This document shows, piece by piece, positions 1 through 38,683 of a stretch of 38,683 nucleotides of DNA. Both the position numbers and the translations under genes were made by a program. The notes beneath the pieces were generated by a model, which was given only the letters and a program-made list of their open reading frames with translations, was not told where the DNA came from and did no database searches. This DNA comes from a phage: assembly GCA_033178465.1 (NCBI GenBank), contig GCA_033178465.1_4726.3. The stretch is one strand, 5' to 3'. Within the stretch, counting starts at the first letter, position 1, and every line of letters starts with the position of its first letter.

Positions 1-228
1 CACCTGTAACAGTTGTGTTATCTCCGGCTTGAAGTAATGCGCCAAACCTAACTGATCAGAATAAAACAGGCCACAATCAAAGATGGCCTGTAAAATAACA
101 TATTCAACCATCAGGTGACGCGCATCGGGGTCAGGGAATGGTGAACGTAAAGCGAGATCTAACACATCGACGATTGGGCCGACATAAATGGCGGCACGGT
201 ACTCACGAATAACACTGATGTTATCCAT
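1..228 (-). CDS. hypothetical protein, N-terminal part only (gene runs off the window start)
   Basis: Minus-strand ATG at 226-228 opens a frame (MDNISVIREYRAAIYVGPIVDVL...) that I translated by hand through about 40 codons without a stop (to ~109), and it appears open to position 1 by the same reading; lies 14 nt downstream of the stop of the 242..1066 gene. Confidence 0.4.
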   Translation of the reverse strand, partial: MDNISVIREYRAAIYVGPIVDVLDLALRSPFPDPDARHLMVEYVILQAIFDCGLFYSDQLGLAHYFKPEITQLLQV

Positions 229-241
229 GATAACCTATTCG

Positions 242-1066
242 TTAACTATCGCTTTCAGATGTATCAACGTAGTTGAAAATACGATCCCGTAAACACTCGT
301 AACGAGGCAATGCGCTAAGAATGATCATCTTCAACTGCATCGCGATCGATACGCGTTCTTCATCCGATGCATCATCTCCCCATTTACCCGGCTTAACCTG
401 AATGGGTTCGTGCGGATCCTGCGGGAATATAAAACTTAACAACAGATAATCCGTACGGAACTCCCATACTTCTCGACCGTCGTTATCGGTTTCCTTACGC
501 AACGTGAAGAGTTGACGTTCGGTGGTTGGATCCAGCATCAGCGGTCGGCCACGAACAATCTCCAGTTTACGTGGGCTGACGAACGTCGTACGTTCAGGAA
601 GGTATTTTTCAACATCATCCGTATCCAACAAGAACAAAATGATGTCGTCGAAATACTTCGGTGCGTACGTGTGTATCGGTTCGCCGTCGCTATACGAAGA
701 GATCTCTTGAAGTATTGGTGTCTTACACGAAAAGTTCTGGCACGAACCACGGGTGATCGGTAAGGTGGTCCATTGATGTTCTGTAGACAATTCAACAGGC
801 ACCAACGGATAATCATCGATGAAGACCACGCACGTTGTGCTAATGGGTATTCTTCCATCATTACCTGGTTCAAAAACCAAACGTATCTTACCGGTAATTA
901 ACGCCATCTCATCTGGCATTAAATGGCTTGCTGAACGAGCAAGTCTGAAACCGCTCGCCTGTTTATAAGGTTCGGGTTTATAGCCACGGACAATAAGAGA
1001 GACATCCGCAAGTTCAACACTCACGAACGCATCTTTGGTGTCTTCATTGTTCGTCGTTAACGTCAT
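242..1066 (-). CDS. hypothetical protein (274 aa)
   Basis: Long ORF with ATG start at 1064-1066 and GGAG about 10 nt upstream; overlaps the upstream gene by 23 nt. No recognisable motif. Confidence 0.6.
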   Translation of the reverse strand: MTLTTNNEDTKDAFVSVELADVSLIVRGYKPEPYKQASGFRLARSASHLMPDEMALITGKIRLVFEPGNDGRIPISTTCVVFIDDYPLVPVELSTEHQWTTLPITRGSCQNFSCKTPILQEISSYSDGEPIHTYAPKYFDDIILFLLDTDDVEKYLPERTTFVSPRKLEIVRGRPLMLDPTTERQLFTLRKETDNDGREVWEFRTDYLLLSFIFPQDPHEPIQVKPGKWGDDASDEERVSIAMQLKMIILSALPRYECLRDRIFNYVDTSESDS

Positions 1067-2081
1067 TGTTCATTTTCTCCATTGCAACAAATCGTTCAAG
1101 CTCGCGCAATAAACGCTCTTTTAAAGCAGGATCAACTTCCGGAGCATGTTTATCACGATACCACTCTGTCCCGTTGTGTTGCAGGCTAACATGCCATGTC
1201 CCTAACGGGCTTTCCTCCGCAGCAGCGATGAAATTCTTAACGCCGGTTTTGGTAGGATACTCCATGATAGGAACAGCCTGCTTCAGATCCATTACGGTAA
1301 GATCCTGGAAGTTGTGGTCCAGGAGCGTTAATGCACGTTTGTCGCGTAGCAGTAACCCGCAATCCAAGATGGTGAAATCAATACCCCAGAAACGTAACTT
1401 ACCTCCAACCCCAACAGGAGTGTGACCACGATAAACCGCGAGATAAATCTCACCTTTATCGGTTTCTTTGTTGTATCCAGCAATGAAAGCGGCTGTGATT
1501 AATGGTTGGTGTCCTTTCGCTAAGAAGACAGGGTGGTTATGATACAACCAGTCACTACGAATCAGATCGGTAACCTGACCTAAACGTGCTGTTGGTACCA
1601 TCACCGATCCCAGAGTTTCATCAACAGGAACCTGGTAATATTCAAACAAAACACCATCGATTTCTTCGGTAGCGTAAGGGGTACGTGCTGGATCGTTAAG
1701 GAGTTTGCGGAGTTTTGTGTCGATTTCGTTAACACGGCTACCCTGTTCTTTCTCGCGACTACCGATCACAAAAGCAACAAGATTGCGTACGCTAACAAAA
1801 ACATCATCTTTCTCGGTGTCGCTGAGATCAGCTTCATCAGGCATTGTTGTCCAATGTAACGGGCCTTCAACGACCTTAAGCCATCTATCTTCACGTCCCG
1901 GATAAACAAAAGGCTTATGTACAGGAACACTGGTATGCTGAACCCGTAATAACAGGCTACATAACGGTGGTAATGTTTTCTCCAGAGGAGGAACAATACC
2001 TGATGTAACGGAAATAACATAACGGTTAAGAACAAGAGAAGCTGAATAGGTGATGTTATCTAATCCTGGTAATTGATCCAT
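1044..2081 (-). CDS. hypothetical protein (345 aa)
   Basis: Long ORF, ATG at 2079-2081 preceded by AAGGA at a spacing of about 9 nt; first gene after a ~300-bp AT-rich intergenic region. Confidence 0.6.
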   Translation of the reverse strand: MDQLPGLDNITYSASLVLNRYVISVTSGIVPPLEKTLPPLCSLLLRVQHTSVPVHKPFVYPGREDRWLKVVEGPLHWTTMPDEADLSDTEKDDVFVSVRNLVAFVIGSREKEQGSRVNEIDTKLRKLLNDPARTPYATEEIDGVLFEYYQVPVDETLGSVMVPTARLGQVTDLIRSDWLYHNHPVFLAKGHQPLITAAFIAGYNKETDKGEIYLAVYRGHTPVGVGGKLRFWGIDFTILDCGLLLRDKRALTLLDHNFQDLTVMDLKQAVPIMEYPTKTGVKNFIAAAEESPLGTWHVSLQHNGTEWYRDKHAPEVDPALKERLLRELERFVAMEKMNNDVNDEQ

Positions 2082-2337
2082 GATAGAAATCCTTAGTATG
2101 TTTGATATGTTGTTTAATTGACATATTAAGTTTAAAAGAGGTTATGTTTTACGTAATGTTAATAACGTATTCTTATCTCTATTAAGTTATATTCTATCTA
2201 AAGATAGTAAACAGATATAATGCTCCCCACCTCCCCATTCTCCCAAGTAATACTGGCCTACCGGCCCTCTCCTTTTTTAAGGGAGAGAGTAAGCATTCAG
2301 TATTGCTCAAATGAATAAGCAAAACAGTATAAACTTA

Positions 2338-2361
2338 CCGTCTCGAGTTGTCTCGAGACGG
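2338..2361 (-). terminator. hairpin CCGTCTCGAG-TTGT-CTCGAGACGG, candidate terminator for the 117-aa gene
   Basis: Perfect 10-bp inverted repeat with 4-nt loop, 30 nt downstream of the minus-strand stop at 2391; followed on the minus strand by a T-rich stretch (TAAGTTTATACTGTTTTGCTTATTCATTTG). Confidence 0.4.
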
Positions 2362-2390
2362 CGTAGTAGTATCTGTTTATCTCTTTTATG

Positions 2391-2744
2391 CTAACAGCCT
2401 ATTTCTGCATGAACCTTTAACGATTCGAATACATCTTCCTTCTTTGTCATCGTCTTGTATAAACGTGATTGAGCAATGATCTTTATCCATTGTTGTGGAT
2501 CGCGTAAATTTACATTTTCAAAACGGGGTGGGGTATTATCTCCGTCGAGTCGGATATACCCTAAGAGCAATCCTTCATGGTCTCCTCGACGGATTTCGAT
2601 ATGCGGTTTGAGGAAGACACGATTGTCTGGTGGATACCAGCTTACGGTGTAGTAATGGTTTCCTGAAACAACGAATTCGTGAACGGTTTTTGTCTCATCG
2701 TCAATGACCGCATTTACGCTGGGAATCATTAATTTTTGAAGCAT
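2391..2744 (-). CDS. hypothetical protein (117 aa)
   Basis: ORF with ATG at 2742-2744 and GGAGG upstream; 16-nt overlap with the upstream gene. Confidence 0.55.
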   Translation of the reverse strand: MLQKLMIPSVNAVIDDETKTVHEFVVSGNHYYTVSWYPPDNRVFLKPHIEIRRGDHEGLLLGYIRLDGDNTPPRFENVNLRDPQQWIKIIAQSRLYKTMTKKEDVFESLKVHAEIGC

Positions 2745-3328
2745 GGGACATAAACCTCCATCAACATCGCATAAAGCGCACCAAGCCCATGCAGGACTTG
2801 GTTAGGTGCAAAGGTCGGAGTGTAACATACTTGTTCGGTTGGTGCTTGTTGGCGTAAGTCTAACGGATCTCCGTTGATAAGCATCTGCAGGAGATCAGCA
2901 TCATCTTGCAATGTGTCTTCATCGATGTACGCATCAACACAAAGCAGTCGGTGTAACTGTTCTGGTTTAATTGAAATACCTACAACCATGCAGTTATTGT
3001 AGGTGGCGTTGTCCAGAAAGAAGTGAATGACGCCCGCTTGAGGATCGCCACCGTAGTGAAGCCAACGCGTAAAACCAGCCGACATCATCCATAACGGGTT
3101 GTGTTGTAACGCACTGACGACACGGGTCTCGAAATCCAAACCAAACTTCTGGAAGATTGCACCCATCTGGAAACGATCTTCATCGAGACGGTAGCGGAAT
3201 ATACAGGCATCCGATCCCGTTGAGTTATCGTACACCGAAAGATACCCACGATGGATTTCCACGGTAACATTGTTGTCGTCAAGCGTAGCGCTCGCAACGC
3301 CGTTAGAAAAGGTTGGAACAAAGCTCAT
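2729..3328 (-). CDS. hypothetical protein (199 aa)
   Basis: ORF with ATG at 3326-3328, AAGGA 7 nt upstream; start overlaps the upstream stop as ATGA (translational coupling). Confidence 0.6.
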   Translation of the reverse strand: MSFVPTFSNGVASATLDDNNVTVEIHRGYLSVYDNSTGSDACIFRYRLDEDRFQMGAIFQKFGLDFETRVVSALQHNPLWMMSAGFTRWLHYGGDPQAGVIHFFLDNATYNNCMVVGISIKPEQLHRLLCVDAYIDEDTLQDDADLLQMLINGDPLDLRQQAPTEQVCYTPTFAPNQVLHGLGALYAMLMEVYVPCFKN

Positions 3329-3876
3329 CTTGTAATCCTTAATTTACCTGAATGAATTATCGTTGATGGGTCCACGACGCGACCGTATTTCGCGTTACGT
3401 AATACACGATGCCCAAAGAAGTCAGCGGTTTCCAAAACAACCGTATAACAACCCAGCTGATGTTGATGTCCCCAAAACCGTTCAATGGGAATCCAGCAGG
3501 GCGACATGCCTTTGTGTCGCCAATCCGTAACACAGCCGAATTCAGCAAACTGTTCAGTAAACCACTCGTCAATGTCGGTATCCGTAAAGAGAAACACGTG
3601 GTTTTTAACCAGATAAGCGAACCCAGGATAAAAAAGCTGAGGGTCATCTGGGTCACGTAGATAAACACGAAGTTTGTCGAGCGTACCCTCGATAACGATC
3701 GTATCGGGTAATCCTGGCGGCGTGAACCGAAGTTGGAAGTTATCCTCGTTTGCCGAGGCGTTAACCAAATACCCCAATTGAAGGGGCCGATGCAATTCGA
3801 AAAGGTTAAACGTTAATGCATATTCGATATACTCTAATCCTATATTCATGTCTGACCTATGTGGTATGGACGGCAT
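3325..3876 (-). CDS. hypothetical protein (183 aa)
   Basis: ORF with ATG at 3874-3876 and GGAAGG upstream; first gene of a minus-strand block, facing a divergent intergenic region. Confidence 0.6.
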   Translation of the reverse strand: MPSIPHRSDMNIGLEYIEYALTFNLFELHRPLQLGYLVNASANEDNFQLRFTPPGLPDTIVIEGTLDKLRVYLRDPDDPQLFYPGFAYLVKNHVFLFTDTDIDEWFTEQFAEFGCVTDWRHKGMSPCWIPIERFWGHQHQLGCYTVVLETADFFGHRVLRNAKYGRVVDPSTIIHSGKLRITR

Positions 3877-3987
3877 TGCATTGCCTTCCGCGAGTGTAAT
3901 CAGGAAGGTAATGTAGGTTTATTTTAATCTCCATTTCGCGATGATATGACAGTCTTTATTACGTTTACCATCTGAGGGAGCATGCTC

Positions 3988-5226
3988 ATGTCTTCTATTT
4001 TACAGGTGTTTAATGCGCATGCGGAAGGCATTGACATCGACGAGTATTTTGTTAATCAGGTTATCCGTTACGCGACACGCTTCCGTACGCAAGACCAAGA
4101 ACACATGCGTTTTTTCGGTGGGGTTCTGTTAGGTGTACAGAAAATCCGATTCACGACAAGACATAACGATACATGGTTTTCTGACGTCTTGATGATGGAT
4201 GAAGAAAGCTTACGACGCGATTTGAGTAAACTACCCTTCTACAATACGCAGACCAACCGTGTTGCCTCAAACGCCTTTAACCTAAGTTGCTGTTGGTTGC
4301 TTTATGCGATCTTCCACAGCAAACAAATCAAAAAAGAAAAGGTTCGTGAAGCCGGGATGCTTGCAGCAATGCAAGTCCTCCATTATAAATTCATTTGTGG
4401 TCTGGTAGCACGACGTTATCCTTATAACGCTGATCCGGCTATCGCTATTAAAGCGTACGATGAGTTAACCCTCAAATCAGGCATCAAGCGCATGAATAGC
4501 TGGAATGAGTACATCGACGAACGCTGTAATGCCATCATTGCGCGCAATAGCACGCATTTCAGTCGCTGGTCAACCCTGGAACCAGATAGTGTCGCCGAAC
4601 GTTTTGTACGTGATGTGAATACCGGAATCCGTAAGGTTATCAACCGTATCACCGATACGTACTACGCGATGTATGAAGAGGGTAAGAAGATCGGCACGTC
4701 TTCTCAAACCGTAGAATTAGACGATGGTCTCGCTGTCCGCGATATTAAACGCAACGAAACCACTTATCGTCAATATCTGTTCGAAATCGCTTATGACCGA
4801 ACGAGTTTCGTTAAACGCGAACTCATGGTCGTCATCCTTGACGTGCATCACACCACCAATCTTTTATCCCTTGAGCGAGCGTTAAGCTATATCAGCGCTA
4901 ACGTAGAACGACCGACAAGAGACGGAAAACAGGTCTCTCAGATGTTGCGGCTTGTAATGGAGCATGCTATCGAGTATATCATCTTGAATAAGGTCGATAT
5001 GCGCGATCTTACGTTCTTATTCTACATGCGTAACGTGTACACGTCTAACCGCACTAGCAACCCGAAACTGTTAGAACTGCGTAAAATTGGCTCTGAAGTC
5101 ATTAAGAAAGCAACCAACGCGAGAAATGACGCTGAAGCTGCAGCGACACGTACCGGTGTCTTTCTGTATATCCTGCTTCGTGTGTTTAGCCGTAACTATT
5201 ACGTTCGACGTGCGATGTCACGTTAA
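3988..5226 (+). CDS. hypothetical protein (412 aa), opposite-strand gene
   Basis: Long plus-strand ORF. The track start at 3982 is only 1 nt from the GAGGGAG Shine-Dalgarno at 3974-3980; the second ATG at 3988 has a 7-nt spacing and is preferred. Ends at TAA 5224-5226. Confidence 0.6.
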   Translation: MSSILQVFNAHAEGIDIDEYFVNQVIRYATRFRTQDQEHMRFFGGVLLGVQKIRFTTRHNDTWFSDVLMMDEESLRRDLSKLPFYNTQTNRVASNAFNLSCCWLLYAIFHSKQIKKEKVREAGMLAAMQVLHYKFICGLVARRYPYNADPAIAIKAYDELTLKSGIKRMNSWNEYIDERCNAIIARNSTHFSRWSTLEPDSVAERFVRDVNTGIRKVINRITDTYYAMYEEGKKIGTSSQTVELDDGLAVRDIKRNETTYRQYLFEIAYDRTSFVKRELMVVILDVHHTTNLLSLERALSYISANVERPTRDGKQVSQMLRLVMEHAIEYIILNKVDMRDLTFLFYMRNVYTSNRTSNPKLLELRKIGSEVIKKATNARNDAEAAATRTGVFLYILLRVFSRNYYVRRAMSR

Positions 5227-5378
5227 CAATGTAACGGTAAAACTTTACTGACGTTGGTTATTATTTGAAGCATAGGGCTTCACCCAGGAGTACCATCCCT
5301 TTAAGTCGTTTGTCCTCTCCTGGTTAACTGTCGTTCTCTCACAGTGCTCGACAGACCAAAAATGCTCAGGCCTCATAG

Positions 5379-5407
5379 CCTCCTCTGGGAATGGAACCCA
5401 GAGGAGG
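5379..5407. terminator. bidirectional hairpin CCTCCTCTGGG-AATGGAA-CCCAGAGGAGG between convergent genes
   Basis: Perfect 11-bp stem with 7-nt loop, placed between the plus-strand gene ending at 5226 and the minus-strand gene ending at 5420. Confidence 0.5.
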
Positions 5408-5419
5408 ACTATGTTTGCC

Positions 5420-5728
5420 TTAAAATTCAATGCGGCCTTTTGTTGTAAACAATACACCTCTTTGCCAACAGAAAAGATCCTCCGATTGAGCGCAAACACG
5501 AATACCCGCATCGAATAGATGTTTTGTTCTAGCGCTTAAACAATCTGGATCTTCTATATACAACAGAAGACGCTGGCATTTATTTTGAATACGTTCGACA
5601 AGGATGTTCTTATCGCTTAAAATAAAATGCGCGTTATCTGTTAAGTTGTCGTCGGTTTCCAGCTGCCCGACAAGTTTGATTAAAATACGTAATTGCTCAA
5701 GTGTGTCATGATCAAGTGAATCGGCCAT
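5420..5728 (-). CDS. hypothetical small acidic protein (102 aa)
   Basis: The track ORF starts at TTG 5740; the in-frame ATG at 5726-5728 (MADSLDHD...) has TGAGGT 5 nt upstream and is preferred. Lies immediately downstream of the terminase gene. Confidence 0.5.
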   Translation of the reverse strand: MADSLDHDTLEQLRILIKLVGQLETDDNLTDNAHFILSDKNILVERIQNKCQRLLLYIEDPDCLSARTKHLFDAGIRVCAQSEDLFCWQRGVLFTTKGRIEF

Positions 5729-5775
5729 TGCGTACCTCAACGTTATACGTCGTTTGTATTATAATACGCTATCGT

Positions 5776-5799
5776 CTCCCCGCCTGTATTAACGGGGAG
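5776..5799 (-). terminator. intercistronic hairpin CTCCCCG-(10 nt)-CGGGGAG downstream of the terminase gene
   Basis: Perfect 7-bp stem, 10-nt loop, 15 nt past the terminase stop (5814); followed by the 12-bp palindrome GTATTATAATAC (5756..5767). No clear U-tract. Confidence 0.3.
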
Positions 5800-5813
5800 T
5801 CTGCAAACTACTC

Positions 5814-8045
5814 TTAGAAAAAACCGCCCGGACGGTATTGACCCATCGTCATCCACGCATTACGAGAAATATTCCGTTCATTCGAAGAGCGGCTTATTTG
5901 ACGATAAGTATTCGCTCGTTCCTCCCTTGCTTTCGTGATCATCGCATCAATAGAAACAGCCGCTGAATCTTCCCCACGTATTTTTCCTTTATACGTAAGA
6001 AGCTCTGCCTCCAATCGATCCAAGATAAGGCCGTTGGTTTCGGTCTTAAGCAACTCATAGATTTCAGCAACACGTTGACGAAGCTTCGCCTGCTGTTGGT
6101 TAAGATACGCTTCATACGGATCGATTTCACCCGTCACAGATGCCGGTAAACGACTCATGACTTTAAGTGGATCGATACCGTAATGGATCTGTTTCTTAGC
6201 ACGCTTGATGAACCACATCGCTAACATCCATGCGAACGTCATGTCATCGTGCATTCCATCCTGGTGGTCGACACGCCCATCTTTGATAACCAATCCAAGG
6301 ATCTCGGAACACAACATCTTATCACGTAATTGCCCGCGGGTTTCTACAATACCTTCCATCAAGATGTCGGAATACAACTCCATACGTTTGCGTGCATCCG
6401 TTGTGAAACCCAAATGCCGTTTACGTTGAGCGTACCAACTTTCATCACGCATGCTCAATGGTAATTTCAGGTCTTCGAACATCGCTGGATTATCAGCATG
6501 CCTGTCTACAATCGTGTTGTATACGCGTTTGAACACGTCGATGCCCGCTTGCCGCAAGAACTCTTCAATTGCGTCTAACAGCATGATTGCACTGCTTTTA
6601 CGTTCAGGAATCAACGTAACGTTCTTAAAACGCATCATGAAGTTGGCCATCCAACGAGCAAAAGAAAGCAGGCTCAGTTTATTAAAACGTCCCGTCGCGA
6701 CAACTTCTGCTGTTTCCACATCCACCATCACCAAACCGATAGCGTCACGACCGATCGCGTCACTGGTGTCTAAACCAGCAACCACCTTATTGTTCTGCAT
6801 GTATGTCTCGATTTGACCTCGAGGTATATACCAGTTAATGCAGTAGCCTTCAGGTGAGATCTCGATATGGTCGATTTCACGTTGTCCTGCCATGATCATC
6901 TCAACCATCTCAGCGGTTAACGGGCTTTCTGCTGAACCGTTGGTCCAAATGTTCATGTAGTCACGGTCTTTCTGAAGCTTATCACCTTCCGTTTCGTTCA
7001 TGGTTTTTGCTAACCATTCATCACTGAAGCCCAACTGAGCATGGTTCCATTGTGCCCCGATCCTGACGGTCGCTTTGCTGAGCTCGCACGGTACGTTGTT
7101 CAATACCGTCTGATGGAGATGCTTTTCATTACGGCAGTCAAAGAAACTTTCAGAGAACGGCGCTGAACGCATGAAAACTTCATAAGCCCATTTGCCTTCG
7201 CGTTTATCCAACTCACCTGCCGTTGTCGTATAGATGATACTTGTCAGGTCGCCGTTGCTTAATGCTTCATCGCGTGCCGCACCCATCGCACCGATACCAG
7301 CAGGAACAATGATTTCGATGTATTTCGTAAACGCGGTTTCGTCGCTATGGAATAGCGGGGTTGTTAGACCACGACCGATGTTCGTTGCTTGTTTCTTATC
7401 CGAACGTGGAATCTTTACCGACAGCTTGTTCTTGAAACGCGTGTAGGTCACGTTCTCTTTGTTCGATGAATCTCGACTATCCAGTGTCCAGAGATACGCA
7501 GGCAACAGATCGCGTATACTACGCACGTCTTCTACCGTTTTCGTACGGGCATCACCGTCTTTTGTTAACTGAATAACCTCGGTGTTTCGACTACGAACAT
7601 AGGTTAGATAACAAAACAATCCTAACATGGTCATGGATTTACCGGTCTGACGTATCTGTATCTGATACCAGTTCGTTCGGGTAAATATCCCCCAGAGCAT
7701 CGGAATGTTACCGCGGTTAGCACGGAATGAAATTTTGTTATCACCCGCTTTAGCCGGAACGCGCATCACTTCACGGAAGAAGTACCATGGATTAAGATAG
7801 CATTCCGCACTGATCATCTGAATCTGTTCTGACGTCAAATTCGGTGCGTGGGGATCAACACCAATCAATCTTGGGTTTAATAACGCCATGAAAAACGCAG
7901 AGTTCCGGACACCGAATTCACGACGATACAAGATCGCTAAATCACGCCAACTTGTGTTTGTTGTTTCCCAGTGTGGAACAGCCTGAGGAAAATAATCCCA
8001 ATCTTCCTCAAACAAGATGATTTTCTTCGGATCGACAATCGACAT
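5814..8045 (-). CDS. terL: terminase large subunit (743 aa)
   Basis: P-loop-like IRQTGKSMT near residue 125 (ATPase Walker A) and Asp-rich nuclease-type motifs in the C-terminal half (GLDTSDAIGRDAIGLVMVD, HQDGMHDDMTFAWMLA); size typical of TerL. ATG at 8043-8045 with GGAGGAG upstream. Confidence 0.75.
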   Translation of the reverse strand: MSIVDPKKIILFEEDWDYFPQAVPHWETTNTSWRDLAILYRREFGVRNSAFFMALLNPRLIGVDPHAPNLTSEQIQMISAECYLNPWYFFREVMRVPAKAGDNKISFRANRGNIPMLWGIFTRTNWYQIQIRQTGKSMTMLGLFCYLTYVRSRNTEVIQLTKDGDARTKTVEDVRSIRDLLPAYLWTLDSRDSSNKENVTYTRFKNKLSVKIPRSDKKQATNIGRGLTTPLFHSDETAFTKYIEIIVPAGIGAMGAARDEALSNGDLTSIIYTTTAGELDKREGKWAYEVFMRSAPFSESFFDCRNEKHLHQTVLNNVPCELSKATVRIGAQWNHAQLGFSDEWLAKTMNETEGDKLQKDRDYMNIWTNGSAESPLTAEMVEMIMAGQREIDHIEISPEGYCINWYIPRGQIETYMQNNKVVAGLDTSDAIGRDAIGLVMVDVETAEVVATGRFNKLSLLSFARWMANFMMRFKNVTLIPERKSSAIMLLDAIEEFLRQAGIDVFKRVYNTIVDRHADNPAMFEDLKLPLSMRDESWYAQRKRHLGFTTDARKRMELYSDILMEGIVETRGQLRDKMLCSEILGLVIKDGRVDHQDGMHDDMTFAWMLAMWFIKRAKKQIHYGIDPLKVMSRLPASVTGEIDPYEAYLNQQQAKLRQRVAEIYELLKTETNGLILDRLEAELLTYKGKIRGEDSAAVSIDAMITKAREERANTYRQISRSSNERNISRNAWMTMGQYRPGGFF

Positions 8046-8056
8046 ATAAACTCCTC

Positions 8057-8085
8057 CGATGGAGGGTGCCGAGCACCCTCCATCG
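8057..8085 (-). promoter_or_regulatory. 13-bp perfect-stem hairpin immediately 5' of the terminase Shine-Dalgarno
   Basis: CGATGGAGGGTGC-CGA-GCACCCTCCATCG. On the minus-strand mRNA the order is stop(UAA)-10 nt-hairpin-GAGGAGUUUAU-AUG(terL). Confidence 0.45.
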
Positions 8086-8095
8086 TTGTATTACT

Positions 8096-9829
8096 TTATG
8101 CGACTTTACTAATAACGACTGCTGTGATACCGAGATGTAGGTCGACGCCATTCTGTACTTTAATCCAGCGGATATACAGGTTAGCGTTATCCTGTCCCGT
8201 ACCACCTGGGACGTTATTGTTCCTATTCCATTGCGAGATTTCGAAACGTTTCTGCACGTTAGGACCAACCATGATTTCAAAGTGAGTCGGTTCTGGCGCT
8301 TTCGATTCCGTCTTCTCAAGATAGAGCGGATGCGTCGGGTAGTAAAGTTGATTCAACCATTCACCCAGATCTGAGTGTTTGTTCGTCAAGTCAACATACG
8401 CGTTACCAGCAACATCGTAAGTAAACAACGCTTTCGTGTTACGGCCGTACACATCCGTTGTCGTCGGCGTTGTTTGCGAGCTGAACGTTACTGTCCAGTA
8501 ATCACCGGATGTTGCCGAACCTGCTTGCAGTAACGTCATTCGAATAGTCTGCGTATGACGTACGCGTTTGTAAACAGTAGGATCGACTTCATCTAACCAG
8601 ATGTTGTACGCAAATTCCTGAGGTTGTCCGTATTTCTTCGGATTAAACTCAGGGCTGTTCAGCGCCAATTGTACTTTATCGGTTACGTTGTAGTATCGTT
8701 CACGGTCAACGTTATACAACCAGAATACTAACTCGTATCCCACCGCATCAGATACCCATTGTGGATAGCAGAACAGTTTAACACTGTAAGCCCCTTTCGC
8801 TTCTTTAGAGACAACGGTATACGGGACACTAATATGTTTCACTGCTCCAGGTAACGCGTAGGACGTGTCCTCATCGTCGTCCAGGTAGTAGTGTAACGCC
8901 AGCGGGTGTTTGCTGTTGATGACCTGGGACGTGAAGACGTTAAGGCCGTCCAACACAACCTTGTTACCAGTAACCGGCCAATGTTTAATGGAACCATCAC
9001 TGTAGGTGACTTCAGCCTGAAGGTCGACGGAGTCCAGGTTGACGTTGATTGGTAACTCAAGCAGTTTGGTATCGCTGCTGCTCAGCCATGTTGATCTCAG
9101 TCGTACCCCGTCTTCCAGAATATATTTAATACCCTGGTCTGGGGTGCGTACATAGTCAGTGATACGAACAATCATACGTTTCATTGATAGCGGCTGTGGC
9201 CCATCACCATAACCTACTACCATCACCTGCTCAAAATCTTCGACAGGCTTGATGCAGTAACCTTCGCGGGGTGCCCAGATGGCTTTATTCGTTCCGTCTT
9301 TGTATGCGATAAGCTGACACGGAATGAAATCGCTGATCTTATTCCCGCTGTTGTCATACATCGCACTGATGATTTCGCCTTTAGCGCTGATGTCGGAACC
9401 GCGGAACACTGCGATACGTCGAATATCCGAGCCATGCAGATGGAAACGACGATCGATGTTCATTGTAGCAGGGATCGTGTTCGTATTAATCAATACACGC
9501 CATGTATCGTACGACCACGTCGGGTCAATACCTTCAAAGGTTGTCGTCCCATCGCCCTGACCATCGAACGGAGCAGACAGCTGACCGATAAGTTTAAGGG
9601 TACTTAGTTTAGTGCGATCGTCTACGGCGATAACACGGTACACCGCATTCGTATCCCAGTCTTCAACTTTATCGTCCACGTTGGGAACGTAAAGTTTCCA
9701 GTCTTCTTCAACGCCATTATAGATCTCTTTATACGCATAGGTGGTATAGCGTCTGTCGAGATCCTGAATAGCGAGTTTATCCGGATGCTGTTGTGCGTAA
9801 AGCACCGGATTGGTAATCTCTCTTCCCAT
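8096..9829 (-). CDS. hypothetical protein, probable virion structural protein (577 aa)
   Basis: The track start is GTG at 9835; the ATG at 9827-9829 (MGREITNP...) follows GGTGAG and sits 2 nt after the upstream TGA stop. Large protein in a late/structural-looking block; no motif recognised. Confidence 0.55.
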   Translation of the reverse strand: MGREITNPVLYAQQHPDKLAIQDLDRRYTTYAYKEIYNGVEEDWKLYVPNVDDKVEDWDTNAVYRVIAVDDRTKLSTLKLIGQLSAPFDGQGDGTTTFEGIDPTWSYDTWRVLINTNTIPATMNIDRRFHLHGSDIRRIAVFRGSDISAKGEIISAMYDNSGNKISDFIPCQLIAYKDGTNKAIWAPREGYCIKPVEDFEQVMVVGYGDGPQPLSMKRMIVRITDYVRTPDQGIKYILEDGVRLRSTWLSSSDTKLLELPINVNLDSVDLQAEVTYSDGSIKHWPVTGNKVVLDGLNVFTSQVINSKHPLALHYYLDDDEDTSYALPGAVKHISVPYTVVSKEAKGAYSVKLFCYPQWVSDAVGYELVFWLYNVDRERYYNVTDKVQLALNSPEFNPKKYGQPQEFAYNIWLDEVDPTVYKRVRHTQTIRMTLLQAGSATSGDYWTVTFSSQTTPTTTDVYGRNTKALFTYDVAGNAYVDLTNKHSDLGEWLNQLYYPTHPLYLEKTESKAPEPTHFEIMVGPNVQKRFEISQWNRNNNVPGGTGQDNANLYIRWIKVQNGVDLHLGITAVVISKVA

Positions 9830-9831
9830 TA

Positions 9832-12426
9832 TCACTCACCTTTGATTGTGTAAAACTTCGTGAAGTCCACGCGATCTTTCAAGAACTCACGACTGACGCG
9901 TTCTAAGAACCGCAGTTGTTTAACCGTAACTTCGAGCGGCGTCCAACTATCGTGTGGATGAATAGAGACCATCCGCCAATCGTAATTACGTAACGCAGGA
10001 TCGTAGTCATAGAACCATTTATACGGCTCCATGAAATCCATCAGTTTAACGTCCTGCATATCAGGATCGGGATCGATAACACCGTTGATAAGATCGTACG
10101 TTACAGCCATCAACGTTGGGCTGATAAGCTGGTATTTGTTTTCAATCGTTACCGGCGTATCGTACTTCACACGAGGGAAATACAAGGACATATAGTCTTC
10201 AACGCGTTTATCGGTTTCAAGACTTTTGTCGCGTAGATAATACGTGTCTGTGTTCACGAGACCACGGATAGGGGCAATAACATGGTAAATCGCATAAGGC
10301 ACCCCATCGTTGACTTTGATGTCGGCAGGGTATTGCGTGTCCTCTGCGGTAACCACTTCGCTACGATCGTAAATGCGTCCACCAACCACAATACGAACAA
10401 CATGGTCGTCACGAACATTGAACACGTCGTCGTAAGAAAGCTGATTATGCATCGTCCAACCGGTATCGTAAACGGTTTCACCGGTTAAGTCCGTACGTGG
10501 AAAACCAGTACATCTCACGGTAACCGTGTGCGTGTTCCCTTCACTGAAATACCGTTTCGCGTTGATCACGATCGTTGGCCATTTTACGATGTAATCGATA
10601 TCGCGCACCAAGCTGTAGCTTTTGGTTGCTCGCTCGTCACCTAACCATACTTCGATTTGACCAGGTTCGAAAGGCAGCGGATATTCAACATCAATACCCG
10701 TCGTAACATCCAACCATACGGTGTGGTTACGATGTTGTATTGTGGTCTTATACGCTAAGAAGTAGGTGTCGAACAATACTAAACCGGTTTGCTTTCTTCC
10801 ATCCAGCGACCATTTTATTACCCCGTTCTCTTCCGTTACCACAGAAGCATCGTCGGTAACATCCTTCCAGGTGTTCGCAACAGGTTGTCCGTTACGAAGG
10901 TTTACGCTATAACAGCGGTAACTCGCCCATTCACGGATTGGGACGTCGGCAACACCCATCACGTAATCAAGCGTTCTCCCACCAACACCCGATCGACCCT
11001 CAACATAGGACGTGGTTTCATATTGCGGATAAAAATGTCGGCCTGCCGGATGTTGCGTGATACCCAATAATAGACCGTCACTGTCGTACTCAAAGAACGT
11101 CGCATTTGCACGCAAACCCCATGGTACTTCAGCGGTAGGGGTACCCATATCGTCAGTAACGCGTTGTGGACTATCTGCAACCAGTTTTGCCATCGCGTTA
11201 TACCCGTAAGCGGAGGTCACCATGTCGATCGTGATATTGCTTTCCTTATTACGCATGATGCGCGTATAATCACTGGCTTCAAGGGTACGTGCAAAGAACT
11301 CAGGTATATTCGCGTTCTGTTCTAACATTGCACCGACGATGACGTCGTCTGGAAGTTTATACAATTCGTGGATGCGGTTATGTTCGAAGGTTAACTGCGT
11401 TTTCAAACCACTATCACGGACAACCACTTCCAGGGTTAAATCACGAAGCGATTCTGCTCCATCAACCCGTTCAACGAAGTAGCTGACATAATCAACAGGA
11501 ATCCCGTAATCACGATGCGTGAGCATGCGGATACTATTTTCCTGGTTGGTATGGTAATAACGCCCTTTTCCATTAGGGCCTTTCACGTAGATATCAACAT
11601 CATCACGATACCGGATTTTAGTATCAGCTTCATCTTTCGGCGGATGAATAAGATACTTCACTTTTTTGTCAAGATCGCTGTTGTACGTTTTAAGATCTTC
11701 TACACGGAAGCTGTACCGATGAACAACTGTGCCATCATAGATGACCTGAATGCTATCGCCGATCTTAAAACTTGACGGTGGGATGTCTTCAACCGCTTCA
11801 CCATTGATACTGCAGTGCGTCCAACCGATTCCGGTTTCCTGGATCTTTTTACGCCAGGCGTATAGCTGACGCTGCCACTGTAGAACCTGTGTCGAGCTGG
11901 TTACAATCCCCCCAAGGACATGCACTTCACGCCCCGTCGGTTTCGTGTATGACGGATAGCCTTCTGCGAAGTCAGCGTTGAGATAAGTGCGCCAGTAATA
12001 ATCACCAACGCCAAGATCGGCGATATTCGGTTGGTCGAGCACACAGACCAGCATCGTTTCGTTTTCCAGATTACCCGTCCACGTTAATGTCAGCGGGAAT
12101 TCTTTACCGTCCTCGGTGTAGATGTTGTAATACGATCCCTTTACTTCACAGAACTTGCTGAGTTCTCGCCACCACAACCGCCCAGCCCCGACATTAAAAT
12201 CCTCTCCCATGTGTCGTCCAATAACAAACACGTGGAACGTATTCGTATCGTCAGGAAGATTGAATGTACGATGCCAAGCCGTAAAGTTTTTTACTGCGCC
12301 GGTCTTTCCGGTAATACGACGCATCTTGATACGATGCTGGTTGTCCATTAATGGACGGCAGTTCACATTCAGCGCAGCATGATTTATCAAGTATTGCGCT
12401 GTAGGATTAGAAGCGTTCAACACCAC
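9832..12426 (-). CDS. hypothetical protein, probable virion structural protein (864 aa)
   Basis: Long ORF. The start is a GTG at 12424-12426 preceded by GGAGG at 6-nt spacing; the first in-frame ATG (12348) lacks an SD. Overlaps the upstream gene by 20 nt. Confidence 0.55.
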   Translation of the reverse strand: MVLNASNPTAQYLINHAALNVNCRPLMDNQHRIKMRRITGKTGAVKNFTAWHRTFNLPDDTNTFHVFVIGRHMGEDFNVGAGRLWWRELSKFCEVKGSYYNIYTEDGKEFPLTLTWTGNLENETMLVCVLDQPNIADLGVGDYYWRTYLNADFAEGYPSYTKPTGREVHVLGGIVTSSTQVLQWQRQLYAWRKKIQETGIGWTHCSINGEAVEDIPPSSFKIGDSIQVIYDGTVVHRYSFRVEDLKTYNSDLDKKVKYLIHPPKDEADTKIRYRDDVDIYVKGPNGKGRYYHTNQENSIRMLTHRDYGIPVDYVSYFVERVDGAESLRDLTLEVVVRDSGLKTQLTFEHNRIHELYKLPDDVIVGAMLEQNANIPEFFARTLEASDYTRIMRNKESNITIDMVTSAYGYNAMAKLVADSPQRVTDDMGTPTAEVPWGLRANATFFEYDSDGLLLGITQHPAGRHFYPQYETTSYVEGRSGVGGRTLDYVMGVADVPIREWASYRCYSVNLRNGQPVANTWKDVTDDASVVTEENGVIKWSLDGRKQTGLVLFDTYFLAYKTTIQHRNHTVWLDVTTGIDVEYPLPFEPGQIEVWLGDERATKSYSLVRDIDYIVKWPTIVINAKRYFSEGNTHTVTVRCTGFPRTDLTGETVYDTGWTMHNQLSYDDVFNVRDDHVVRIVVGGRIYDRSEVVTAEDTQYPADIKVNDGVPYAIYHVIAPIRGLVNTDTYYLRDKSLETDKRVEDYMSLYFPRVKYDTPVTIENKYQLISPTLMAVTYDLINGVIDPDPDMQDVKLMDFMEPYKWFYDYDPALRNYDWRMVSIHPHDSWTPLEVTVKQLRFLERVSREFLKDRVDFTKFYTIKGE

Positions 12427-13354
12427 GGCATGCCTCCAGGAGGTATTTCATGTTGGCTTGGAAATCATTGACGTCACGCGCCATACGACGCTGATCCGCC
12501 ATGAGACGAGCCAACACGGTATCACGGTAACCACGATCGTGGTCGGCAGCAGAGCATAAAAGAATAAATGTTGGTGGATGCTCTAAAGCAATCCCAGCAA
12601 CTTCTTTACTATAACCCCCAACCCAGCTGTAAGCGGTGATTTCAAACAACAACGCTTGGGTTAACGTGTTCAAACGGGGACTAATATTACTTTCTTTTAA
12701 TGCTGTTACGAAAGCTGCCATGTTAGGGATATAACCCAGGTTTTCGGTTACGATACCGATGCTTGCAAAATCATAACGAAGCGTTGTCTGGATGGTGCGC
12801 ACCATAGTTAGTCTTTCATTATTTGTAAGGCTATCTTTAAACAAGCAAAGATAATACCATGCTGTTATGATGGCAACATCACGACGTTGTTGAAGGTCCA
12901 GCCCTAAACGCTGTGTGATTTGTCCGCTAATCCAATCACAAAAGACACGCATCGGGATAGGGCCAAGACGTTCAAAAGGGCGTGTGCCCAAGGATTCCCA
13001 TCCTACCTGAAGATACGCACGTGATTGAAGAAAGTTATATTCACGTTCGTTAACAACGGTAGTACGCGATCCTGGGCGTGAAGTATCTGTTGGGGTGCGC
13101 GCGTAAGCGCGTTGATCGATAACAACGCGCTGTCCGTCCATCACTGTTTTAATGACCAACGGATGACCAAAAGAAGGTATATCGTCCAACGTATTTTTGT
13201 TGCCGATGACTTCGAGAACGGGAGTGTTTACGCCACTTTCTTCACCGGGTGCACTTAACAATCCGCCGACGTAAGCAACTTCGATAGCGGTTCGGATACG
13301 GTCAATGCCTTTTAGTTTTGTTCCAACAGTTGTGTCGTAAGGAGAGATGAACAT
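12407..13354 (-). CDS. hypothetical protein (315 aa)
   Basis: ORF with ATG at 13352-13354 and AAGGA about 8 nt upstream; first gene of the minus-strand block leaving the divergent region. Confidence 0.6.
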   Translation of the reverse strand: MFISPYDTTVGTKLKGIDRIRTAIEVAYVGGLLSAPGEESGVNTPVLEVIGNKNTLDDIPSFGHPLVIKTVMDGQRVVIDQRAYARTPTDTSRPGSRTTVVNEREYNFLQSRAYLQVGWESLGTRPFERLGPIPMRVFCDWISGQITQRLGLDLQQRRDVAIITAWYYLCLFKDSLTNNERLTMVRTIQTTLRYDFASIGIVTENLGYIPNMAAFVTALKESNISPRLNTLTQALLFEITAYSWVGGYSKEVAGIALEHPPTFILLCSAADHDRGYRDTVLARLMADQRRMARDVNDFQANMKYLLEACRGVERF

Positions 13355-13497
13355 ATGTAATTCCTTTATTACGGCATATAAGAAAACGGGTTAAGCACAC
13401 AGATTTATGCATAATTGTAATATTTTACGTTATGCCTATGACATTGTGTCACGTGTGCAATTATGTCATACAATTTCCTTAAATTAAGGAGAGTTCC
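13355..13497. promoter_or_regulatory. divergent intergenic control region
   Basis: 143-bp AT-rich non-coding region between divergently transcribed genes. Contains the inverted pair ATGACAT (13438..13444) / ATGTCAT (13463..13469) flanking CACGTG (13450..13455), and TACAAT (13469..13474) 24 nt upstream of the sheath ATG. Confidence 0.3.
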
Positions 13498-15570
13498 ATG
13501 AGGCTTAAGAATAGCACGCCTCGCGCGATTTTTACGGGCTTTAAAGAGGGTCTTACCACGGATCCGGTTACAGCCCCAGAGATCACGCCCATTCACCTCC
13601 CGTATGTTTTCATTCAGGGTGGTCGTGGTAAAGAGGACACCTTGCTGTTAACAGGGGACGCCCTGTCTACAGTCTACGGTGAAGATATGCTGAACTACCG
13701 CAGTAAGTACGCTTCTCCGGCAACACTGATTGCTCGCCAGGCTGCTTCTACAGGTAGCGCGATCTTCACAAAACGTTTGGTTGCGCCGGATGCAACGGCA
13801 GCACGCATCCGTATCGGTGTTGAAGTGGTCGCCGATAAACTGGTCGTTTACCAGCGTAACGCTGACGGGTCCTTTATGAAGGACACGCTCGGCAACAAAA
13901 TCCCTGACGGCGATAAAACCGTTGACGGGTTGAAAATGCGTTGGGTTGTTAACCACGACAAAGATGCCGAAACACCTAATGCTTTCGGTAAAGATGAAGT
14001 GGTTCTCGGACAACTGACTGCAACGGATGGTGCCCAGAGCAACTACTATCCTATTCTGGATGGAATGGTGAGCTGGCGTGGTGCTGAAGGGGACAACATC
14101 GGCTTACGTCTGGAAGCACCGACCGCGCTGAGCAGCAACCCTACCCGTACCGATATCATCGAACGTATCGGTGCTTTCCTGTACCGCATTCAGTTCGTGG
14201 AACGCAAGTCTTCACGTACTGCGCCGACGGTCATTCGTACGATCAGCGGTATGGAACAAGAAACCTTCGCGTTGCAGGAAGGTGTTATCCAGCCTGATGA
14301 CGAAACCGATCTGTCCTTCGGTAAAGTGGTCGTTGATGCCTACGAGTATAATGAGACGGGTAATACCCCGATCTTTGCTCCGATGGATCAGATGCATCTT
14401 TATCAGAAGAACATCGACGAAGTCGTCAAGAAGCTGTACGAATCTGAAAGCAAAGTTAACAACGATCTGTTAACCGACGTCGAATTCGTCGAAGGCCAGA
14501 TGAACATCTTCACCGGTGTTGATTACAACGGCATTCCGTATCAAACCATCGAAGTTCTCGATGCGGATCAGGGTGGTGCTATCTTCGACGGTACCAGCAC
14601 CTTCTACGCAATCGATGGTAGTGACGGTGACGTAAACTGGGATACCTTCGATGCGTTAGCGAAACAGCAGTTCGAATCGTTCGGCAACATGGGCGAAGAT
14701 CTGGAAGATATGGCTTTCTATCCGTTCTCCATCGTGTATGACATTGGTTACAAAGTCGACACGAAGAAAGCGATGGCAAACGTCTTGTCTCTGCGTCCGG
14801 ATGTCATGATCATTGCGTCAACCCATACCTGGAAGGGTGTGGAACTGAATGTCGATGAAGAAAGCTCCATGGGTGCAATGCTGCGTAACTACTATCGTCT
14901 GCATCCAGAAAGCGTGCTTTACAATACCCCAGCTTGCCGTGCTGCGGTATTCATGCAATACGGTGAAAGCATCGAAGCGCCAAGCCTGGGTAAAGTTCCG
15001 TTGACGCTGGAAGTTGCGAATAAACTTGCAACTTACATGGGTGCTTCGGATGGTGTTATCCGTGGTACTCGCATCGATAACAACCCTGGTAACGTTGTCA
15101 CAACGATGCGTAAAATCAACAAGACGTATCGTAACGCAACGGTCCGTGATCGTGATTGGGAAAACGGCTTGAACTATGTTCAGACCTACAACCGTAATTC
15201 CAACTTCTTCCCGGCTTGGGGCACGATCTACAATAACGACCGTTCGGTATGGCGTTCGTTGATCAACGTGATCATCGGTTGCGATCTGACTCGTGTCTGC
15301 TATCGTCTCTGGGCAGAAACCACCGGTACAACAGGAATGGATGAAACCCTGTTCCTGAAACTGATGGGCGAACGCTTCCTGGAATACACCACGGGTCGTT
15401 ACAACGACCACGTGACTGTTAAGGGACGTTTCTACCTGGATAAAGAAGACGGCTATAACGGCTTCAGCTATCATGGTGATATCAGCCTGATCGGCGATCC
15501 AGGCATGACCGTGGGTACGTTTACCATCACCGGGCTGCGTCGTAACACCGAAGCAGCAGAAGCGGCGTAA
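13498..15570 (+). CDS. putative contractile tail sheath protein (690 aa)
   Basis: Strong SD (AAGGAGAG, 5-nt spacing); codon usage strongly biased toward highly-expressed codons (CGT, GGT, CTG, AAC); size and position directly upstream of a ~300-aa gene fit the sheath-tube pair of phiKZ-like myoviruses. The function is inferred from size and context, not from a motif. Confidence 0.5.
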   Translation: MRLKNSTPRAIFTGFKEGLTTDPVTAPEITPIHLPYVFIQGGRGKEDTLLLTGDALSTVYGEDMLNYRSKYASPATLIARQAASTGSAIFTKRLVAPDATAARIRIGVEVVADKLVVYQRNADGSFMKDTLGNKIPDGDKTVDGLKMRWVVNHDKDAETPNAFGKDEVVLGQLTATDGAQSNYYPILDGMVSWRGAEGDNIGLRLEAPTALSSNPTRTDIIERIGAFLYRIQFVERKSSRTAPTVIRTISGMEQETFALQEGVIQPDDETDLSFGKVVVDAYEYNETGNTPIFAPMDQMHLYQKNIDEVVKKLYESESKVNNDLLTDVEFVEGQMNIFTGVDYNGIPYQTIEVLDADQGGAIFDGTSTFYAIDGSDGDVNWDTFDALAKQQFESFGNMGEDLEDMAFYPFSIVYDIGYKVDTKKAMANVLSLRPDVMIIASTHTWKGVELNVDEESSMGAMLRNYYRLHPESVLYNTPACRAAVFMQYGESIEAPSLGKVPLTLEVANKLATYMGASDGVIRGTRIDNNPGNVVTTMRKINKTYRNATVRDRDWENGLNYVQTYNRNSNFFPAWGTIYNNDRSVWRSLINVIIGCDLTRVCYRLWAETTGTTGMDETLFLKLMGERFLEYTTGRYNDHVTVKGRFYLDKEDGYNGFSYHGDISLIGDPGMTVGTFTITGLRRNTEAAEAA

Positions 15571-15585
15571 TGAGAGGAGTCCATA

Positions 15586-16476
15586 ATGCGTCCTGATAAT
15601 ACCCTACTCGGTGAACAGGGTGTTGGTGCTCTTAGCAACGCGGCTATGGTCGATATTCGTGCAGGTGCCCAAAACGGGTACATCAGCAATATCGGTACGT
15701 ACGTTGCTAACGCCAACTACATTCCGAACCAAATGTTCTGCCTCCTGCTGGAGGCACCACGTGGTTTCAACTATCTACCTAACCCGGATGTCCAGATCGG
15801 TTATCTGAAGGCGCTGGTAGAAGAGGTTGCGCATTCGATTACCGGTCTGCAACGTGGACTGGAAGTTGAATTCGTTAGCGTCCCGGTTTCTGGTTCCGGT
15901 GAAATCCAGGAAGAAGTCTCTGACGTTAAACGTCCTCGCTCTAACCCGACTTTCGGGATCTATGAGAAAGAAGGTCGTTCCGTTAGTTACTTCCTGGAAC
16001 AATGGATCACGTATCTGTTGATGGATCCGGATGCCAAATATCCGATGTTGTCGTCTATCGTATCCACCGGTGGTCCAACCGACCTGCTGGCGGATTATCG
16101 TAGCGCAACCATGCTGTTCGTTGAGCCAGACCGTCAACACAAGAAAGTGGTTAACGCCTGGCTGTGCACGAACATGATGCCTCACGGTACCGGTGACTGG
16201 ACATCACGTCGTAACAAGAACGATGCGCCAAACGTGGTAGAATTGAGCATTCAGTTCACTGCGCTAACGCAGACCAACTACGGCGTGCGTGCTTTCGCAC
16301 AACGTCTGCTGGATAAGATGAACCTGCTCAAAGTGAACCCGGATTTCCGTCCGGCTTATCTGAGCGACATCGATCCTGCTGTGGCAGCGCAGAAGGTTGG
16401 CTATACCTTCGACTTTGATAACAACGATACCTTTGAGGTACCGAATACTTATCAAAACGTAACACCTCGCGTGTAA
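15586..16476 (+). CDS. putative tail tube protein (296 aa)
   Basis: Starts 15 nt after the sheath stop with SD GAGAGGAG; same codon bias; followed by a strong terminator. The function is inferred from context. Confidence 0.45.
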   Translation: MRPDNTLLGEQGVGALSNAAMVDIRAGAQNGYISNIGTYVANANYIPNQMFCLLLEAPRGFNYLPNPDVQIGYLKALVEEVAHSITGLQRGLEVEFVSVPVSGSGEIQEEVSDVKRPRSNPTFGIYEKEGRSVSYFLEQWITYLLMDPDAKYPMLSSIVSTGGPTDLLADYRSATMLFVEPDRQHKKVVNAWLCTNMMPHGTGDWTSRRNKNDAPNVVELSIQFTALTQTNYGVRAFAQRLLDKMNLLKVNPDFRPAYLSDIDPAVAAQKVGYTFDFDNNDTFEVPNTYQNVTPRV

Positions 16477-16501
16477 CGTAAAAAAAAAGCATATTAACCA
16501 C

Positions 16502-16538
16502 CCTTCCTTCCCTAGCCGTCAAGGCCGGGGAAGGAAGG
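16502..16538. terminator. bidirectional intrinsic terminator CCTTCCTTCCC-(15 nt)-GGGAAGGAAGG
   Basis: Perfect 11-bp stem; A9 run upstream (16480..16488) and TTTATGGTTTATTT downstream, giving a U-tract on both strands; placed between convergent genes ending at 16476 (+) and 16551 (-). Confidence 0.6.
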
Positions 16539-16550
16539 TTTATGGTTTAT

Positions 16551-17090
16551 TTACTGTGTGTTCTTAGCTTCACGAATGAAAATAACATCAGGATATTCTT
16601 GGGATTCAATGAATTCAGGATTACGATAACGACGAATATGACGCATCGTTGTACAAGCAAGTTTGTAAAGATGTTCCTCCTCACGTTGTGTTAATAACAT
16701 CAGTTGCGCGTCTGGAATCACGAATGGGAGTCTTTCATTCACATATTCTCGAAGGTCATCGAGATCATCGTGATGAATGCCCTCTGAGAGCTTATATAAC
16801 GCTTCCAGCAATTCTAATCCACCGAACTGGTAACTTCCTATTGTCGTCGTAAACAATGCGCCAGAACGCGTGGTGGATGCTCTATCGGCGACATCGTATT
16901 GTTCTAACATATATCCGTAGACCATGCTACGTCGATCCAGTGTATCCGTAACGAGATTACGCCACCGTTCCAATCTTTCGAGCGCCTTGTCGATAGAGTA
17001 AACGATCATGCCATGTTCATCCAACTCTTCCGCAATACCCAATAGTTCATTGTTGTTAGGTTTTGCTGCACCGATAAGAAAAACACTCAT
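16551..17090 (-). CDS. hypothetical protein (179 aa)
   Basis: ORF with ATG at 17088-17090 and AAGGAG 9 nt upstream; start overlaps the stop of the upstream gene (TAATG). N-terminus MSVFLIGAAK looks like the first strand of a Rossmann-like fold; the function is unknown. Confidence 0.6.
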   Translation of the reverse strand: MSVFLIGAAKPNNNELLGIAEELDEHGMIVYSIDKALERLERWRNLVTDTLDRRSMVYGYMLEQYDVADRASTTRSGALFTTTIGSYQFGGLELLEALYKLSEGIHHDDLDDLREYVNERLPFVIPDAQLMLLTQREEEHLYKLACTTMRHIRRYRNPEFIESQEYPDVIFIREAKNTQ

Positions 17091-17503
17091 TACTCAAACT
17101 CCTTATTCCAAAACTCGATTAATGAATCGAGCTGTTCCTTACTGGTTATCTCACCTCCCCTAACAAAATGAAATCGTTCTTGAATGGCGATCTTTTCAAG
17201 GATATCGGTAAGCAAATGACGGTGACAGAAATTTCCTGCAGGACAATAACACCCTAACACCACAACCGGATGGGAGAATAAAGCCAACCATTCCGATGTA
17301 TGATCAACAAAGCTTTTGCGCATAAGCGCGTAGTAGCCTGTGGTATATTCATCCTCGGTTAACGTTTTTGATTTGATTCCTGTAACAAGTTCCCATGAAG
17401 GTGCGAAGAGCGGGTTACCTGTTTTCACCGTCGTGTCCAGTAGGAACGCTCGTGTGTCTGAAAGCCAACGATATTTGGCTAATTGAAGGGTGTATAAAAA
17501 CAC
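17090..17503 (-). CDS. DUF488-like small protein (about 137 aa, start uncertain)
   Basis: C-terminal VVLGCYCPAGNFCHRHLL matches my recollection of the LLCxC...CHR signature of DUF488 proteins, and LLDTTVKTGNPLFAPSWEL resembles the upstream DUF488 segment. The track start is GTG at 17503 with only a weak GGGG upstream; the first in-frame ATG is at about residue 61. Confidence 0.5.
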   Translation of the reverse strand: MFLYTLQLAKYRWLSDTRAFLLDTTVKTGNPLFAPSWELVTGIKSKTLTEDEYTTGYYALMRKSFVDHTSEWLALFSHPVVVLGCYCPAGNFCHRHLLTDILEKIAIQERFHFVRGGEITSKEQLDSLIEFWNKEFE

Positions 17504-17520
17504 AGCGCTAACCCCAAAGG

Positions 17521-17580
17521 ATAAAAATAAAACCTTGACATAACCACCACCGCAACCCCATACAGGGCTACGGTGGGGTC
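17521..17580 (-). terminator. candidate terminator after the 159-aa gene
   Basis: GC-rich imperfect hairpin (ACCCCA...TGGGGT or CCACCG...CGGTGG), followed on the minus strand by UUAUGUCAAGGUUUUAUUUUUAU. Confidence 0.35.
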
Positions 17581-17606
17581 ATACAGAGAGACGTGTTAAG
17601 TTACAA

Positions 17607-18086
17607 TCAGTCTTTCAGCAGCTCAGCCGCATACGCACTGATGTTGTCGCGAATATGCTTAACCTGAGTTGTTGGGAAAGATTTCTTATACGCGGTAGTC
17701 AGGCGTCCGTAAACCTGTTTCTTCTCGTTAGAGCCGAAACCAACTTCAGCGCTGCGCTGAACCGTTGCGGACACAACGTCTTTGCCCAGCGGCAGTGTTA
17801 CAGAAACAACGTCAACCTGCTTGTTATCCGCCATGAACTGCGCGCCAACGCGACCTACCGCCAGACCATGAGCCAGACCGATATCGGTGGTCAGTTTCTG
17901 TGCTTTTTCCAGGATTTCTTTTTCTTCCGGCGTTACCAGAGTACCCAGGAAATCACTACCTAACTTCTGGCTACCAGATTCGTCCAGTTTAATACCAGCG
18001 GCGATTTTATCAGAAAGAGCCTGAACTTCCGGACGTACGTTAGAAGTGGTTTCAGTCGCTACGGTGGTTTCTACAGCTTCAGACAT
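17607..18086 (-). CDS. hypothetical abundant protein (159 aa)
   Basis: ATG at 18084-18086 with GGAG upstream; codon usage as strongly optimised as the sheath and tube genes; monocistronic, with hairpins on both sides. Confidence 0.65.
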   Translation of the reverse strand: MSEAVETTVATETTSNVRPEVQALSDKIAAGIKLDESGSQKLGSDFLGTLVTPEEKEILEKAQKLTTDIGLAHGLAVGRVGAQFMADNKQVDVVSVTLPLGKDVVSATVQRSAEVGFGSNEKKQVYGRLTTAYKKSFPTTQVKHIRDNISAYAAELLKD

Positions 18087-18221
18087 GTTAATACTCCAAT
18101 TAGTTTTTTCGATCGATCAAAAGGATAAAATCAGAAGATTCTTTCTTCATAGGGAAAACACAAGTCGGTTAAGGTTTACTTCTTAAACTCCTTGCGTTCT
18201 ATCAGTTAGGTAATATAGACC

Positions 18222-19022
18222 TCAACTTTTTTCCAATAATGCCGCAACGTTCCGTGCGAAGCGAATCACCTTGTAATTGCGGGTCTGTTTGATATCTTCT
18301 TCCCCATCACTGTCACCTTCAGACGGATCTTCCCACATGAAGTCTTGTTCGTCCGCTTTCTGTAAGTAGCGGTATAACTGCACCATGCTGCGTGCGGTCG
18401 GAGAGATAGCGCGAAGCTCATCCAATTCTTCATCCGTGAGCAGAACATGCGGTGAACGCAGTGGTTCCATCGTCGTATTACACAACAGACGAATCAGCAG
18501 ATCGACACACGGAATAACAGAACCTGGTGAGGCGATTTCCGGATGTAACGTATAACCCCAATATACGGTGTTAAAATACGTCAAAACAGCAGGTAGTGAC
18601 GGATGTTCCATCGCACGGCCAATTTGTTGTCTTACGATAGATGCACGATCGTTCAATACATCGAAAGTAATCTGCTGCGGTTCCATAACCGCAAGTGAAA
18701 TACCGTATGCGTCAGCCACCCCCAGGATTTCATGGAGGGTCGAACGCTCTTCTTCGGCGGATATTGTCCCGATTGCTTTACGTCCTGCAAGGTCGATCAG
18801 CATCGGTGAAACAGCTTCTTTAACCGCATTAAAAGAAGCCTGGTAAGCGTGTTTATGAATATACAGTGTCCACGCTAATGCGCGCTCAGCCGCATGAAGC
18901 AGATCGACATATGACAGTTCTTGATGGCATGGGCCATACACACTCACAGCAAGCTTGGTGGCTTTCTCAGAGGCTTGCATAATAACATCTGGTGATTTAG
19001 GCATATCGCGTTCTTCTTGCAT
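18222..19022 (-). CDS. hypothetical protein (266 aa)
   Basis: ORF with ATG at 19020-19022 and AGGA upstream; acidic C-terminal tail (EDPSEGDSDGEED). Confidence 0.6.
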   Translation of the reverse strand: MQEERDMPKSPDVIMQASEKATKLAVSVYGPCHQELSYVDLLHAAERALAWTLYIHKHAYQASFNAVKEAVSPMLIDLAGRKAIGTISAEEERSTLHEILGVADAYGISLAVMEPQQITFDVLNDRASIVRQQIGRAMEHPSLPAVLTYFNTVYWGYTLHPEIASPGSVIPCVDLLIRLLCNTTMEPLRSPHVLLTDEELDELRAISPTARSMVQLYRYLQKADEQDFMWEDPSEGDSDGEEDIKQTRNYKVIRFARNVAALLEKS

Positions 19023-19124
19023 CTTTTAAATTCCTACTTAACAATAAAGTTCATATACGGCGTATGTATCCGTAGAATAATGGGTTCTGGTAAGATCTTA
19101 CATCAAAATGACGGCATAAAAAGT

Positions 19125-19152
19125 ACCTCCTTACCCACATGGGTAAGGAGGT
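19125..19152 (-). terminator. intrinsic terminator ACCTCCTTACCC-ACAT-GGGTAAGGAGGT
   Basis: Perfect 12-bp stem with 4-nt loop; on the minus strand it is followed by ACUUUUUAUGCC; lies within a 280-bp non-coding gap between the 269-aa and 266-aa genes. Confidence 0.55.
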
Positions 19153-19303
19153 TCGTCCATCACGACGAAAGGACGTTATGTGACGCGGTGTCCATAACGG
19201 CCCTGGTAGCAGGCATTAAAAGATAACAAAAGGATGTAAGTTGAGCTAAACCACCTAAATACGGTAACGATTACTTCCGTACACAATATAACGTAACATC
19301 TTT

Positions 19304-20113
19304 TTACCAATGATTAAAGCTGCCCGCTTTAACGACGTCACAGCGCAGATGGTTACGTAACTGATCCAGGAAGACAACCGGACTGTCGCCAGACAACATA
19401 GCCAGCGCGTGTTGACCGCCGGAACGAACAACAAGCTCATCAACCATTGGTGCTGTAATCGGGAGATCATACGCATCCATGATTGCTTTGGCTTCCTGTT
19501 CTACGTCTTTCTGGAACCCTTCCATCGTCGGAGAGTCATATTTGGTTGCAAACTCGATCCCAGGCAAGTTAACGTAATCGTAAGTCATGACACGGGTCAT
19601 AACACGACGGCGCTCACGTTGCCAGATCTGAGGATCGGTTAACGCGCGAACCGAAAAACACACGTTCACCAACGGCGTTTCAAAATCTTTACGTAATGGA
19701 TCACCGTACGGCCCACAAGGAATAACATCCCCCATCACCATCACGACAGGACGACCACGACGATCGCGTCCCGCTTCTTCTAACCAAATCTTAGAAAAAC
19801 AATGGCTCACCTTCGTTTCTTCGATTCGTAATGCTCGCTGTAAAAAGCTGGTTGCATCCTGACCGATCTCTGGTTTAGGGTGACCGTATTCACCTTTCAA
19901 CGAACGATTGCGCGCGTTTGTTTGCAATAAGCTGTTTTCCAGGAACAGCGGTTTCGAACGCTCAAGTTCGTAATATTCTTCGGTATTGTTAAAACAGTTA
20001 AATCCGCCTATAACACAGGTGTAGGCACCGTCAGCATTAGGACGGATAATACCTTTCTTATTCACACCAAGATAACTGGTGCAAACAAGATTACTAATTG
20101 GTGGTTGCATCAT
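19304..20113 (-). CDS. hypothetical protein (269 aa); weak candidate prohead protease
   Basis: ORF with two adjacent ATGs (20113, 20110) after AAGGGG. The protease suggestion rests only on position relative to the virion RNAP genes, as I recall for phiKZ-like phages, and on candidate His (GEYGHP) and Ser (VCFSVRA) residues; no motif was securely recognised. Confidence 0.5.
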   Translation of the reverse strand: MMQPPISNLVCTSYLGVNKKGIIRPNADGAYTCVIGGFNCFNNTEEYYELERSKPLFLENSLLQTNARNRSLKGEYGHPKPEIGQDATSFLQRALRIEETKVSHCFSKIWLEEAGRDRRGRPVVMVMGDVIPCGPYGDPLRKDFETPLVNVCFSVRALTDPQIWQRERRRVMTRVMTYDYVNLPGIEFATKYDSPTMEGFQKDVEQEAKAIMDAYDLPITAPMVDELVVRSGGQHALAMLSGDSPVVFLDQLRNHLRCDVVKAGSFNHW

Positions 20114-20193
20114 AACCCCTTTATAAGCAACTGAATGAAAAAAAGCGTTACATTCCCGCTTTTACATCAAGAAGGTGACGCGTAAGCGTTATA

Positions 20194-20925
20194 TCACCAT
20201 TCATACGATCCGGCGCACTGATGCCCCAATAGTACCAACGCGTCGTCTTTGGCAGCCAGGTATTTTTCTAACGTTATCCGTGAAACAGACACATTAGAGA
20301 AATCCATCACCCCTAAGCGATGATCGTAATGGTTAATTTGCATCCGGTAGTAACCTTTCTTTACCACCAGAAACTCGCCTTGACGCAACCATAGCGGAAC
20401 GTTATCAACCTCCGCATGGATATAAAACACCGGACATTCTGTCGTAACGGAGTTTTCCTTTCCATCGCTATCTGTAATCTTCCCTTTGGGAACAGCCGCG
20501 ATAAAACATTCTCCGATACGCTCGGTTTGATACCCGTTTGGATAACGCGGATCGTGAAATAACCAGTGCTCATCGCTAATATCAACATCGGATAATAACG
20601 TACGATGTGGACGTAGGGCGATATCAAACGGAACACGATAAATAACGTACCCGCCTAACCAATGGGTTAAGTGACCACCGGAATAGTACTGCTTGATTGC
20701 GGTACTGTAACCGTATATACAACCCATCAAACTACTGGATACACAGATCCTCGGAAACGACCCGTCTTCCATACGCAAGGTACGTTGAGGGATACGTGGC
20801 ATCATCGTTTTCAGTTCGGTATCGGTGCTGATATGCAATAAACCGAAAGGAAGCGTTTTACTCGGCACCCACGCACAACGTTCCATAATCGCTCTTGGGA
20901 CAATAGTCTCGATAGACGATAACAT
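20194..20925 (-). CDS. hypothetical protein (243 aa)
   Basis: ORF with ATG at 20923-20925, GAGGGGG upstream; starts 1 nt after the upstream TGA stop. Confidence 0.55.
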   Translation of the reverse strand: MLSSIETIVPRAIMERCAWVPSKTLPFGLLHISTDTELKTMMPRIPQRTLRMEDGSFPRICVSSSLMGCIYGYSTAIKQYYSGGHLTHWLGGYVIYRVPFDIALRPHRTLLSDVDISDEHWLFHDPRYPNGYQTERIGECFIAAVPKGKITDSDGKENSVTTECPVFYIHAEVDNVPLWLRQGEFLVVKKGYYRMQINHYDHRLGVMDFSNVSVSRITLEKYLAAKDDALVLLGHQCAGSYEW

Positions 20926-20926
20926 A

Positions 20927-21637
20927 TCACCCCCTCAGAATCGCTTCTGTTTCGCTGATCGTATCCGCAGGATAAACCAAACTACTATCGATTGCGTTAT
21001 TCACGTAACCACCCATTAAGTTGGTGATGGTGTTTGTACCACTATCGATAATGTTTCGTAATCCGATGTCGATGGCTTTTAAGGTGCTGCGTTCTTCATC
21101 TGAAAGCAGACGCCATGCCCGACGACGATCGTTGGGGTCACGCGTGGTGATAGAAGCCAGAACAGAATAGATGCTGCTATCCGCATTCAATTTAACACCA
21201 GCCAATTTCGCTGACGTGTAGAGCAGCTGATATTTTTCTTTCTCAGTGTACCACCATGGCACTTTACCGAGCGTATAGATCTCGTTATACATCAGCCATG
21301 GGAAAGAGTTTCGCATCACGACATCGGTTGACACCAACACCGTGTCGCCGGGAAGAAACACAAATTCATAAAACGGCTGACCATCCATGGTAATTTCACG
21401 GATGTCAGACGGGTCGATATGGAGCTGGGTCAATGCGTGGCTGACACCATACTGACCATCGGGAAGAATAATCGGGCAGCACGCACAAACCCGGTTCTCA
21501 CTCCCGATGATAGATAAACCCAATCCCTCGTAACGGACGGGCGTCAGAATCGAACACCCGCCACGAGTAACAACAGATTTATCTTCTTGTATGTCCCAGT
21601 CCGCAAGCACCGCAGCACCGTTGCGGACAAGCGCCAT
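20927..21637 (-). CDS. hypothetical protein (236 aa)
   Basis: ORF with ATG at 21635-21637 directly abutting the upstream TAA; GAGGTG 5 nt upstream. Confidence 0.6.
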   Translation of the reverse strand: MALVRNGAAVLADWDIQEDKSVVTRGGCSILTPVRYEGLGLSIIGSENRVCACCPIILPDGQYGVSHALTQLHIDPSDIREITMDGQPFYEFVFLPGDTVLVSTDVVMRNSFPWLMYNEIYTLGKVPWWYTEKEKYQLLYTSAKLAGVKLNADSSIYSVLASITTRDPNDRRRAWRLLSDEERSTLKAIDIGLRNIIDSGTNTITNLMGGYVNNAIDSSLVYPADTISETEAILRG

Positions 21638-23161
21638 TTACACCTCGCTAATCTGGATAACGTAAAGCTGCTGGGCCACGTAATCGGTGGTCAGATGCAT
21701 CGTTGCGATGGTCGCTGCTTCGAACACCGTGAGTTCAGGACGTTCACGCATAATCAAATCGATCTCGTCGATGAGACGGTTAACGCCTTGAGCGTCTTCA
21801 TGATGCATGGTTTTCACGTACAGTGTACGGAAATACTGCTGGAAGTTAGCTACGTCGGTATCGGTAAGGGTAGCAACTTCACCACGTACGATTTCCATAA
21901 CCTTCTTACGGGTATCTTCATCGAGGTCCACGGTAATCAGATCAGCAAATACACCCTGCAATGCCAACGCGTATGCACGTAAGCGGTTTGCGGCTTGCTG
22001 GCTGGCTTTCATGTTAATGTAGTTACGGTAATGCTGCATGAAGCCCGCACCGTTAGCCAACAGTTCATCTTTACTGATGAGTTCACGTTCTAACAGGACA
22101 GCTGCGGTCAGTGCTTCCGGCGAACCACCTTCTTGCAGATAACCCATGTAGACGTCTGCGTTAACGAAAATCGTCATCGTTGACGCGTCTTCAGCACGTT
22201 GAATCTGAGAAGCTGATGGCGCAGAAAGAATCAGCTCACCACGCTCCATACGCAGGATACGATCGCGACCGACGCGTGCCATCCCGTTGATCGCCGCAGC
22301 ACGAGCTTGTTGCATTTTAGCGCGGTAGTTTTCAAGCATCATGTCGTTGCCGTCCTGGATATCTTCCAGCAGGTTAACGGCCCACATATAGCAGAGGAAT
22401 GCAGGAGTTGCCGCAGCGCGGGAACCGTGGAATGCAACGTTATCGCTATCCGGATACGTAATCAGATAAGCGGTGTTGTTCGAAGAAGGAGCGGAACCAC
22501 GGAAGAAATAGTTGTAGATGTCTTCCAGTGCCTGATCGCTCATCCCTTCCGTTGCTTGCTGTACAAAACGATCCAGGTTTTCATTACCGGTATACAGCAA
22601 CGTACGCAGCTTATCACCGGTGATAAACGCAAGCTTTCCGGTTGGAGTGAAATCGTTATTAATCGAAATCAAGCCATTGAGATCGTAATCGCTAACTAAT
22701 GCCTGATATTCTTCAGAGTTATAAAACTCAGGATAGTAACTCAGACTTACTGTCGGGATCAGTTTCGGTGCCAGGATGATCGAATCGATACGTTTTTCCA
22801 GTTCCGGGTACAGCGCACGGCATTTCGGCAGGATGGTATTACGCGCCAACTCTTTGGCATACACCACTTTTTCCACCACGTCTTGAACTGCGGTCTGTAA
22901 AACTTCATCGTGGATATAAACCTCGCGTTCGCTGGCAGGTGCTACAACGCCATCTTCGGTTTCATCAAGTGTTTCAGCAACAACCATACGTTCAGCACTA
23001 AGCTGTACCAACGCATCCGCGTCTTCCGGCGGCTGGTTCCAGTGCATGGTTTCACAAACCGCGGCTAACGGAGTACCTGGAATCGCAGCGACGATTTGGT
23101 TACGTTTGATAAACCCTTCGACAATAGGCTCAACAGCATAAACGGTTTTATTGGTGATCAT
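21638..23161 (-). CDS. hypothetical protein (507 aa)
   Basis: ORF with ATG at 23159-23161 overlapping the upstream stop (TAATG); GGAGGGAG upstream. Confidence 0.6.
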   Translation of the reverse strand: MITNKTVYAVEPIVEGFIKRNQIVAAIPGTPLAAVCETMHWNQPPEDADALVQLSAERMVVAETLDETEDGVVAPASEREVYIHDEVLQTAVQDVVEKVVYAKELARNTILPKCRALYPELEKRIDSIILAPKLIPTVSLSYYPEFYNSEEYQALVSDYDLNGLISINNDFTPTGKLAFITGDKLRTLLYTGNENLDRFVQQATEGMSDQALEDIYNYFFRGSAPSSNNTAYLITYPDSDNVAFHGSRAAATPAFLCYMWAVNLLEDIQDGNDMMLENYRAKMQQARAAAINGMARVGRDRILRMERGELILSAPSASQIQRAEDASTMTIFVNADVYMGYLQEGGSPEALTAAVLLERELISKDELLANGAGFMQHYRNYINMKASQQAANRLRAYALALQGVFADLITVDLDEDTRKKVMEIVRGEVATLTDTDVANFQQYFRTLYVKTMHHEDAQGVNRLIDEIDLIMRERPELTVFEAATIATMHLTTDYVAQQLYVIQISEV

Positions 23162-23394
23162 TACTGCGCTCCCTCCAACGCATTACTACCTACGGGTTCT
23201 TTGGTTTCCAGACGGCTGTTTAAGCGCGCAGCAACCGCATCTTCCAATCCCAACGGCATAACCTTTTTGTTCACGTCAGGATCGGCGGCATCATTACCAA
23301 CGGTTTGACGTACGACCTCAGCAACCAACGTTACCGCGTTCGTCAGCGCAACAAAGCTCGCTGCCCGAGCCGTGTTAAGTTGTTCTTGGTTCAT
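23161..23394 (-). CDS. hypothetical small protein (77 aa)
   Basis: Short ORF with ATG at 23392-23394 and AGGA upstream; first gene after the terminator that follows the RNAP beta-like gene; translationally coupled to the 507-aa gene. Confidence 0.45.
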   Translation of the reverse strand: MNQEQLNTARAASFVALTNAVTLVAEVVRQTVGNDAADPDVNKKVMPLGLEDAVAARLNSRLETKEPVGSNALEGAQ

Positions 23395-23425
23395 TCACTT
23401 TTCCTTTTAATGTCAGAGCATCGCA

Positions 23426-23445
23426 TTCTTGACGTATGTCAAGAA
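23426..23445 (-). promoter_or_regulatory. inverted repeat TTCTTGAC-GTAT-GTCAAGAA (candidate operator or promoter element)
   Basis: Perfect 8-bp arms with 4-nt spacer, located between the terminator at 23470..23495 and the start of the 77-aa gene; contains TTGACA. Confidence 0.3.
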
Positions 23446-23469
23446 GGTACTGCGTTCAGCGAAATAAAC

Positions 23470-23495
23470 GAGCAGGGGCATGAAGCCCCCTGCTC
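23470..23495 (-). terminator. intrinsic terminator GAGCAGGGG-(8 nt)-CCCCTGCTC after the RNAP beta-like gene
   Basis: Perfect 9-bp stem starting 1 nt after the TAA stop at 23496..23498; T-rich sequence on both sides (minus strand: GUUUAUUUCGCU). Confidence 0.55.
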
Positions 23496-26400
23496 TTATT
23501 TGGCGTCGTTAAAATAAATATCAACAGCTCGTTCCGTTGCGTAGAGGAGACCAAGATTCACAGTCCCAACCACTTCCGGTGAACCGATGATACGGTTAGC
23601 GATACTGGTGCCACTGAAGATAGCATCAAGGGTGTGCCCGTCTTCGGTTTTGTTCACACCATGACCCACGGAAGAGACAACGGATTTCGCTTGAGCTGCG
23701 AAGGTACCTTTATCACCCATCCCCGCACCAAGGTCGTAACGCATGAAAATACGGATGGCGATCTGGTTCTCGCCTAACGGATTACCGTCTATTCTCACGT
23801 TACTGTTATTGATACGTCCCGTTGTTGCTTCGTTGAGTTTCAGTTCCTTGACACGTTTAGCTCGCGCTTTATCCGCCTCACCGACGAGGGCCGCCATGGT
23901 TTCACTCATGTCCTCAATCTGAGCGCGGTACAGTACATCGATCTGTACAACTTCACCATGAACATCAGCACGTGGGTTATACTGACTCATACGACGTAAT
24001 GCTTCAACGGCTTCCTGACTCTCATCACTCAGATCAGTTGCAATCGGTTCTTCCAGTGTTGCAAGGATCGTTCGTGGTTCAACATGATCGCCGATTTTCA
24101 CGAGACCACGAATGTTGAGATGAGCGTCAACAATGAGGGTACGGCTCTTAATCGATGGTGTTACGAGACGATCGGCAAGATTGTCGAAGATATACGAACT
24201 GTCCTCATGCGTCTCTGGAATATCCAGAATACCGACAAGAGACAGAACACCTGCACGCCAAACAACCTGACCTGGGTTCCACCAGTCGCGTTTAAAATAA
24301 AGACGATGGAAAACCACCACATCCTGATCCTTAACGCGATCCCCGACTTTATAATCGGTAATGAGATCGTGAGGATAATACTTACCTGGTCCTTTCCCGA
24401 TTATCGTACCGAGTTGGAAAACCTCTTCTCCTAACTCTGGATCGTCGTATTGTACCGTAAGCGCAGTTTTGGTGACCTTCTTAACAACACCATCGCCTTG
24501 GGCAGCTGCTGCAAAGAGCTTACCAACACGATGCGCGATGACAGTCTCACCACCGGTGCGCCACGGTTGTACATCGTAACCTTCAGCGGCAATCATGCGG
24601 TTGTGTTGGATCCCGACGAAGACCAGACGTTTTCCATCATCACGGTCTACAGCCGGAACAGCTAACGCCGATGTACTCATTACCGATGAGATACCATCTG
24701 TCTTTTCATCGAATGGTCGTGTTTCACCATACACCGACACGATATTAGCATTAGGTGCAAGGTAAGCAGAGATACCCACATCCCCGCTATCCTTCGTACC
24801 TTCTGATACAATACCGACATCTGACTTGTCGTACTCACGATCACGTGCACGTCGAAGCGATGTCTTTGAACGACCCCCGATACCGGTCATCGTCGCTTCT
24901 TCACCCTGCTTGATATCCAGCATCGGGTTGGTTTCATCGATCACGATGGAAGCGCTGTCGTCGAGAATTTGGTTCCAGACACTTACCGGACTGATTGAGA
25001 TTTTCTGACGATTTCCTTGACTGCTGTTCTCATTCTGACGAATAGCGCCAACCAGATCCTTATACACCAATTCAGCGAACTTATCGTACGTTTTAAAACG
25101 TTGGTAGTTCACATCGTTCGTGTTAGGAGCCCAATCATCCAGAAGCAGTTCAACAGCACGCAGCAGCAACATGGCGAAATCGGTAGGTTCTCCCATGTTC
25201 TGTAGCAACGTACGGCTTACCGGATCAACGAAAAGACGCTCCATGAGTTCAAGTTCGCGCAAATGACGAACCTTAAGTCCAGCACCATCGACAACGTTAA
25301 AATAGATATCTCGATTGTCGAAAGCACCGCGAGCGTAACCAATGTAGTTACGGTACTCGTTGAACCCACCCAACAGTAACGTCGTCATGCGATCGTCTTT
25401 ACTGAAAATCAAACTTTCGTCGTCAAAGCTCACCGCGAATTCATCGGGTGCTAGACCCATACGAGAGCCGCGAGGTACCGTACGATAGTTCGCTTTAAGA
25501 TGTTCTAATAACGGGGTAAGTCCACCCAGATAACTTAGAACAACACCAACCGGAATACGTACACCCATGAATTCAAGATCAGCGGCTTCGATCGGCATCT
25601 TAGCCGCATTGATACCGAAGAAATCAGGGAACGTCCCTACAGGTGTTGGTGTTTGTCCTGACTGACAGATATAGAGATGATTGCGTTTATCGATTGCTAA
25701 GAATTCACCCAGCGTGTTACGCGCAAACGTCAGGAGCCCTTCGGCTAACTGTTCGTTGAACCGATCTTCCCCGATAAACTCCGGCAATGTCTTTGTATCG
25801 AGACGTATATCCCAATCAGCAAATTGGATTTGGGTATAATTGCGCGCAAGCACTGCGAAGTAGTACGGAACTTTGACAGCCGGATCAAAGACGTTACCGC
25901 GTTTCAACGTGGTTAAGGGTGAGGATTTATCGTAATACATCGCCGTAAGTTGACGTGTTAGCCAACGACCGGCGTTATTAACGACGCGCTCTGAACGTTT
26001 AACAAACACCTTACCGTAGGCGGTACTCAACGCAACTTCAGATGACGATACCTTTCTAATAGGTTTATCGACGCGTTGTTTACGCATCCGGTACTTGATG
26101 CCGTTAACGACATAAATGCCGTCCTTACGAACCTTCGGCAACATCACCGGGAACGTGGTCGGGACACCGCCTACGGGAGCCAGTTTAATCGTGATGACTT
26201 GGTAATCCCCCATCACGTCAACAACATCTTCGACTTTATATCCCGTGACTGGGTAACCCGCTTGCTGTACAGCAACAACGGCAGCTGCGATGTCCTTTTG
26301 CATTACGTGTTCGACGTAATGTTTATCCCACACCGCGAGCGTCGATTTGCATAGGCTCTTATCGACGATAACATCCGCTTCCGGCATAACCTTCGCAGGA

Positions 26401-27842
26401 GCTAATTTCGCGGCTTTTGGTTTGACTTCAACATACTCAGCGAGCGTGAGTCCAGAACCGTCAGGTGCTTCGATTTCATGGATGGCGTCAGCATTACGCA
26501 TCGCTGCTTTATATTGGACGCCACTTAACTGACCTGCATCGGCCAGATCGCTCGCGCGCACCAACACCGCATCCGATAACGACTGAATATATTCGCCATG
26601 CGTTTTCGGTAACGTTGCCGCGTCAAAGACATCAACCTTTTCTTCTTCGGTATCGTCGGTAACGACTTCGAAGAGATCGTCGGTAATGTCCTGATCTTCA
26701 TCGGGTTGGAAATCTGGTTGTACTTCTACCCCGGGTACTTCACGGACATCTTCGAACGAGCGTTCTACAATGGCGTTCCACGCATCGGCATCATCGTCTT
26801 CATCCGACCCACCAACCAACTCCGCTTCTAACTCATCGGGGTCAAGAACGGTAGCCAGATCCTCACCGTTAGGAAGCACGACGTCGCGATCGTCATACTC
26901 CGCATCCGGGCTGTCCGCAAGAATATCTCGCTCTTGACGAAGAACCTGTTCCTCTTCTTGTTTCTGTTCTTCTTCATTCGCGCTCTGCGACCACAGACGT
27001 GTTACCGCCATCATCCAACGACGCTGGAAGGTTTCGAGTGTCGTTTTGTCGAGTTCTTCCCCTTCCTTTACAAGCCCGGTACGCCATTCTTCCAGCAAGC
27101 CGAGATTCAGTGTGAAGAAGTACACACCGTCTGTAAATACAACGTTAAGCTTATCCAGCGTGGCTCTGTCTAACGAAGCCATCGTGCTGTTCTCACGATC
27201 GACGCCCAGCCAGCGGAAGAAGTCAAAGAACGACAGCTCCTCCGGTGTGGCGAAATTCATGAGGTTGTTACGGGTCGGTGCCTGTTGCGTGGTACGCATC
27301 AACGAAATCTTCGGCAATGTTGACGGTATACGGAACAACAGAAAGTGTTGACGATCGCTTTGCTGTGCGATTTCGTTGGCTTTCGACCAAATTGTTTTAC
27401 GTACGTTGAACCATTCATCATACCAACGGGTGAGCGTTGGACGATAGATGTACATGTGGTTAAGATGCGCGTAGTTAGCAACAATCTGAGCGTTGATGTT
27501 TTTCTCCACCGTACTTAGATCGGTAACCAAACGAAAACGACGATGTGATGCACGATAATCCAATTTCGCTCGTGGAAGTTGGAATCGTTGATCACGTCGA
27601 GGTGCGCCCTGTTTGGTTGCGAGATCATCAGCAAACGAAATCCATAGTTGAGCATTTTCTTTACTCAGCATGTATTCGTTTTCTGGAGGACCTATCAATG
27701 AAGGATCCGTTGCGGTGTAATGATAGACAGCATAACGCGGCAGCTGCAATAGCTGCACTAAACGTAATCTTGGCGATAATAGCTCTTGGTAGCGTCTGAC
27801 ACCAAACTGTCGGTAGTAATCAAGGTATTTAAGTTTTGCCAT
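23496..27842 (-). CDS. multisubunit RNA polymerase beta-like subunit fragment (1448 aa)
   Basis: Residues about 983-1030 (MTGIGGRSKTSLRRARDREYDKSDVGIVSEGTKDSGDVGISAYLAPNANI) align by eye to bacterial beta [43 protein letters not shown]; the C-terminal GAGMGDKGTFAAQAK...TEDGHTLDAIFSGTSIANRIIG parallels beta GDKMAGRHGNKGV...[23 protein letters not shown]. The protein stops before the GEMEVWAL-type C-terminal module. ATG at 27840-27842, 3 nt after the stop of the beta-prime gene. Confidence 0.7.
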   Translation of the reverse strand: MAKLKYLDYYRQFGVRRYQELLSPRLRLVQLLQLPRYAVYHYTATDPSLIGPPENEYMLSKENAQLWISFADDLATKQGAPRRDQRFQLPRAKLDYRASHRRFRLVTDLSTVEKNINAQIVANYAHLNHMYIYRPTLTRWYDEWFNVRKTIWSKANEIAQQSDRQHFLLFRIPSTLPKISLMRTTQQAPTRNNLMNFATPEELSFFDFFRWLGVDRENSTMASLDRATLDKLNVVFTDGVYFFTLNLGLLEEWRTGLVKEGEELDKTTLETFQRRWMMAVTRLWSQSANEEEQKQEEEQVLRQERDILADSPDAEYDDRDVVLPNGEDLATVLDPDELEAELVGGSDEDDDADAWNAIVERSFEDVREVPGVEVQPDFQPDEDQDITDDLFEVVTDDTEEEKVDVFDAATLPKTHGEYIQSLSDAVLVRASDLADAGQLSGVQYKAAMRNADAIHEIEAPDGSGLTLAEYVEVKPKAAKLAPAKVMPEADVIVDKSLCKSTLAVWDKHYVEHVMQKDIAAAVVAVQQAGYPVTGYKVEDVVDVMGDYQVITIKLAPVGGVPTTFPVMLPKVRKDGIYVVNGIKYRMRKQRVDKPIRKVSSSEVALSTAYGKVFVKRSERVVNNAGRWLTRQLTAMYYDKSSPLTTLKRGNVFDPAVKVPYYFAVLARNYTQIQFADWDIRLDTKTLPEFIGEDRFNEQLAEGLLTFARNTLGEFLAIDKRNHLYICQSGQTPTPVGTFPDFFGINAAKMPIEAADLEFMGVRIPVGVVLSYLGGLTPLLEHLKANYRTVPRGSRMGLAPDEFAVSFDDESLIFSKDDRMTTLLLGGFNEYRNYIGYARGAFDNRDIYFNVVDGAGLKVRHLRELELMERLFVDPVSRTLLQNMGEPTDFAMLLLRAVELLLDDWAPNTNDVNYQRFKTYDKFAELVYKDLVGAIRQNENSSQGNRQKISISPVSVWNQILDDSASIVIDETNPMLDIKQGEEATMTGIGGRSKTSLRRARDREYDKSDVGIVSEGTKDSGDVGISAYLAPNANIVSVYGETRPFDEKTDGISSVMSTSALAVPAVDRDDGKRLVFVGIQHNRMIAAEGYDVQPWRTGGETVIAHRVGKLFAAAAQGDGVVKKVTKTALTVQYDDPELGEEVFQLGTIIGKGPGKYYPHDLITDYKVGDRVKDQDVVVFHRLYFKRDWWNPGQVVWRAGVLSLVGILDIPETHEDSSYIFDNLADRLVTPSIKSRTLIVDAHLNIRGLVKIGDHVEPRTILATLEEPIATDLSDESQEAVEALRRMSQYNPRADVHGEVVQIDVLYRAQIEDMSETMAALVGEADKARAKRVKELKLNEATTGRINNSNVRIDGNPLGENQIAIRIFMRYDLGAGMGDKGTFAAQAKSVVSSVGHGVNKTEDGHTLDAIFSGTSIANRIIGSPEVVGTVNLGLLYATERAVDIYFNDAK

Positions 27843-27845
27843 GGG

Positions 27846-29492
27846 TTAGGCTCCACGAGGTCCCGTTAAGTTGCGTAGTAGGAACGCAACCGTATCGTAA
27901 CCAATATCGATGTTGAATTTATTTTTACCGCTTACCCAGAAAGCTCGCTTCTTGTGCGAGTTGGTAATTTCGTCAATGGCTTCCATGGAATAAAGAACGT
28001 TAACCGAGACTGTATCACCATCAAAGTCCCCACCAAGTCCGGCGAGGTATGGCGCAGGGACAATAGTCGTTTCTACGAACGAAGCATTAGGTAACCAGTC
28101 GGGGTATTCCCATGCGATAAATCGTTCATCCGTCATTGGTTCCCAGTTACTATCCAGTTCGGTTTTCGGTTTTGCTGCAACGGTCGTACGCGCGTAACAG
28201 GTTAACGGAATGACGGATTGCATACCCGATACCGGATAACGTGTTACCATCGCAGCCAGGTTATTCCAGTATTTATATCCTGCGATATAGATAAGCTCGG
28301 TGTACGTGATGGGGTGAACATCCGCACCAGGTTTGTTAAGCATCTCCGGGGGTAATTCACTCATACCACGGAATAACCGAAACGAATCGTTGTTCACATA
28401 GACAAGACAAAGATATCGTCCATTAACCATGATAGGTTCGTTACGCACACCGGGATCGCTTAAGGTGTTCAATAAACGTTCTATCCCGTCCCATGTTGTA
28501 AAGTCATCGATGGTGTCTGGATCAAGCGTGACGCGCTCACGTTCCATCGTTTCGGTATCAATAAGTTCAACTTCTGTAACATCACGGACAAATATTTCCT
28601 GCAAAATACCCGTACGTAACGCATGTTGCGTTACGGGGAGAGCAGCTTTACTCATCTGGTATAACCCTAACTGAACCGCGGTACAGGAAGGCTGGTTAGG
28701 CGACCCTAATACCTCCGTTGTGGGGTTAATTGCCGAAATAACGTTACGGGTTGAGTTCCAAACACGACGTGAGCCGAACTTCCCTTGGAAGATCCCTTTC
28801 TTACCTTGGAACATATCCAACAACAAAGCGTAGATATCGTTAAATGTTCTCTGTAAGCTCCAGCGTTGACCGTCGTAAACGGGATCGGAATAATCTTTTA
28901 ATCCATCAGGGACGGTGTTGGAAATTGCCAGGAAACGACGATACAACTCTGTGATTTCTTGCTCGCTTTCATACCCGCCTTCTTTTACTTCTATTTCACG
29001 TAAGCCCGCAGGTAAAACCAGTAAGTGACGGGTCATCGCTTTGAACATGTTCTCTTCGACAACTTTAATTCGTAGCTCTCGTTGAGCTGAACCCGTTGAA
29101 ACGAACTTGATATCAGCGACGTGTTGTGCAAAGAACCCGTATCCTGTTTGTCCTGTTAACGCATCGGACGCAACGAAGTCGCGTTGTTCAGGATCCCAAC
29201 GCGCGTACGCCTTTCCTGACATGATATCGCCATAGAGGTGTTTTAATCGAATGAGGCGGTCGTAAATGACAGGATGCAGGATTTCAACCTTGCATTCAAT
29301 CACCGCAAATCGACGGTCTCGATCTTCACTACCCGCACTACCAAAGATGGTGTAAGAATAGAAACCATCATCGTGGAAATTACCGGTGCTTGGGTCACGA
29401 ATGCTCATGCTCGTGATCTTGGGGAGAAAACGTAACTGCTGTTTATCGAGGTGTAAAATACTAATATTAAACGGCTCTCTGACTTTAGCCAT
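27846..29492 (-). CDS. multisubunit RNA polymerase beta-prime N-terminal fragment (about 548 aa)
   Basis: Contains LAGLGGDFDGDTVSVNVLY (codons at about 28014..28028), matching the beta-prime Mg-binding NADFDGD loop; the N-terminus DGFYSYTIFGS...RRFAVIECKVEILHPV parallels beta-prime GLFCARIFGP...ERMGHIELASPTAHIWF, and GKFGSRRVWNSTRNVISA parallels GKRVDYSGRSVI. The track start (29534) has no SD; the ATG at 29490-29492 (MAKVREPF...) is preceded by AGAGGAG at 7-nt spacing. Confidence 0.75.
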   Translation of the reverse strand: MAKVREPFNISILHLDKQQLRFLPKITSMSIRDPSTGNFHDDGFYSYTIFGSAGSEDRDRRFAVIECKVEILHPVIYDRLIRLKHLYGDIMSGKAYARWDPEQRDFVASDALTGQTGYGFFAQHVADIKFVSTGSAQRELRIKVVEENMFKAMTRHLLVLPAGLREIEVKEGGYESEQEITELYRRFLAISNTVPDGLKDYSDPVYDGQRWSLQRTFNDIYALLLDMFQGKKGIFQGKFGSRRVWNSTRNVISAINPTTEVLGSPNQPSCTAVQLGLYQMSKAALPVTQHALRTGILQEIFVRDVTEVELIDTETMERERVTLDPDTIDDFTTWDGIERLLNTLSDPGVRNEPIMVNGRYLCLVYVNNDSFRLFRGMSELPPEMLNKPGADVHPITYTELIYIAGYKYWNNLAAMVTRYPVSGMQSVIPLTCYARTTVAAKPKTELDSNWEPMTDERFIAWEYPDWLPNASFVETTIVPAPYLAGLGGDFDGDTVSVNVLYSMEAIDEITNSHKKRAFWVSGKNKFNIDIGYDTVAFLLRNLTGPRGA

Positions 29493-29737
29493 GGAGACAC
29501 TCCTCTTTACCACCACCGGCTGCGGCGGTATCATCTGAACACACGAGAGACGTAATGGGTGATGGCGTCACCCATCGCTTCCTTGCCTGATGCCAGGAAG
29601 TTATTAGGTTACGTACCTGCCTGATTTTATCAAGCGGGCGATGTGTGAAGTTACGCTTCAACATTATCAATGCCGAAGGTAAGCTTCGTGCATCACGTTC
29701 CAACGTAACATGGGAACGTATCGAACTGGAGGTATAC

Positions 29738-32700
29738 ATGGTAGATAAAACCCGTGTTGAGGGTGATGATAATTGGGATAACTGGGATGAAGACTTCTCC
29801 CTGGATCTCGATTTTAACGAACCCAAAGACGATCGTAAACCGATAACACGCTTTGCGGTAGGAGCGGTTAAAGGTGCTGCTGAAGATCTTACTTCCTACG
29901 AAAGAATGAAGGAGATCGCCAGAAACGCATTGCCTAAGGGCTACAGCGACGGTATGGATCTTATCGATTCCGCCGTCGGATCCACGAAGGAACTATACAA
30001 TGAAGCCGTTCGTGACGTTCTTCCTAAGGTCCAAAGCTCAAAACGGTTAGCTGCACAACTAACCAAGAAATACCGTGCGAGCATGCCCGATTTCTCGAAG
30101 AAAATTCTCGAGCAATGGGAGCGAGAAGCCAAGGAAGAAGACGAACGTAAACAAGCTGAAGAAGCCCTTCGTCAACGCATGGCGAGCGCGGGGGACGATG
30201 AGATTGCCCGCAAGGTTGCCGAGGCATTAGGCGAATCAGCAAACCAAAGCGCGGATCAGTTTGCTGAACAGCAAGCGAAAGAGAGTATCCGTGACGATAT
30301 CGCTGACAAACGGTACGCTGTAACCAACAAACAAATGAGTGCGATGCAAGAAGGCGTCGCCAAGATGGTTGGTTTCAACAATGAATTCGCTGCACGCTAC
30401 ATGCGTAAAAGCCTGGAACTGAAATATCGTTCCTTAGCGATTCAACGTGCAAGTTTTGATCAGCATAAAAAGTTAGCCGAAGTCTATATCGGTTTATTAC
30501 AAAACATCCAGAAGAATACGGCTTTACCTGATGCAGCTAAAGCGAAGATGTCGGAAGAATTCCGTCGTAGTGCATACCAACGTTTCTTTGGTAATGCGTT
30601 AGATGCGATGGGTTCTTTCGAGAACCGTTTCTTTGCCGATGTTAAGAAGAACCTCGCCACCAACGCATTAGGTGCTTTAAAAGGCGTCGTGTCTGGCGCA
30701 AACGATGCGTTATACGGTTTAAACGAAGCACGTGACTCGATGTCCGTGATGGACGGGATGGGGTCAGAAGGCGATATTAAGGAAATGCAAGGAAAGATGT
30801 TGGGTCAGTTCATTGGCTCAACTGTCGCACCATGGATGGCTAATAAAGGCAGGATGGCGTTACGTGATTTAGCAAAACGTCACCCCAATGCTAAATTCGC
30901 TAGCGCGTTAAAAGCCGTGGATCAAGGTGGTGAGGCTGCCGCATACACAACGCGTAATCTCGGTAAACTGCTCCAGGAAGATATTCGTAAGAACGAATTC
31001 AATCTTAGCGATCCGTTTTACAAGCAATTGTTACGCGGCGCAGGGCGTTGGGCGTTCAACATGGACAGCGGACGTAACTTCCGTGTGATGAACGACACCG
31101 CTGAAACACTGGCAGAGCAAACGTCTTTCGACGGTTTAACTTACCGCAGTATCAATGAAGTTATTCCTGGTTTTCTTGCACGCATTCTGAAAAGCAGTGA
31201 AGGTATCCGCACCGGAAACAGCGATCCTGACTACGAGGTCTATGACGGCATCAGCGGACAATTCGTGTCTCAGCGCACGCGTGAACAAAGCGTCAATGAC
31301 ACGCTGTTTAACAAACGTACATTTGGTTATTACGCCAGCCGTTTCAACGAGGTTATCTCGGTCATCGATCCTGATAAGCAATTATCGGAAAAAGCCAGGA
31401 AGGCACTGGCTAAACAGTTGGCGCGAGATAGCGACGCGAACATCGCATTCGACCCGGTTCGTTTTACGGATGAAAGCAACTTCGATCGTAGCATTGACCG
31501 TGACGCTATTAAGGAACTTTCCACGTACTTTCGTGACCGTTACGGTATTCGTGACGATATCAACGATAAGGGGGAACGTCATCAGGTCATTGGAAACCGC
31601 GGGCAATATTACACGGAACGTAACCGAGCCGATCTTCGCTACGGAAATCTGAAATCGTTACAACCGGATATCCAGCGTAACCTTAACCTACTGAAACGCA
31701 CTGGTGACGTCCAATATCTGGAACGTATTGGTATTGTAACGAGAAATAGCGACGGAAGTTACTCGGTTAATCACGATCGGTATTTCTCTGAAATCGATCG
31801 ATACATCGACCGACCGGAGTACGCTGAACGTAATGATGTTAATACGCGATTAACCGCTCAGGAAACAAGAGCGCTGGCGTTGGGTTATCGTGACGCAAAA
31901 CCATCAGTTGATGACGTCCAAAATGCGGGTCTACCGAACATCGGTCGTAAGGCTGTTGGAACAGTAACCGTTGATGAAAACATCGGCTACGATAAATGGT
32001 GGAACGACACAGGTGTTATCACTACATCGCTTGAAGAACAGAATCGAGCATGGCAAGAACTCTATCTCGAAGCGTTGTCCGAAGCATCCGAACAACGTGT
32101 TGAAATGCTTGCGTTGCTGAAAGCCATTTCTGAGAAAGACTGGTCTAATAACGTTTCGCTGGATGGTGAAGATGTACCTGAAGGTGCAGCACCCATTTCA
32201 TTTATTGACCGCGCCAAACAAAAACTCGGCGCACGCAACCTCTTTAAAGGCGGTCGTAATCTCTTCTGGAAAGGAATTAAAAATACCGCACGGTTGGGTG
32301 TTAAAGGTGCGCGCTGGGGTGCAGAACGTACATTAGGTAGTTTGGTAAATTCTGGCCGACGCATTATCAATTTCAACCGCTTCGTGTTCGGCGCGTTATC
32401 CAAGGTTGATCAGGTTCCGTTCGACATTTACGTTAAAGGGGAATCCCAACCACGCATATTGGCTGCCAAACTTCGTCAAGGGTTATACTTCGATGAAGCG
32501 ACAGGAAAAGCCGTAAAACGGATGAAGGATATCAAAGGCCCACTCGTTGATGCAGATGGAAACATCGTAATCAGCGACGAGGATATCGAGAAAGGGTTGG
32601 TCACTCGCGCTGGTCGTGCCTTTGAGAATTCAGGACTTAAGGCGTGGGCACGTGAAGGTCTTAATGGAATAACGACGGTATTAAGTCTGCCACGGATGTT

Positions 32701-35700
32701 AAAACGCGGTGCGGTCGAGATCTACAAACAGCTTGACAAAACACCCGACGTTTACGTCAAGGGAGAATCAACGCCTCGTCTGTTGTCCATGGTGTTAGCA
32801 GCGGGTGGGTATTTCCGTCGCTCTGACGGACAAGTCATCAAAAATCTTGAAGACGTCGATGGTGATGTTGTTGATGCACAAGGTAACGTCGTGCTTACGC
32901 TTGCCGACATGCAGAAAGGACTTGTCGATAAATACGGTAAAGCGATTCGTCGCTTAAAAGAAAAGCTCATCAACTTCGGTGTAAAAGCTTTTACGTTACC
33001 GTTAACGCTGCTACGTAAGACAAAGGACATCCTTAAAGCCCTTCCAGGTAAAACCGTTAACGGCCTACGACGGATGGGATTAAATTTCCAATCACCTGAC
33101 GCATTACTGGTGGGAACAACGTCGAGCATGGTAGATCGGCTCGATGCGATTTACCAGCTTCTTGACCAGCGTATGCCGGGTGGTGATAAGGATTACCGCG
33201 ATTGGAATGGCGATGGTGTTCGAGAAGGATCGTTGGAAGACCTGAAACGTAAACGTGAAGCCAAGGAAAACGGTAAGGATGACACCGGCAAAGATTCCAA
33301 TAAAGGAGAAGAAAAGGAGAAGAAACGAGGGTTACTCGGAAGCCTTTTCGATATGCTCGGCGATACCGCATTAGGTAAACGCCTCATGGCGAGTCCGCTT
33401 GGAAAAATTCTGGGTGGTCTTGGGGCGGTGTTAAGCGGCGGAGCATCGTTAACCGGATTGTTAGGCAAGGGTCTCATTAGTGGAACCGGCGCGCTGGTCA
33501 AGGGAGGACTAAGTGCGGCAGGATGGTTAGGACGCGGTGCGTTAATGGCGGGCGGGGCCGCATTGAACGCTGTTGGTGGGTTATCGGGATTAGGTGCATT
33601 CCTTATCTCACCTGTTGGGCTTGCTATTGCAGGCGGTGCATTGGCTGCTTATGCTGGATGGAAGATCTATCAGCATTTCGCCGAGAAGCCTGACCCGATG
33701 CAGAAGCTCCGTCTTATTGCATACGGTGCAAAAGGGGACGATAAAGACTTCAATAAGAAGCTGCTTGCGACAGAAACATACCTCACCGACCATGTGGTTA
33801 TGACCGGGGATACCATCGGATTCGATCCGAAAGCGGATTCTGAAAAGATTCTCGAAATCTGGGAATTGTCCCTGGAAGATTCCGACCGAATGAACGAATG
33901 GAAACGCTGGTATCTGCATCGTTTTATTCCTGTTTTCGCTCGCGCGTACAAACTCTGGAAAGAGCATATGCCGGACGAGAAGAAATACATGGAAATGGAT
34001 AAATATCCGAACGGTGAGAACAAAGTGAAATGGTCGGAAGCGTTTATCTGGCCTTCCGATAGTCCTGATGGTCCGTATTACGTCGAAGCTAACCCGTTGG
34101 GTTCTTCTGGTGCGACGCGTTATATTGCTGGTCAAGACGTCAAAACCTTGATGCTGAAACAACTCGAAGCCATCAAGAAAGAGTACCAGAATCAGATCAA
34201 ACAATACTCTCATGATGAGGCTATTGCTGATTGGTCACGGATGTCTGACACACAACGTAAATCCGTTGCCCCTAACGCATTACGTGGTCAGAAAGCGTCG
34301 TTACGTTTTAACGATAAACGTTACAACAGCGCTGGCGCTAAAGGACGACAGAAGCTTGACGCGACCGCGGTTATTGAAAGCGTAGACCGCCGTGGCAGGA
34401 AATGGGTTGCCGGTGGATACATCGATGAACTCACCAGTCTCCGTGTTCGCGCGTACGGTATCAAGGTTCCGTTGTTAAGCCAGATAAAAGTGCTGATGGA
34501 ACTTGAAGACGCTGTAGAACCTGGCGTTGTCGCTGAAGGTAAAGGTGTTAAATACGGTGGCGATCTTGTCGCGCTCTACAAGAAATTCGCGACGAAGTTC
34601 GGAAGAGACGTTAACAGCAAGCATGATCAGGATATCTGGTTTGCTTGGATGAACAACCGTTTCCTGCCCGTCTTTTTAACCTATTACCAACAAGTTAGCG
34701 ACATGGGCGGTCAAGGTCTTCTGTCCGACGTGGTACAGAACCTGAAAGACAGCCAACGCTGGGAGATCGGTGAAGCACTTGTCGCAACGCAATACCGTGA
34801 TGAGAAAGGTACACTGCAGCCCGTATGGTCCTGGAATAGTTGTGGTTTCTCCGGTACTGAAGCTAACACCACCAGCAGTTCAACAAAGAGCCAACTCGAT
34901 CTGTTAAAAGAATATGCGGATAAAGAGAAGGTTCGTGAGAAGAACGCGGAAGCATCGCAAGAGGATACCGAGAAATTATCGAAGATCCAAGAGCTGATGA
35001 TGAAGCAGGCTGGGTACGAGAAGAAGGACGGTGTCTGGCAGAAGAAATCTCGCATTACCGGTGGGATGAGTAACTCCGAAGCGAATTACAACCCCAATGG
35101 GAATAAGGTCGGTGCAAGCAGCTTTACTGCTTCGGCTACTTCCAATGCGGGATTAGGGTCAACCGGCGATCTTACTGGATTGCCTAACATGGGCTTACAG
35201 AAACCTGCAATGGGACCAGGTCCTGAAGCTGGACGTCGTACGCTTGTTAAATCCGCTGTAAAACGCGGTATTACCGATCCAATGGAAATGGCGATGTTCC
35301 TTGCGAACATCGAACATGAATCGGGGAACTACACTCACGTACGTGAGGGGAACTATAAGACACCAGAGCGTCTTAAACAGGTCTTCCCTTACAAATTCCG
35401 TGATGTGCAGGATGCCGCACAGACGATCAGCATGGGGCCGGAAGCGGTATTCGAACGTGTGTATGGTAATCGTAAAGATCTCGGAAACACACAGAAAGGA
35501 GACGGGGCGAAGTATTTAGGACGTGGCTTCATTCAGGTTACCGGTAAAGCTAACTACGCTCGTCTGTCTAAGACCTTGAATAAGGATCTTGTCAGCGATC
35601 CGACATACCTGGAAACGCCGGAAGGTGCAGCGGAAGGTAGTGTCGCATGGTGGCTCAACCGAGGTAACGTATTACGCGATCCCGCAAAACGGGGTGATGT

Positions 35701-36403
35701 ACGCCAAGTTCGTTATCTGGTTAACGGCGGCTATAACGGATTACGTGATGTTGAACAACGTTCAGCTTATTGGATTCAGGCGGCTAAGAACGGCACCCTG
35801 AAGAAAATGATGGACGAGTTATCAGGGTCAACATCCGACGATCAAGCTGAAGGACCAACCACTGCCGAACAGGTGAAGAACGAAGCGGCACAAGAGGCAA
35901 ACGGAACACCTGCTGTAAGCAACGATCCGCAAGCCCCAGTATCTTCTACTACCCCTGAAGCTAAACCGTCTGCGGCTGCCGGGACGGCCCCAGCACCTGG
36001 AGAAGCATCGCCAACGCCTGGAAGTTTCGAAACAGCAAAAGCCGCGGCAGGACAACCGACATCAACTCCAGCACCTAGCGATTTGCCGTCAAACCCGGGC
36101 GCAAATCGAGGGATATCGGTTCCGAATACGCCTGCACAGGTTGCGCAGTCTGCAACACAAACGTCGGCTGCAAGTGAGAACTTCTACGGTAGCGCAGGTG
36201 AAATTCTCCGACAGCAGCTGACCACACAGCAGAACATCGAGAAGAACACCGGTAGAACGAATGAACTTATTTCGGAATTAATCCAAGCCGTTAAGGGTTC
36301 TTCTATCGGTAAGGGTTCTGCAAGTCCTTCTCAACAACAGGCGATGTCGCTACCTAATCGTCCGCAAGGAATCTCTCCAACACGGACAAGGTACGCACAG
36401 TAG
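29738..36403 (+). CDS. giant multidomain virion-type protein with GH19 muralytic domain (2221 aa)
   Basis: The track ORF begins at GTG 29645; the ATG at 29738 follows GGAGG at 5-nt spacing. Contains a coiled-coil-like N-terminal third, a tandem ~108-aa repeat (32423..33060), a glycine-zipper hydrophobic segment (about 33325..33670), a GH19/lysozyme-like domain (about 35230..35800; FLANIEHESG, YLGRGFIQVTGKANY, LVNGGYNG) and a Pro/Ala/Ser/Thr-rich C-terminal tail. Confidence 0.7.
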   Translation: MVDKTRVEGDDNWDNWDEDFSLDLDFNEPKDDRKPITRFAVGAVKGAAEDLTSYERMKEIARNALPKGYSDGMDLIDSAVGSTKELYNEAVRDVLPKVQSSKRLAAQLTKKYRASMPDFSKKILEQWEREAKEEDERKQAEEALRQRMASAGDDEIARKVAEALGESANQSADQFAEQQAKESIRDDIADKRYAVTNKQMSAMQEGVAKMVGFNNEFAARYMRKSLELKYRSLAIQRASFDQHKKLAEVYIGLLQNIQKNTALPDAAKAKMSEEFRRSAYQRFFGNALDAMGSFENRFFADVKKNLATNALGALKGVVSGANDALYGLNEARDSMSVMDGMGSEGDIKEMQGKMLGQFIGSTVAPWMANKGRMALRDLAKRHPNAKFASALKAVDQGGEAAAYTTRNLGKLLQEDIRKNEFNLSDPFYKQLLRGAGRWAFNMDSGRNFRVMNDTAETLAEQTSFDGLTYRSINEVIPGFLARILKSSEGIRTGNSDPDYEVYDGISGQFVSQRTREQSVNDTLFNKRTFGYYASRFNEVISVIDPDKQLSEKARKALAKQLARDSDANIAFDPVRFTDESNFDRSIDRDAIKELSTYFRDRYGIRDDINDKGERHQVIGNRGQYYTERNRADLRYGNLKSLQPDIQRNLNLLKRTGDVQYLERIGIVTRNSDGSYSVNHDRYFSEIDRYIDRPEYAERNDVNTRLTAQETRALALGYRDAKPSVDDVQNAGLPNIGRKAVGTVTVDENIGYDKWWNDTGVITTSLEEQNRAWQELYLEALSEASEQRVEMLALLKAISEKDWSNNVSLDGEDVPEGAAPISFIDRAKQKLGARNLFKGGRNLFWKGIKNTARLGVKGARWGAERTLGSLVNSGRRIINFNRFVFGALSKVDQVPFDIYVKGESQPRILAAKLRQGLYFDEATGKAVKRMKDIKGPLVDADGNIVISDEDIEKGLVTRAGRAFENSGLKAWAREGLNGITTVLSLPRMLKRGAVEIYKQLDKTPDVYVKGESTPRLLSMVLAAGGYFRRSDGQVIKNLEDVDGDVVDAQGNVVLTLADMQKGLVDKYGKAIRRLKEKLINFGVKAFTLPLTLLRKTKDILKALPGKTVNGLRRMGLNFQSPDALLVGTTSSMVDRLDAIYQLLDQRMPGGDKDYRDWNGDGVREGSLEDLKRKREAKENGKDDTGKDSNKGEEKEKKRGLLGSLFDMLGDTALGKRLMASPLGKILGGLGAVLSGGASLTGLLGKGLISGTGALVKGGLSAAGWLGRGALMAGGAALNAVGGLSGLGAFLISPVGLAIAGGALAAYAGWKIYQHFAEKPDPMQKLRLIAYGAKGDDKDFNKKLLATETYLTDHVVMTGDTIGFDPKADSEKILEIWELSLEDSDRMNEWKRWYLHRFIPVFARAYKLWKEHMPDEKKYMEMDKYPNGENKVKWSEAFIWPSDSPDGPYYVEANPLGSSGATRYIAGQDVKTLMLKQLEAIKKEYQNQIKQYSHDEAIADWSRMSDTQRKSVAPNALRGQKASLRFNDKRYNSAGAKGRQKLDATAVIESVDRRGRKWVAGGYIDELTSLRVRAYGIKVPLLSQIKVLMELEDAVEPGVVAEGKGVKYGGDLVALYKKFATKFGRDVNSKHDQDIWFAWMNNRFLPVFLTYYQQVSDMGGQGLLSDVVQNLKDSQRWEIGEALVATQYRDEKGTLQPVWSWNSCGFSGTEANTTSSSTKSQLDLLKEYADKEKVREKNAEASQEDTEKLSKIQELMMKQAGYEKKDGVWQKKSRITGGMSNSEANYNPNGNKVGASSFTASATSNAGLGSTGDLTGLPNMGLQKPAMGPGPEAGRRTLVKSAVKRGITDPMEMAMFLANIEHESGNYTHVREGNYKTPERLKQVFPYKFRDVQDAAQTISMGPEAVFERVYGNRKDLGNTQKGDGAKYLGRGFIQVTGKANYARLSKTLNKDLVSDPTYLETPEGAAEGSVAWWLNRGNVLRDPAKRGDVRQVRYLVNGGYNGLRDVEQRSAYWIQAAKNGTLKKMMDELSGSTSDDQAEGPTTAEQVKNEAAQEANGTPAVSNDPQAPVSSTTPEAKPSAAAGTAPAPGEASPTPGSFETAKAAAGQPTSTPAPSDLPSNPGANRGISVPNTPAQVAQSATQTSAASENFYGSAGEILRQQLTTQQNIEKNTGRTNELISELIQAVKGSSIGKGSASPSQQQAMSLPNRPQGISPTRTRYAQ
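32423..33060 (+). repeat. intragenic tandem duplication (2 x ~108 codons) inside the giant gene
   Basis: Protein modules DIYVKGESQPRILAAKLRQGLYFDEATGKAVKRMKDIKGPLVDADGNIVISDEDIEKGLV... and DVYVKGESTPRLLSMVLAAGGYFRRSDGQVIKNLEDVDGDVVDAQGNVVLTLADMQKGLV... align along their length; the nucleotide copies start at 32423 and 32747. Confidence 0.5.
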
Positions 36404-36414
36404 TCATTAGTTAA

Positions 36415-36433
36415 GGGCGGGAGATTCCCGCCC
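36415..36433 (+). terminator. intercistronic hairpin GGGCGGGA-GAT-TCCCGCCC (attenuator-type)
   Basis: Perfect 8-bp GC stem 12 nt after the TAG stop, followed by TCTTCTTG and then the SD (GAGGAA) and ATG of the next gene. Confidence 0.4.
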
Positions 36434-36452
36434 TCTTCTTGAGGAATGTTAC

Positions 36453-38594
36453 ATGGGTATTCTTGTTCAAAACGCCCTAATCACCAAACAGGCATTTTTA
36501 TTACCGGGCGATAGCAGCACGCTTAGTGCCGACATGATTAAAGCGAGACATACACCGTATTCCTACGATAACGTCGATGATACCACCTTAGGTGGGAACT
36601 GGGTACTTAACCCACCACCGCAATATACCAAATTTGCCGACATCAAAGAACGCCGACGTGCGGTTATGCCAGGATCAACGGGCATGGGTCGAGGCTATAG
36701 TGAAAGCATTAACAGCTTTAAAGAGGTCGTTACGTTACGATTCGGTAAACCTCGCTTTACAGGCGCAAGTATCTTCTTTACTGATTTCTACGATGCGGAT
36801 GTTGCCGTAACGGTTAAAACCGGTCGCGATCCCGGTATTCTTTATTACGCAGCCAAAGCGTATACCACCGTTCTTTCTTACCTCACACCTCTACCTTACC
36901 TGTATATGGTTGGACGTATCGGTCGATATTTCCTGGGTAAGCCTACCAGTCAATATTACTATCAAGTACCAACCATGCATGTGTATTGGGCGTCTTTCCA
37001 GACGCTGGTAAACCAAACAGCGATAAACATGGGTCTTATCGCCGGTGCTGGTAAAGATAAAGGCTACGTGGAAGAAGGGGGTACCGTACTCCACCAATAT
37101 TCAATCGGTGGTCAGAACGTTGAAGAATTCATCAACTACGCCTCTAAGACGCTACCGGGGATTTATAAGAAAGGTGGTGGGATCGATATCTATCAGATCG
37201 CAACACGTCGTCAGCGTATACAGAACGCATGGGTACGTCGTATTCAATCCATGATGGAAAACGACTACTCGTCTTACGAGGAGTTCTGGAACGATCTTGA
37301 TAAACGACTTGATAGCGGAGCATTTCCATCGGATGTAACCGGCCGTACGTTAACGCAGTATCTCGCCGATACGCAGAAGTCTGCTGTTTACAGTGCGACA
37401 GCTGGTGATAATAAACAAACGATGGACGACCTTTTATTTGGAAGAGCCTCGTACACCAATAAAGATGCCGATGCTAACTTCAATGTCTCAGCAGCTACCT
37501 CCGACGGCGGTACGTCAACACAGAGTCAGGGTACAACAGCCAATGTCGGTAATTCAACGTCAGGGACAACGCAGGCTTCAACAGCAGCATCAACGGCTGG
37601 AGGCGCGAACGTACAGAGCAAAGGAATCGGTCAAACGAACGCAGCCGAAGAAGCTACGTTTCTTGATCTGATGGATGCTGAACTGGCCGACGGCGCTCAG
37701 TTTATCAGTTTTCGAGTCGATTCTGTCACCAGCGTAACCGAAACGTTTTCAAACAGCGCTTCAGAAAGTTCAATCGCACAGACGATGAATAGCCGCGCGC
37801 AAGCGAACATCGAACGTCGTTTCACCCTTTCCGGTGGTAATACAGGTTGGGCTGTACTAGACGAAGCCATCAAAGCCGGTTCCGATCTCGTTAATGGTGC
37901 TATTTCCGGGATGGGTCTGGATGGTATTTTTGGTGCCTTCATGGGTTCCGGCTTCGCTGACATTCCGAAATTCTATTCTGGATCATCGGTAAGTCTACCG
38001 CGTGCGGATCTGACGATGGAATTACGTTCCTGGAGTGGGGACCGCTGGTCGATCTTTACGAACCTCATGGTACCTCTTTTAGCTATCCTTGCAGGCGGTT
38101 TGCCTCAGGCTACCGGTAAATCGTCCTACGGGATGCCGTTCATGTGTGAGTGTTATATTCCCGGTAAAGTCCAGATTAAAATGGGTCTTATCGATAACAT
38201 CACTGTGACGCGTCATGTTGGAAACGTGCCGTCAACACGTGAGCGGTTACCGTTAGGCATCGATGTCAGCTTCAGTGTTTATGACCTGTCGTCCATCGTC
38301 GCCATGCCGATCACAACGACGGCCGCATCGATCGCAAAACTGGATCCTCGTGGCTTCTTAAGCGATCTTCTTGCTGACGATACCCCACTCAACAACTATC
38401 TTGCTGTATTATCGGCATTGACACTTACGGAACAAGTTTACATGATTCCTGATTTAAGTCGTCGCATGCATAAAACCATGGCTGATATCGACAGTTTCTG
38501 GAGCAAAGGTAATTTTGCTAGCTGGTTGTCTGACACCATGCCTGGCAGGATAGCATCAGGGCTGTTATGGAAACGTACGGAACGACCGTTCTGA
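36453..38594 (+). CDS. hypothetical protein, probable virion/tail-associated protein (713 aa)
   Basis: Long ORF with ATG at 36453 after GAGGAA; follows the giant protein gene on the same strand; contains a Ser/Thr/Gly-rich low-complexity segment (TSDGGTSTQSQGTTANVGNSTSGTTQASTAASTAGG) and a C-terminal hydrophobic segment (LMVPLLAILAGGL). No enzymatic motif recognised. Confidence 0.6.
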   Translation: MGILVQNALITKQAFLLPGDSSTLSADMIKARHTPYSYDNVDDTTLGGNWVLNPPPQYTKFADIKERRRAVMPGSTGMGRGYSESINSFKEVVTLRFGKPRFTGASIFFTDFYDADVAVTVKTGRDPGILYYAAKAYTTVLSYLTPLPYLYMVGRIGRYFLGKPTSQYYYQVPTMHVYWASFQTLVNQTAINMGLIAGAGKDKGYVEEGGTVLHQYSIGGQNVEEFINYASKTLPGIYKKGGGIDIYQIATRRQRIQNAWVRRIQSMMENDYSSYEEFWNDLDKRLDSGAFPSDVTGRTLTQYLADTQKSAVYSATAGDNKQTMDDLLFGRASYTNKDADANFNVSAATSDGGTSTQSQGTTANVGNSTSGTTQASTAASTAGGANVQSKGIGQTNAAEEATFLDLMDAELADGAQFISFRVDSVTSVTETFSNSASESSIAQTMNSRAQANIERRFTLSGGNTGWAVLDEAIKAGSDLVNGAISGMGLDGIFGAFMGSGFADIPKFYSGSSVSLPRADLTMELRSWSGDRWSIFTNLMVPLLAILAGGLPQATGKSSYGMPFMCECYIPGKVQIKMGLIDNITVTRHVGNVPSTRERLPLGIDVSFSVYDLSSIVAMPITTTAASIAKLDPRGFLSDLLADDTPLNNYLAVLSALTLTEQVYMIPDLSRRMHKTMADIDSFWSKGNFASWLSDTMPGRIASGLLWKRTERPF

Positions 38595-38611
38595 TATTCA
38601 CTGCATAAACC

Positions 38612-38643
38612 CCCTCTCCCTTCCCTGATGGGTTGGGAGAGGG
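38612..38643 (+). terminator. hairpin CCCTCTCCCTTCCC-TGAT-GGGTTGGGAGAGGG after the 713-aa gene
   Basis: 14-bp stem with two T-T mismatches (9 perfect outer base pairs), 17 nt after the stop at 38594; followed by ATTATGTT, a weak U-tract. Confidence 0.4.
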
Positions 38644-38683
38644 ATTATGTTAACCTAACGACACCGTCGGTAAATCAGGATAA

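Follow-up and report, generated by a model that had tools for sequence, protein, structure and literature searches.

A terminator-like hairpin at the boundary between a virion structural gene block and terL in a Goslar-like chimallivirus

The window, by which we mean the whole stretch of 38,683 nucleotides analysed here, was compared with Escherichia phage vB_EcoM_Goslar using a 2.5-kb query around the hairpin described below, which matched over its full length with 96.5% DNA identity. The source phage is a close relative of Goslar, that is, a Goslar-like chimallivirus, and Goslar is a nucleus-forming jumbo phage of E. coli that belongs to the phiKZ-like Chimalliviridae. The genes around the hairpin are carried on the minus strand. 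The terL protein was 100% identical in amino acid sequence to Goslar gp222 and 37.5% identical to phiKZ gp25. The gene located immediately upstream, which ends with a TAA stop codon at positions 8098-8096, is the final gene of the structural block gp219-gp220-gp221, the members of which are homologues of phiKZ gp28, gp27, and gp26, respectively. Among these, gp220 contains DUF7193 and corresponds to the baseplate spoke protein gp27 of phiKZ. The gene order is identical in phiKZ (gp27-gp26-gp25, the last of which is terL), and terL is a late gene, as are the structural genes. A Pfam search of the TerL and gp221 proteins identified no domains. The intergenic gap between gp221 and terL is 50 nt long and is occupied by the features listed in Table 1.

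Table 1. Positions in the window of the genes and elements at the gp221-terL junction, and of other hairpins discussed in the text
Feature	Position	Strand	Remarks
terL, terminase large subunit	5814..8045	-	743 aa; start codon ATG at 8045-8043
Upstream gene, virion structural protein	8096..9835	-	579 aa; homologue of Goslar gp221 and phiKZ gp26
A/U-rich single-stranded spacer AGUAAUACAA	8086..8095	-	10 nt; between the gp221 stop codon and the hairpin
5' arm of the RNA hairpin, CGAUGGAGGGUGC	8073..8085	-	includes SD-like GGAGGG
Loop	8070..8072	-	3 nt; UCG in the window, CCG or UCA in relatives
3' arm of the RNA hairpin, GCACCCUCCAUCG	8057..8069	-	includes anti-SD-like CCCUCC
terL ribosome-binding region	8046..8056	-	SD GAGGAG (8056-8051) and spacer UUUAU (8050-8046)
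Sister hairpin, 12 bp, intergenic	19125..19152	-	followed by ACTTTTTATGCCGT, a canonical phiKZ-type terminator tail
Sister hairpin, 11 bp, CCUCCUCUGGG/CCCAGAGGAGG	5379..5407	both	between the convergent genes gp224 and gp223
Sister hairpin after the RNA polymerase beta-subunit gene	23470..23495	-	immediately after the gene; putative terminator in the Goslar record
Sister hairpin, 9 bp	36414..36434	+	between the tail-fibre gene gp204 and gp203
Sister hairpin, 10 bp, intergenic	2338..2361	-	followed by TAAGTTTATACTGT

A perfect inverted repeat of 13 bp with a 3-nt loop spans positions 8057-8085, and its plus-strand arms at 8057-8069 (CGATGGAGGGTGC) and 8073-8085 (GCACCCTCCATCG) are fully complementary. 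The RNA of the transcribed strand reads UAA-AGUAAUACAA-CGAUGGAGGGUGC-UCG-GCACCCUCCAUCG-GAGGAG-UUUAU-AUG, with the hairpin starting 10 nt past the TAA of gp221 and ending directly at the Shine-Dalgarno (SD) sequence of terL, 11 nt before the AUG. The last G of the 3' arm doubles as the first G of the SD core GGAGG. The stem contains 9 G-C pairs, and the 29-mer folded with a free energy of -24.7 kcal/mol (z = -7.0), a stability that was reached by none of 200 shuffled sequences; in a context of 81 nt, the z-score was -5.6. Among the perfect stems in the window, it is the longest; in 40 mononucleotide shuffles of the window, the best stem was at most 11 bp. The sequence, the folding, and the shuffles thus confirmed the original prediction of a 13-bp perfect stem that ends right before the SD of terL. 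The hairpin had also been called exceptionally stable, which is accurate within the window, where it is the strongest stem, but not for the genome as a whole, since it ranked only about fifth in Goslar, where other intergenic hairpins reached -26 to -33.5 kcal/mol. The arm sequence was unique in the Goslar genome, and a dispersed repeat was thereby ruled out. A search of the window against Rfam 15 yielded nothing at the gathering thresholds, and only chance-level matches were obtained around the hairpin (E = 0.37 or worse).

To describe the variation at the junction among close relatives, we compared 9 Goslar-like genomes that were 90% to 97% identical over 8.2 kb: the window, Goslar, 2 IMG/VR contigs, and 5 metagenome contigs. 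The background variation amounted to 43% to 49% of the third codon positions and 27% of the positions in the neighboring intergenic gap at 5741-5813. In the 50-nt gap upstream of terL, only 3 positions were variable, 2 of which were located in the loop (UCG, CCG, or UCA) and 1 beside the stop codon. Thus, 2 of the 3 loop positions varied and none of the 26 stem positions, the stem being invariant in the 8 genomes that have kept the hairpin. The probability of finding 2 of 3 variable sites in the 3 loop sites was about 0.007, given about 61 sites free to vary. Since the local diversity was patchy, this internal comparison of loop and stem was judged to be the safest statistic. A similar pattern was observed in the hairpin at 5379-5407, in which all 7 loop positions but none of the 22 stem positions varied among the nine genomes. 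The ribosome-binding region of terL did not vary in any of the 9 genomes, and this also holds for the deletion variant described below. The pattern of variation indicates that the hairpin is under selection. No compensatory change in the stem was seen among the nine genomes of the Goslar clade, where an invariant stem would equally fit a sequence-specific or a DNA-level constraint. Searches of IMG/VR and metagenomes for intermediate relatives recovered only genomes with a TerL identity of at least 99% or very distant ones.

One of the genomes has lost the hairpin. In contig NODE-25 of ERZ1643250 (238 kb, about 29x coverage), the site reads TAATACAACGATGGAGGAGTTTATATG (genotype CGATGGAGGAGTTTATATG), which corresponds to a clean 24-nt deletion between 2 direct repeats of GGAGG by which exactly the hairpin is gone (L021 2985-3003, corresponding to 8043-8085 in the window). 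The SD, the spacer, and the ATG were retained, while the CCUCC motif was lost along with the hairpin. The deletion was the sole indel in 8.2 kb of sequence with 97.4% identity, and it is unlikely to be an assembly error. Deletions between short direct repeats flanking a palindrome are a classical outcome of replication slippage. Judging from this genome, the hairpin seems to be dispensable for terL expression and phage survival, and its loss from one natural genome that has kept the SD and the AUG fits a modulatory rather than an essential role. The natural hairpin-deletion genome also offers a direct way to measure the effect of such a hairpin on the downstream gene in a nucleus-forming phage.

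For the more distant comparison, we selected 15 diverse chimalliviruses that have kept the order of a gp26-like gene followed by terL: phiKZ, PhiPA3, LucasX, Ea35-70, Proteus phage 10, PhiEaH1, Totoro, BONAISHI, FBKp24, RSL2, Machina, SPLA5c, JM-2012, Miami, and RisingSun. All 15 contained, upstream of terL, a hairpin of -14 to -32 kcal/mol that started 1 to 18 nt past the stop codon at the end of the gp26-like gene. The same arrangement was found in 5 further relatives, so that the conservation upstream of terL that had been named as a check on the original prediction was found in 20 of 20 other chimalliviruses with this gene order, although the lineages are not independent samples. The phages differed in the length of the gap. 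In those with long gaps (phiKZ, 139 nt; PhiPA3, 79 nt; Totoro, 143 nt; JM-2012, 93 nt; Miami, 83 nt), the junction hairpin carried a tail of the TTTAT type and there was space for a separate terL promoter. In 5 of the 15 phages, which have short gaps (Machina, 42 nt; SPLA5c, 44 nt; RisingSun, 50 nt; PhiEaH1, 51 nt; BONAISHI, 51 nt), the hairpin ended 12 to 18 nt before the ATG, directly at the SD, as in the window.

The homologous junction also displayed the covariation expected of a conserved structured RNA element, in the form of 2 compensatory pairs in one clade: among Machina, SPLA5c, SNUABM_8, and phiEaH2, 2 of the 10 pairs had changed on both sides with the pairing kept (U-A to A-U and C-G to U-A). 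In Wellington, and in Phobos together with Derbicus, unrelated hairpins occupied the same junction. These comparisons indicate that the structure at the junction has persisted while its sequence was replaced. The loops of the junction hairpins in the relatives were of the UUCG or GNRA type on the gene strand. A canonical copy with a full tail was present at the homologous gp26/terL junction in both phiKZ and PhiPA3, and a terminator is annotated at this junction in the record for Klebsiella phage Miami. That a hairpin separates the gp26-like gene from terL throughout the family suggests selection for keeping the transcription of the terminase distinct from that of the baseplate and structural operon.

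We listed all simple hairpins in the whole Goslar genome, for which 247 coding sequences have been annotated. On the minus strand, 30 hairpins with a free energy of -15 kcal/mol or lower were counted in the non-coding 7% of the genome, as compared to 8 in the coding 93%, which corresponds to an approximately 50-fold enrichment of stable hairpins in intergenic DNA. For 38 hairpins between tandem genes, the median distance from the stop codon to the hairpin was 12 nt, as compared to 10 nt at terL, and the median distance from the hairpin to the next start codon was 51.5 nt, as compared to 11 nt at terL; 8 of the 38 ended no more than 20 nt before the next start codon. A (T)TAT(G) motif, typically within TTATGCYGT, was found 0 to 6 nt past the stem in 24 of 39 strong hairpins. 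According to a hand count, the TTAT tail was present in 4 of 10 compact hairpins and in 19 of 28 spaced ones, and the trend for compact hairpins to lack the tail more often was too weak to be used. Of the four-nucleotide loops of the UUCG or GNRA type, all 10 were on the gene strand and none on the other, which shows that the Goslar hairpins act as RNA on the sense strand. The Goslar record contains 18 annotated putative terminators. The terL hairpin is absent among them, presumably because it has no U-tract.

Several members of this set shared individual features with the terL hairpin. The compact layout recurred at 36414-36434, where the stop codon is followed by 10 nt, the 9-bp hairpin, 18 nt that include GAGGA, and an ATG. 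The hairpin at positions 170953-170976 in Goslar combined a canonical tail with a reversed arm polarity, as in the terL hairpin. The hairpin at 5379-5407 was equally stable on either strand and is probably a bidirectional terminator.

Among the closest known systems are the intrinsic terminators of phiKZ, whose motif BCCYCCCCHWWDGGGRRGGBYTTATKYYGT was defined by mapping transcript 3' ends with ONT-cappable-seq (Putzeys et al. 2024, PMC10914365). Related motifs were found at the 132 mapped termination sites of phage 201phi2-1, of which eight tested sites terminate in vivo (PMC11512511). The terL hairpin resembles these terminators in being a GC-rich stem-loop of the CCUCC/GGAGG type, located a few nucleotides past a stop codon on the transcribed gene strand of a chimallivirus, and a TTATGYYGT tail like theirs is present on about 24 Goslar hairpins. 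It differs from them in that no TTATKYYGT is located within about 2 nt of the stem, where the tail instead reads GAGGAGTTTATATGTCGA. The TTAT is displaced by the SD and starts 7 nt past the stem, with the TATG 10 nt past it, so that the partial likeness to the terminator tail (UUUAUAUGUCG) lies inside the ribosome-binding region of terL. Moreover, the G-rich arm comes first, with GGAGGG in the 5' arm and CCCUCC in the 3' arm, rather than a C-rich 5' arm followed by a G-rich 3' arm. Because GAGGAG rather than TTAT adjoins the stem, the polarity of the arms is reversed, and the transcript ends are putative, we did not class the terL hairpin as a member of the canonical phiKZ terminator motif. 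We regard it as real and functional, but as an ordinary representative, hitherto without annotation, of the terminator-like hairpins known from chimalliviruses, in a compact form without an adjacent tail.

Bacterial Rho-independent terminators also have a stable GC-rich hairpin just past the stop codon, but in the terL hairpin, the stem does not run directly into a U-tract on the gene strand, and the enzyme expected here is the non-canonical phage non-virion RNA polymerase (nvRNAP) in the phage nucleus rather than the host polymerase. On the minus strand, a terminator scan picked up only a 5-bp sub-hairpin, CCTCCATCGGAGG, followed by AGTTTATATG, and by the rules for bacterial RNA polymerase, the terL hairpin would be a poor intrinsic terminator. 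As for promoters, an analysis of k-mers enriched in the intergenic DNA of Goslar recovered the early-promoter core of phiKZ, TATATTAC, along with TTTATGCC, and Goslar and phiKZ therefore share regulatory signals. Given these shared signals (the core TATATTAC and the tail TTATGYYGT), the transcript maps of phiKZ can guide the annotation of Goslar. The early-promoter core was absent from the gap between gp221 and terL. The late-promoter core of phiKZ is TATG, with transcription starting at the G, and the lone TATG in the gap overlaps the ATG of terL; transcripts starting there would be without a start codon and cannot serve terL. A promoter for terL within the gap was thus rejected. In contrast to the long-gap arrangement in phiKZ, the gap is too short for a separate promoter and transcription must pass through the hairpin.

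We consider it rather probable, by analogy with these systems, that the hairpin serves as a leaky terminator, as a stabilizer of the 3' end, or as both, and that it closes the upstream structural operon and lowers the level of terL mRNA. As a sense-strand RNA stem-loop, it would then delimit the late virion-structural transcription unit gp219-gp220-gp221 on its 3' side. In the first step of the mechanism that we propose, the phage nvRNAP would transcribe through gp221 in the ribosome-free phage nucleus, and since there are no ribosomes there, the very stable hairpin would fold as soon as it is made. In the second step, the hairpin would halt a fraction of the polymerases within the next approximately 10 nt (GAGGAGUUUAU, before the AUG), or, alternatively or in addition, it would stop 3'-to-5' exonucleases on the cytoplasmic mRNA; in either case, transcripts that end at the hairpin would accumulate. 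In the third step, terL would be translated from read-through transcripts by means of its own unpaired SD. The block would have to be leaky, since the SD and not TTAT adjoins the stem and since the hairpin and the SD leave no space for an intervening promoter. The net effect would be a level of terL message below that of the structural genes. The folding premise of the first step and the read-through argument of the third are drawn from the data, and we infer steps 2 and 3 and the outcome. The contact between the hairpin and the ribosome-binding site of terL would result from the compression of the gap to 50 nt rather than from a dedicated role as a translational switch. The original prediction had proposed a control of terminase expression relative to the upstream structural gene. 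Attenuation or processing is indeed the most plausible role, but one that is not specific to terL, given the genome-wide set of hairpins. We regard it as decidedly unlikely that the tail-less hairpins abutting the SD at the gp26/terL junction of every compact chimallivirus represent a distinct functional subclass of hairpin-only attenuators, which would fix the ratio of structural to terminase products and insulate the ribosome-binding site of terL. If they did, such hairpins would be recognized by the non-canonical nvRNAP or else by an RNA-binding factor of the nucleus or of mRNA export, and would act in phages whose transcription and translation take place in physically separate compartments.

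The alternative closest to this reading is that transcription simply runs from gp221 into terL and that the hairpin acts purely in mRNA processing or stability, without termination. In the cytoplasm, it would form a barrier to 3' exonucleases and stabilize the upstream structural segment, or, after an endonuclease cut in the A/U-rich single-stranded spacer that precedes it, could protect the 5' end of the terL message. Intercistronic stem-loops that set the differential stability of mRNA segments are well established in bacteria, as exemplified by the REP elements in malEFG and the puf operon of Rhodobacter. Like these, the terL hairpin forms a stable structure that separates an upstream cistron with high expression from a downstream cistron that is needed less, and by analogy, a differential stability of the segments would be expected. 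It is unlike the REP elements in being unique in the genome and not a dispersed repeat. The lack of a U-tract at the stem on the gene strand and the lack of a TTAT tail on 6 of the 10 compact Goslar hairpins also agree with a pure stability element. Furthermore, phiKZ encodes a degradosome inhibitor (PMC4980113), which implies that RNA decay matters in this phage family. We nevertheless consider this explanation unlikely, since other hairpins of the same set, as well as the junction hairpins of phiKZ and PhiPA3, bear the full terminator tail, and since the phiKZ terminator set was defined from primary 3' ends (PMC10914365). A processing site for RNase III was rejected. The hairpin is intercistronic and located in a phage late operon, as are the RNase III sites between the late genes of T7, but those substrates are duplexes of about 20 bp or more, usually with internal loops, whereas the terL hairpin has a perfect stem of only 13 bp and a 3-nt loop, and its predicted flanking extension was no more stable than in shuffled sequences (z = -0.2). 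A translational device is very unlikely. As such a device, the hairpin could serve as an insulator or a standby structure by which the SD stays free, could sequester the adjacent anti-SD-like CCCUCC, or could stop ribosomes that have completed gp221 from moving on and re-initiating at terL; the translation of terL would thereby be uncoupled from that of the upstream gene. The hairpin ends exactly at the SD, in the compact relatives it is always located 12 to 18 nt before the AUG, and its 3' arm could otherwise pair with the SD (CCUCC-AUC-GGAGG, -5.7 kcal/mol), which the large hairpin precludes. Transcription and translation are uncoupled in these phages, such that the mRNAs fold before meeting ribosomes. 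However, the SD is located outside the stem, with which it shares a single G, and neither the SD nor the start codon is paired in the stem, as would be the case in an operator that sequesters the SD. The predicted accessibility of the SD and the AUG, calculated from partition functions in contexts of 160 to 240 nt, was nearly equal with and without the hairpin. The deletion variant loses the CCUCC motif together with the hairpin while its SD and AUG are identical, and hairpins of the same kind are usually far from start codons, so proximity to a ribosome-binding site is not their defining feature. The suggestion in the original prediction that the hairpin modulates ribosome access thus found no support. 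The SD-sequestering mini-hairpin is not a credible switch either, as its -5.7 kcal/mol compares with -24.7 kcal/mol for the hairpin and the two are mutually exclusive. When folded with a context of at least 100 nt, a helix was predicted that pairs the last approximately 35 nt of gp221 with the start region of terL, has the hairpin at its tip, and would occlude the start codon. This long-range helix was rejected as a device for translational coupling: without the hairpin, its z-score was -0.2 and 83 of 200 shuffles were as good, and it also displayed no compensatory change. The invariant synonymous sites at the end of gp221 were not unusual, as runs of 8 to 18 invariant third positions occurred elsewhere in the gene.

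Since the palindrome is the same on both strands, it could terminate antisense transcription on the plus strand, where its tail is T-rich. A consensus scan rated the plus strand as terminator-like (TTGTATTACT, with 5 T in 8), and a sequence similar to the TTATKYYGT tail, TTTATGCGAC, is located 9 nt downstream on that strand; among the terminators mapped in six Pseudomonas phages, including phiKZ, 9% were antisense to genes (PMC10914365). We consider this highly improbable, since no plus-strand gene lies upstream for more than 2.8 kb and the closest such gene, gp224, already has a strong hairpin of its own (5379-5407). The orientation of the tetraloops, which are of the UUCG or GNRA type on the gene strand in the junction hairpins of the relatives and number 10 versus 0 across Goslar, also argues against it. 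Finally, the palindrome could act at the level of DNA, as a protein-binding site or a cruciform, for example a packaging (pac) signal beside terL. The hairpin does adjoin terL, and its stem is conserved in sequence without covariation inside the Goslar clade; we know of no described packaging initiation site for the chimalliviruses. This explanation is barely credible, given that the junction sequences are unrelated between lineages that have retained the structure with compensatory changes, and that the hairpin is one of approximately 40 to 60 similar ones in Goslar that bear strand-specific RNA tetraloops. In addition, its sequence occurs only once in the genome, and one natural genome is without it.

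On its own, the terL hairpin is of little consequence: it places one more unannotated terminator-like element on the map of Goslar and accounts for a conspicuous palindrome.

Several other observations were made on the hairpins in these genomes. Identical 24-nt intergenic hairpins (GAGCCTGTCCTTCGGGGCAGGCTT), each followed by TTATGC, were present in Goslar at 3506-3529 and 180586-180609 and represent a duplicated terminator module. In 3 other gaps in Goslar (117670-117688, 152277-152300, and 166927-166953), the tail (TTATGCCG or TATGTCG) supplies the ATG at which the next gene is annotated to start, only 2 to 4 nt past the stem. In these 3 gaps, the G-rich 3' arm (GGGAGGG) is the sole SD of the next gene, and translation would thus need a melted terminator hairpin. 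The hairpin in the region 19103-19152 on the minus strand of the window has the 5' arm ACCUCCUUA, which is identical to the 3' tail of the E. coli 16S rRNA, the anti-SD, while a perfect SD is formed by its 3' arm, UAAGGAGGU. Past the hairpin, the sequence continues with ACUUUUU-AUG CCG UCA UUU UGA, in which a mini-ORF of 4 codons lies within the canonical tail TTATGCCGT. Across the Goslar genome, and for example at 19103-19124 in the window, the TTATGCYGT tail includes TATG, the core of the phiKZ late promoter, and judging from this overlap a terminator and a late promoter may be combined in one module.

In the first 20,000 nucleotides of the window, matches to sigma-70-like promoters were depleted (12 versus 33.5 +/- 5.8 in shuffles) and terminator-like sites were enriched (38 versus 18.8 +/- 4.2), which is consistent with transcription that is independent of the host RNA polymerase. 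A small palindrome, ATGCCTCCAGGAGGTAT (CCUCC/GGAGG), was located at 12430-12446, just upstream of the start of gp220 and within the 3' end of the overlapping gene gp219. Lastly, the window was found to lack, at 28019-28027, an insertion of approximately 2.05 kb that splits the gene for the RNA polymerase beta-subunit in Goslar (L002 28048-30100) and that consists of an annotated group I intron and gp206, an ORF with weak similarity to ORF179 of phiKZ. The corresponding ORF in the window (29534..27846, 562 aa) is unbroken and represents an intron-less allele in a genome that is otherwise 96.7% identical to Goslar.

Follow-up and report, generated by a model that had tools for sequence, protein, structure and literature searches.

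Between the tail genes and the gene of an abundant virion protein, the phage DNA analysed here (38,683 nucleotides, hereafter the window) carries two small genes on the same strand. The window is 98% identical to the jumbo phage Goslar, which infects E. coli, and both genes are annotated there as hypothetical proteins. What do they encode, and do their products act together in infection?

Layout and transcription of the locus

The original prediction placed a two-gene module at 16551-17503, and we found these coordinates to be exact, with both genes on the minus strand. The first gene (17503..17090) starts with GTG and encodes a DUF488-N3a protein of 137 aa that includes VVVLGCYCPAGNFCHRHLL; it is Goslar gp215 in RefSeq and Goslar_00220 in GenBank. 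The second (17090..16551) encodes an acidic orphan protein of 179 aa, the partner, which is Goslar gp216 in RefSeq and Goslar_00219 in GenBank. The TAA stop codon of gp215 and the ATG of gp216 have one base in common (GAGTAATGAGT). Read from the sequence, this TAATG stop/start overlap (17088..17092, minus strand) bears out the translational coupling that had been proposed for the pair, and the junction is unchanged in eight genomes of the Goslar type, drawn from three collections. Both open reading frames are real genes, as judged by the substitution pattern of gp216, gp216 peptides and RNA-seq reads for the two genes.

The pair had also been described as bounded by hairpins, and both of them fold strongly. 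Upstream, a terminator-like hairpin lies 3' of gp214 on the minus strand (17520..17584, stem 17537-17584) and is followed by the U-tract UUUUAUUUUU. The 111-nt stretch that holds this hairpin folds with -38.8 kcal/mol (z = -3.5), a value equalled by none of 200 shuffles, and equivalent hairpins were found 3' of the gp214 homologue in contigs L006 and L008, in which the synteny of gp214 is retained. Downstream, a bidirectional terminator-like hairpin (16480..16553, stem 16502-16538) separates the partner gene from the tail tube gene, which is convergent with it. Both strands have U/T runs here, and the folding energies are -36.5 kcal/mol on the minus strand (z = -6.4) and -33.3 kcal/mol on the plus strand (z = -4.8). 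The upstream cistron gp214 (17607..18086, minus strand) encodes an abundant virion protein of 159 aa.

The expression of these genes was assessed from published Goslar RNA-seq data, collected at 30 min with and without ChmA knock-down. The log2 fold changes on knock-down were +0.02, +0.06 and -0.22 for gp215 and -0.47, -0.21 and -0.38 for gp216, and about +1 for gp214. The convergent tail tube gene gp217 dropped about 30-fold (log2 fold changes of -5.4, -5.0 and -4.3). According to the authors of these data, transcripts that persist without the nucleus form an early, vesicle-transcribed class. On this basis gp215 and gp216, as well as gp214, are early-type genes whose transcription does not depend on the nucleus, in contrast to the tail genes next to them.

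It is doubtful that the pair forms its own transcription unit, as had been suggested. The base of the upstream hairpin is only about 33 nt from the GTG start of gp215, about 16 nt of them past the U-tract, and we saw no promoter-like element in these 33 nt. The raw reads step down from about 930 in gp214 to about 420 in gp215 and about 346 in gp216, with the fall from 930 to 420 occurring across the hairpin 17537-17584. Because of the short gap, the missing promoter motif and the stepwise reads (930:420:346), read-through from the gp214 promoter is at least as likely as separate transcription. The locus is most economically read as one transcript of gp214, gp215 and gp216 that is attenuated at an internal terminator, probably the hairpin at 17520..17584. 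A sigma-70 promoter scan of the region gave no hit, and none would be expected since the phage has its own RNA polymerases.

A candidate early-type promoter motif, CTATATTACCTAACTGATAGAAC, was found upstream of gp214 (18198..18222, minus strand). The sole TATATTAC in the 38.7-kb window lies here, and resembles the phiKZ early-promoter consensus. It is part of the longer motif CTATATTACCTAA(C/G)TGATAGAAC at 18198-18222 on the minus strand, which Goslar-type loci keep and which also occurs before a different gene in a sister-clade contig (L007 700-722, plus strand). This recurrence makes it a candidate early promoter of the Goslar group; a search for the motif in literature text was unproductive. 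The spacer from the hairpin to the DUF488-N3a gene measures about 200 nt in the sister clades, so that a separate promoter is possible there.

The DUF488-N3a protein and its phiKZ orthologue

The gp215 protein scored 39.8 bits (E 6.6e-10) with the Pfam family PF22751 (DUF488-N3a, the 'active DUF488-N3 subclade'), whose cut-off is 27; the match covers residues 30-104 only, and the protein keeps the Cys/His/Arg motif of that subclade. Against the canonical DUF488 family PF04343 it stayed under the gathering score (16.6 vs 22.2 bits). The DUF488 signature noticed in the original prediction thus holds as a profile match to a derived subfamily and fails for the canonical family. The similarity to canonical DUF488 and to DUF4326 is weak and is that of the C-terminal motif region. 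Canonical DUF488 is exemplified by E. coli YeaO, and has, we assume, E where gp215 has C. The window protein is 97% identical to its Goslar counterpart and matched phrog_2450 at 2.8e-34, and PADLOC gave only a weak match (E 0.0017). Neither sequence nor profile searches returned a homologous solved structure.

We compared 12 diverse phage homologues and found 13 invariant positions (T5, Q7, K27, G29, P35, Y53, C85, C87, G90, H94, R95, L98 and E118). C93 is at least 90% conserved and is replaced by F in phage 4L372XY. All 12 homologues matched PF22751, compared with 4/12 for DUF488 and 4/12 for DUF4326 (E <= 0.1 for each). Several of the conserved residues fall in a putative strand-loop-helix element, G-C-Y-C-x-x-G-x-F-C-H-R. 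Its invariant Cys at the strand end, Gly in the loop and His-Arg at the start of the helix would fit a phosphate-binding loop. Burroughs & Aravind (2023, NAR Genom Bioinform 5:lqad029) reportedly placed the RapZ-C/DUF488/DUF4326 clade in the rhodanese-phosphatase superfamily by computational analysis, and are said to predict phosphate-transfer chemistry on sugars that belong to NAD derivatives, nucleotides or the ends of nucleic acids. Statements on DUF4326 from the Burroughs/Aravind group agree with that assignment.

The DUF488-N3a gene is among the more widespread small genes of obscure biochemistry in large virulent phages. Homologues were found by tblastn in 291 phage records, one copy per record, as stand-alone genes. 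The family spans phiKZ-like Pseudomonas phages, SPN3US-like phages and jumbo phages of Erwinia, Salmonella, Serratia, Klebsiella and Vibrio, and also smaller phages such as Aeromonas APT65 (85 kb), 4L372XY (124 kb) and Pseudoalteromonas J2-1 (142 kb); ICP1 matches gp215 in the motif region only. Its counts per genus are below those of the tail tube protein, with 3 vs 19 in Aeromonas and 9 vs 16 in Klebsiella; Ralstonia, with 13 for the tail tube, is missing from the ten genera given for DUF488-N3a. These lower counts, and the listing of the phiKZ gene under 'Non-core genome', show that DUF488-N3a is not a core gene of the Chimalliviridae. The five bacterial loci examined had housekeeping neighbours and were uninformative.

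By sequence comparison, gp215 is the orthologue of phiKZ gp151 (PHIKZ151), with 44% identity over 103 aa (E 7e-31). The family of phiKZ gp151 and phiPA3 ORF174 (PHROG 2450) is homologous over the full length and shares motif and size class with gp215, and gp151 is likewise a small non-structural gene of a chimallivirus. The two differ in their neighbours, since gp151 is flanked by the gp152/Nlp1 recombinase upstream and by gp150 and the vRNAP gene gp149 downstream. They also differ in that phiKZ carries no homologue of the 179-aa partner and gp151 has no C-terminal tail.

In the phiKZ antisense-oligomer screen that listed PHIKZ151 as non-core, its knock-down led to more plaques and more ChmA (sign '-' for both PFU/CFU and ChmA). 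The gain in PFU was about one order of magnitude (~10-fold), and strong effects on phage transcription were seen at 30 min. In the published top-hit table, silencing raises phage yield for PHIKZ151 and for just one more gene, the ribonucleotide reductase PHIKZ306, which is the other '-' entry. The authors of the screen took PHIKZ151 to counter-regulate infection or to alter host vulnerability. This phenotype may not transfer to Goslar, and could involve downstream genes such as PHIKZ150/149. In the phiKZ TnSeq data, transposons hit the 351 bp of PHIKZ151 at 11 sites (1380 reads), and hardly any reads map to the essential genes beside it. This tolerance of transposon insertions indicates that the family is dispensable in the laboratory and non-structural. 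We suggest that the DUF488-N3a gene probably encodes a widespread but non-core accessory enzyme with a modulatory role.

The original prediction also stated that DUF488 has no established function. This is correct at the experimental level, and a literature search on DUF488 returned incidental mentions only; the statement overlooks the published computational assignment to a superfamily and the knock-down phenotype of the phiKZ member. PHIKZ151 adjoins gp152 (Nlp1) at 5753-7192 of the phiKZ locus, and no equivalent neighbour occurs in the window. This recombinase was reported to be conditionally essential against the CBASS nuclease NucC.

The 179-aa partner and its linkage to the DUF488-N3a gene

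The partner and all 10 members of its family gave no match in Pfam, PHROGs, PADLOC or NCBIfam. It occurs in two phage records, both of them Goslar, compared with 291 for DUF488-N3a. A word-indexed search of 5.8 billion proteins placed the family in nine clusters, and a HMMER search over 1.84 billion representatives gave one true distant relative. Two repetitive proteins (P0009 and P0010) were rejected as compositional artefacts. In IMG/VR and the JGI metagenomes, the partner was found in Goslar-type genomes only. The family is made up of Goslar-type sequences (87-98% identity) and a sister group (30-33%), and in the collections searched the partner was found nowhere outside the Goslar clade.

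We then considered the fold of the partner. Searches of the PDB by single sequence and by profile returned chance or repeat artefacts only, and a PPR match was rejected as the sum of eight sub-threshold repeats. AlphaFold2 with the 10-sequence alignment gave a model with pLDDT 87.2 and pTM 0.83, compared with pLDDT 35 from the single sequence. The predicted structure is mixed alpha/beta and begins with strand-loop-helix. A Rossmann-like N-terminus had been proposed for this protein, but a Foldseek search of the model against PDB and BFVD found nothing at E <= 0.001 (TM <= 0.25) and hence no Rossmann-type match, so that this description is not supported. The modelled fold is a candidate new fold, with no detectable analogue in PDB and BFVD. 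The reading of the partner as a divergent or inactive DUF488 was also rejected: none of the 10 sequences matched PF22752, the inactive paralogue DUF488-N3i, at E <= 1, and hhalign of the partner and DUF488-N3a alignments (A2 vs A3) gave a probability of 0.2%.

The partner behaves as a maintained gene in the sequence comparisons. Goslar-type genomes differ in it by 24-33 synonymous vs 6-8 non-synonymous substitutions (dN/dS 0.05-0.08), which points to purifying selection. Its pI is 4.9 in the window and 4.7-5.4 across the family, and the invariant polar residues include E21, E22, E25, R39, W43, Y58, Q64, R75, H106, D108, D109, R150, Y155, S163, E165 and E174. In the same pairs of genomes (window vs L022 and L023), dS was several-fold higher in the partner (0.24-0.35) than in the DUF488-N3a gene (0.03-0.08). 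This contrast, which rests on small counts, may mark a recombination boundary near the junction.

We found a DUF488-N3a gene directly upstream of the partner and on the same strand in 16/16 loci, and nowhere in the collections searched did a partner homologue lie apart from a DUF488-N3a gene. The junction is TAATG in eight Goslar-type loci, a 15-nt spacer in one locus and a 23-nt spacer in seven, and each of the two spacers, which belong to sister clades, holds a Shine-Dalgarno sequence. A ninth sister-clade contig (L007) starts just upstream of the partner and keeps the stop-spacer-start arrangement. Identity between the partner-bearing lineages is 47-55% for the enzyme and 30-31% for the partner.

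Elsewhere, the neighbours of DUF488-N3a (in phiKZ/PA7, PhiEaH1, Eowyn, Proteus phage 10 and non-jumbo phages) differ and are mutually unrelated. The downstream neighbours in other phages were considered as cryptic partner homologues and rejected as unrelated. This marks the partnership as an acquisition of one clade rather than a property of the family. On the question whether the pair is conserved or variable among phages, then, it is not universal, and only its DUF488-N3a half is widespread. That half adds a member to a family that is already catalogued. Neither the partner nor the pairing seems to be described in the libraries searched, and the finding is one at the level of annotation.

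A tail of 13-18 residues follows the conserved GE[IL] end of the enzyme in 3/3 partner-bearing lineages and in 1/9 others. This weakly suggests that the tail could be a docking element for the partner. In the window the tail comprises residues 120-137 (17090-17143, minus strand), and the stand-alone exception is Klebsiella phage Eowyn.

Two further features were observed in the sister clade. Its gene calls shorten the DUF488-N3a gene to 92 aa (L008 2270-2674; L009-L014), and an upstream ATG or TTG start is needed for the full open reading frame of 132-134 aa. Because of these shortened calls, the precomputed annotation of L008-L014 shows no Pfam domain. The sister clade also has four small open reading frames between the partner and the tail tube gene (L008 3419-5114; L009-L014), whose lengths are 145, 117, 105 and 148 aa; Pfam matched none of them. 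This makes the segment from gp214 to the tail module a variable slot, in which the partner could be an independent insert.

Possible roles of the pair

We tentatively propose, with a confidence that stays somewhat short of even, that gp215 and gp216 are an early-type, non-structural accessory pair, formed by a DUF488-N3a enzyme and a coupled accessory subunit of the Goslar clade. gp215 would be a small cysteine-dependent enzyme of the rhodanese-phosphatase type. Its G-C-Y-C-x-x-G-x-F-C-H-R element would bind phosphate on a sugar and transfer or remove it, and possible substrates are nucleotides, metabolites derived from NAD/ADP-ribose and the ends of nucleic acids. The dispensable gp151 appears to act as a brake or tuner of phiKZ infection. 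gp216 would be translated from the gp215 mRNA through translational coupling and would serve as a lineage-specific accessory subunit of gp215, either as a regulator or as a substrate or target adaptor, and may dock on the C-terminal tail of the enzyme. We know of no PF22751 member with a known biochemical activity. The Goslar pair offers a tractable E. coli system with a built-in candidate interactor for finding the substrate of the family.

The same data could be explained if gp215 and gp216 were functionally independent, which we consider possible but on the unlikely side. gp216 would then be a moron-like, clade-specific gene in a variable slot, and TAATG a result of genome compaction. DUF488-N3a is solitary in other phage groups, with unrelated neighbours, the slot of the sister clade holds four more unrelated small open reading frames, and short overlaps with unrelated downstream open reading frames also occur in APT65, 4L372XY and J2-1. 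However, adjacency and order were kept in all 16 loci even though the partner diverged to 30% identity, and in the collections searched the partner homologue was never found apart from the DUF488-N3a gene.

Going further, gp216 might represent a new fold family that binds the gp215 tail and either gates the enzyme or redirects it, with nucleotides or nucleic-acid ends as the substrate. The pair would then be a lineage-specific brake or tuner acting before or outside the nucleus, a speculation to which we give a rather small chance.

Coupled phage enzyme/modulator or toxin-antitoxin pairs resemble the Goslar pair in having two small co-oriented genes, a stop/start overlap and an acidic second protein that evolves faster. 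An enzyme-inhibitor pair of this toxin-antidote-like kind, with acidic gp216 restraining a self-harming gp215 and the coupling fixing their stoichiometry, would agree with the consistently acidic partner family, with the coupled genes and faster evolution of the partner (30% vs 47-55% identity), and with the detrimental effect of the phiKZ enzyme on plaque yield. In contrast to toxin-antitoxin pairs, the 'toxin' homologue stands alone in most genomes, the enzyme having no such partner in most phages (291 records vs 2), and PADLOC gave nothing for gp216 beside the weak gp215 match. These observations make an inhibitor role of gp216 improbable.

It also seems improbable that gp215 is a Cys/His (zinc-type) nucleic-acid-binding regulator of phage transcription instead of an enzyme. 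C85, C87, C93 and H94 make a CCCH-like cluster, and such a regulator would be consistent with the strong change of phage transcript levels on PHIKZ151 knock-down. But C93 is not invariant, the cluster is incomplete in canonical DUF488, R95 and G90 are invariant and suit a phosphate-binding loop, and the subclade is labelled 'active' in Pfam.

Finally, we assessed the virion content. In mass spectrometry of CsCl-purified Goslar virions, the listed part of the proteome table gives gp216 with 4 peptides, 25% coverage and an estimate of 12-29 copies, which matches the value for thymidylate synthase, its neighbour in the same table. This suggests carry-over of a cytoplasmic protein; packaging at a low level is conceivable. 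gp215 has no entry among the rows listed. Neither protein is among the 28 structural proteins modelled in the Goslar cryoEM preprint. That both are minor virion proteins, structural or injected, as the gp216 peptides, the abundant neighbour gp214 and the location among tail and head genes might suggest, is extremely unlikely given this copy level, the listed rows, the cryoEM model and a nucleus-independent transcription unlike that of the adjacent tail genes. The earlier view of the pair as accessory rather than structural fits the ChmA-independent mRNAs, the trace level of gp216 and absence of gp215 in the listed rows, and the dispensable phiKZ orthologue.

The upstream gene differs from the pair in its virion content. 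gp214 is among the most abundant unmodelled virion proteins, with an estimated 576-1358 copies in the listed part of the same proteome. It is a cargo protein of the virion whose transcription is of the early type. Despite this abundance in virions, its mRNA was not reduced on nucleus knock-down and was slightly raised (log2 fold change of about +1).

Follow-up and report, generated by a model that had tools for sequence, protein, structure and literature searches.

Two genes of a probable virion-packaged RNA polymerase in a fragment of a Goslar-like Escherichia coli jumbo phage

Split RNA polymerases in jumbo phages and beyond

The split, virion-packaged RNA polymerase (vRNAP) of jumbo phages is an already described system. 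Packaging in the capsid, ejection with the DNA and early transcription without host RNA polymerase (RNAP) are known for phiKZ, AR9, SPN3US and Goslar. In purified Goslar virions, gp78, gp196, gp205, gp207 and gp210 were all detected by mass spectrometry (MS), at about 5-35 copies. Among relatives, 201phi2-1 gp275 and gp273/274 have been identified by MS, and SPN3US gp240, gp241 and gp244 are head proteins that are lost together in a gp241 amber mutant (PMC5105663). phiKZ gp180 has already been seen in virions and is absent from the phage nucleus. No purified or structurally solved jumbo-phage vRNAP was found in the literature searched, and subunit contacts are therefore extrapolated from non-virion enzymes.

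Two further groups of split polymerases are useful for comparison. The non-virion RNA polymerases (nvRNAPs) of AR9 (PDB 7S00/7S01) and phiKZ have a related fold, are split after the beta-prime barrel in the same way and lack alpha and omega subunits. They consist of four beta/beta-prime pieces and a sigma-like fifth subunit, are synthesised once infection has begun and work within the phage nucleus. In cyanobacteria and plastids, beta-prime is divided into RpoC1 (gamma) and RpoC2, and the cut falls after the first double-psi beta-barrel, a split site common to these enzymes and those of phages (PMC7598289). The cyanobacterial and plastid enzymes nevertheless differ in keeping the zinc element, in having alpha, omega and sigma subunits, and in their undivided beta.

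Here we describe two intact, minus-strand genes (27846-29492 and 23496-27842, 3 nt apart) in a 38,683-nt stretch of phage DNA, hereafter the window. Its DNA is 95.8% identical to that of Escherichia phage Goslar across the whole 6 kb. The closest described system is the Goslar vRNAP (NC_048170), which has the same genes in the same order, with two amino acid differences in spliced gp205, ten in gp207 and none in gp210. Very probably, this DNA is part of the genome of a Goslar-like, nucleus-forming jumbo phage of E. coli (Chimalliviridae), and the gene pair specifies two of the five vRNAP polypeptides. This explanation draws here on homology, fold, motif conservation, orthology and synteny; packaging, stoichiometry and early-gene function come from work on Goslar, phiKZ, SPN3US and 201phi2-1. 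For the phage of the window, activity and packaging are extrapolated from relatives.

An earlier note on this DNA, made from the sequence alone, had proposed a phiKZ-like jumbo phage that encodes a multisubunit RNA polymerase of its own, and had placed the two genes at the same coordinates; both proposals hold. Orthologues of the two genes occur in 310 jumbo-phage records and are confined to jumbo phages (tblastn), with no match among PLSDB plasmids. In the source assembly, these two genes and the gene of a candidate third subunit (below) are labelled 'hypothetical protein'. Since the biology is established, the two-gene finding by itself changes nothing in the field, but it firmly places the window in a Goslar-like chimallivirus and puts names on three genes.

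The beta-prime and beta genes

The upstream gene (27846-29492, minus strand, stop codon included) would encode 548 amino acids from ATG 29492. The open reading frame (ORF) can also be read from ATG 29534. We regard ATG 29492 as the likely start codon because a Shine-Dalgarno-like AGAGGAG (29500-29506) stands 7 nt upstream and because the same start is annotated in Goslar. The product is orthologous to Goslar gp205 (spliced; two amino acid differences), phiKZ gp180, SPN3US gp240 and 201phi2-1 gp275, and it matches PHROG 2986, annotated as RNA polymerase beta subunit, with an E-value of 1.4e-179. A profile of the family searched against the PDB (hmmsearch) found AR9 nvRNAP beta-prime at E 1.2e-15 and plastid, cyanobacterial and E. 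coli beta-prime at 2e-8 to 3e-7 (cellular beta-prime overall, 1e-8 to 1e-6). By hhalign, the protein aligns to E. coli beta-prime 52-357 with 93.7% probability.

Structure prediction points the same way. An AF2 model of the 548-aa protein (pLDDT 85) gave 589 Foldseek matches in the PDB at E <= 1e-3 (best E 3.8e-15), and the best 50 of the 589 are all RNAP beta-prime or gamma chains. TM-scores are low (0.32-0.38), yet Foldseek probabilities are 1.00; the likely reason is that domain orientations differ when an isolated multi-domain chain is modelled.

The catalytic motif itself is intact. The codons of DFDGD, the catalytic loop that binds Mg in the double-psi beta-barrel of beta-prime, lie at 28014-28028 (residues 489-493). 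The N-terminal beta-prime fragment with a DFDGD loop reported in the earlier note is borne out by profile and fold matches. DFDGD aligns to NADFDGD of plastid beta-prime and to DYDGD of AR9, and D489, D491, G492 and D493 are the same in all 75 homologues. Such invariance of the catalytic Asp and Gly residues, together with the highly significant profile and fold matches, argues that motif and similarity are not due to chance.

The N-terminal zinc-binding element of bacterial beta-prime (four cysteines; C70, C72, C85 and C88 in E. coli) is absent. Cysteines occur solely at positions 67, 270, 362 and 432, and in the hhalign alignment with E. coli beta-prime a gap of 28 residues falls precisely on the Zn-binding Cys cluster. 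The earlier note was thus right to count a single Cys (Cys67) in the first 100 or so residues and to see no zinc ribbon. No Cys column is invariant among the 75 homologues, indicating that absence of the element is common to the phage family rather than a defect of this copy. On homology and fold, the 548-aa protein is a beta-prime N-terminal piece that contains the first double-psi beta-barrel with its Mg-binding DFDGD loop but not the bacterial zinc element.

The downstream gene (23496-27842, minus strand, 1448 aa, stop codon included) encodes the large beta piece, beta-N. Its product is orthologous to Goslar gp207 (99.3% identical), phiKZ gp178, SPN3US gp241 and 201phi2-1 gp273/274, and matches PHROG 3148, annotated as RNA polymerase beta subunit, with an E-value of 0. 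Its homology to cellular RNAP is visible solely with profiles and models. Pfam gave nothing above threshold for either protein or for any of the 75 beta-prime-N homologues, and single-sequence phmmer of the 1448-aa protein against the PDB returned no RNAP match. The profile, by comparison, reached Thermus thermophilus beta at E 1.3e-16, with beta chains making up 48 of 52 PDB matches, and hhalign aligned residues 963-1421 to E. coli beta 510-1110 (95.5% probability).

The adjacent protein had been called beta-like; this stands for residues 480-1448 and not for the first 480 or so, which form a phage-specific extension. The beta-homologous body (23499-26405) was modelled with confidence (pLDDT 89.9, pTM 0.85 for residues 480-1448), and every one of its top 50 Foldseek matches in the PDB is a bacterial beta chain (best E 2.1e-30, TM 0.55). 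Profile searches and structure prediction, which the earlier note had proposed as checks, therefore agree for both proteins, the chains with the DFDGD and GPGG...ETPEG-like segments matching beta-prime and beta folds, respectively. The latter segment, GIGGRS...SEGTKDSGDVG (residues 987-1023), aligns by hhalign to GPGGL...ETPEGPNIG of E. coli beta, and DRDDGKR follows at about 1066-1072. The motif of the second double-psi beta-barrel (GDK...K), GDKGTFAAQAKS, lies at residues 1376-1387, where K1378, Q1384 and K1386 are invariant in 62 homologues. The GIGGRS segment and the barrel motif correspond to E. coli beta 534-573 and 1062-1079, and both also align to Thermus beta. The body stops near residue 1137 of E. 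coli beta; the final ~200 residues of a full beta are missing, in keeping with a beta-N piece.

The N-terminal extension (about residues 1-480; 26403-27842, minus strand) has no detectable beta homology and no PDB or Pfam match. Composition and conserved columns in the 62 homologues divide it into a conserved domain at about 1-290, a variable linker at about 251-400 that is acidic (38 D+E between 301 and 400), and a last stretch that reaches about residue 480. About 400 residues without homology were likewise noted in SPN3US, and a head-targeting role was proposed for them (PMC5105663). Searching for homologues with all 1448 residues yielded 3 proteins, against 90 with residues 480-1448, probably because the acidic, low-complexity linker dominates the word index. 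The protein as a whole comprises this ~480-residue extension, followed by the beta lobes, an equivalent of the fork/Rif region and the second double-psi beta-barrel.

The two genes meet at 27843-27854 (minus strand), where a GGAG (27854-27851) inside the end of the beta-prime-N gene is followed by the stop codon TAA (27848-27846), a 3-nt spacer 'ccc' and the beta-N start codon (ATG 27842). In seven other phage genera, 2-18 nt separate the two genes. The genes had been described as translationally coupled; they are adjacent and do not overlap, and coupling itself is plausible. Directly after the beta stop codon stands an intrinsic-terminator-like hairpin (23462-23495, minus strand), with a 9-bp stem containing 7 G-C pairs followed by GTTTATTT, at a position annotated as terminator in Goslar. 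The two genes may be co-translated from one late transcript that ends at this hairpin. Sigma-70-like sites are not enriched between 20500 and 30000 (8 found versus 13.3 +/- 3.7 in shuffles), which agrees with the earlier suggestion that host sigma-70 logic may not apply. Annotation of the window should not be based on promoter models for host sigma-70. Rfam showed no family at threshold anywhere in the window.

A probable virion enzyme and its remaining subunits

The two genes encode the virion RNAP and not the non-virion enzyme, a choice that the earlier note had left undecided, as near-identical Goslar proteins are found in virions, orthologues are found in heads, and the genes lie in a conserved head-gene block. 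The families of phiKZ (gp180/gp178/gp176), 201phi2-1 (gp275/gp273-274/gp269) and SPN3US (gp240/gp241/gp244) are orthologous at 33-40% identity, share the gene order and have the five-piece split that is predicted for the window's phage; the hosts of these phages differ. The neighbours are also the same: upstream, in divergent orientation, a giant lysin or tail fibre protein; downstream, the head protease. In the window, the order matches a conserved block of lysin, beta-prime-N, beta-N, small ORF, ~500-aa ORF, ~240-aa ORF and head protease, which recurs in seven other genera and is common to SL2, SPFM19, RAY, FLC1-1B, sm033, LAh10, 201phi2-1 and Goslar. A literature search returned nothing relevant on cleavage of vRNAP subunits by the head protease.

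The earlier note had expected the remaining fragments outside the window. This holds for the beta-prime middle and beta C-terminal pieces (Goslar gp78 and gp196), and fails for the beta-prime C-terminal piece assigned in the literature, whose gene lies inside it at 20927-21637 (minus strand, 236 aa). The product is 100% identical to Goslar gp210, matches PHROG 2926 (E 3.7e-56) and is homologous to phiKZ gp176, SPN3US gp244 and 201phi2-1 gp269; the position of the gp176-like gene is conserved in seven other genera. The gp244/gp176 family has been assigned as beta-prime-C (PMC5105663), and gp210 is given as vRNAP in the Goslar virion MS. An 8-sequence profile found only chance matches in the PDB (E >= 0.3; antibody light chains, annexins), and hhalign against E. 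coli RpoC gave 0.15% probability and no beta-prime match. We therefore treat the gene as a candidate for beta-prime-C, on the authority of that assignment and the Goslar MS, which profile comparison here did not reproduce. None of the other ORFs of the window gave a further match to an RNAP-family PHROG. Two conserved genes between beta-N and this candidate (21638-23161 and 23161-23394) were considered as extra polymerase factors and rejected: their Goslar orthologues, gp209 and gp208, occur at >200 copies per virion and are not injected.

If the window's phage behaves like its relatives, beta-prime-N and beta-N would assemble with the beta C-terminal and beta-prime middle pieces encoded elsewhere. 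The small beta-prime C-terminal piece encoded 1.9 kb downstream would join this assembly, which would have no alpha or omega subunits. The enzyme would be packed in the capsid at roughly ten copies and ejected with the DNA, and would then transcribe early genes independently of the host polymerase.

It is very unlikely that the genes instead specify subunits of the second polymerase, the nvRNAP, which is made early after infection for middle and late transcription in the phage nucleus. The closest solved structure is indeed a non-virion one, AR9 nvRNAP beta-prime, but this is probably because no solved vRNAP was found, and the AR9 and phiKZ nvRNAPs, which give beta-prime-N its best PDB matches, are paralogues with about 14% identity. 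A match to the nvRNAP-type PHROG 2987 exists at E 1.5e-5, far weaker than that to PHROG 2986, and the members of PHROGs 2986 and 3148 include proteins of the phiKZ gp180/gp178 type. Near-identical proteins sit in Goslar virions, and the genes stand among head and tail genes, beside the head protease. A layout of five pieces, with a long beta-N bearing an N-terminal extension and a separate small beta-prime-C, as proposed here, is that of the vRNAP, whereas nvRNAPs have four pieces and a gp68-like factor.

Even less probable are catalytically dead polymerase relics, kept as structural or ejection proteins of the capsid. Packaging in the head and the large non-polymerase extension of the beta piece could be read in this way, and vRNAP activity has never been reconstituted in vitro, according to the literature searched. 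However, SPN3US gp241 is essential (PMC5105663), and phiKZ and AR9 transcribe their early genes without host RNAP and without newly made proteins. Further, all three Asp residues of DFDGD and the Lys, Gln and Lys of the beta barrel are invariant in dozens of homologues at 30-40% overall identity.

Least credible of all is either a single-subunit-style, two-barrel polymerase, such as crAss-like gp66 or YonO (which shares the DFDGD motif and the lack of a zinc ribbon), or a horizontally acquired, decaying copy of host rpoB/rpoC, because the two barrels lie in separate, intact ORFs divided by a stop codon and spacer, the model contains all the beta lobes, the proteins are 12-14% identical to bacterial subunits, and neither gene has a match in 5,426 complete E. 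coli genomes, with orthologues found in jumbo phages only.

An empty homing site in the DFDGD codons

One side result on the virion polymerase genes is new here. In Goslar, the beta-prime-N gene contains a 2044-nt group I intron, inserted exactly between the first Asp codon and the Phe codon of DFDGD and carrying an HNH endonuclease ORF (gp206), whereas the allele of the window is uninterrupted and has an empty group I homing site between 28026 and 28025. Relatives have other introns at the same DFDGD site. In 201phi2-1 and PhiPA3, introns lie elsewhere, in the beta gene at the position equivalent to the DRDD motif. The homing site of the window reads GAC/TTT (the slash marks the insertion point) versus GAT/TTC, with six silent differences within 15 nt.

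We speculate, while considering it rather improbable, that homing introns of Goslar-like coliphages are still competing for the DFDGD codons, and that the silent changes make the intron-less allele resistant to the HNH endonuclease of intron-bearing relatives. If true, this contest would parallel the interference competition of PhiPA3 versus phiKZ, but in the other large subunit, at its catalytic loop. The RefSeq entry for Goslar gp205 corresponds to exon 1 alone (502 aa, no DFDGD). Intact, intron-free alleles such as that of the window are convenient templates for expression and for prediction of the five-subunit structure.

Split beta-prime and beta genes with remote similarity to RNA polymerase

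Two long open reading frames occupy the minus strand between 23496 and 29534 (27846-29534 and 23496-27842), and no frame longer than about 130 codons lies on the plus strand across the same interval. The upstream gene most likely begins at the ATG at 29492, giving a protein of 548 aa, because AGAGGAG precedes this codon at 29506-29500 and the annotation of the closest relative, Escherichia phage vB_EcoM_Goslar (NC_048170; hereafter Goslar), uses the same start. Three bases separate its stop codon (TAA, 27848-27846) from the ATG (27842) of a 1448-aa frame, with GGAG at 27854-27851 close to the junction. The earlier note had described a beta-prime N-terminal fragment (beta-prime-N) and a beta-like protein (beta-N) encoded by adjacent, translationally coupled genes. 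Their adjacency holds, with no overlap, and coupling is plausible. Spacing between the two genes is 2-18 nt in seven other phage genera.

Database profiles, structure prediction and alignment agree that the 548-aa protein is a beta-prime N-terminal fragment with the DFDGD catalytic loop. [quoted passage not shown] With its AlphaFold2 model (mean pLDDT 85) as query, 589 chains in PDB reached E <= 1e-3; the best 50 listed were all beta-prime or gamma, the closest among the matches listed being AR9 7S00_d (3.8e-15) and cyanobacterial RpoC1. The DFDGD loop occupies residues 489-493, and all three aspartates and the glycine are invariant in 75 of 75 sequences. By hhalign, residues 40-254 correspond to E. 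coli beta-prime (RpoC) 52-357 at 93.7% probability. A 28-residue gap in this alignment covers the four-cysteine zinc element exactly, and the element is thus absent from the phage protein, as had been proposed from the single cysteine in its first ~100 residues. The protein's only cysteines are residues 67, 270, 362 and 432.

The 1448-aa protein is beta-like by the same kinds of evidence. PHROG 3148 covers it end to end, and a 62-sequence profile matched Thermus thermophilus beta at E 1.3e-16, with beta subunits making up 48 of its 52 PDB matches. Residues 963-1421 aligned with E. coli beta 510-1110 (hhalign, 95.5% probability). Within this alignment the GIGGRS...SEGTKDSGDVG segment (987-1023), likened earlier to GPGG...ETPEG, falls on the true E. 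coli GPGGL...ETPEGPNIG, while DRDDGKR (near 1066-1072) pairs with EHDDANR and GDKGTFAAQAKS (1376-1387) with GDKMAGRHGNKG. An AlphaFold2 model of residues 480-1448 (pLDDT 89.9, pTM 0.85) found bacterial beta in all of its best 50 PDB matches, with E values down to 2.1e-30 and a TM score of about 0.55. The C-terminal end of the protein corresponds to approximately E. coli beta residue 1137, so that beta lacks its final 200 residues or so.

The first 480 or so residues of beta-N (26403-27842, minus strand) are not beta-like, and form an extension that is kept among phage homologues. It comprises a conserved domain and an acidic linker, with 38 Asp and Glu in residues 301-400; the rest, up to residue 480 or so, shows no similarity to beta, and the extension (residues 1-480) matches no solved structure. 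The same extension was seen in the study of phage SPN3US, whose authors hypothesised a role for it in directing the complex to the head (PMC5105663).

Neither protein had a Pfam match, and a single-sequence PDB search with the 1448-aa protein found nothing. Similarity to RNA polymerase is remote, and recognising it in the bare sequence was no trivial step. With profiles and models, both proteins are established as RNA polymerase subunits.

A virion enzyme and its gene block

Over the 6-kb region, DNA identity to Goslar (Goslarvirus) is 95.8%, and nothing else in the phage collection is that close; tblastn found orthologues in 308 further jumbo-phage records at 21-40% identity. The 548-aa protein differs from spliced Goslar gp205 at 2 residues and the 1448-aa protein from gp207 at 10, while the product of a further frame at 20927-21637 is identical to gp210. 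The subunits of the Goslar virion-packaged RNA polymerase (vRNAP) are present at roughly 5-35 copies per virion (Table S4 of the Goslar virion study), and the orthologues gp275 and gp273/274 of phage 201phi2-1 were identified by mass spectrometry. In SPN3US, the head proteins include gp240 (beta-prime-N), gp241 (beta-N), gp218 (beta-C), gp42 (beta-prime-M) and gp244 (beta-prime-C), all of which are lost in a gp241 amber mutant (PMC5105663). Goslar, SL2 (Phikzvirus), SPFM19 (Seoulvirus), RAY, FLC1-1B, sm033, LAh10 and 201phi2-1 share a gene block in the order divergent giant lysin/tail fibre, beta-prime-N, beta-N, small ORF, ~500-aa ORF, ~240-aa ORF and head protease. The near-identity to Goslar, the detection of orthologues in virions and the conserved block together identify the genes as those of the virion enzyme, not of its nvRNAP paralogue. 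The latter is much more distant (PHROG 2987 at only E 1.5e-5; 14% identity to AR9). The system is the already described vRNAP of Goslar-like chimalliviruses. The original observation is confirmed, and its reading as a phiKZ-like jumbo phage with its own multisubunit RNA polymerase is supported by orthology, gene order and fold.

The giant gene of the block lies at 29645-36403 on the plus strand, divergent from the beta-prime-N gene. Residues 42-1205 of its 2252-aa product match the tail fibre PHROG 3201, and an endolysin/chitinase-like domain lies at about 1871-2094. Each of the eight related phages examined has the same giant gene there, that of 201phi2-1 being annotated as a putative cell-puncturing device.

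Remaining fragments of the polymerase had been expected to lie outside the window. This holds for beta-prime-M and beta-C; the beta-prime-C assigned in the literature lies inside, at 20927-21637, on the same (minus) strand as beta-N and 1.9 kb downstream. No further RNA polymerase family match was found among the window's frames, and the Goslar beta-prime-M and beta-C are gp78 and gp196. The product of 20927-21637 belongs to the phiKZ gp176/SPN3US gp244/Goslar gp210 family. Assignment of gp244 as beta-prime-C followed from a weak HHpred match and the co-disappearance of subunits in the amber mutant (PMC5105663), and gp210 is labelled a vRNAP subunit in the Goslar mass-spectrometry annotation. 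Our own profile tests were negative, with nothing found by an 8-sequence profile against PDB or by hhalign against RpoC. On the basis of the literature, the frame is a candidate for the small beta-prime C-terminal piece.

Between this frame and beta-N lie two conserved genes, orthologues of Goslar gp209 (21638-23161, minus strand; phiKZ gp177 family), with no gap before the next gene, and gp208 (23161-23394, minus strand), which overlaps the gp209-like gene by 1 nt. In Goslar these proteins are a predicted heterodimer present at >200 copies per virion, and are packaged but not injected (Goslar virion preprint). This copy number and non-injection rule them out as polymerase parts.

According to the literature, the five pieces would join without alpha or omega and be packed into the capsid, from which the enzyme would enter the early-infection vesicle as it is ejected along with the DNA. 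Starting from AT-rich phage promoters and without need of the host enzyme, it would there transcribe the early genes, among them those for the second polymerase. The vRNAP genes are themselves late genes, of the structural class. In 20500-30000, sigma-70-like sites show no enrichment (8, versus 13.3 +/- 3.7 in shuffles), consistent with the earlier caution that host sigma70 promoter logic may not apply. Directly after the beta-N gene, at 23462-23495, is a strong, G+C-rich, bidirectional hairpin with a 9-bp stem (7 G-C pairs) and a T-run (GTTTATTT), and Goslar's annotators placed a terminator at the equivalent position. It resembles an intrinsic terminator; by analogy with phiKZ, this phage would not be expected to rely on the host polymerase.

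One E. coli draft assembly contains the exact 548-aa protein under the label 'hypothetical protein'. Many surveillance assemblies of E. coli and Salmonella include Goslar-like contigs of 236-247 kb; complete E. coli genomes and PLSDB plasmids yielded no Goslar-like sequence.

A polymorphic intron site in the catalytic loop

The Goslar beta-prime-N gene is 2044 nt longer than that of the window, owing to an insertion exactly between the first Asp and the Phe codons of DFDGD (...GGT GAT, intron, TTC GAC GGT GAT...). The insertion (10531-12574 of the Goslar record) carries a group I intron core (Rfam RF00028, 67.7 bits) and an ORF, gp206, with HNH_3 and NUMOD1 domains. Joining the flanking exons (10348-10530 and 12575-14041) in silico yields the 548-aa protein. 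The RefSeq/GenBank gp205 covers just exon 1 and runs on into the intron (502 aa), so the catalytic DFDGD and the final 59 residues are missing from the annotated protein. The correct spliced product can be read from the uninterrupted gene of the window.

No intron is present at this site in the window, and Rfam had no match anywhere across it. The empty homing site lies at 28025/28026 (minus strand), between the codons for D489 and F490, with GGTGGGGAC before the junction and TTTGATGGTGAT after it. Close relatives are polymorphic at this position. Of two IMG/VR contigs, L010 likewise lacks an intron, while in L012 the site is occupied by a group I intron of 510 nt that has no ORF (about 5468-5977, 64.9 bits). 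In the 90% protein cluster, members ending after ...LGGD carry at least three distinct read-through tails.

In the four alleles read as DNA, GAC and TTT flank the site in both intron-less copies (window, L010), and GAT and TTC in both intron-bearing ones (Goslar, L012). Window and Goslar differ by six silent changes within 15 nt of the site, a density reached by only 0.4% of 30-nt windows in an 18 kb alignment. Such a cluster could have arisen by co-conversion during homing, or could reflect selection for endonuclease resistance. A comparable intron endonuclease, that of PhiPA3, cuts at the DRDD-equivalent site of the phiKZ beta gene, and interference competition is mediated by it (PMC11620839). 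The other large subunit is the one that holds the intron site of the Goslar group. As a lead, the intron polymorphism at the catalytic loop is modest.

Follow-up and report, generated by a model that had tools for sequence, protein, structure and literature searches.

A giant virion protein in a Goslar-like phage genome carries a GH19 endolysin-type domain in the lytic slot of the phiKZ gp181 family

The phiKZ protein gp181 is a 2237-aa structural peptidoglycan hydrolase, recorded in its database entry as a tail-associated endolysin, whose muralytic activity has been measured (Briers et al., 2008, as cited in PMC5380687). Goslar, an E. coli jumbo phage, encodes gp204 (YP_009820915.1), which is annotated 'putative chitinase' in GenBank and 'tail fiber protein' in RefSeq, and published mass spectrometry, run on purified virions of Goslar, recovered this protein with 34 peptides at an estimated 3-8 copies (3.4-8) per virion under the label 'Tail protein'. 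The cryo-EM papers on Goslar and phiKZ assign no tape measure and leave the giant protein unmodelled in both phages; other proteins account for the spike, spike tip, hub and pin (phiKZ gp164, gp163.1, gp101 and gp174; Goslar gp13 and gp48). Here we analyzed a 38,683-nt stretch of DNA (the window) from a Goslar-like E. coli jumbo phage, with 96.9% nucleotide identity to Goslar, that is, about 3% nucleotide differences. Its giant protein is the Goslar-type representative of the phiKZ gp181 family, the tail-associated cell-wall hydrolases that phiKZ-like jumbo phages carry: a virion tail protein of low copy number with a peptidoglycan-cutting module near its C-terminus.

The giant gene and its relatives

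The gene and its surroundings comprise the following features:

27846..29534, minus strand: upstream divergent gene (562 aa) for a virion RNA polymerase (vRNAP) subunit, homologous to Goslar gp205 and in the position of phiKZ gp180
29728..29732, plus strand: Shine-Dalgarno sequence GGAGG, 5 nt 5' of the ATG, read directly from the sequence
29738..36403, plus strand: giant ORF of 2221 codons and a stop, orthologous to Goslar gp204 and phiKZ gp181
36453..38594, plus strand: downstream gene in the same orientation (713 aa), homologous to Goslar gp203 and phiKZ gp182

The 2221-aa ORF named in the original prediction is real, and its coordinates agreed exactly with our reading of the sequence (ATG at 29738, 2221 codons, stop at 36401-36403). 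An alternative GTG at 29645 would give 2252 aa and corresponds to the start, 31 codons earlier and without a Shine-Dalgarno sequence, that RefSeq chose for Goslar gp204. We preferred the ATG because GGAGG lies 5 nt upstream of it and because all homologues in the alignment start at the equivalent acidic N-terminus.

Goslar gp204 is essentially the same protein, with 98.4% amino acid identity over its full length and the same GH19 domain and neighbors, although the adjacent Goslar vRNAP gene has a group I intron and gp206, both of which are absent from the window. The gp204 peptides found in virions include aa 393-406, 739-753, 969-986 and 2102-2124, and the last of these indicates that the A/P/S/T-rich linker region described below is retained in the particle. 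Presence in the virion is established for this 98.4%-identical protein of Goslar rather than for the exact phage analyzed here. The positional orthologue phiKZ gp181 matches the giant protein in overall length (2237 versus 2221 aa) and shares the N-terminal region, tandem repeats, alpha domains, linker and C-terminal module at an identity of only about 25% (BLASTP E = 6e-45 and 1e-36), and the giant ORF matches PHROG 3201 at E = 1.7e-295. Gene order is also held in common with phiKZ: protease, vRNAP genes, then the divergent gp181, then gp182.

A GH19 endolysin-type domain in a modular lytic slot

35240..35797, plus strand: GH19 endolysin-type (muramidase) domain, aa 1835-2020, identified by profile, PDB, alignment, AlphaFold and Foldseek analyses

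A GH19 domain had been predicted around FLANIEHESG...GRGFIQVTGKANY, and we found that this region is indeed GH19 of the endolysin type. It matched PHROG 181 endolysin at E = 6e-53 and, in phmmer searches of the PDB, 9eoi (E = 1.8e-22) and 4ok7 (E = 1.2e-17); the Pfam GH19 model scored 18.3 bits, below its cut-off of 25.5. The AlphaFold model of the domain has a pLDDT of 92, and its top Foldseek matches are GH19 endolysins (E of 1e-9 to 1e-7, versus 1e-5 or worse for chitinases). Alignment and residue mapping showed the catalytic residues E1861, E1870 and T1935 to be intact, together with the further conserved positions H1860, S1862, Y1909, G1928-R1929-G1930, Q1933 and N1996 (invariant columns taken from a 49-sequence alignment). 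The domain has the endolysin-subfamily core, whose residues are given in the GH19ED paper (PMC8547705), without the chitinase loops.

The stand-alone GH19 endolysins (9eoi, the SPN1S endolysin 4ok7 and KTN6 gp46, 8p8e) have the fold and active-site residues in common with this domain, at 28-30% identity and a TM of ~0.6-0.7, but they are ~200-aa proteins that work from inside the cell during lysis, whereas here the enzyme forms part of a virion protein of 2221 aa. In a rough neighbor-joining tree, the GH19 domains of giant proteins grouped together, apart from the stand-alone enzymes. Homology to such endolysins and the GenBank name 'putative chitinase' would suit an endolysin used at the end of the cycle, or a chitinase with chitin as its substrate. 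We regard this as very improbable given the 2221-aa length, the virion location and the 1800 aa of conserved structural sequence, and for chitin in particular given the subfamily core, the missing loops, the Foldseek values and the closest characterized GH19 relative, PaGH19Lys (9eoi), for which muramidase activity was shown experimentally and chitinase activity was absent (PMC12329726).

The original prediction also gave the phiKZ counterpart a lytic-transglycosylase-type domain and raised the possibility of a domain swap. Both points hold: phiKZ gp181 has an SLT lytic-transglycosylase domain, of a different fold family and chemistry from the GH19 hydrolase, at aa 1885-1978, and the swap is confirmed because this is the slot equivalent to GH19 1835-2020. 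In a set of 55 non-redundant relatives, the module found in the slot is SLT (28), GH19 (11), VanY (5), M23 (3), DUF5675 (3), CHAP (1) or glucosaminidase (1), making GH19 the second commonest of at least seven module types. Whichever enzyme it holds, the slot ends 180-280 aa short of the C-terminus in every case. Because lytic-module swaps are frequent in this family, the GH19 finding is correct but fairly ordinary, and several homologue records in GenBank and UniProt already carry the labels 'chitinase' or 'GH19'. The swap is not special, and the lytic slot is modular across the family.

Architecture outside the enzyme domain

29738..32317, plus strand: N-terminal conserved region, aa 1-860 (PHROG 3201, E = 5.6e-121 on aa 11-801)
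32402..32662, plus strand: tandem repeat copy 1, aa 889-975, a family-conserved 'D-I-Y-V-K-G-E...G-N-I-V-I' module
32729..32992, plus strand: tandem repeat copy 2, aa 998-1085, family-conserved, matched pairwise to copy 1
33185..33328, plus strand: highly charged K/E/D/R-rich linker, aa 1150-1197, defined by composition, preceding the hydrophobic segment
33335..33667, plus strand: Gly/Ala/Leu-rich hydrophobic segment, aa 1200-1310, defined by Kyte-Doolittle (KD) windows and composition
33692..34234, plus strand: copy 1 of the family-specific alpha-helical domain, aa 1319-1499 (motifs LRLIAYG and W..RFIPVF; pLDDT 65-87)
34415..35044, plus strand: copy 2 of the family-specific alpha-helical domain, aa 1560-1769 (motifs LRVRAYG and W..RFLPVF; pLDDT 83-97)
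35825..36157, plus strand: A/P/S/T-rich low-complexity linker, aa ~2030-2140, defined by composition
36158..36400, plus strand: conserved C-terminal module, roughly 80 aa long (aa ~2141-2221), with an L..QL..Q helix-like motif

The N-terminal region, presumed to be the elongated 'ruler' part, begins with an acidic N-terminus bearing a DDRKPI motif and contains motifs that form invariant columns in the family alignment (RKSLELKYR, 223-231; NTALPD, 260-265; EVIPGFLARI, 474-483). The coiled coil predicted here was not supported by a crude scan for heptads; stretches of 39-50 aa free of Pro and Gly (166-205, 213-251 and 760-809) suggest that long helices may be present. Tandem repeats, also part of the original prediction, were recovered as two copies only (41% identity, pairwise E = 6e-23), predicted by AlphaFold to be small beta-rich modules (pLDDT ~83).

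The hydrophobic segment was likewise found at aa ~1200-1310, where Gly makes up 28 and Ala 15 of every 100 aa, and 54 of the 56 family members have an equivalent. KD windows of at least 1.3 at 1224-1243 and 1272-1308, together with stretches of 20 and 31 aa free of charged residues, mark two candidate transmembrane helices. Its description as a glycine zipper was not supported in a crude test, with 3 motifs of strict GxxxG spacing seen versus 6.9±2.0 in composition-preserving shuffles, showing no enrichment. AlphaFold confidence is low across the segment, which matches tape-measure PHROG 1533 weakly (E = 1.4e-5).

The original prediction made no mention of the alpha-helical domain that occurs twice between the hydrophobic segment and GH19. 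Its two cores share 28% identity (E = 2e-5); a PDB fold search with copy 1 returned no match, and copy 2 occurs in 559 representative clusters, nearly all of them proteins of 2000-3400 aa, at an unchanged relative position. The 'PT-rich tail' is an A/P/S/T-rich stretch, but it is a linker rather than the end of the protein because the conserved C-terminal module follows it. In the family alignment this module is common to all members, whichever lytic module is present, and by analogy to T5 pb2 it is presumably the hub-docking end.

A proposed tape-measure-like model and its parallel in T5 pb2

On balance, we think it probable that the giant ORF is a multifunctional, tape-measure-like tail-lumen protein that is expelled C-terminus first, cutting peptidoglycan and then inserting its hydrophobic segment into a membrane. 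Its gene lies directly upstream of the tube-initiator gene (phiKZ gp182 and Goslar gp203 make up the tail-tube initiator's second ring, or 'spacer', which joins tube to hub), one homologue, from a Klebsiella phage, carries the annotation 'tape measure protein', and both the near-constant hydrophobic segment and the fixed position of the lytic slot speak for this reading. The recovery of gp204 from virions, the tail association recorded for phiKZ gp181 and the lack of an assigned tape measure in either cryo-EM paper also favor it. Pfam and NCBIfam searches of the giant protein returned no tape-measure model, PHROG tape-measure matches were weak, with the better one on low-complexity Gly-rich sequence, and no canonical frameshifted tail-chaperone pair lies upstream of the ORF, where the neighbor is divergent. 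A two-point comparison counts against a simple ruler, phiKZ having 43 tube rings for 2237 aa versus 46 rings for 2221 aa in Goslar. With 1.5 Å per residue, a tube of ~1750 Å needs roughly half of the 2221 aa, and therefore a ruler role would be possible for part of the protein only. The weaker segment of phiKZ gp181 (maximum KD of 1.25) and the low AlphaFold confidence in this region count against the model as well.

The genes across the divergent junction encode parts of the head and proteins packaged in it: the protease, the high-copy virion proteins gp208/gp209 and vRNAP subunits. This setting, the low copy number and the known injection of many proteins by chimalliviruses would also fit a head-internal ejection protein like T7 gp16, housed in the capsid alongside inner-body proteins and the virion RNA polymerase, ejected via the tail, and cutting peptidoglycan and building a trans-envelope channel from within the periplasm. 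We consider this unlikely, because the giant gene is co-oriented and contiguous with tube-initiator and wedge genes rather than head genes. The architecture, moreover, matches the tape measure T5 pb2 rather than T7 gp16, in which the transglycosylase sits N-terminally. The phiKZ record and the Goslar mass spectrometry table both say tail-associated, and a virion-lysin review puts gp181 at the baseplate/tail.

That same review calls gp181 a 'needle-like cell-puncturing device', an older idea in which an external baseplate or fiber component displays the lysin outside the tube. The RefSeq label, with which the PHROG label agrees, and the large peripheral baseplate parts left unmodelled in the Goslar and phiKZ structures lend this some weight. 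It is nevertheless rather improbable: other proteins already fill the places of spike, spike tip, hub and pin, Pfam and PDB fold searches found no fiber-like or receptor-binding fold or domain, a hydrophobic segment of ~110 aa fits poorly with a solvent-exposed fiber, and an intact outer membrane would bar an outside lysin from peptidoglycan.

In the tape-measure-like model, 3-6 copies would lie inside the tail tube, with the C-terminal ~80 aa in the hub/initiator and the N-terminal ~1200 aa extending up the tube. Sheath contraction and spike loss would expel the protein with its C-terminus leading, so that the GH19 domain would enter the periplasm first and hydrolyze MurNAc-GlcNAc bonds locally. 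The Gly/Ala/Leu-rich segment, N-terminal to the enzyme, would emerge next and insert into a host membrane, where it may help make a conduit for DNA and co-injected proteins. The original prediction of an ejected protein that spans or opens the envelope is an expectation of this kind.

An architectural parallel is T5 pb2, a tape measure of 1219 aa from a non-contractile tail, with which the giant ORF has no detectable sequence homology. The pb2 enzyme is a zinc peptidase freed by proteolytic cleavage, whereas no cleavage is known for the giant ORF. The functional order of parts is nevertheless alike, pb2 running from a coiled coil/long helical part through a 46-aa hydrophobic stretch compatible with transmembrane helices to a muralytic domain and a hub-seated C-terminal helix. 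It lies within the lumen of the tube in few copies (a trimer) and is expelled on infection, its enzyme being proposed to digest peptidoglycan and its hydrophobic part to form a membrane channel.

Gene, source phage and presence in the virion

We found that the giant protein is encoded by an uninterrupted + strand ORF of 2221 codons, running from an ATG at 29738 to a stop codon at 36401-36403. An in-frame GTG at 29645, which is without a Shine-Dalgarno sequence, would lengthen the ORF by 31 codons, and RefSeq chose the same start for the orthologue in Escherichia phage vB_EcoM_Goslar, gp204 (YP_009820915.1). Because the ATG at 29738 follows GGAGG with a 5-nt spacer, and because an equivalent acidic N-terminus forms the start of all homologues in our alignment, this ATG is the better start, and the RefSeq start of Goslar gp204 is probably too long. 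Promoter and terminator scans gave counts below shuffle expectation.

Megablast of the ORF returned Goslar with 96.9% nucleotide identity over 100% of the query, and the encoded protein is 98.4% identical to gp204, indicating that the window derives from a Goslar-like nucleus-forming jumbo phage. The giant protein is a near-copy of the product of an annotated Goslar gene, and the observation made in the window therefore adds little that is new: GenBank names the Goslar feature 'putative chitinase' and RefSeq names it 'tail fiber protein' (gp204, with the note 'COG3179'), GH19-bearing members of the family are already so labelled in GenBank and UniProt, and the family founder was reported as a structural peptidoglycan hydrolase in 2008. 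The original prediction was right in its observation and in most of its interpretation.

Annotation comparison showed that the gene order around the ORF is common to the window, Goslar and phiKZ. A head maturation protease, two virion proteins and subunits of the virion RNA polymerase (vRNAP) occupy the minus-strand side; the giant gene is divergent from a vRNAP subunit gene and lies directly upstream of a ~700-aa gene for the tube initiator or spacer, a position conserved for the family in all three phages. In both published virion structures (Goslar and phiKZ), the product of this downstream gene, gp203 or gp182, respectively, builds the second tail-tube initiator ring (the 'spacer'), the joint between tube and hub. 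The genes for the tail sheath (690 aa) and tail tube (296 aa) are found at 13498-16476, ~13-16 kb upstream of the giant gene, with head and vRNAP genes between, so that this phage does not have its tail module in one block. In P2- and Mu-like myophages, by contrast, sheath, tube, chaperone and tape-measure genes are contiguous.

Close relatives differ beside the giant gene. A stretch of ~2.05 kb of the Goslar locus (8239-10289) is missing from the window at 28019-28027, inside a minus-strand ORF at 27846-29534; it comprises an annotated group I intron and gp206, which is similar to phiKZ ORF179 and is probably an intron-associated endonuclease gene. With intron and gp206 missing, the vRNAP subunit in the window is a single 562-aa ORF, where Goslar has 502 aa and a separate exon. 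Another Goslar-like locus (IMGVR_UViG_3300045988_173921) has an additional ~464 bp in the gene for the 1448-aa vRNAP beta' subunit (window 24633/24636) and, at the other vRNAP gene (window 28022/28045), a further ~533 bp, suggesting that intron-like insertions vary in presence and absence among close relatives. An intron endonuclease of PhiPA3 is the subject of a separate paper (PMC11620839).

That the giant protein belongs to the virion, as originally predicted, is confirmed for its Goslar orthologue by published mass spectrometry of virions. The supplementary LFQ table of the 2026 Goslar virion preprint lists gp204 under the label 'Tail protein', with 34 peptides, 24.5% coverage and an estimated 3.4-8.0 copies per virion. 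Peptides listed include aa 393-406, 739-753, 969-986 and 2102-2124, so the Goslar particle contains the N-terminal body as well as the far C-terminal linker. The text of this preprint does not discuss gp204, and searches of the structure papers on Goslar and phiKZ and of reviews on jumbo phages yielded no discussion of gp204 or of a tape-measure role for gp181.

Domain architecture and the GH19 module

Features of the giant protein (aa, residues of the + strand ORF) and of the gene downstream (window coordinates)
aa 889-975 and 998-1085: tandem protein repeats, 41% identical (E 6e-23, targeted pairwise BLASTP)
aa 1150-1197: highly charged linker, ahead of the hydrophobic segment
aa ~1200-1310: hydrophobic segment rich in Gly, Ala and Leu; windows with KD>=1.3 cover 1224-1243 and 1272-1308, and two runs, of 20 and 31 aa, are uncharged
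aa 1319-1499 and 1560-1769: two related alpha-helical domains, the second modelled at pLDDT 83-97
aa ~1835-2020: GH19 endolysin-type domain, ending 206 aa before the C-terminus
C-terminal to the GH19 domain: A/P/S/T-rich linker
beyond that linker: conserved ~80-aa C-terminal module, common to all members whatever enzyme they carry
36453-38594: ~700-aa downstream gene, homologue of Goslar gp203 and phiKZ gp182

The GH19 domain that had been read from the sequence was recovered by several strong lines of evidence, although the Pfam model alone remained sub-threshold (PF00182, 18.3-20.9 bits against a cut-off of 25.5 bits). PHROG 181 'endolysin' matched aa 1840-2058 with an E-value of 6e-53, phmmer against PDB sequences matched aa ~1835-2020 to 9eoi (E 1.8e-22) and 4ok7 (E 1.2e-17), and a word-indexed search retrieved 89 homologues of the domain, most of them with precomputed PF00182 matches. 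When the whole giant protein was searched, Pfam gave GH19 at 18.3 bits together with a Talin_R4 match that we rejected as spurious, and NCBIfam gave nothing meaningful. Residues E1861, E1870, G1928, G1930, T1935, N1996 and G1997 were invariant in a 49-sequence alignment, and H1860, S1862, Y1909, R1929 and Q1933 were also found, yielding the catalytic signature of two Glu (E-x8-E), a water-coordinating Thr/Ser and the core H, S, Y, GRG, Q and N. These residues, catalytic and core, correspond to ELYS positions 48-50, 58, 106, 123-125, 128, 130 and 191; acid, base, water-coordinating residue and core agree with the definition of the endolysin subfamily by its conserved core in the GH19 Engineering Database paper (PMC8547705). 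AlphaFold modelled aa 1815-2046 with a mean pLDDT of 92 and a pTM of 0.85, and the best Foldseek matches in the PDB were the GH19 endolysin-type structures 7r6s, 9eoi, 4ok7, 9ms7, 8p8e and 8xcl (probability 1.0 to 7r6s, 9eoi, 4ok7, 8p8e and 8xcl; the GH19 alpha-helical two-lobe fold), followed by GH19 chitinases. Sequence similarity, catalytic residues and predicted fold thus all place aa ~1835-2020 in the GH19 endolysin subfamily.

The module is probably a muramidase. Its GH19 residues match the active site described for PaGH19Lys, a muramidase that is inactive on chitin and whose E60Q mutant is essentially inactive (PMC12329726). The name 'chitinase' is accordingly a misnomer, and a role as chitinase or as endolysin for lysis, to which annotations of the family point, is contradicted by the giant size of the protein, its presence in the Goslar virion and the properties of this closest characterised enzyme; we reject both labels. 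A 161-aa record on a 484-bp contig, named by NCBI 'glycoside hydrolase family 19 protein, partial [Escherichia coli]', is 100% identical to part of the domain (window ~35360-35842) and is probably of phage origin but deposited under the host's name.

Outside the enzyme, the architecture agreed with the original prediction in part. The tandem repeats it had proposed are present, and AlphaFold predicts them to be small beta-rich modules; whole-protein self-BLASTP at E 1e-3 missed them, and Tandem Repeats Finder on the DNA returned just trivial 9-11-nt repeats, so the repetition exists at the protein level only. The hydrophobic segment is Gly-rich but no glycine zipper by the GxxxG criterion, as aa 1200-1315 contain 3 such motifs compared to 6.9+-2.0 expected from 2000 shuffles of the same segment. 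An equivalent segment occurs in 54 of 56 family members, with phiKZ gp181 one of the two weak cases. The supposed PT-rich tail exists as the A/P/S/T-rich stretch but is not terminal, since the conserved ~80-aa module comes after it. A coiled-coil N-terminus found no support: a crude heptad scan was negative, and long runs free of Pro and Gly were the sole hint of helices.

The model of aa 860-1830 had a mean pLDDT of 61.6. Foldseek with this model gave no PDB fold match for the repeats or the alpha-helical domains better than E 1.9, a BFVD search returned family members only, and a word-indexed homologue search over the same residues gave a single match. Exhaustive phmmer with aa 1315-1770 (window 33680-35047) matched 559 representative clusters (289 at E<=1e-10), and nearly every match lay at the same relative position in a protein of 2000-3400 aa, indicating that the alpha-helical domains are specific to the giant family. 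Over this region, the nearest of the representatives clustered at 50% identity (2222 aa) is only 52% identical and every other relative at most 32%, so that the Goslar-type giant stands on a long branch with sparse sampling, in a family of at least 289 clusters.

The gp181 family and exchange of its lytic module

The giant protein matches PHROG 3201, the gp181 family, with an E-value of 1.7e-295. BLASTP aligned aa 35-693 and 887-~1700 with phiKZ gp181 at 25% identity (E 6e-45 and 1e-36), and gp181, a 2237-aa protein whose record carries the note 'tail-associated endolysin', occupies exactly the same genomic position; the giant protein is thus its positional orthologue. Homology of the body, genomic position and a lytic module near the C-terminus all agree with membership in this family. 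According to a review citing Briers et al. (2008), gp181 is a virion-associated lysin whose muralytic activity has been measured. In gp181, Pfam finds an SLT lytic-transglycosylase domain at aa 1885-1978, in the same slot as GH19 here, and the transglycosylase named for phiKZ and the domain swap deduced from it were therefore both correct.

We then compared this lytic slot, the position of the cell-wall enzyme near the C-terminus, across relatives. The N-terminal 1200 aa matched 279 phage records, and 60 of 60 among the matches listed were jumbo phages of 209-320 kb, annotated variously as 'tail fiber', 'chitinase', 'glycoside hydrolase', 'lytic transglycosylase', 'endolysin' or 'peptidoglycan hydrolase', and once as 'tape measure protein'. 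From 80 IMG/VR loci we obtained 55 non-redundant complete giants of 1893-3343 aa. Pfam searches of their last 800 aa found SLT in 28, GH19 in 11, VanY in 5, M23 in 3, DUF5675 in 3, and CHAP and glucosaminidase in 1 each. Custom HMMs showed the slot filled in 43 of 56 classified relatives, and the distance from the end of the module to the C-terminus was always about 180-280 aa, or in rare cases ~500 aa. A swap between GH19 and SLT is, as judged from these sequences, not unusual in the family. DUF5675 (PF18925), which fills the slot in 3 of the 55 giants and, per BFVD, in Ralstonia phage RP31, is suggested by its position to be a cell-wall hydrolase domain.

A rough NJ tree built on the first 650 aa (no support values) had GH19 bearers scattered among SLT bearers, and in a similarly rough tree of the enzyme, also without support values, GH19 domains of the giants clustered together, away from ~200-aa endolysins. 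The base composition of the GH19 cassette (GC 0.50-0.51 versus ~0.48 for the whole gene) showed no foreign-origin signature. The two trees suggest that the lytic cassette is old, internal to the family and reshuffled by recombination, and they disfavour recent capture. With SLT, GH19, VanY, M23, CHAP, glucosaminidase and DUF5675 all occupying it, the slot behaves as a freely exchangeable cassette, which makes the family both a natural experiment on which bond needs cutting during entry and a ready set of virion-derived lysin domains.

A putative tape-measure-like role

Everything beyond a virion-borne GH19 lysin of the gp181 family we infer, and the most economical reading would be a multifunctional tape-measure-like protein in the tail lumen. 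This reading is favoured because the protein is of low copy number and invisible in symmetrised maps, because its gene abuts the tube-initiator gene, because no rival tape-measure candidate has been assigned, and because the order of its parts parallels that of T5 pb2. The gene lies directly upstream of the tube initiator and a wedge gene, and the Goslar estimate of 3.4-8 copies is compatible with 3 or 6 copies in the lumen. By our own arithmetic, which speaks to plausibility only, ~1175 residues at 1.5 A span ~1760 A, close to 46 tube rings at the ~38 A ring rise reported for phiKZ. The Goslar preprint and the phiKZ 'structural atlas' contain no model of gp204 or gp181 and name no tape measure.

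Several points count against a tape-measure model. The upstream, co-oriented chaperone pair is absent from the window ORFs and from the Goslar annotation. Neither Pfam nor NCBIfam matched a tape-measure profile to the giant protein, and PHROG tape-measure matches were weak (1533 at E 1.4e-5, over the low-complexity Gly-rich segment, and 1506 at E 0.003). Tail and protein length show no simple proportionality, although only two points are compared (43 rings and 2237 aa in phiKZ, 46 rings and 2221 aa in Goslar). A less likely reading, suggested by the head genes on the far side of the divergent junction, is a head-packaged ejection protein resembling T7 gp16, which fits the orientation of the gene and the tail labels more poorly. 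A role as external fibre or spike, as the 'tail fiber' names would have it, is contradicted by the Goslar and phiKZ structures, which assign spike, spike tip, hub, pin and initiator rings to other proteins, and the hydrophobic segment also speaks against it; we reject 'tail fiber' and 'spike' as labels.

Among nucleus-forming jumbo phages, this family offers the best candidate for a tape-measure or envelope-penetration protein, and neither of the two recent virion atlases, of Goslar and of phiKZ, includes it. The hydrophobic segment is conserved, the alpha-helical domains occur almost only in giant proteins of phiKZ-like jumbo phages, and the literature we examined names no phage factor for the inner-membrane or EPI-vesicle step; we nonetheless think it improbable that segment and domains engage the inner membrane at the tail tip and take part in EPI vesicle formation.

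In T5 pb2, a long helical region leads into a hydrophobic stretch of 46 residues, then a muralytic domain and finally a C-terminal helix that docks in the hub. It is expelled on receptor binding, and the proposed roles are peptidoglycan digestion for the enzyme and channel formation for the hydrophobic part. If the C-terminus of the giant protein were docked at the hub, as in T5 pb2, expulsion would bring the GH19 domain into the periplasm ahead of the hydrophobic segment, in agreement with the sequence in which the layers of the envelope are encountered.
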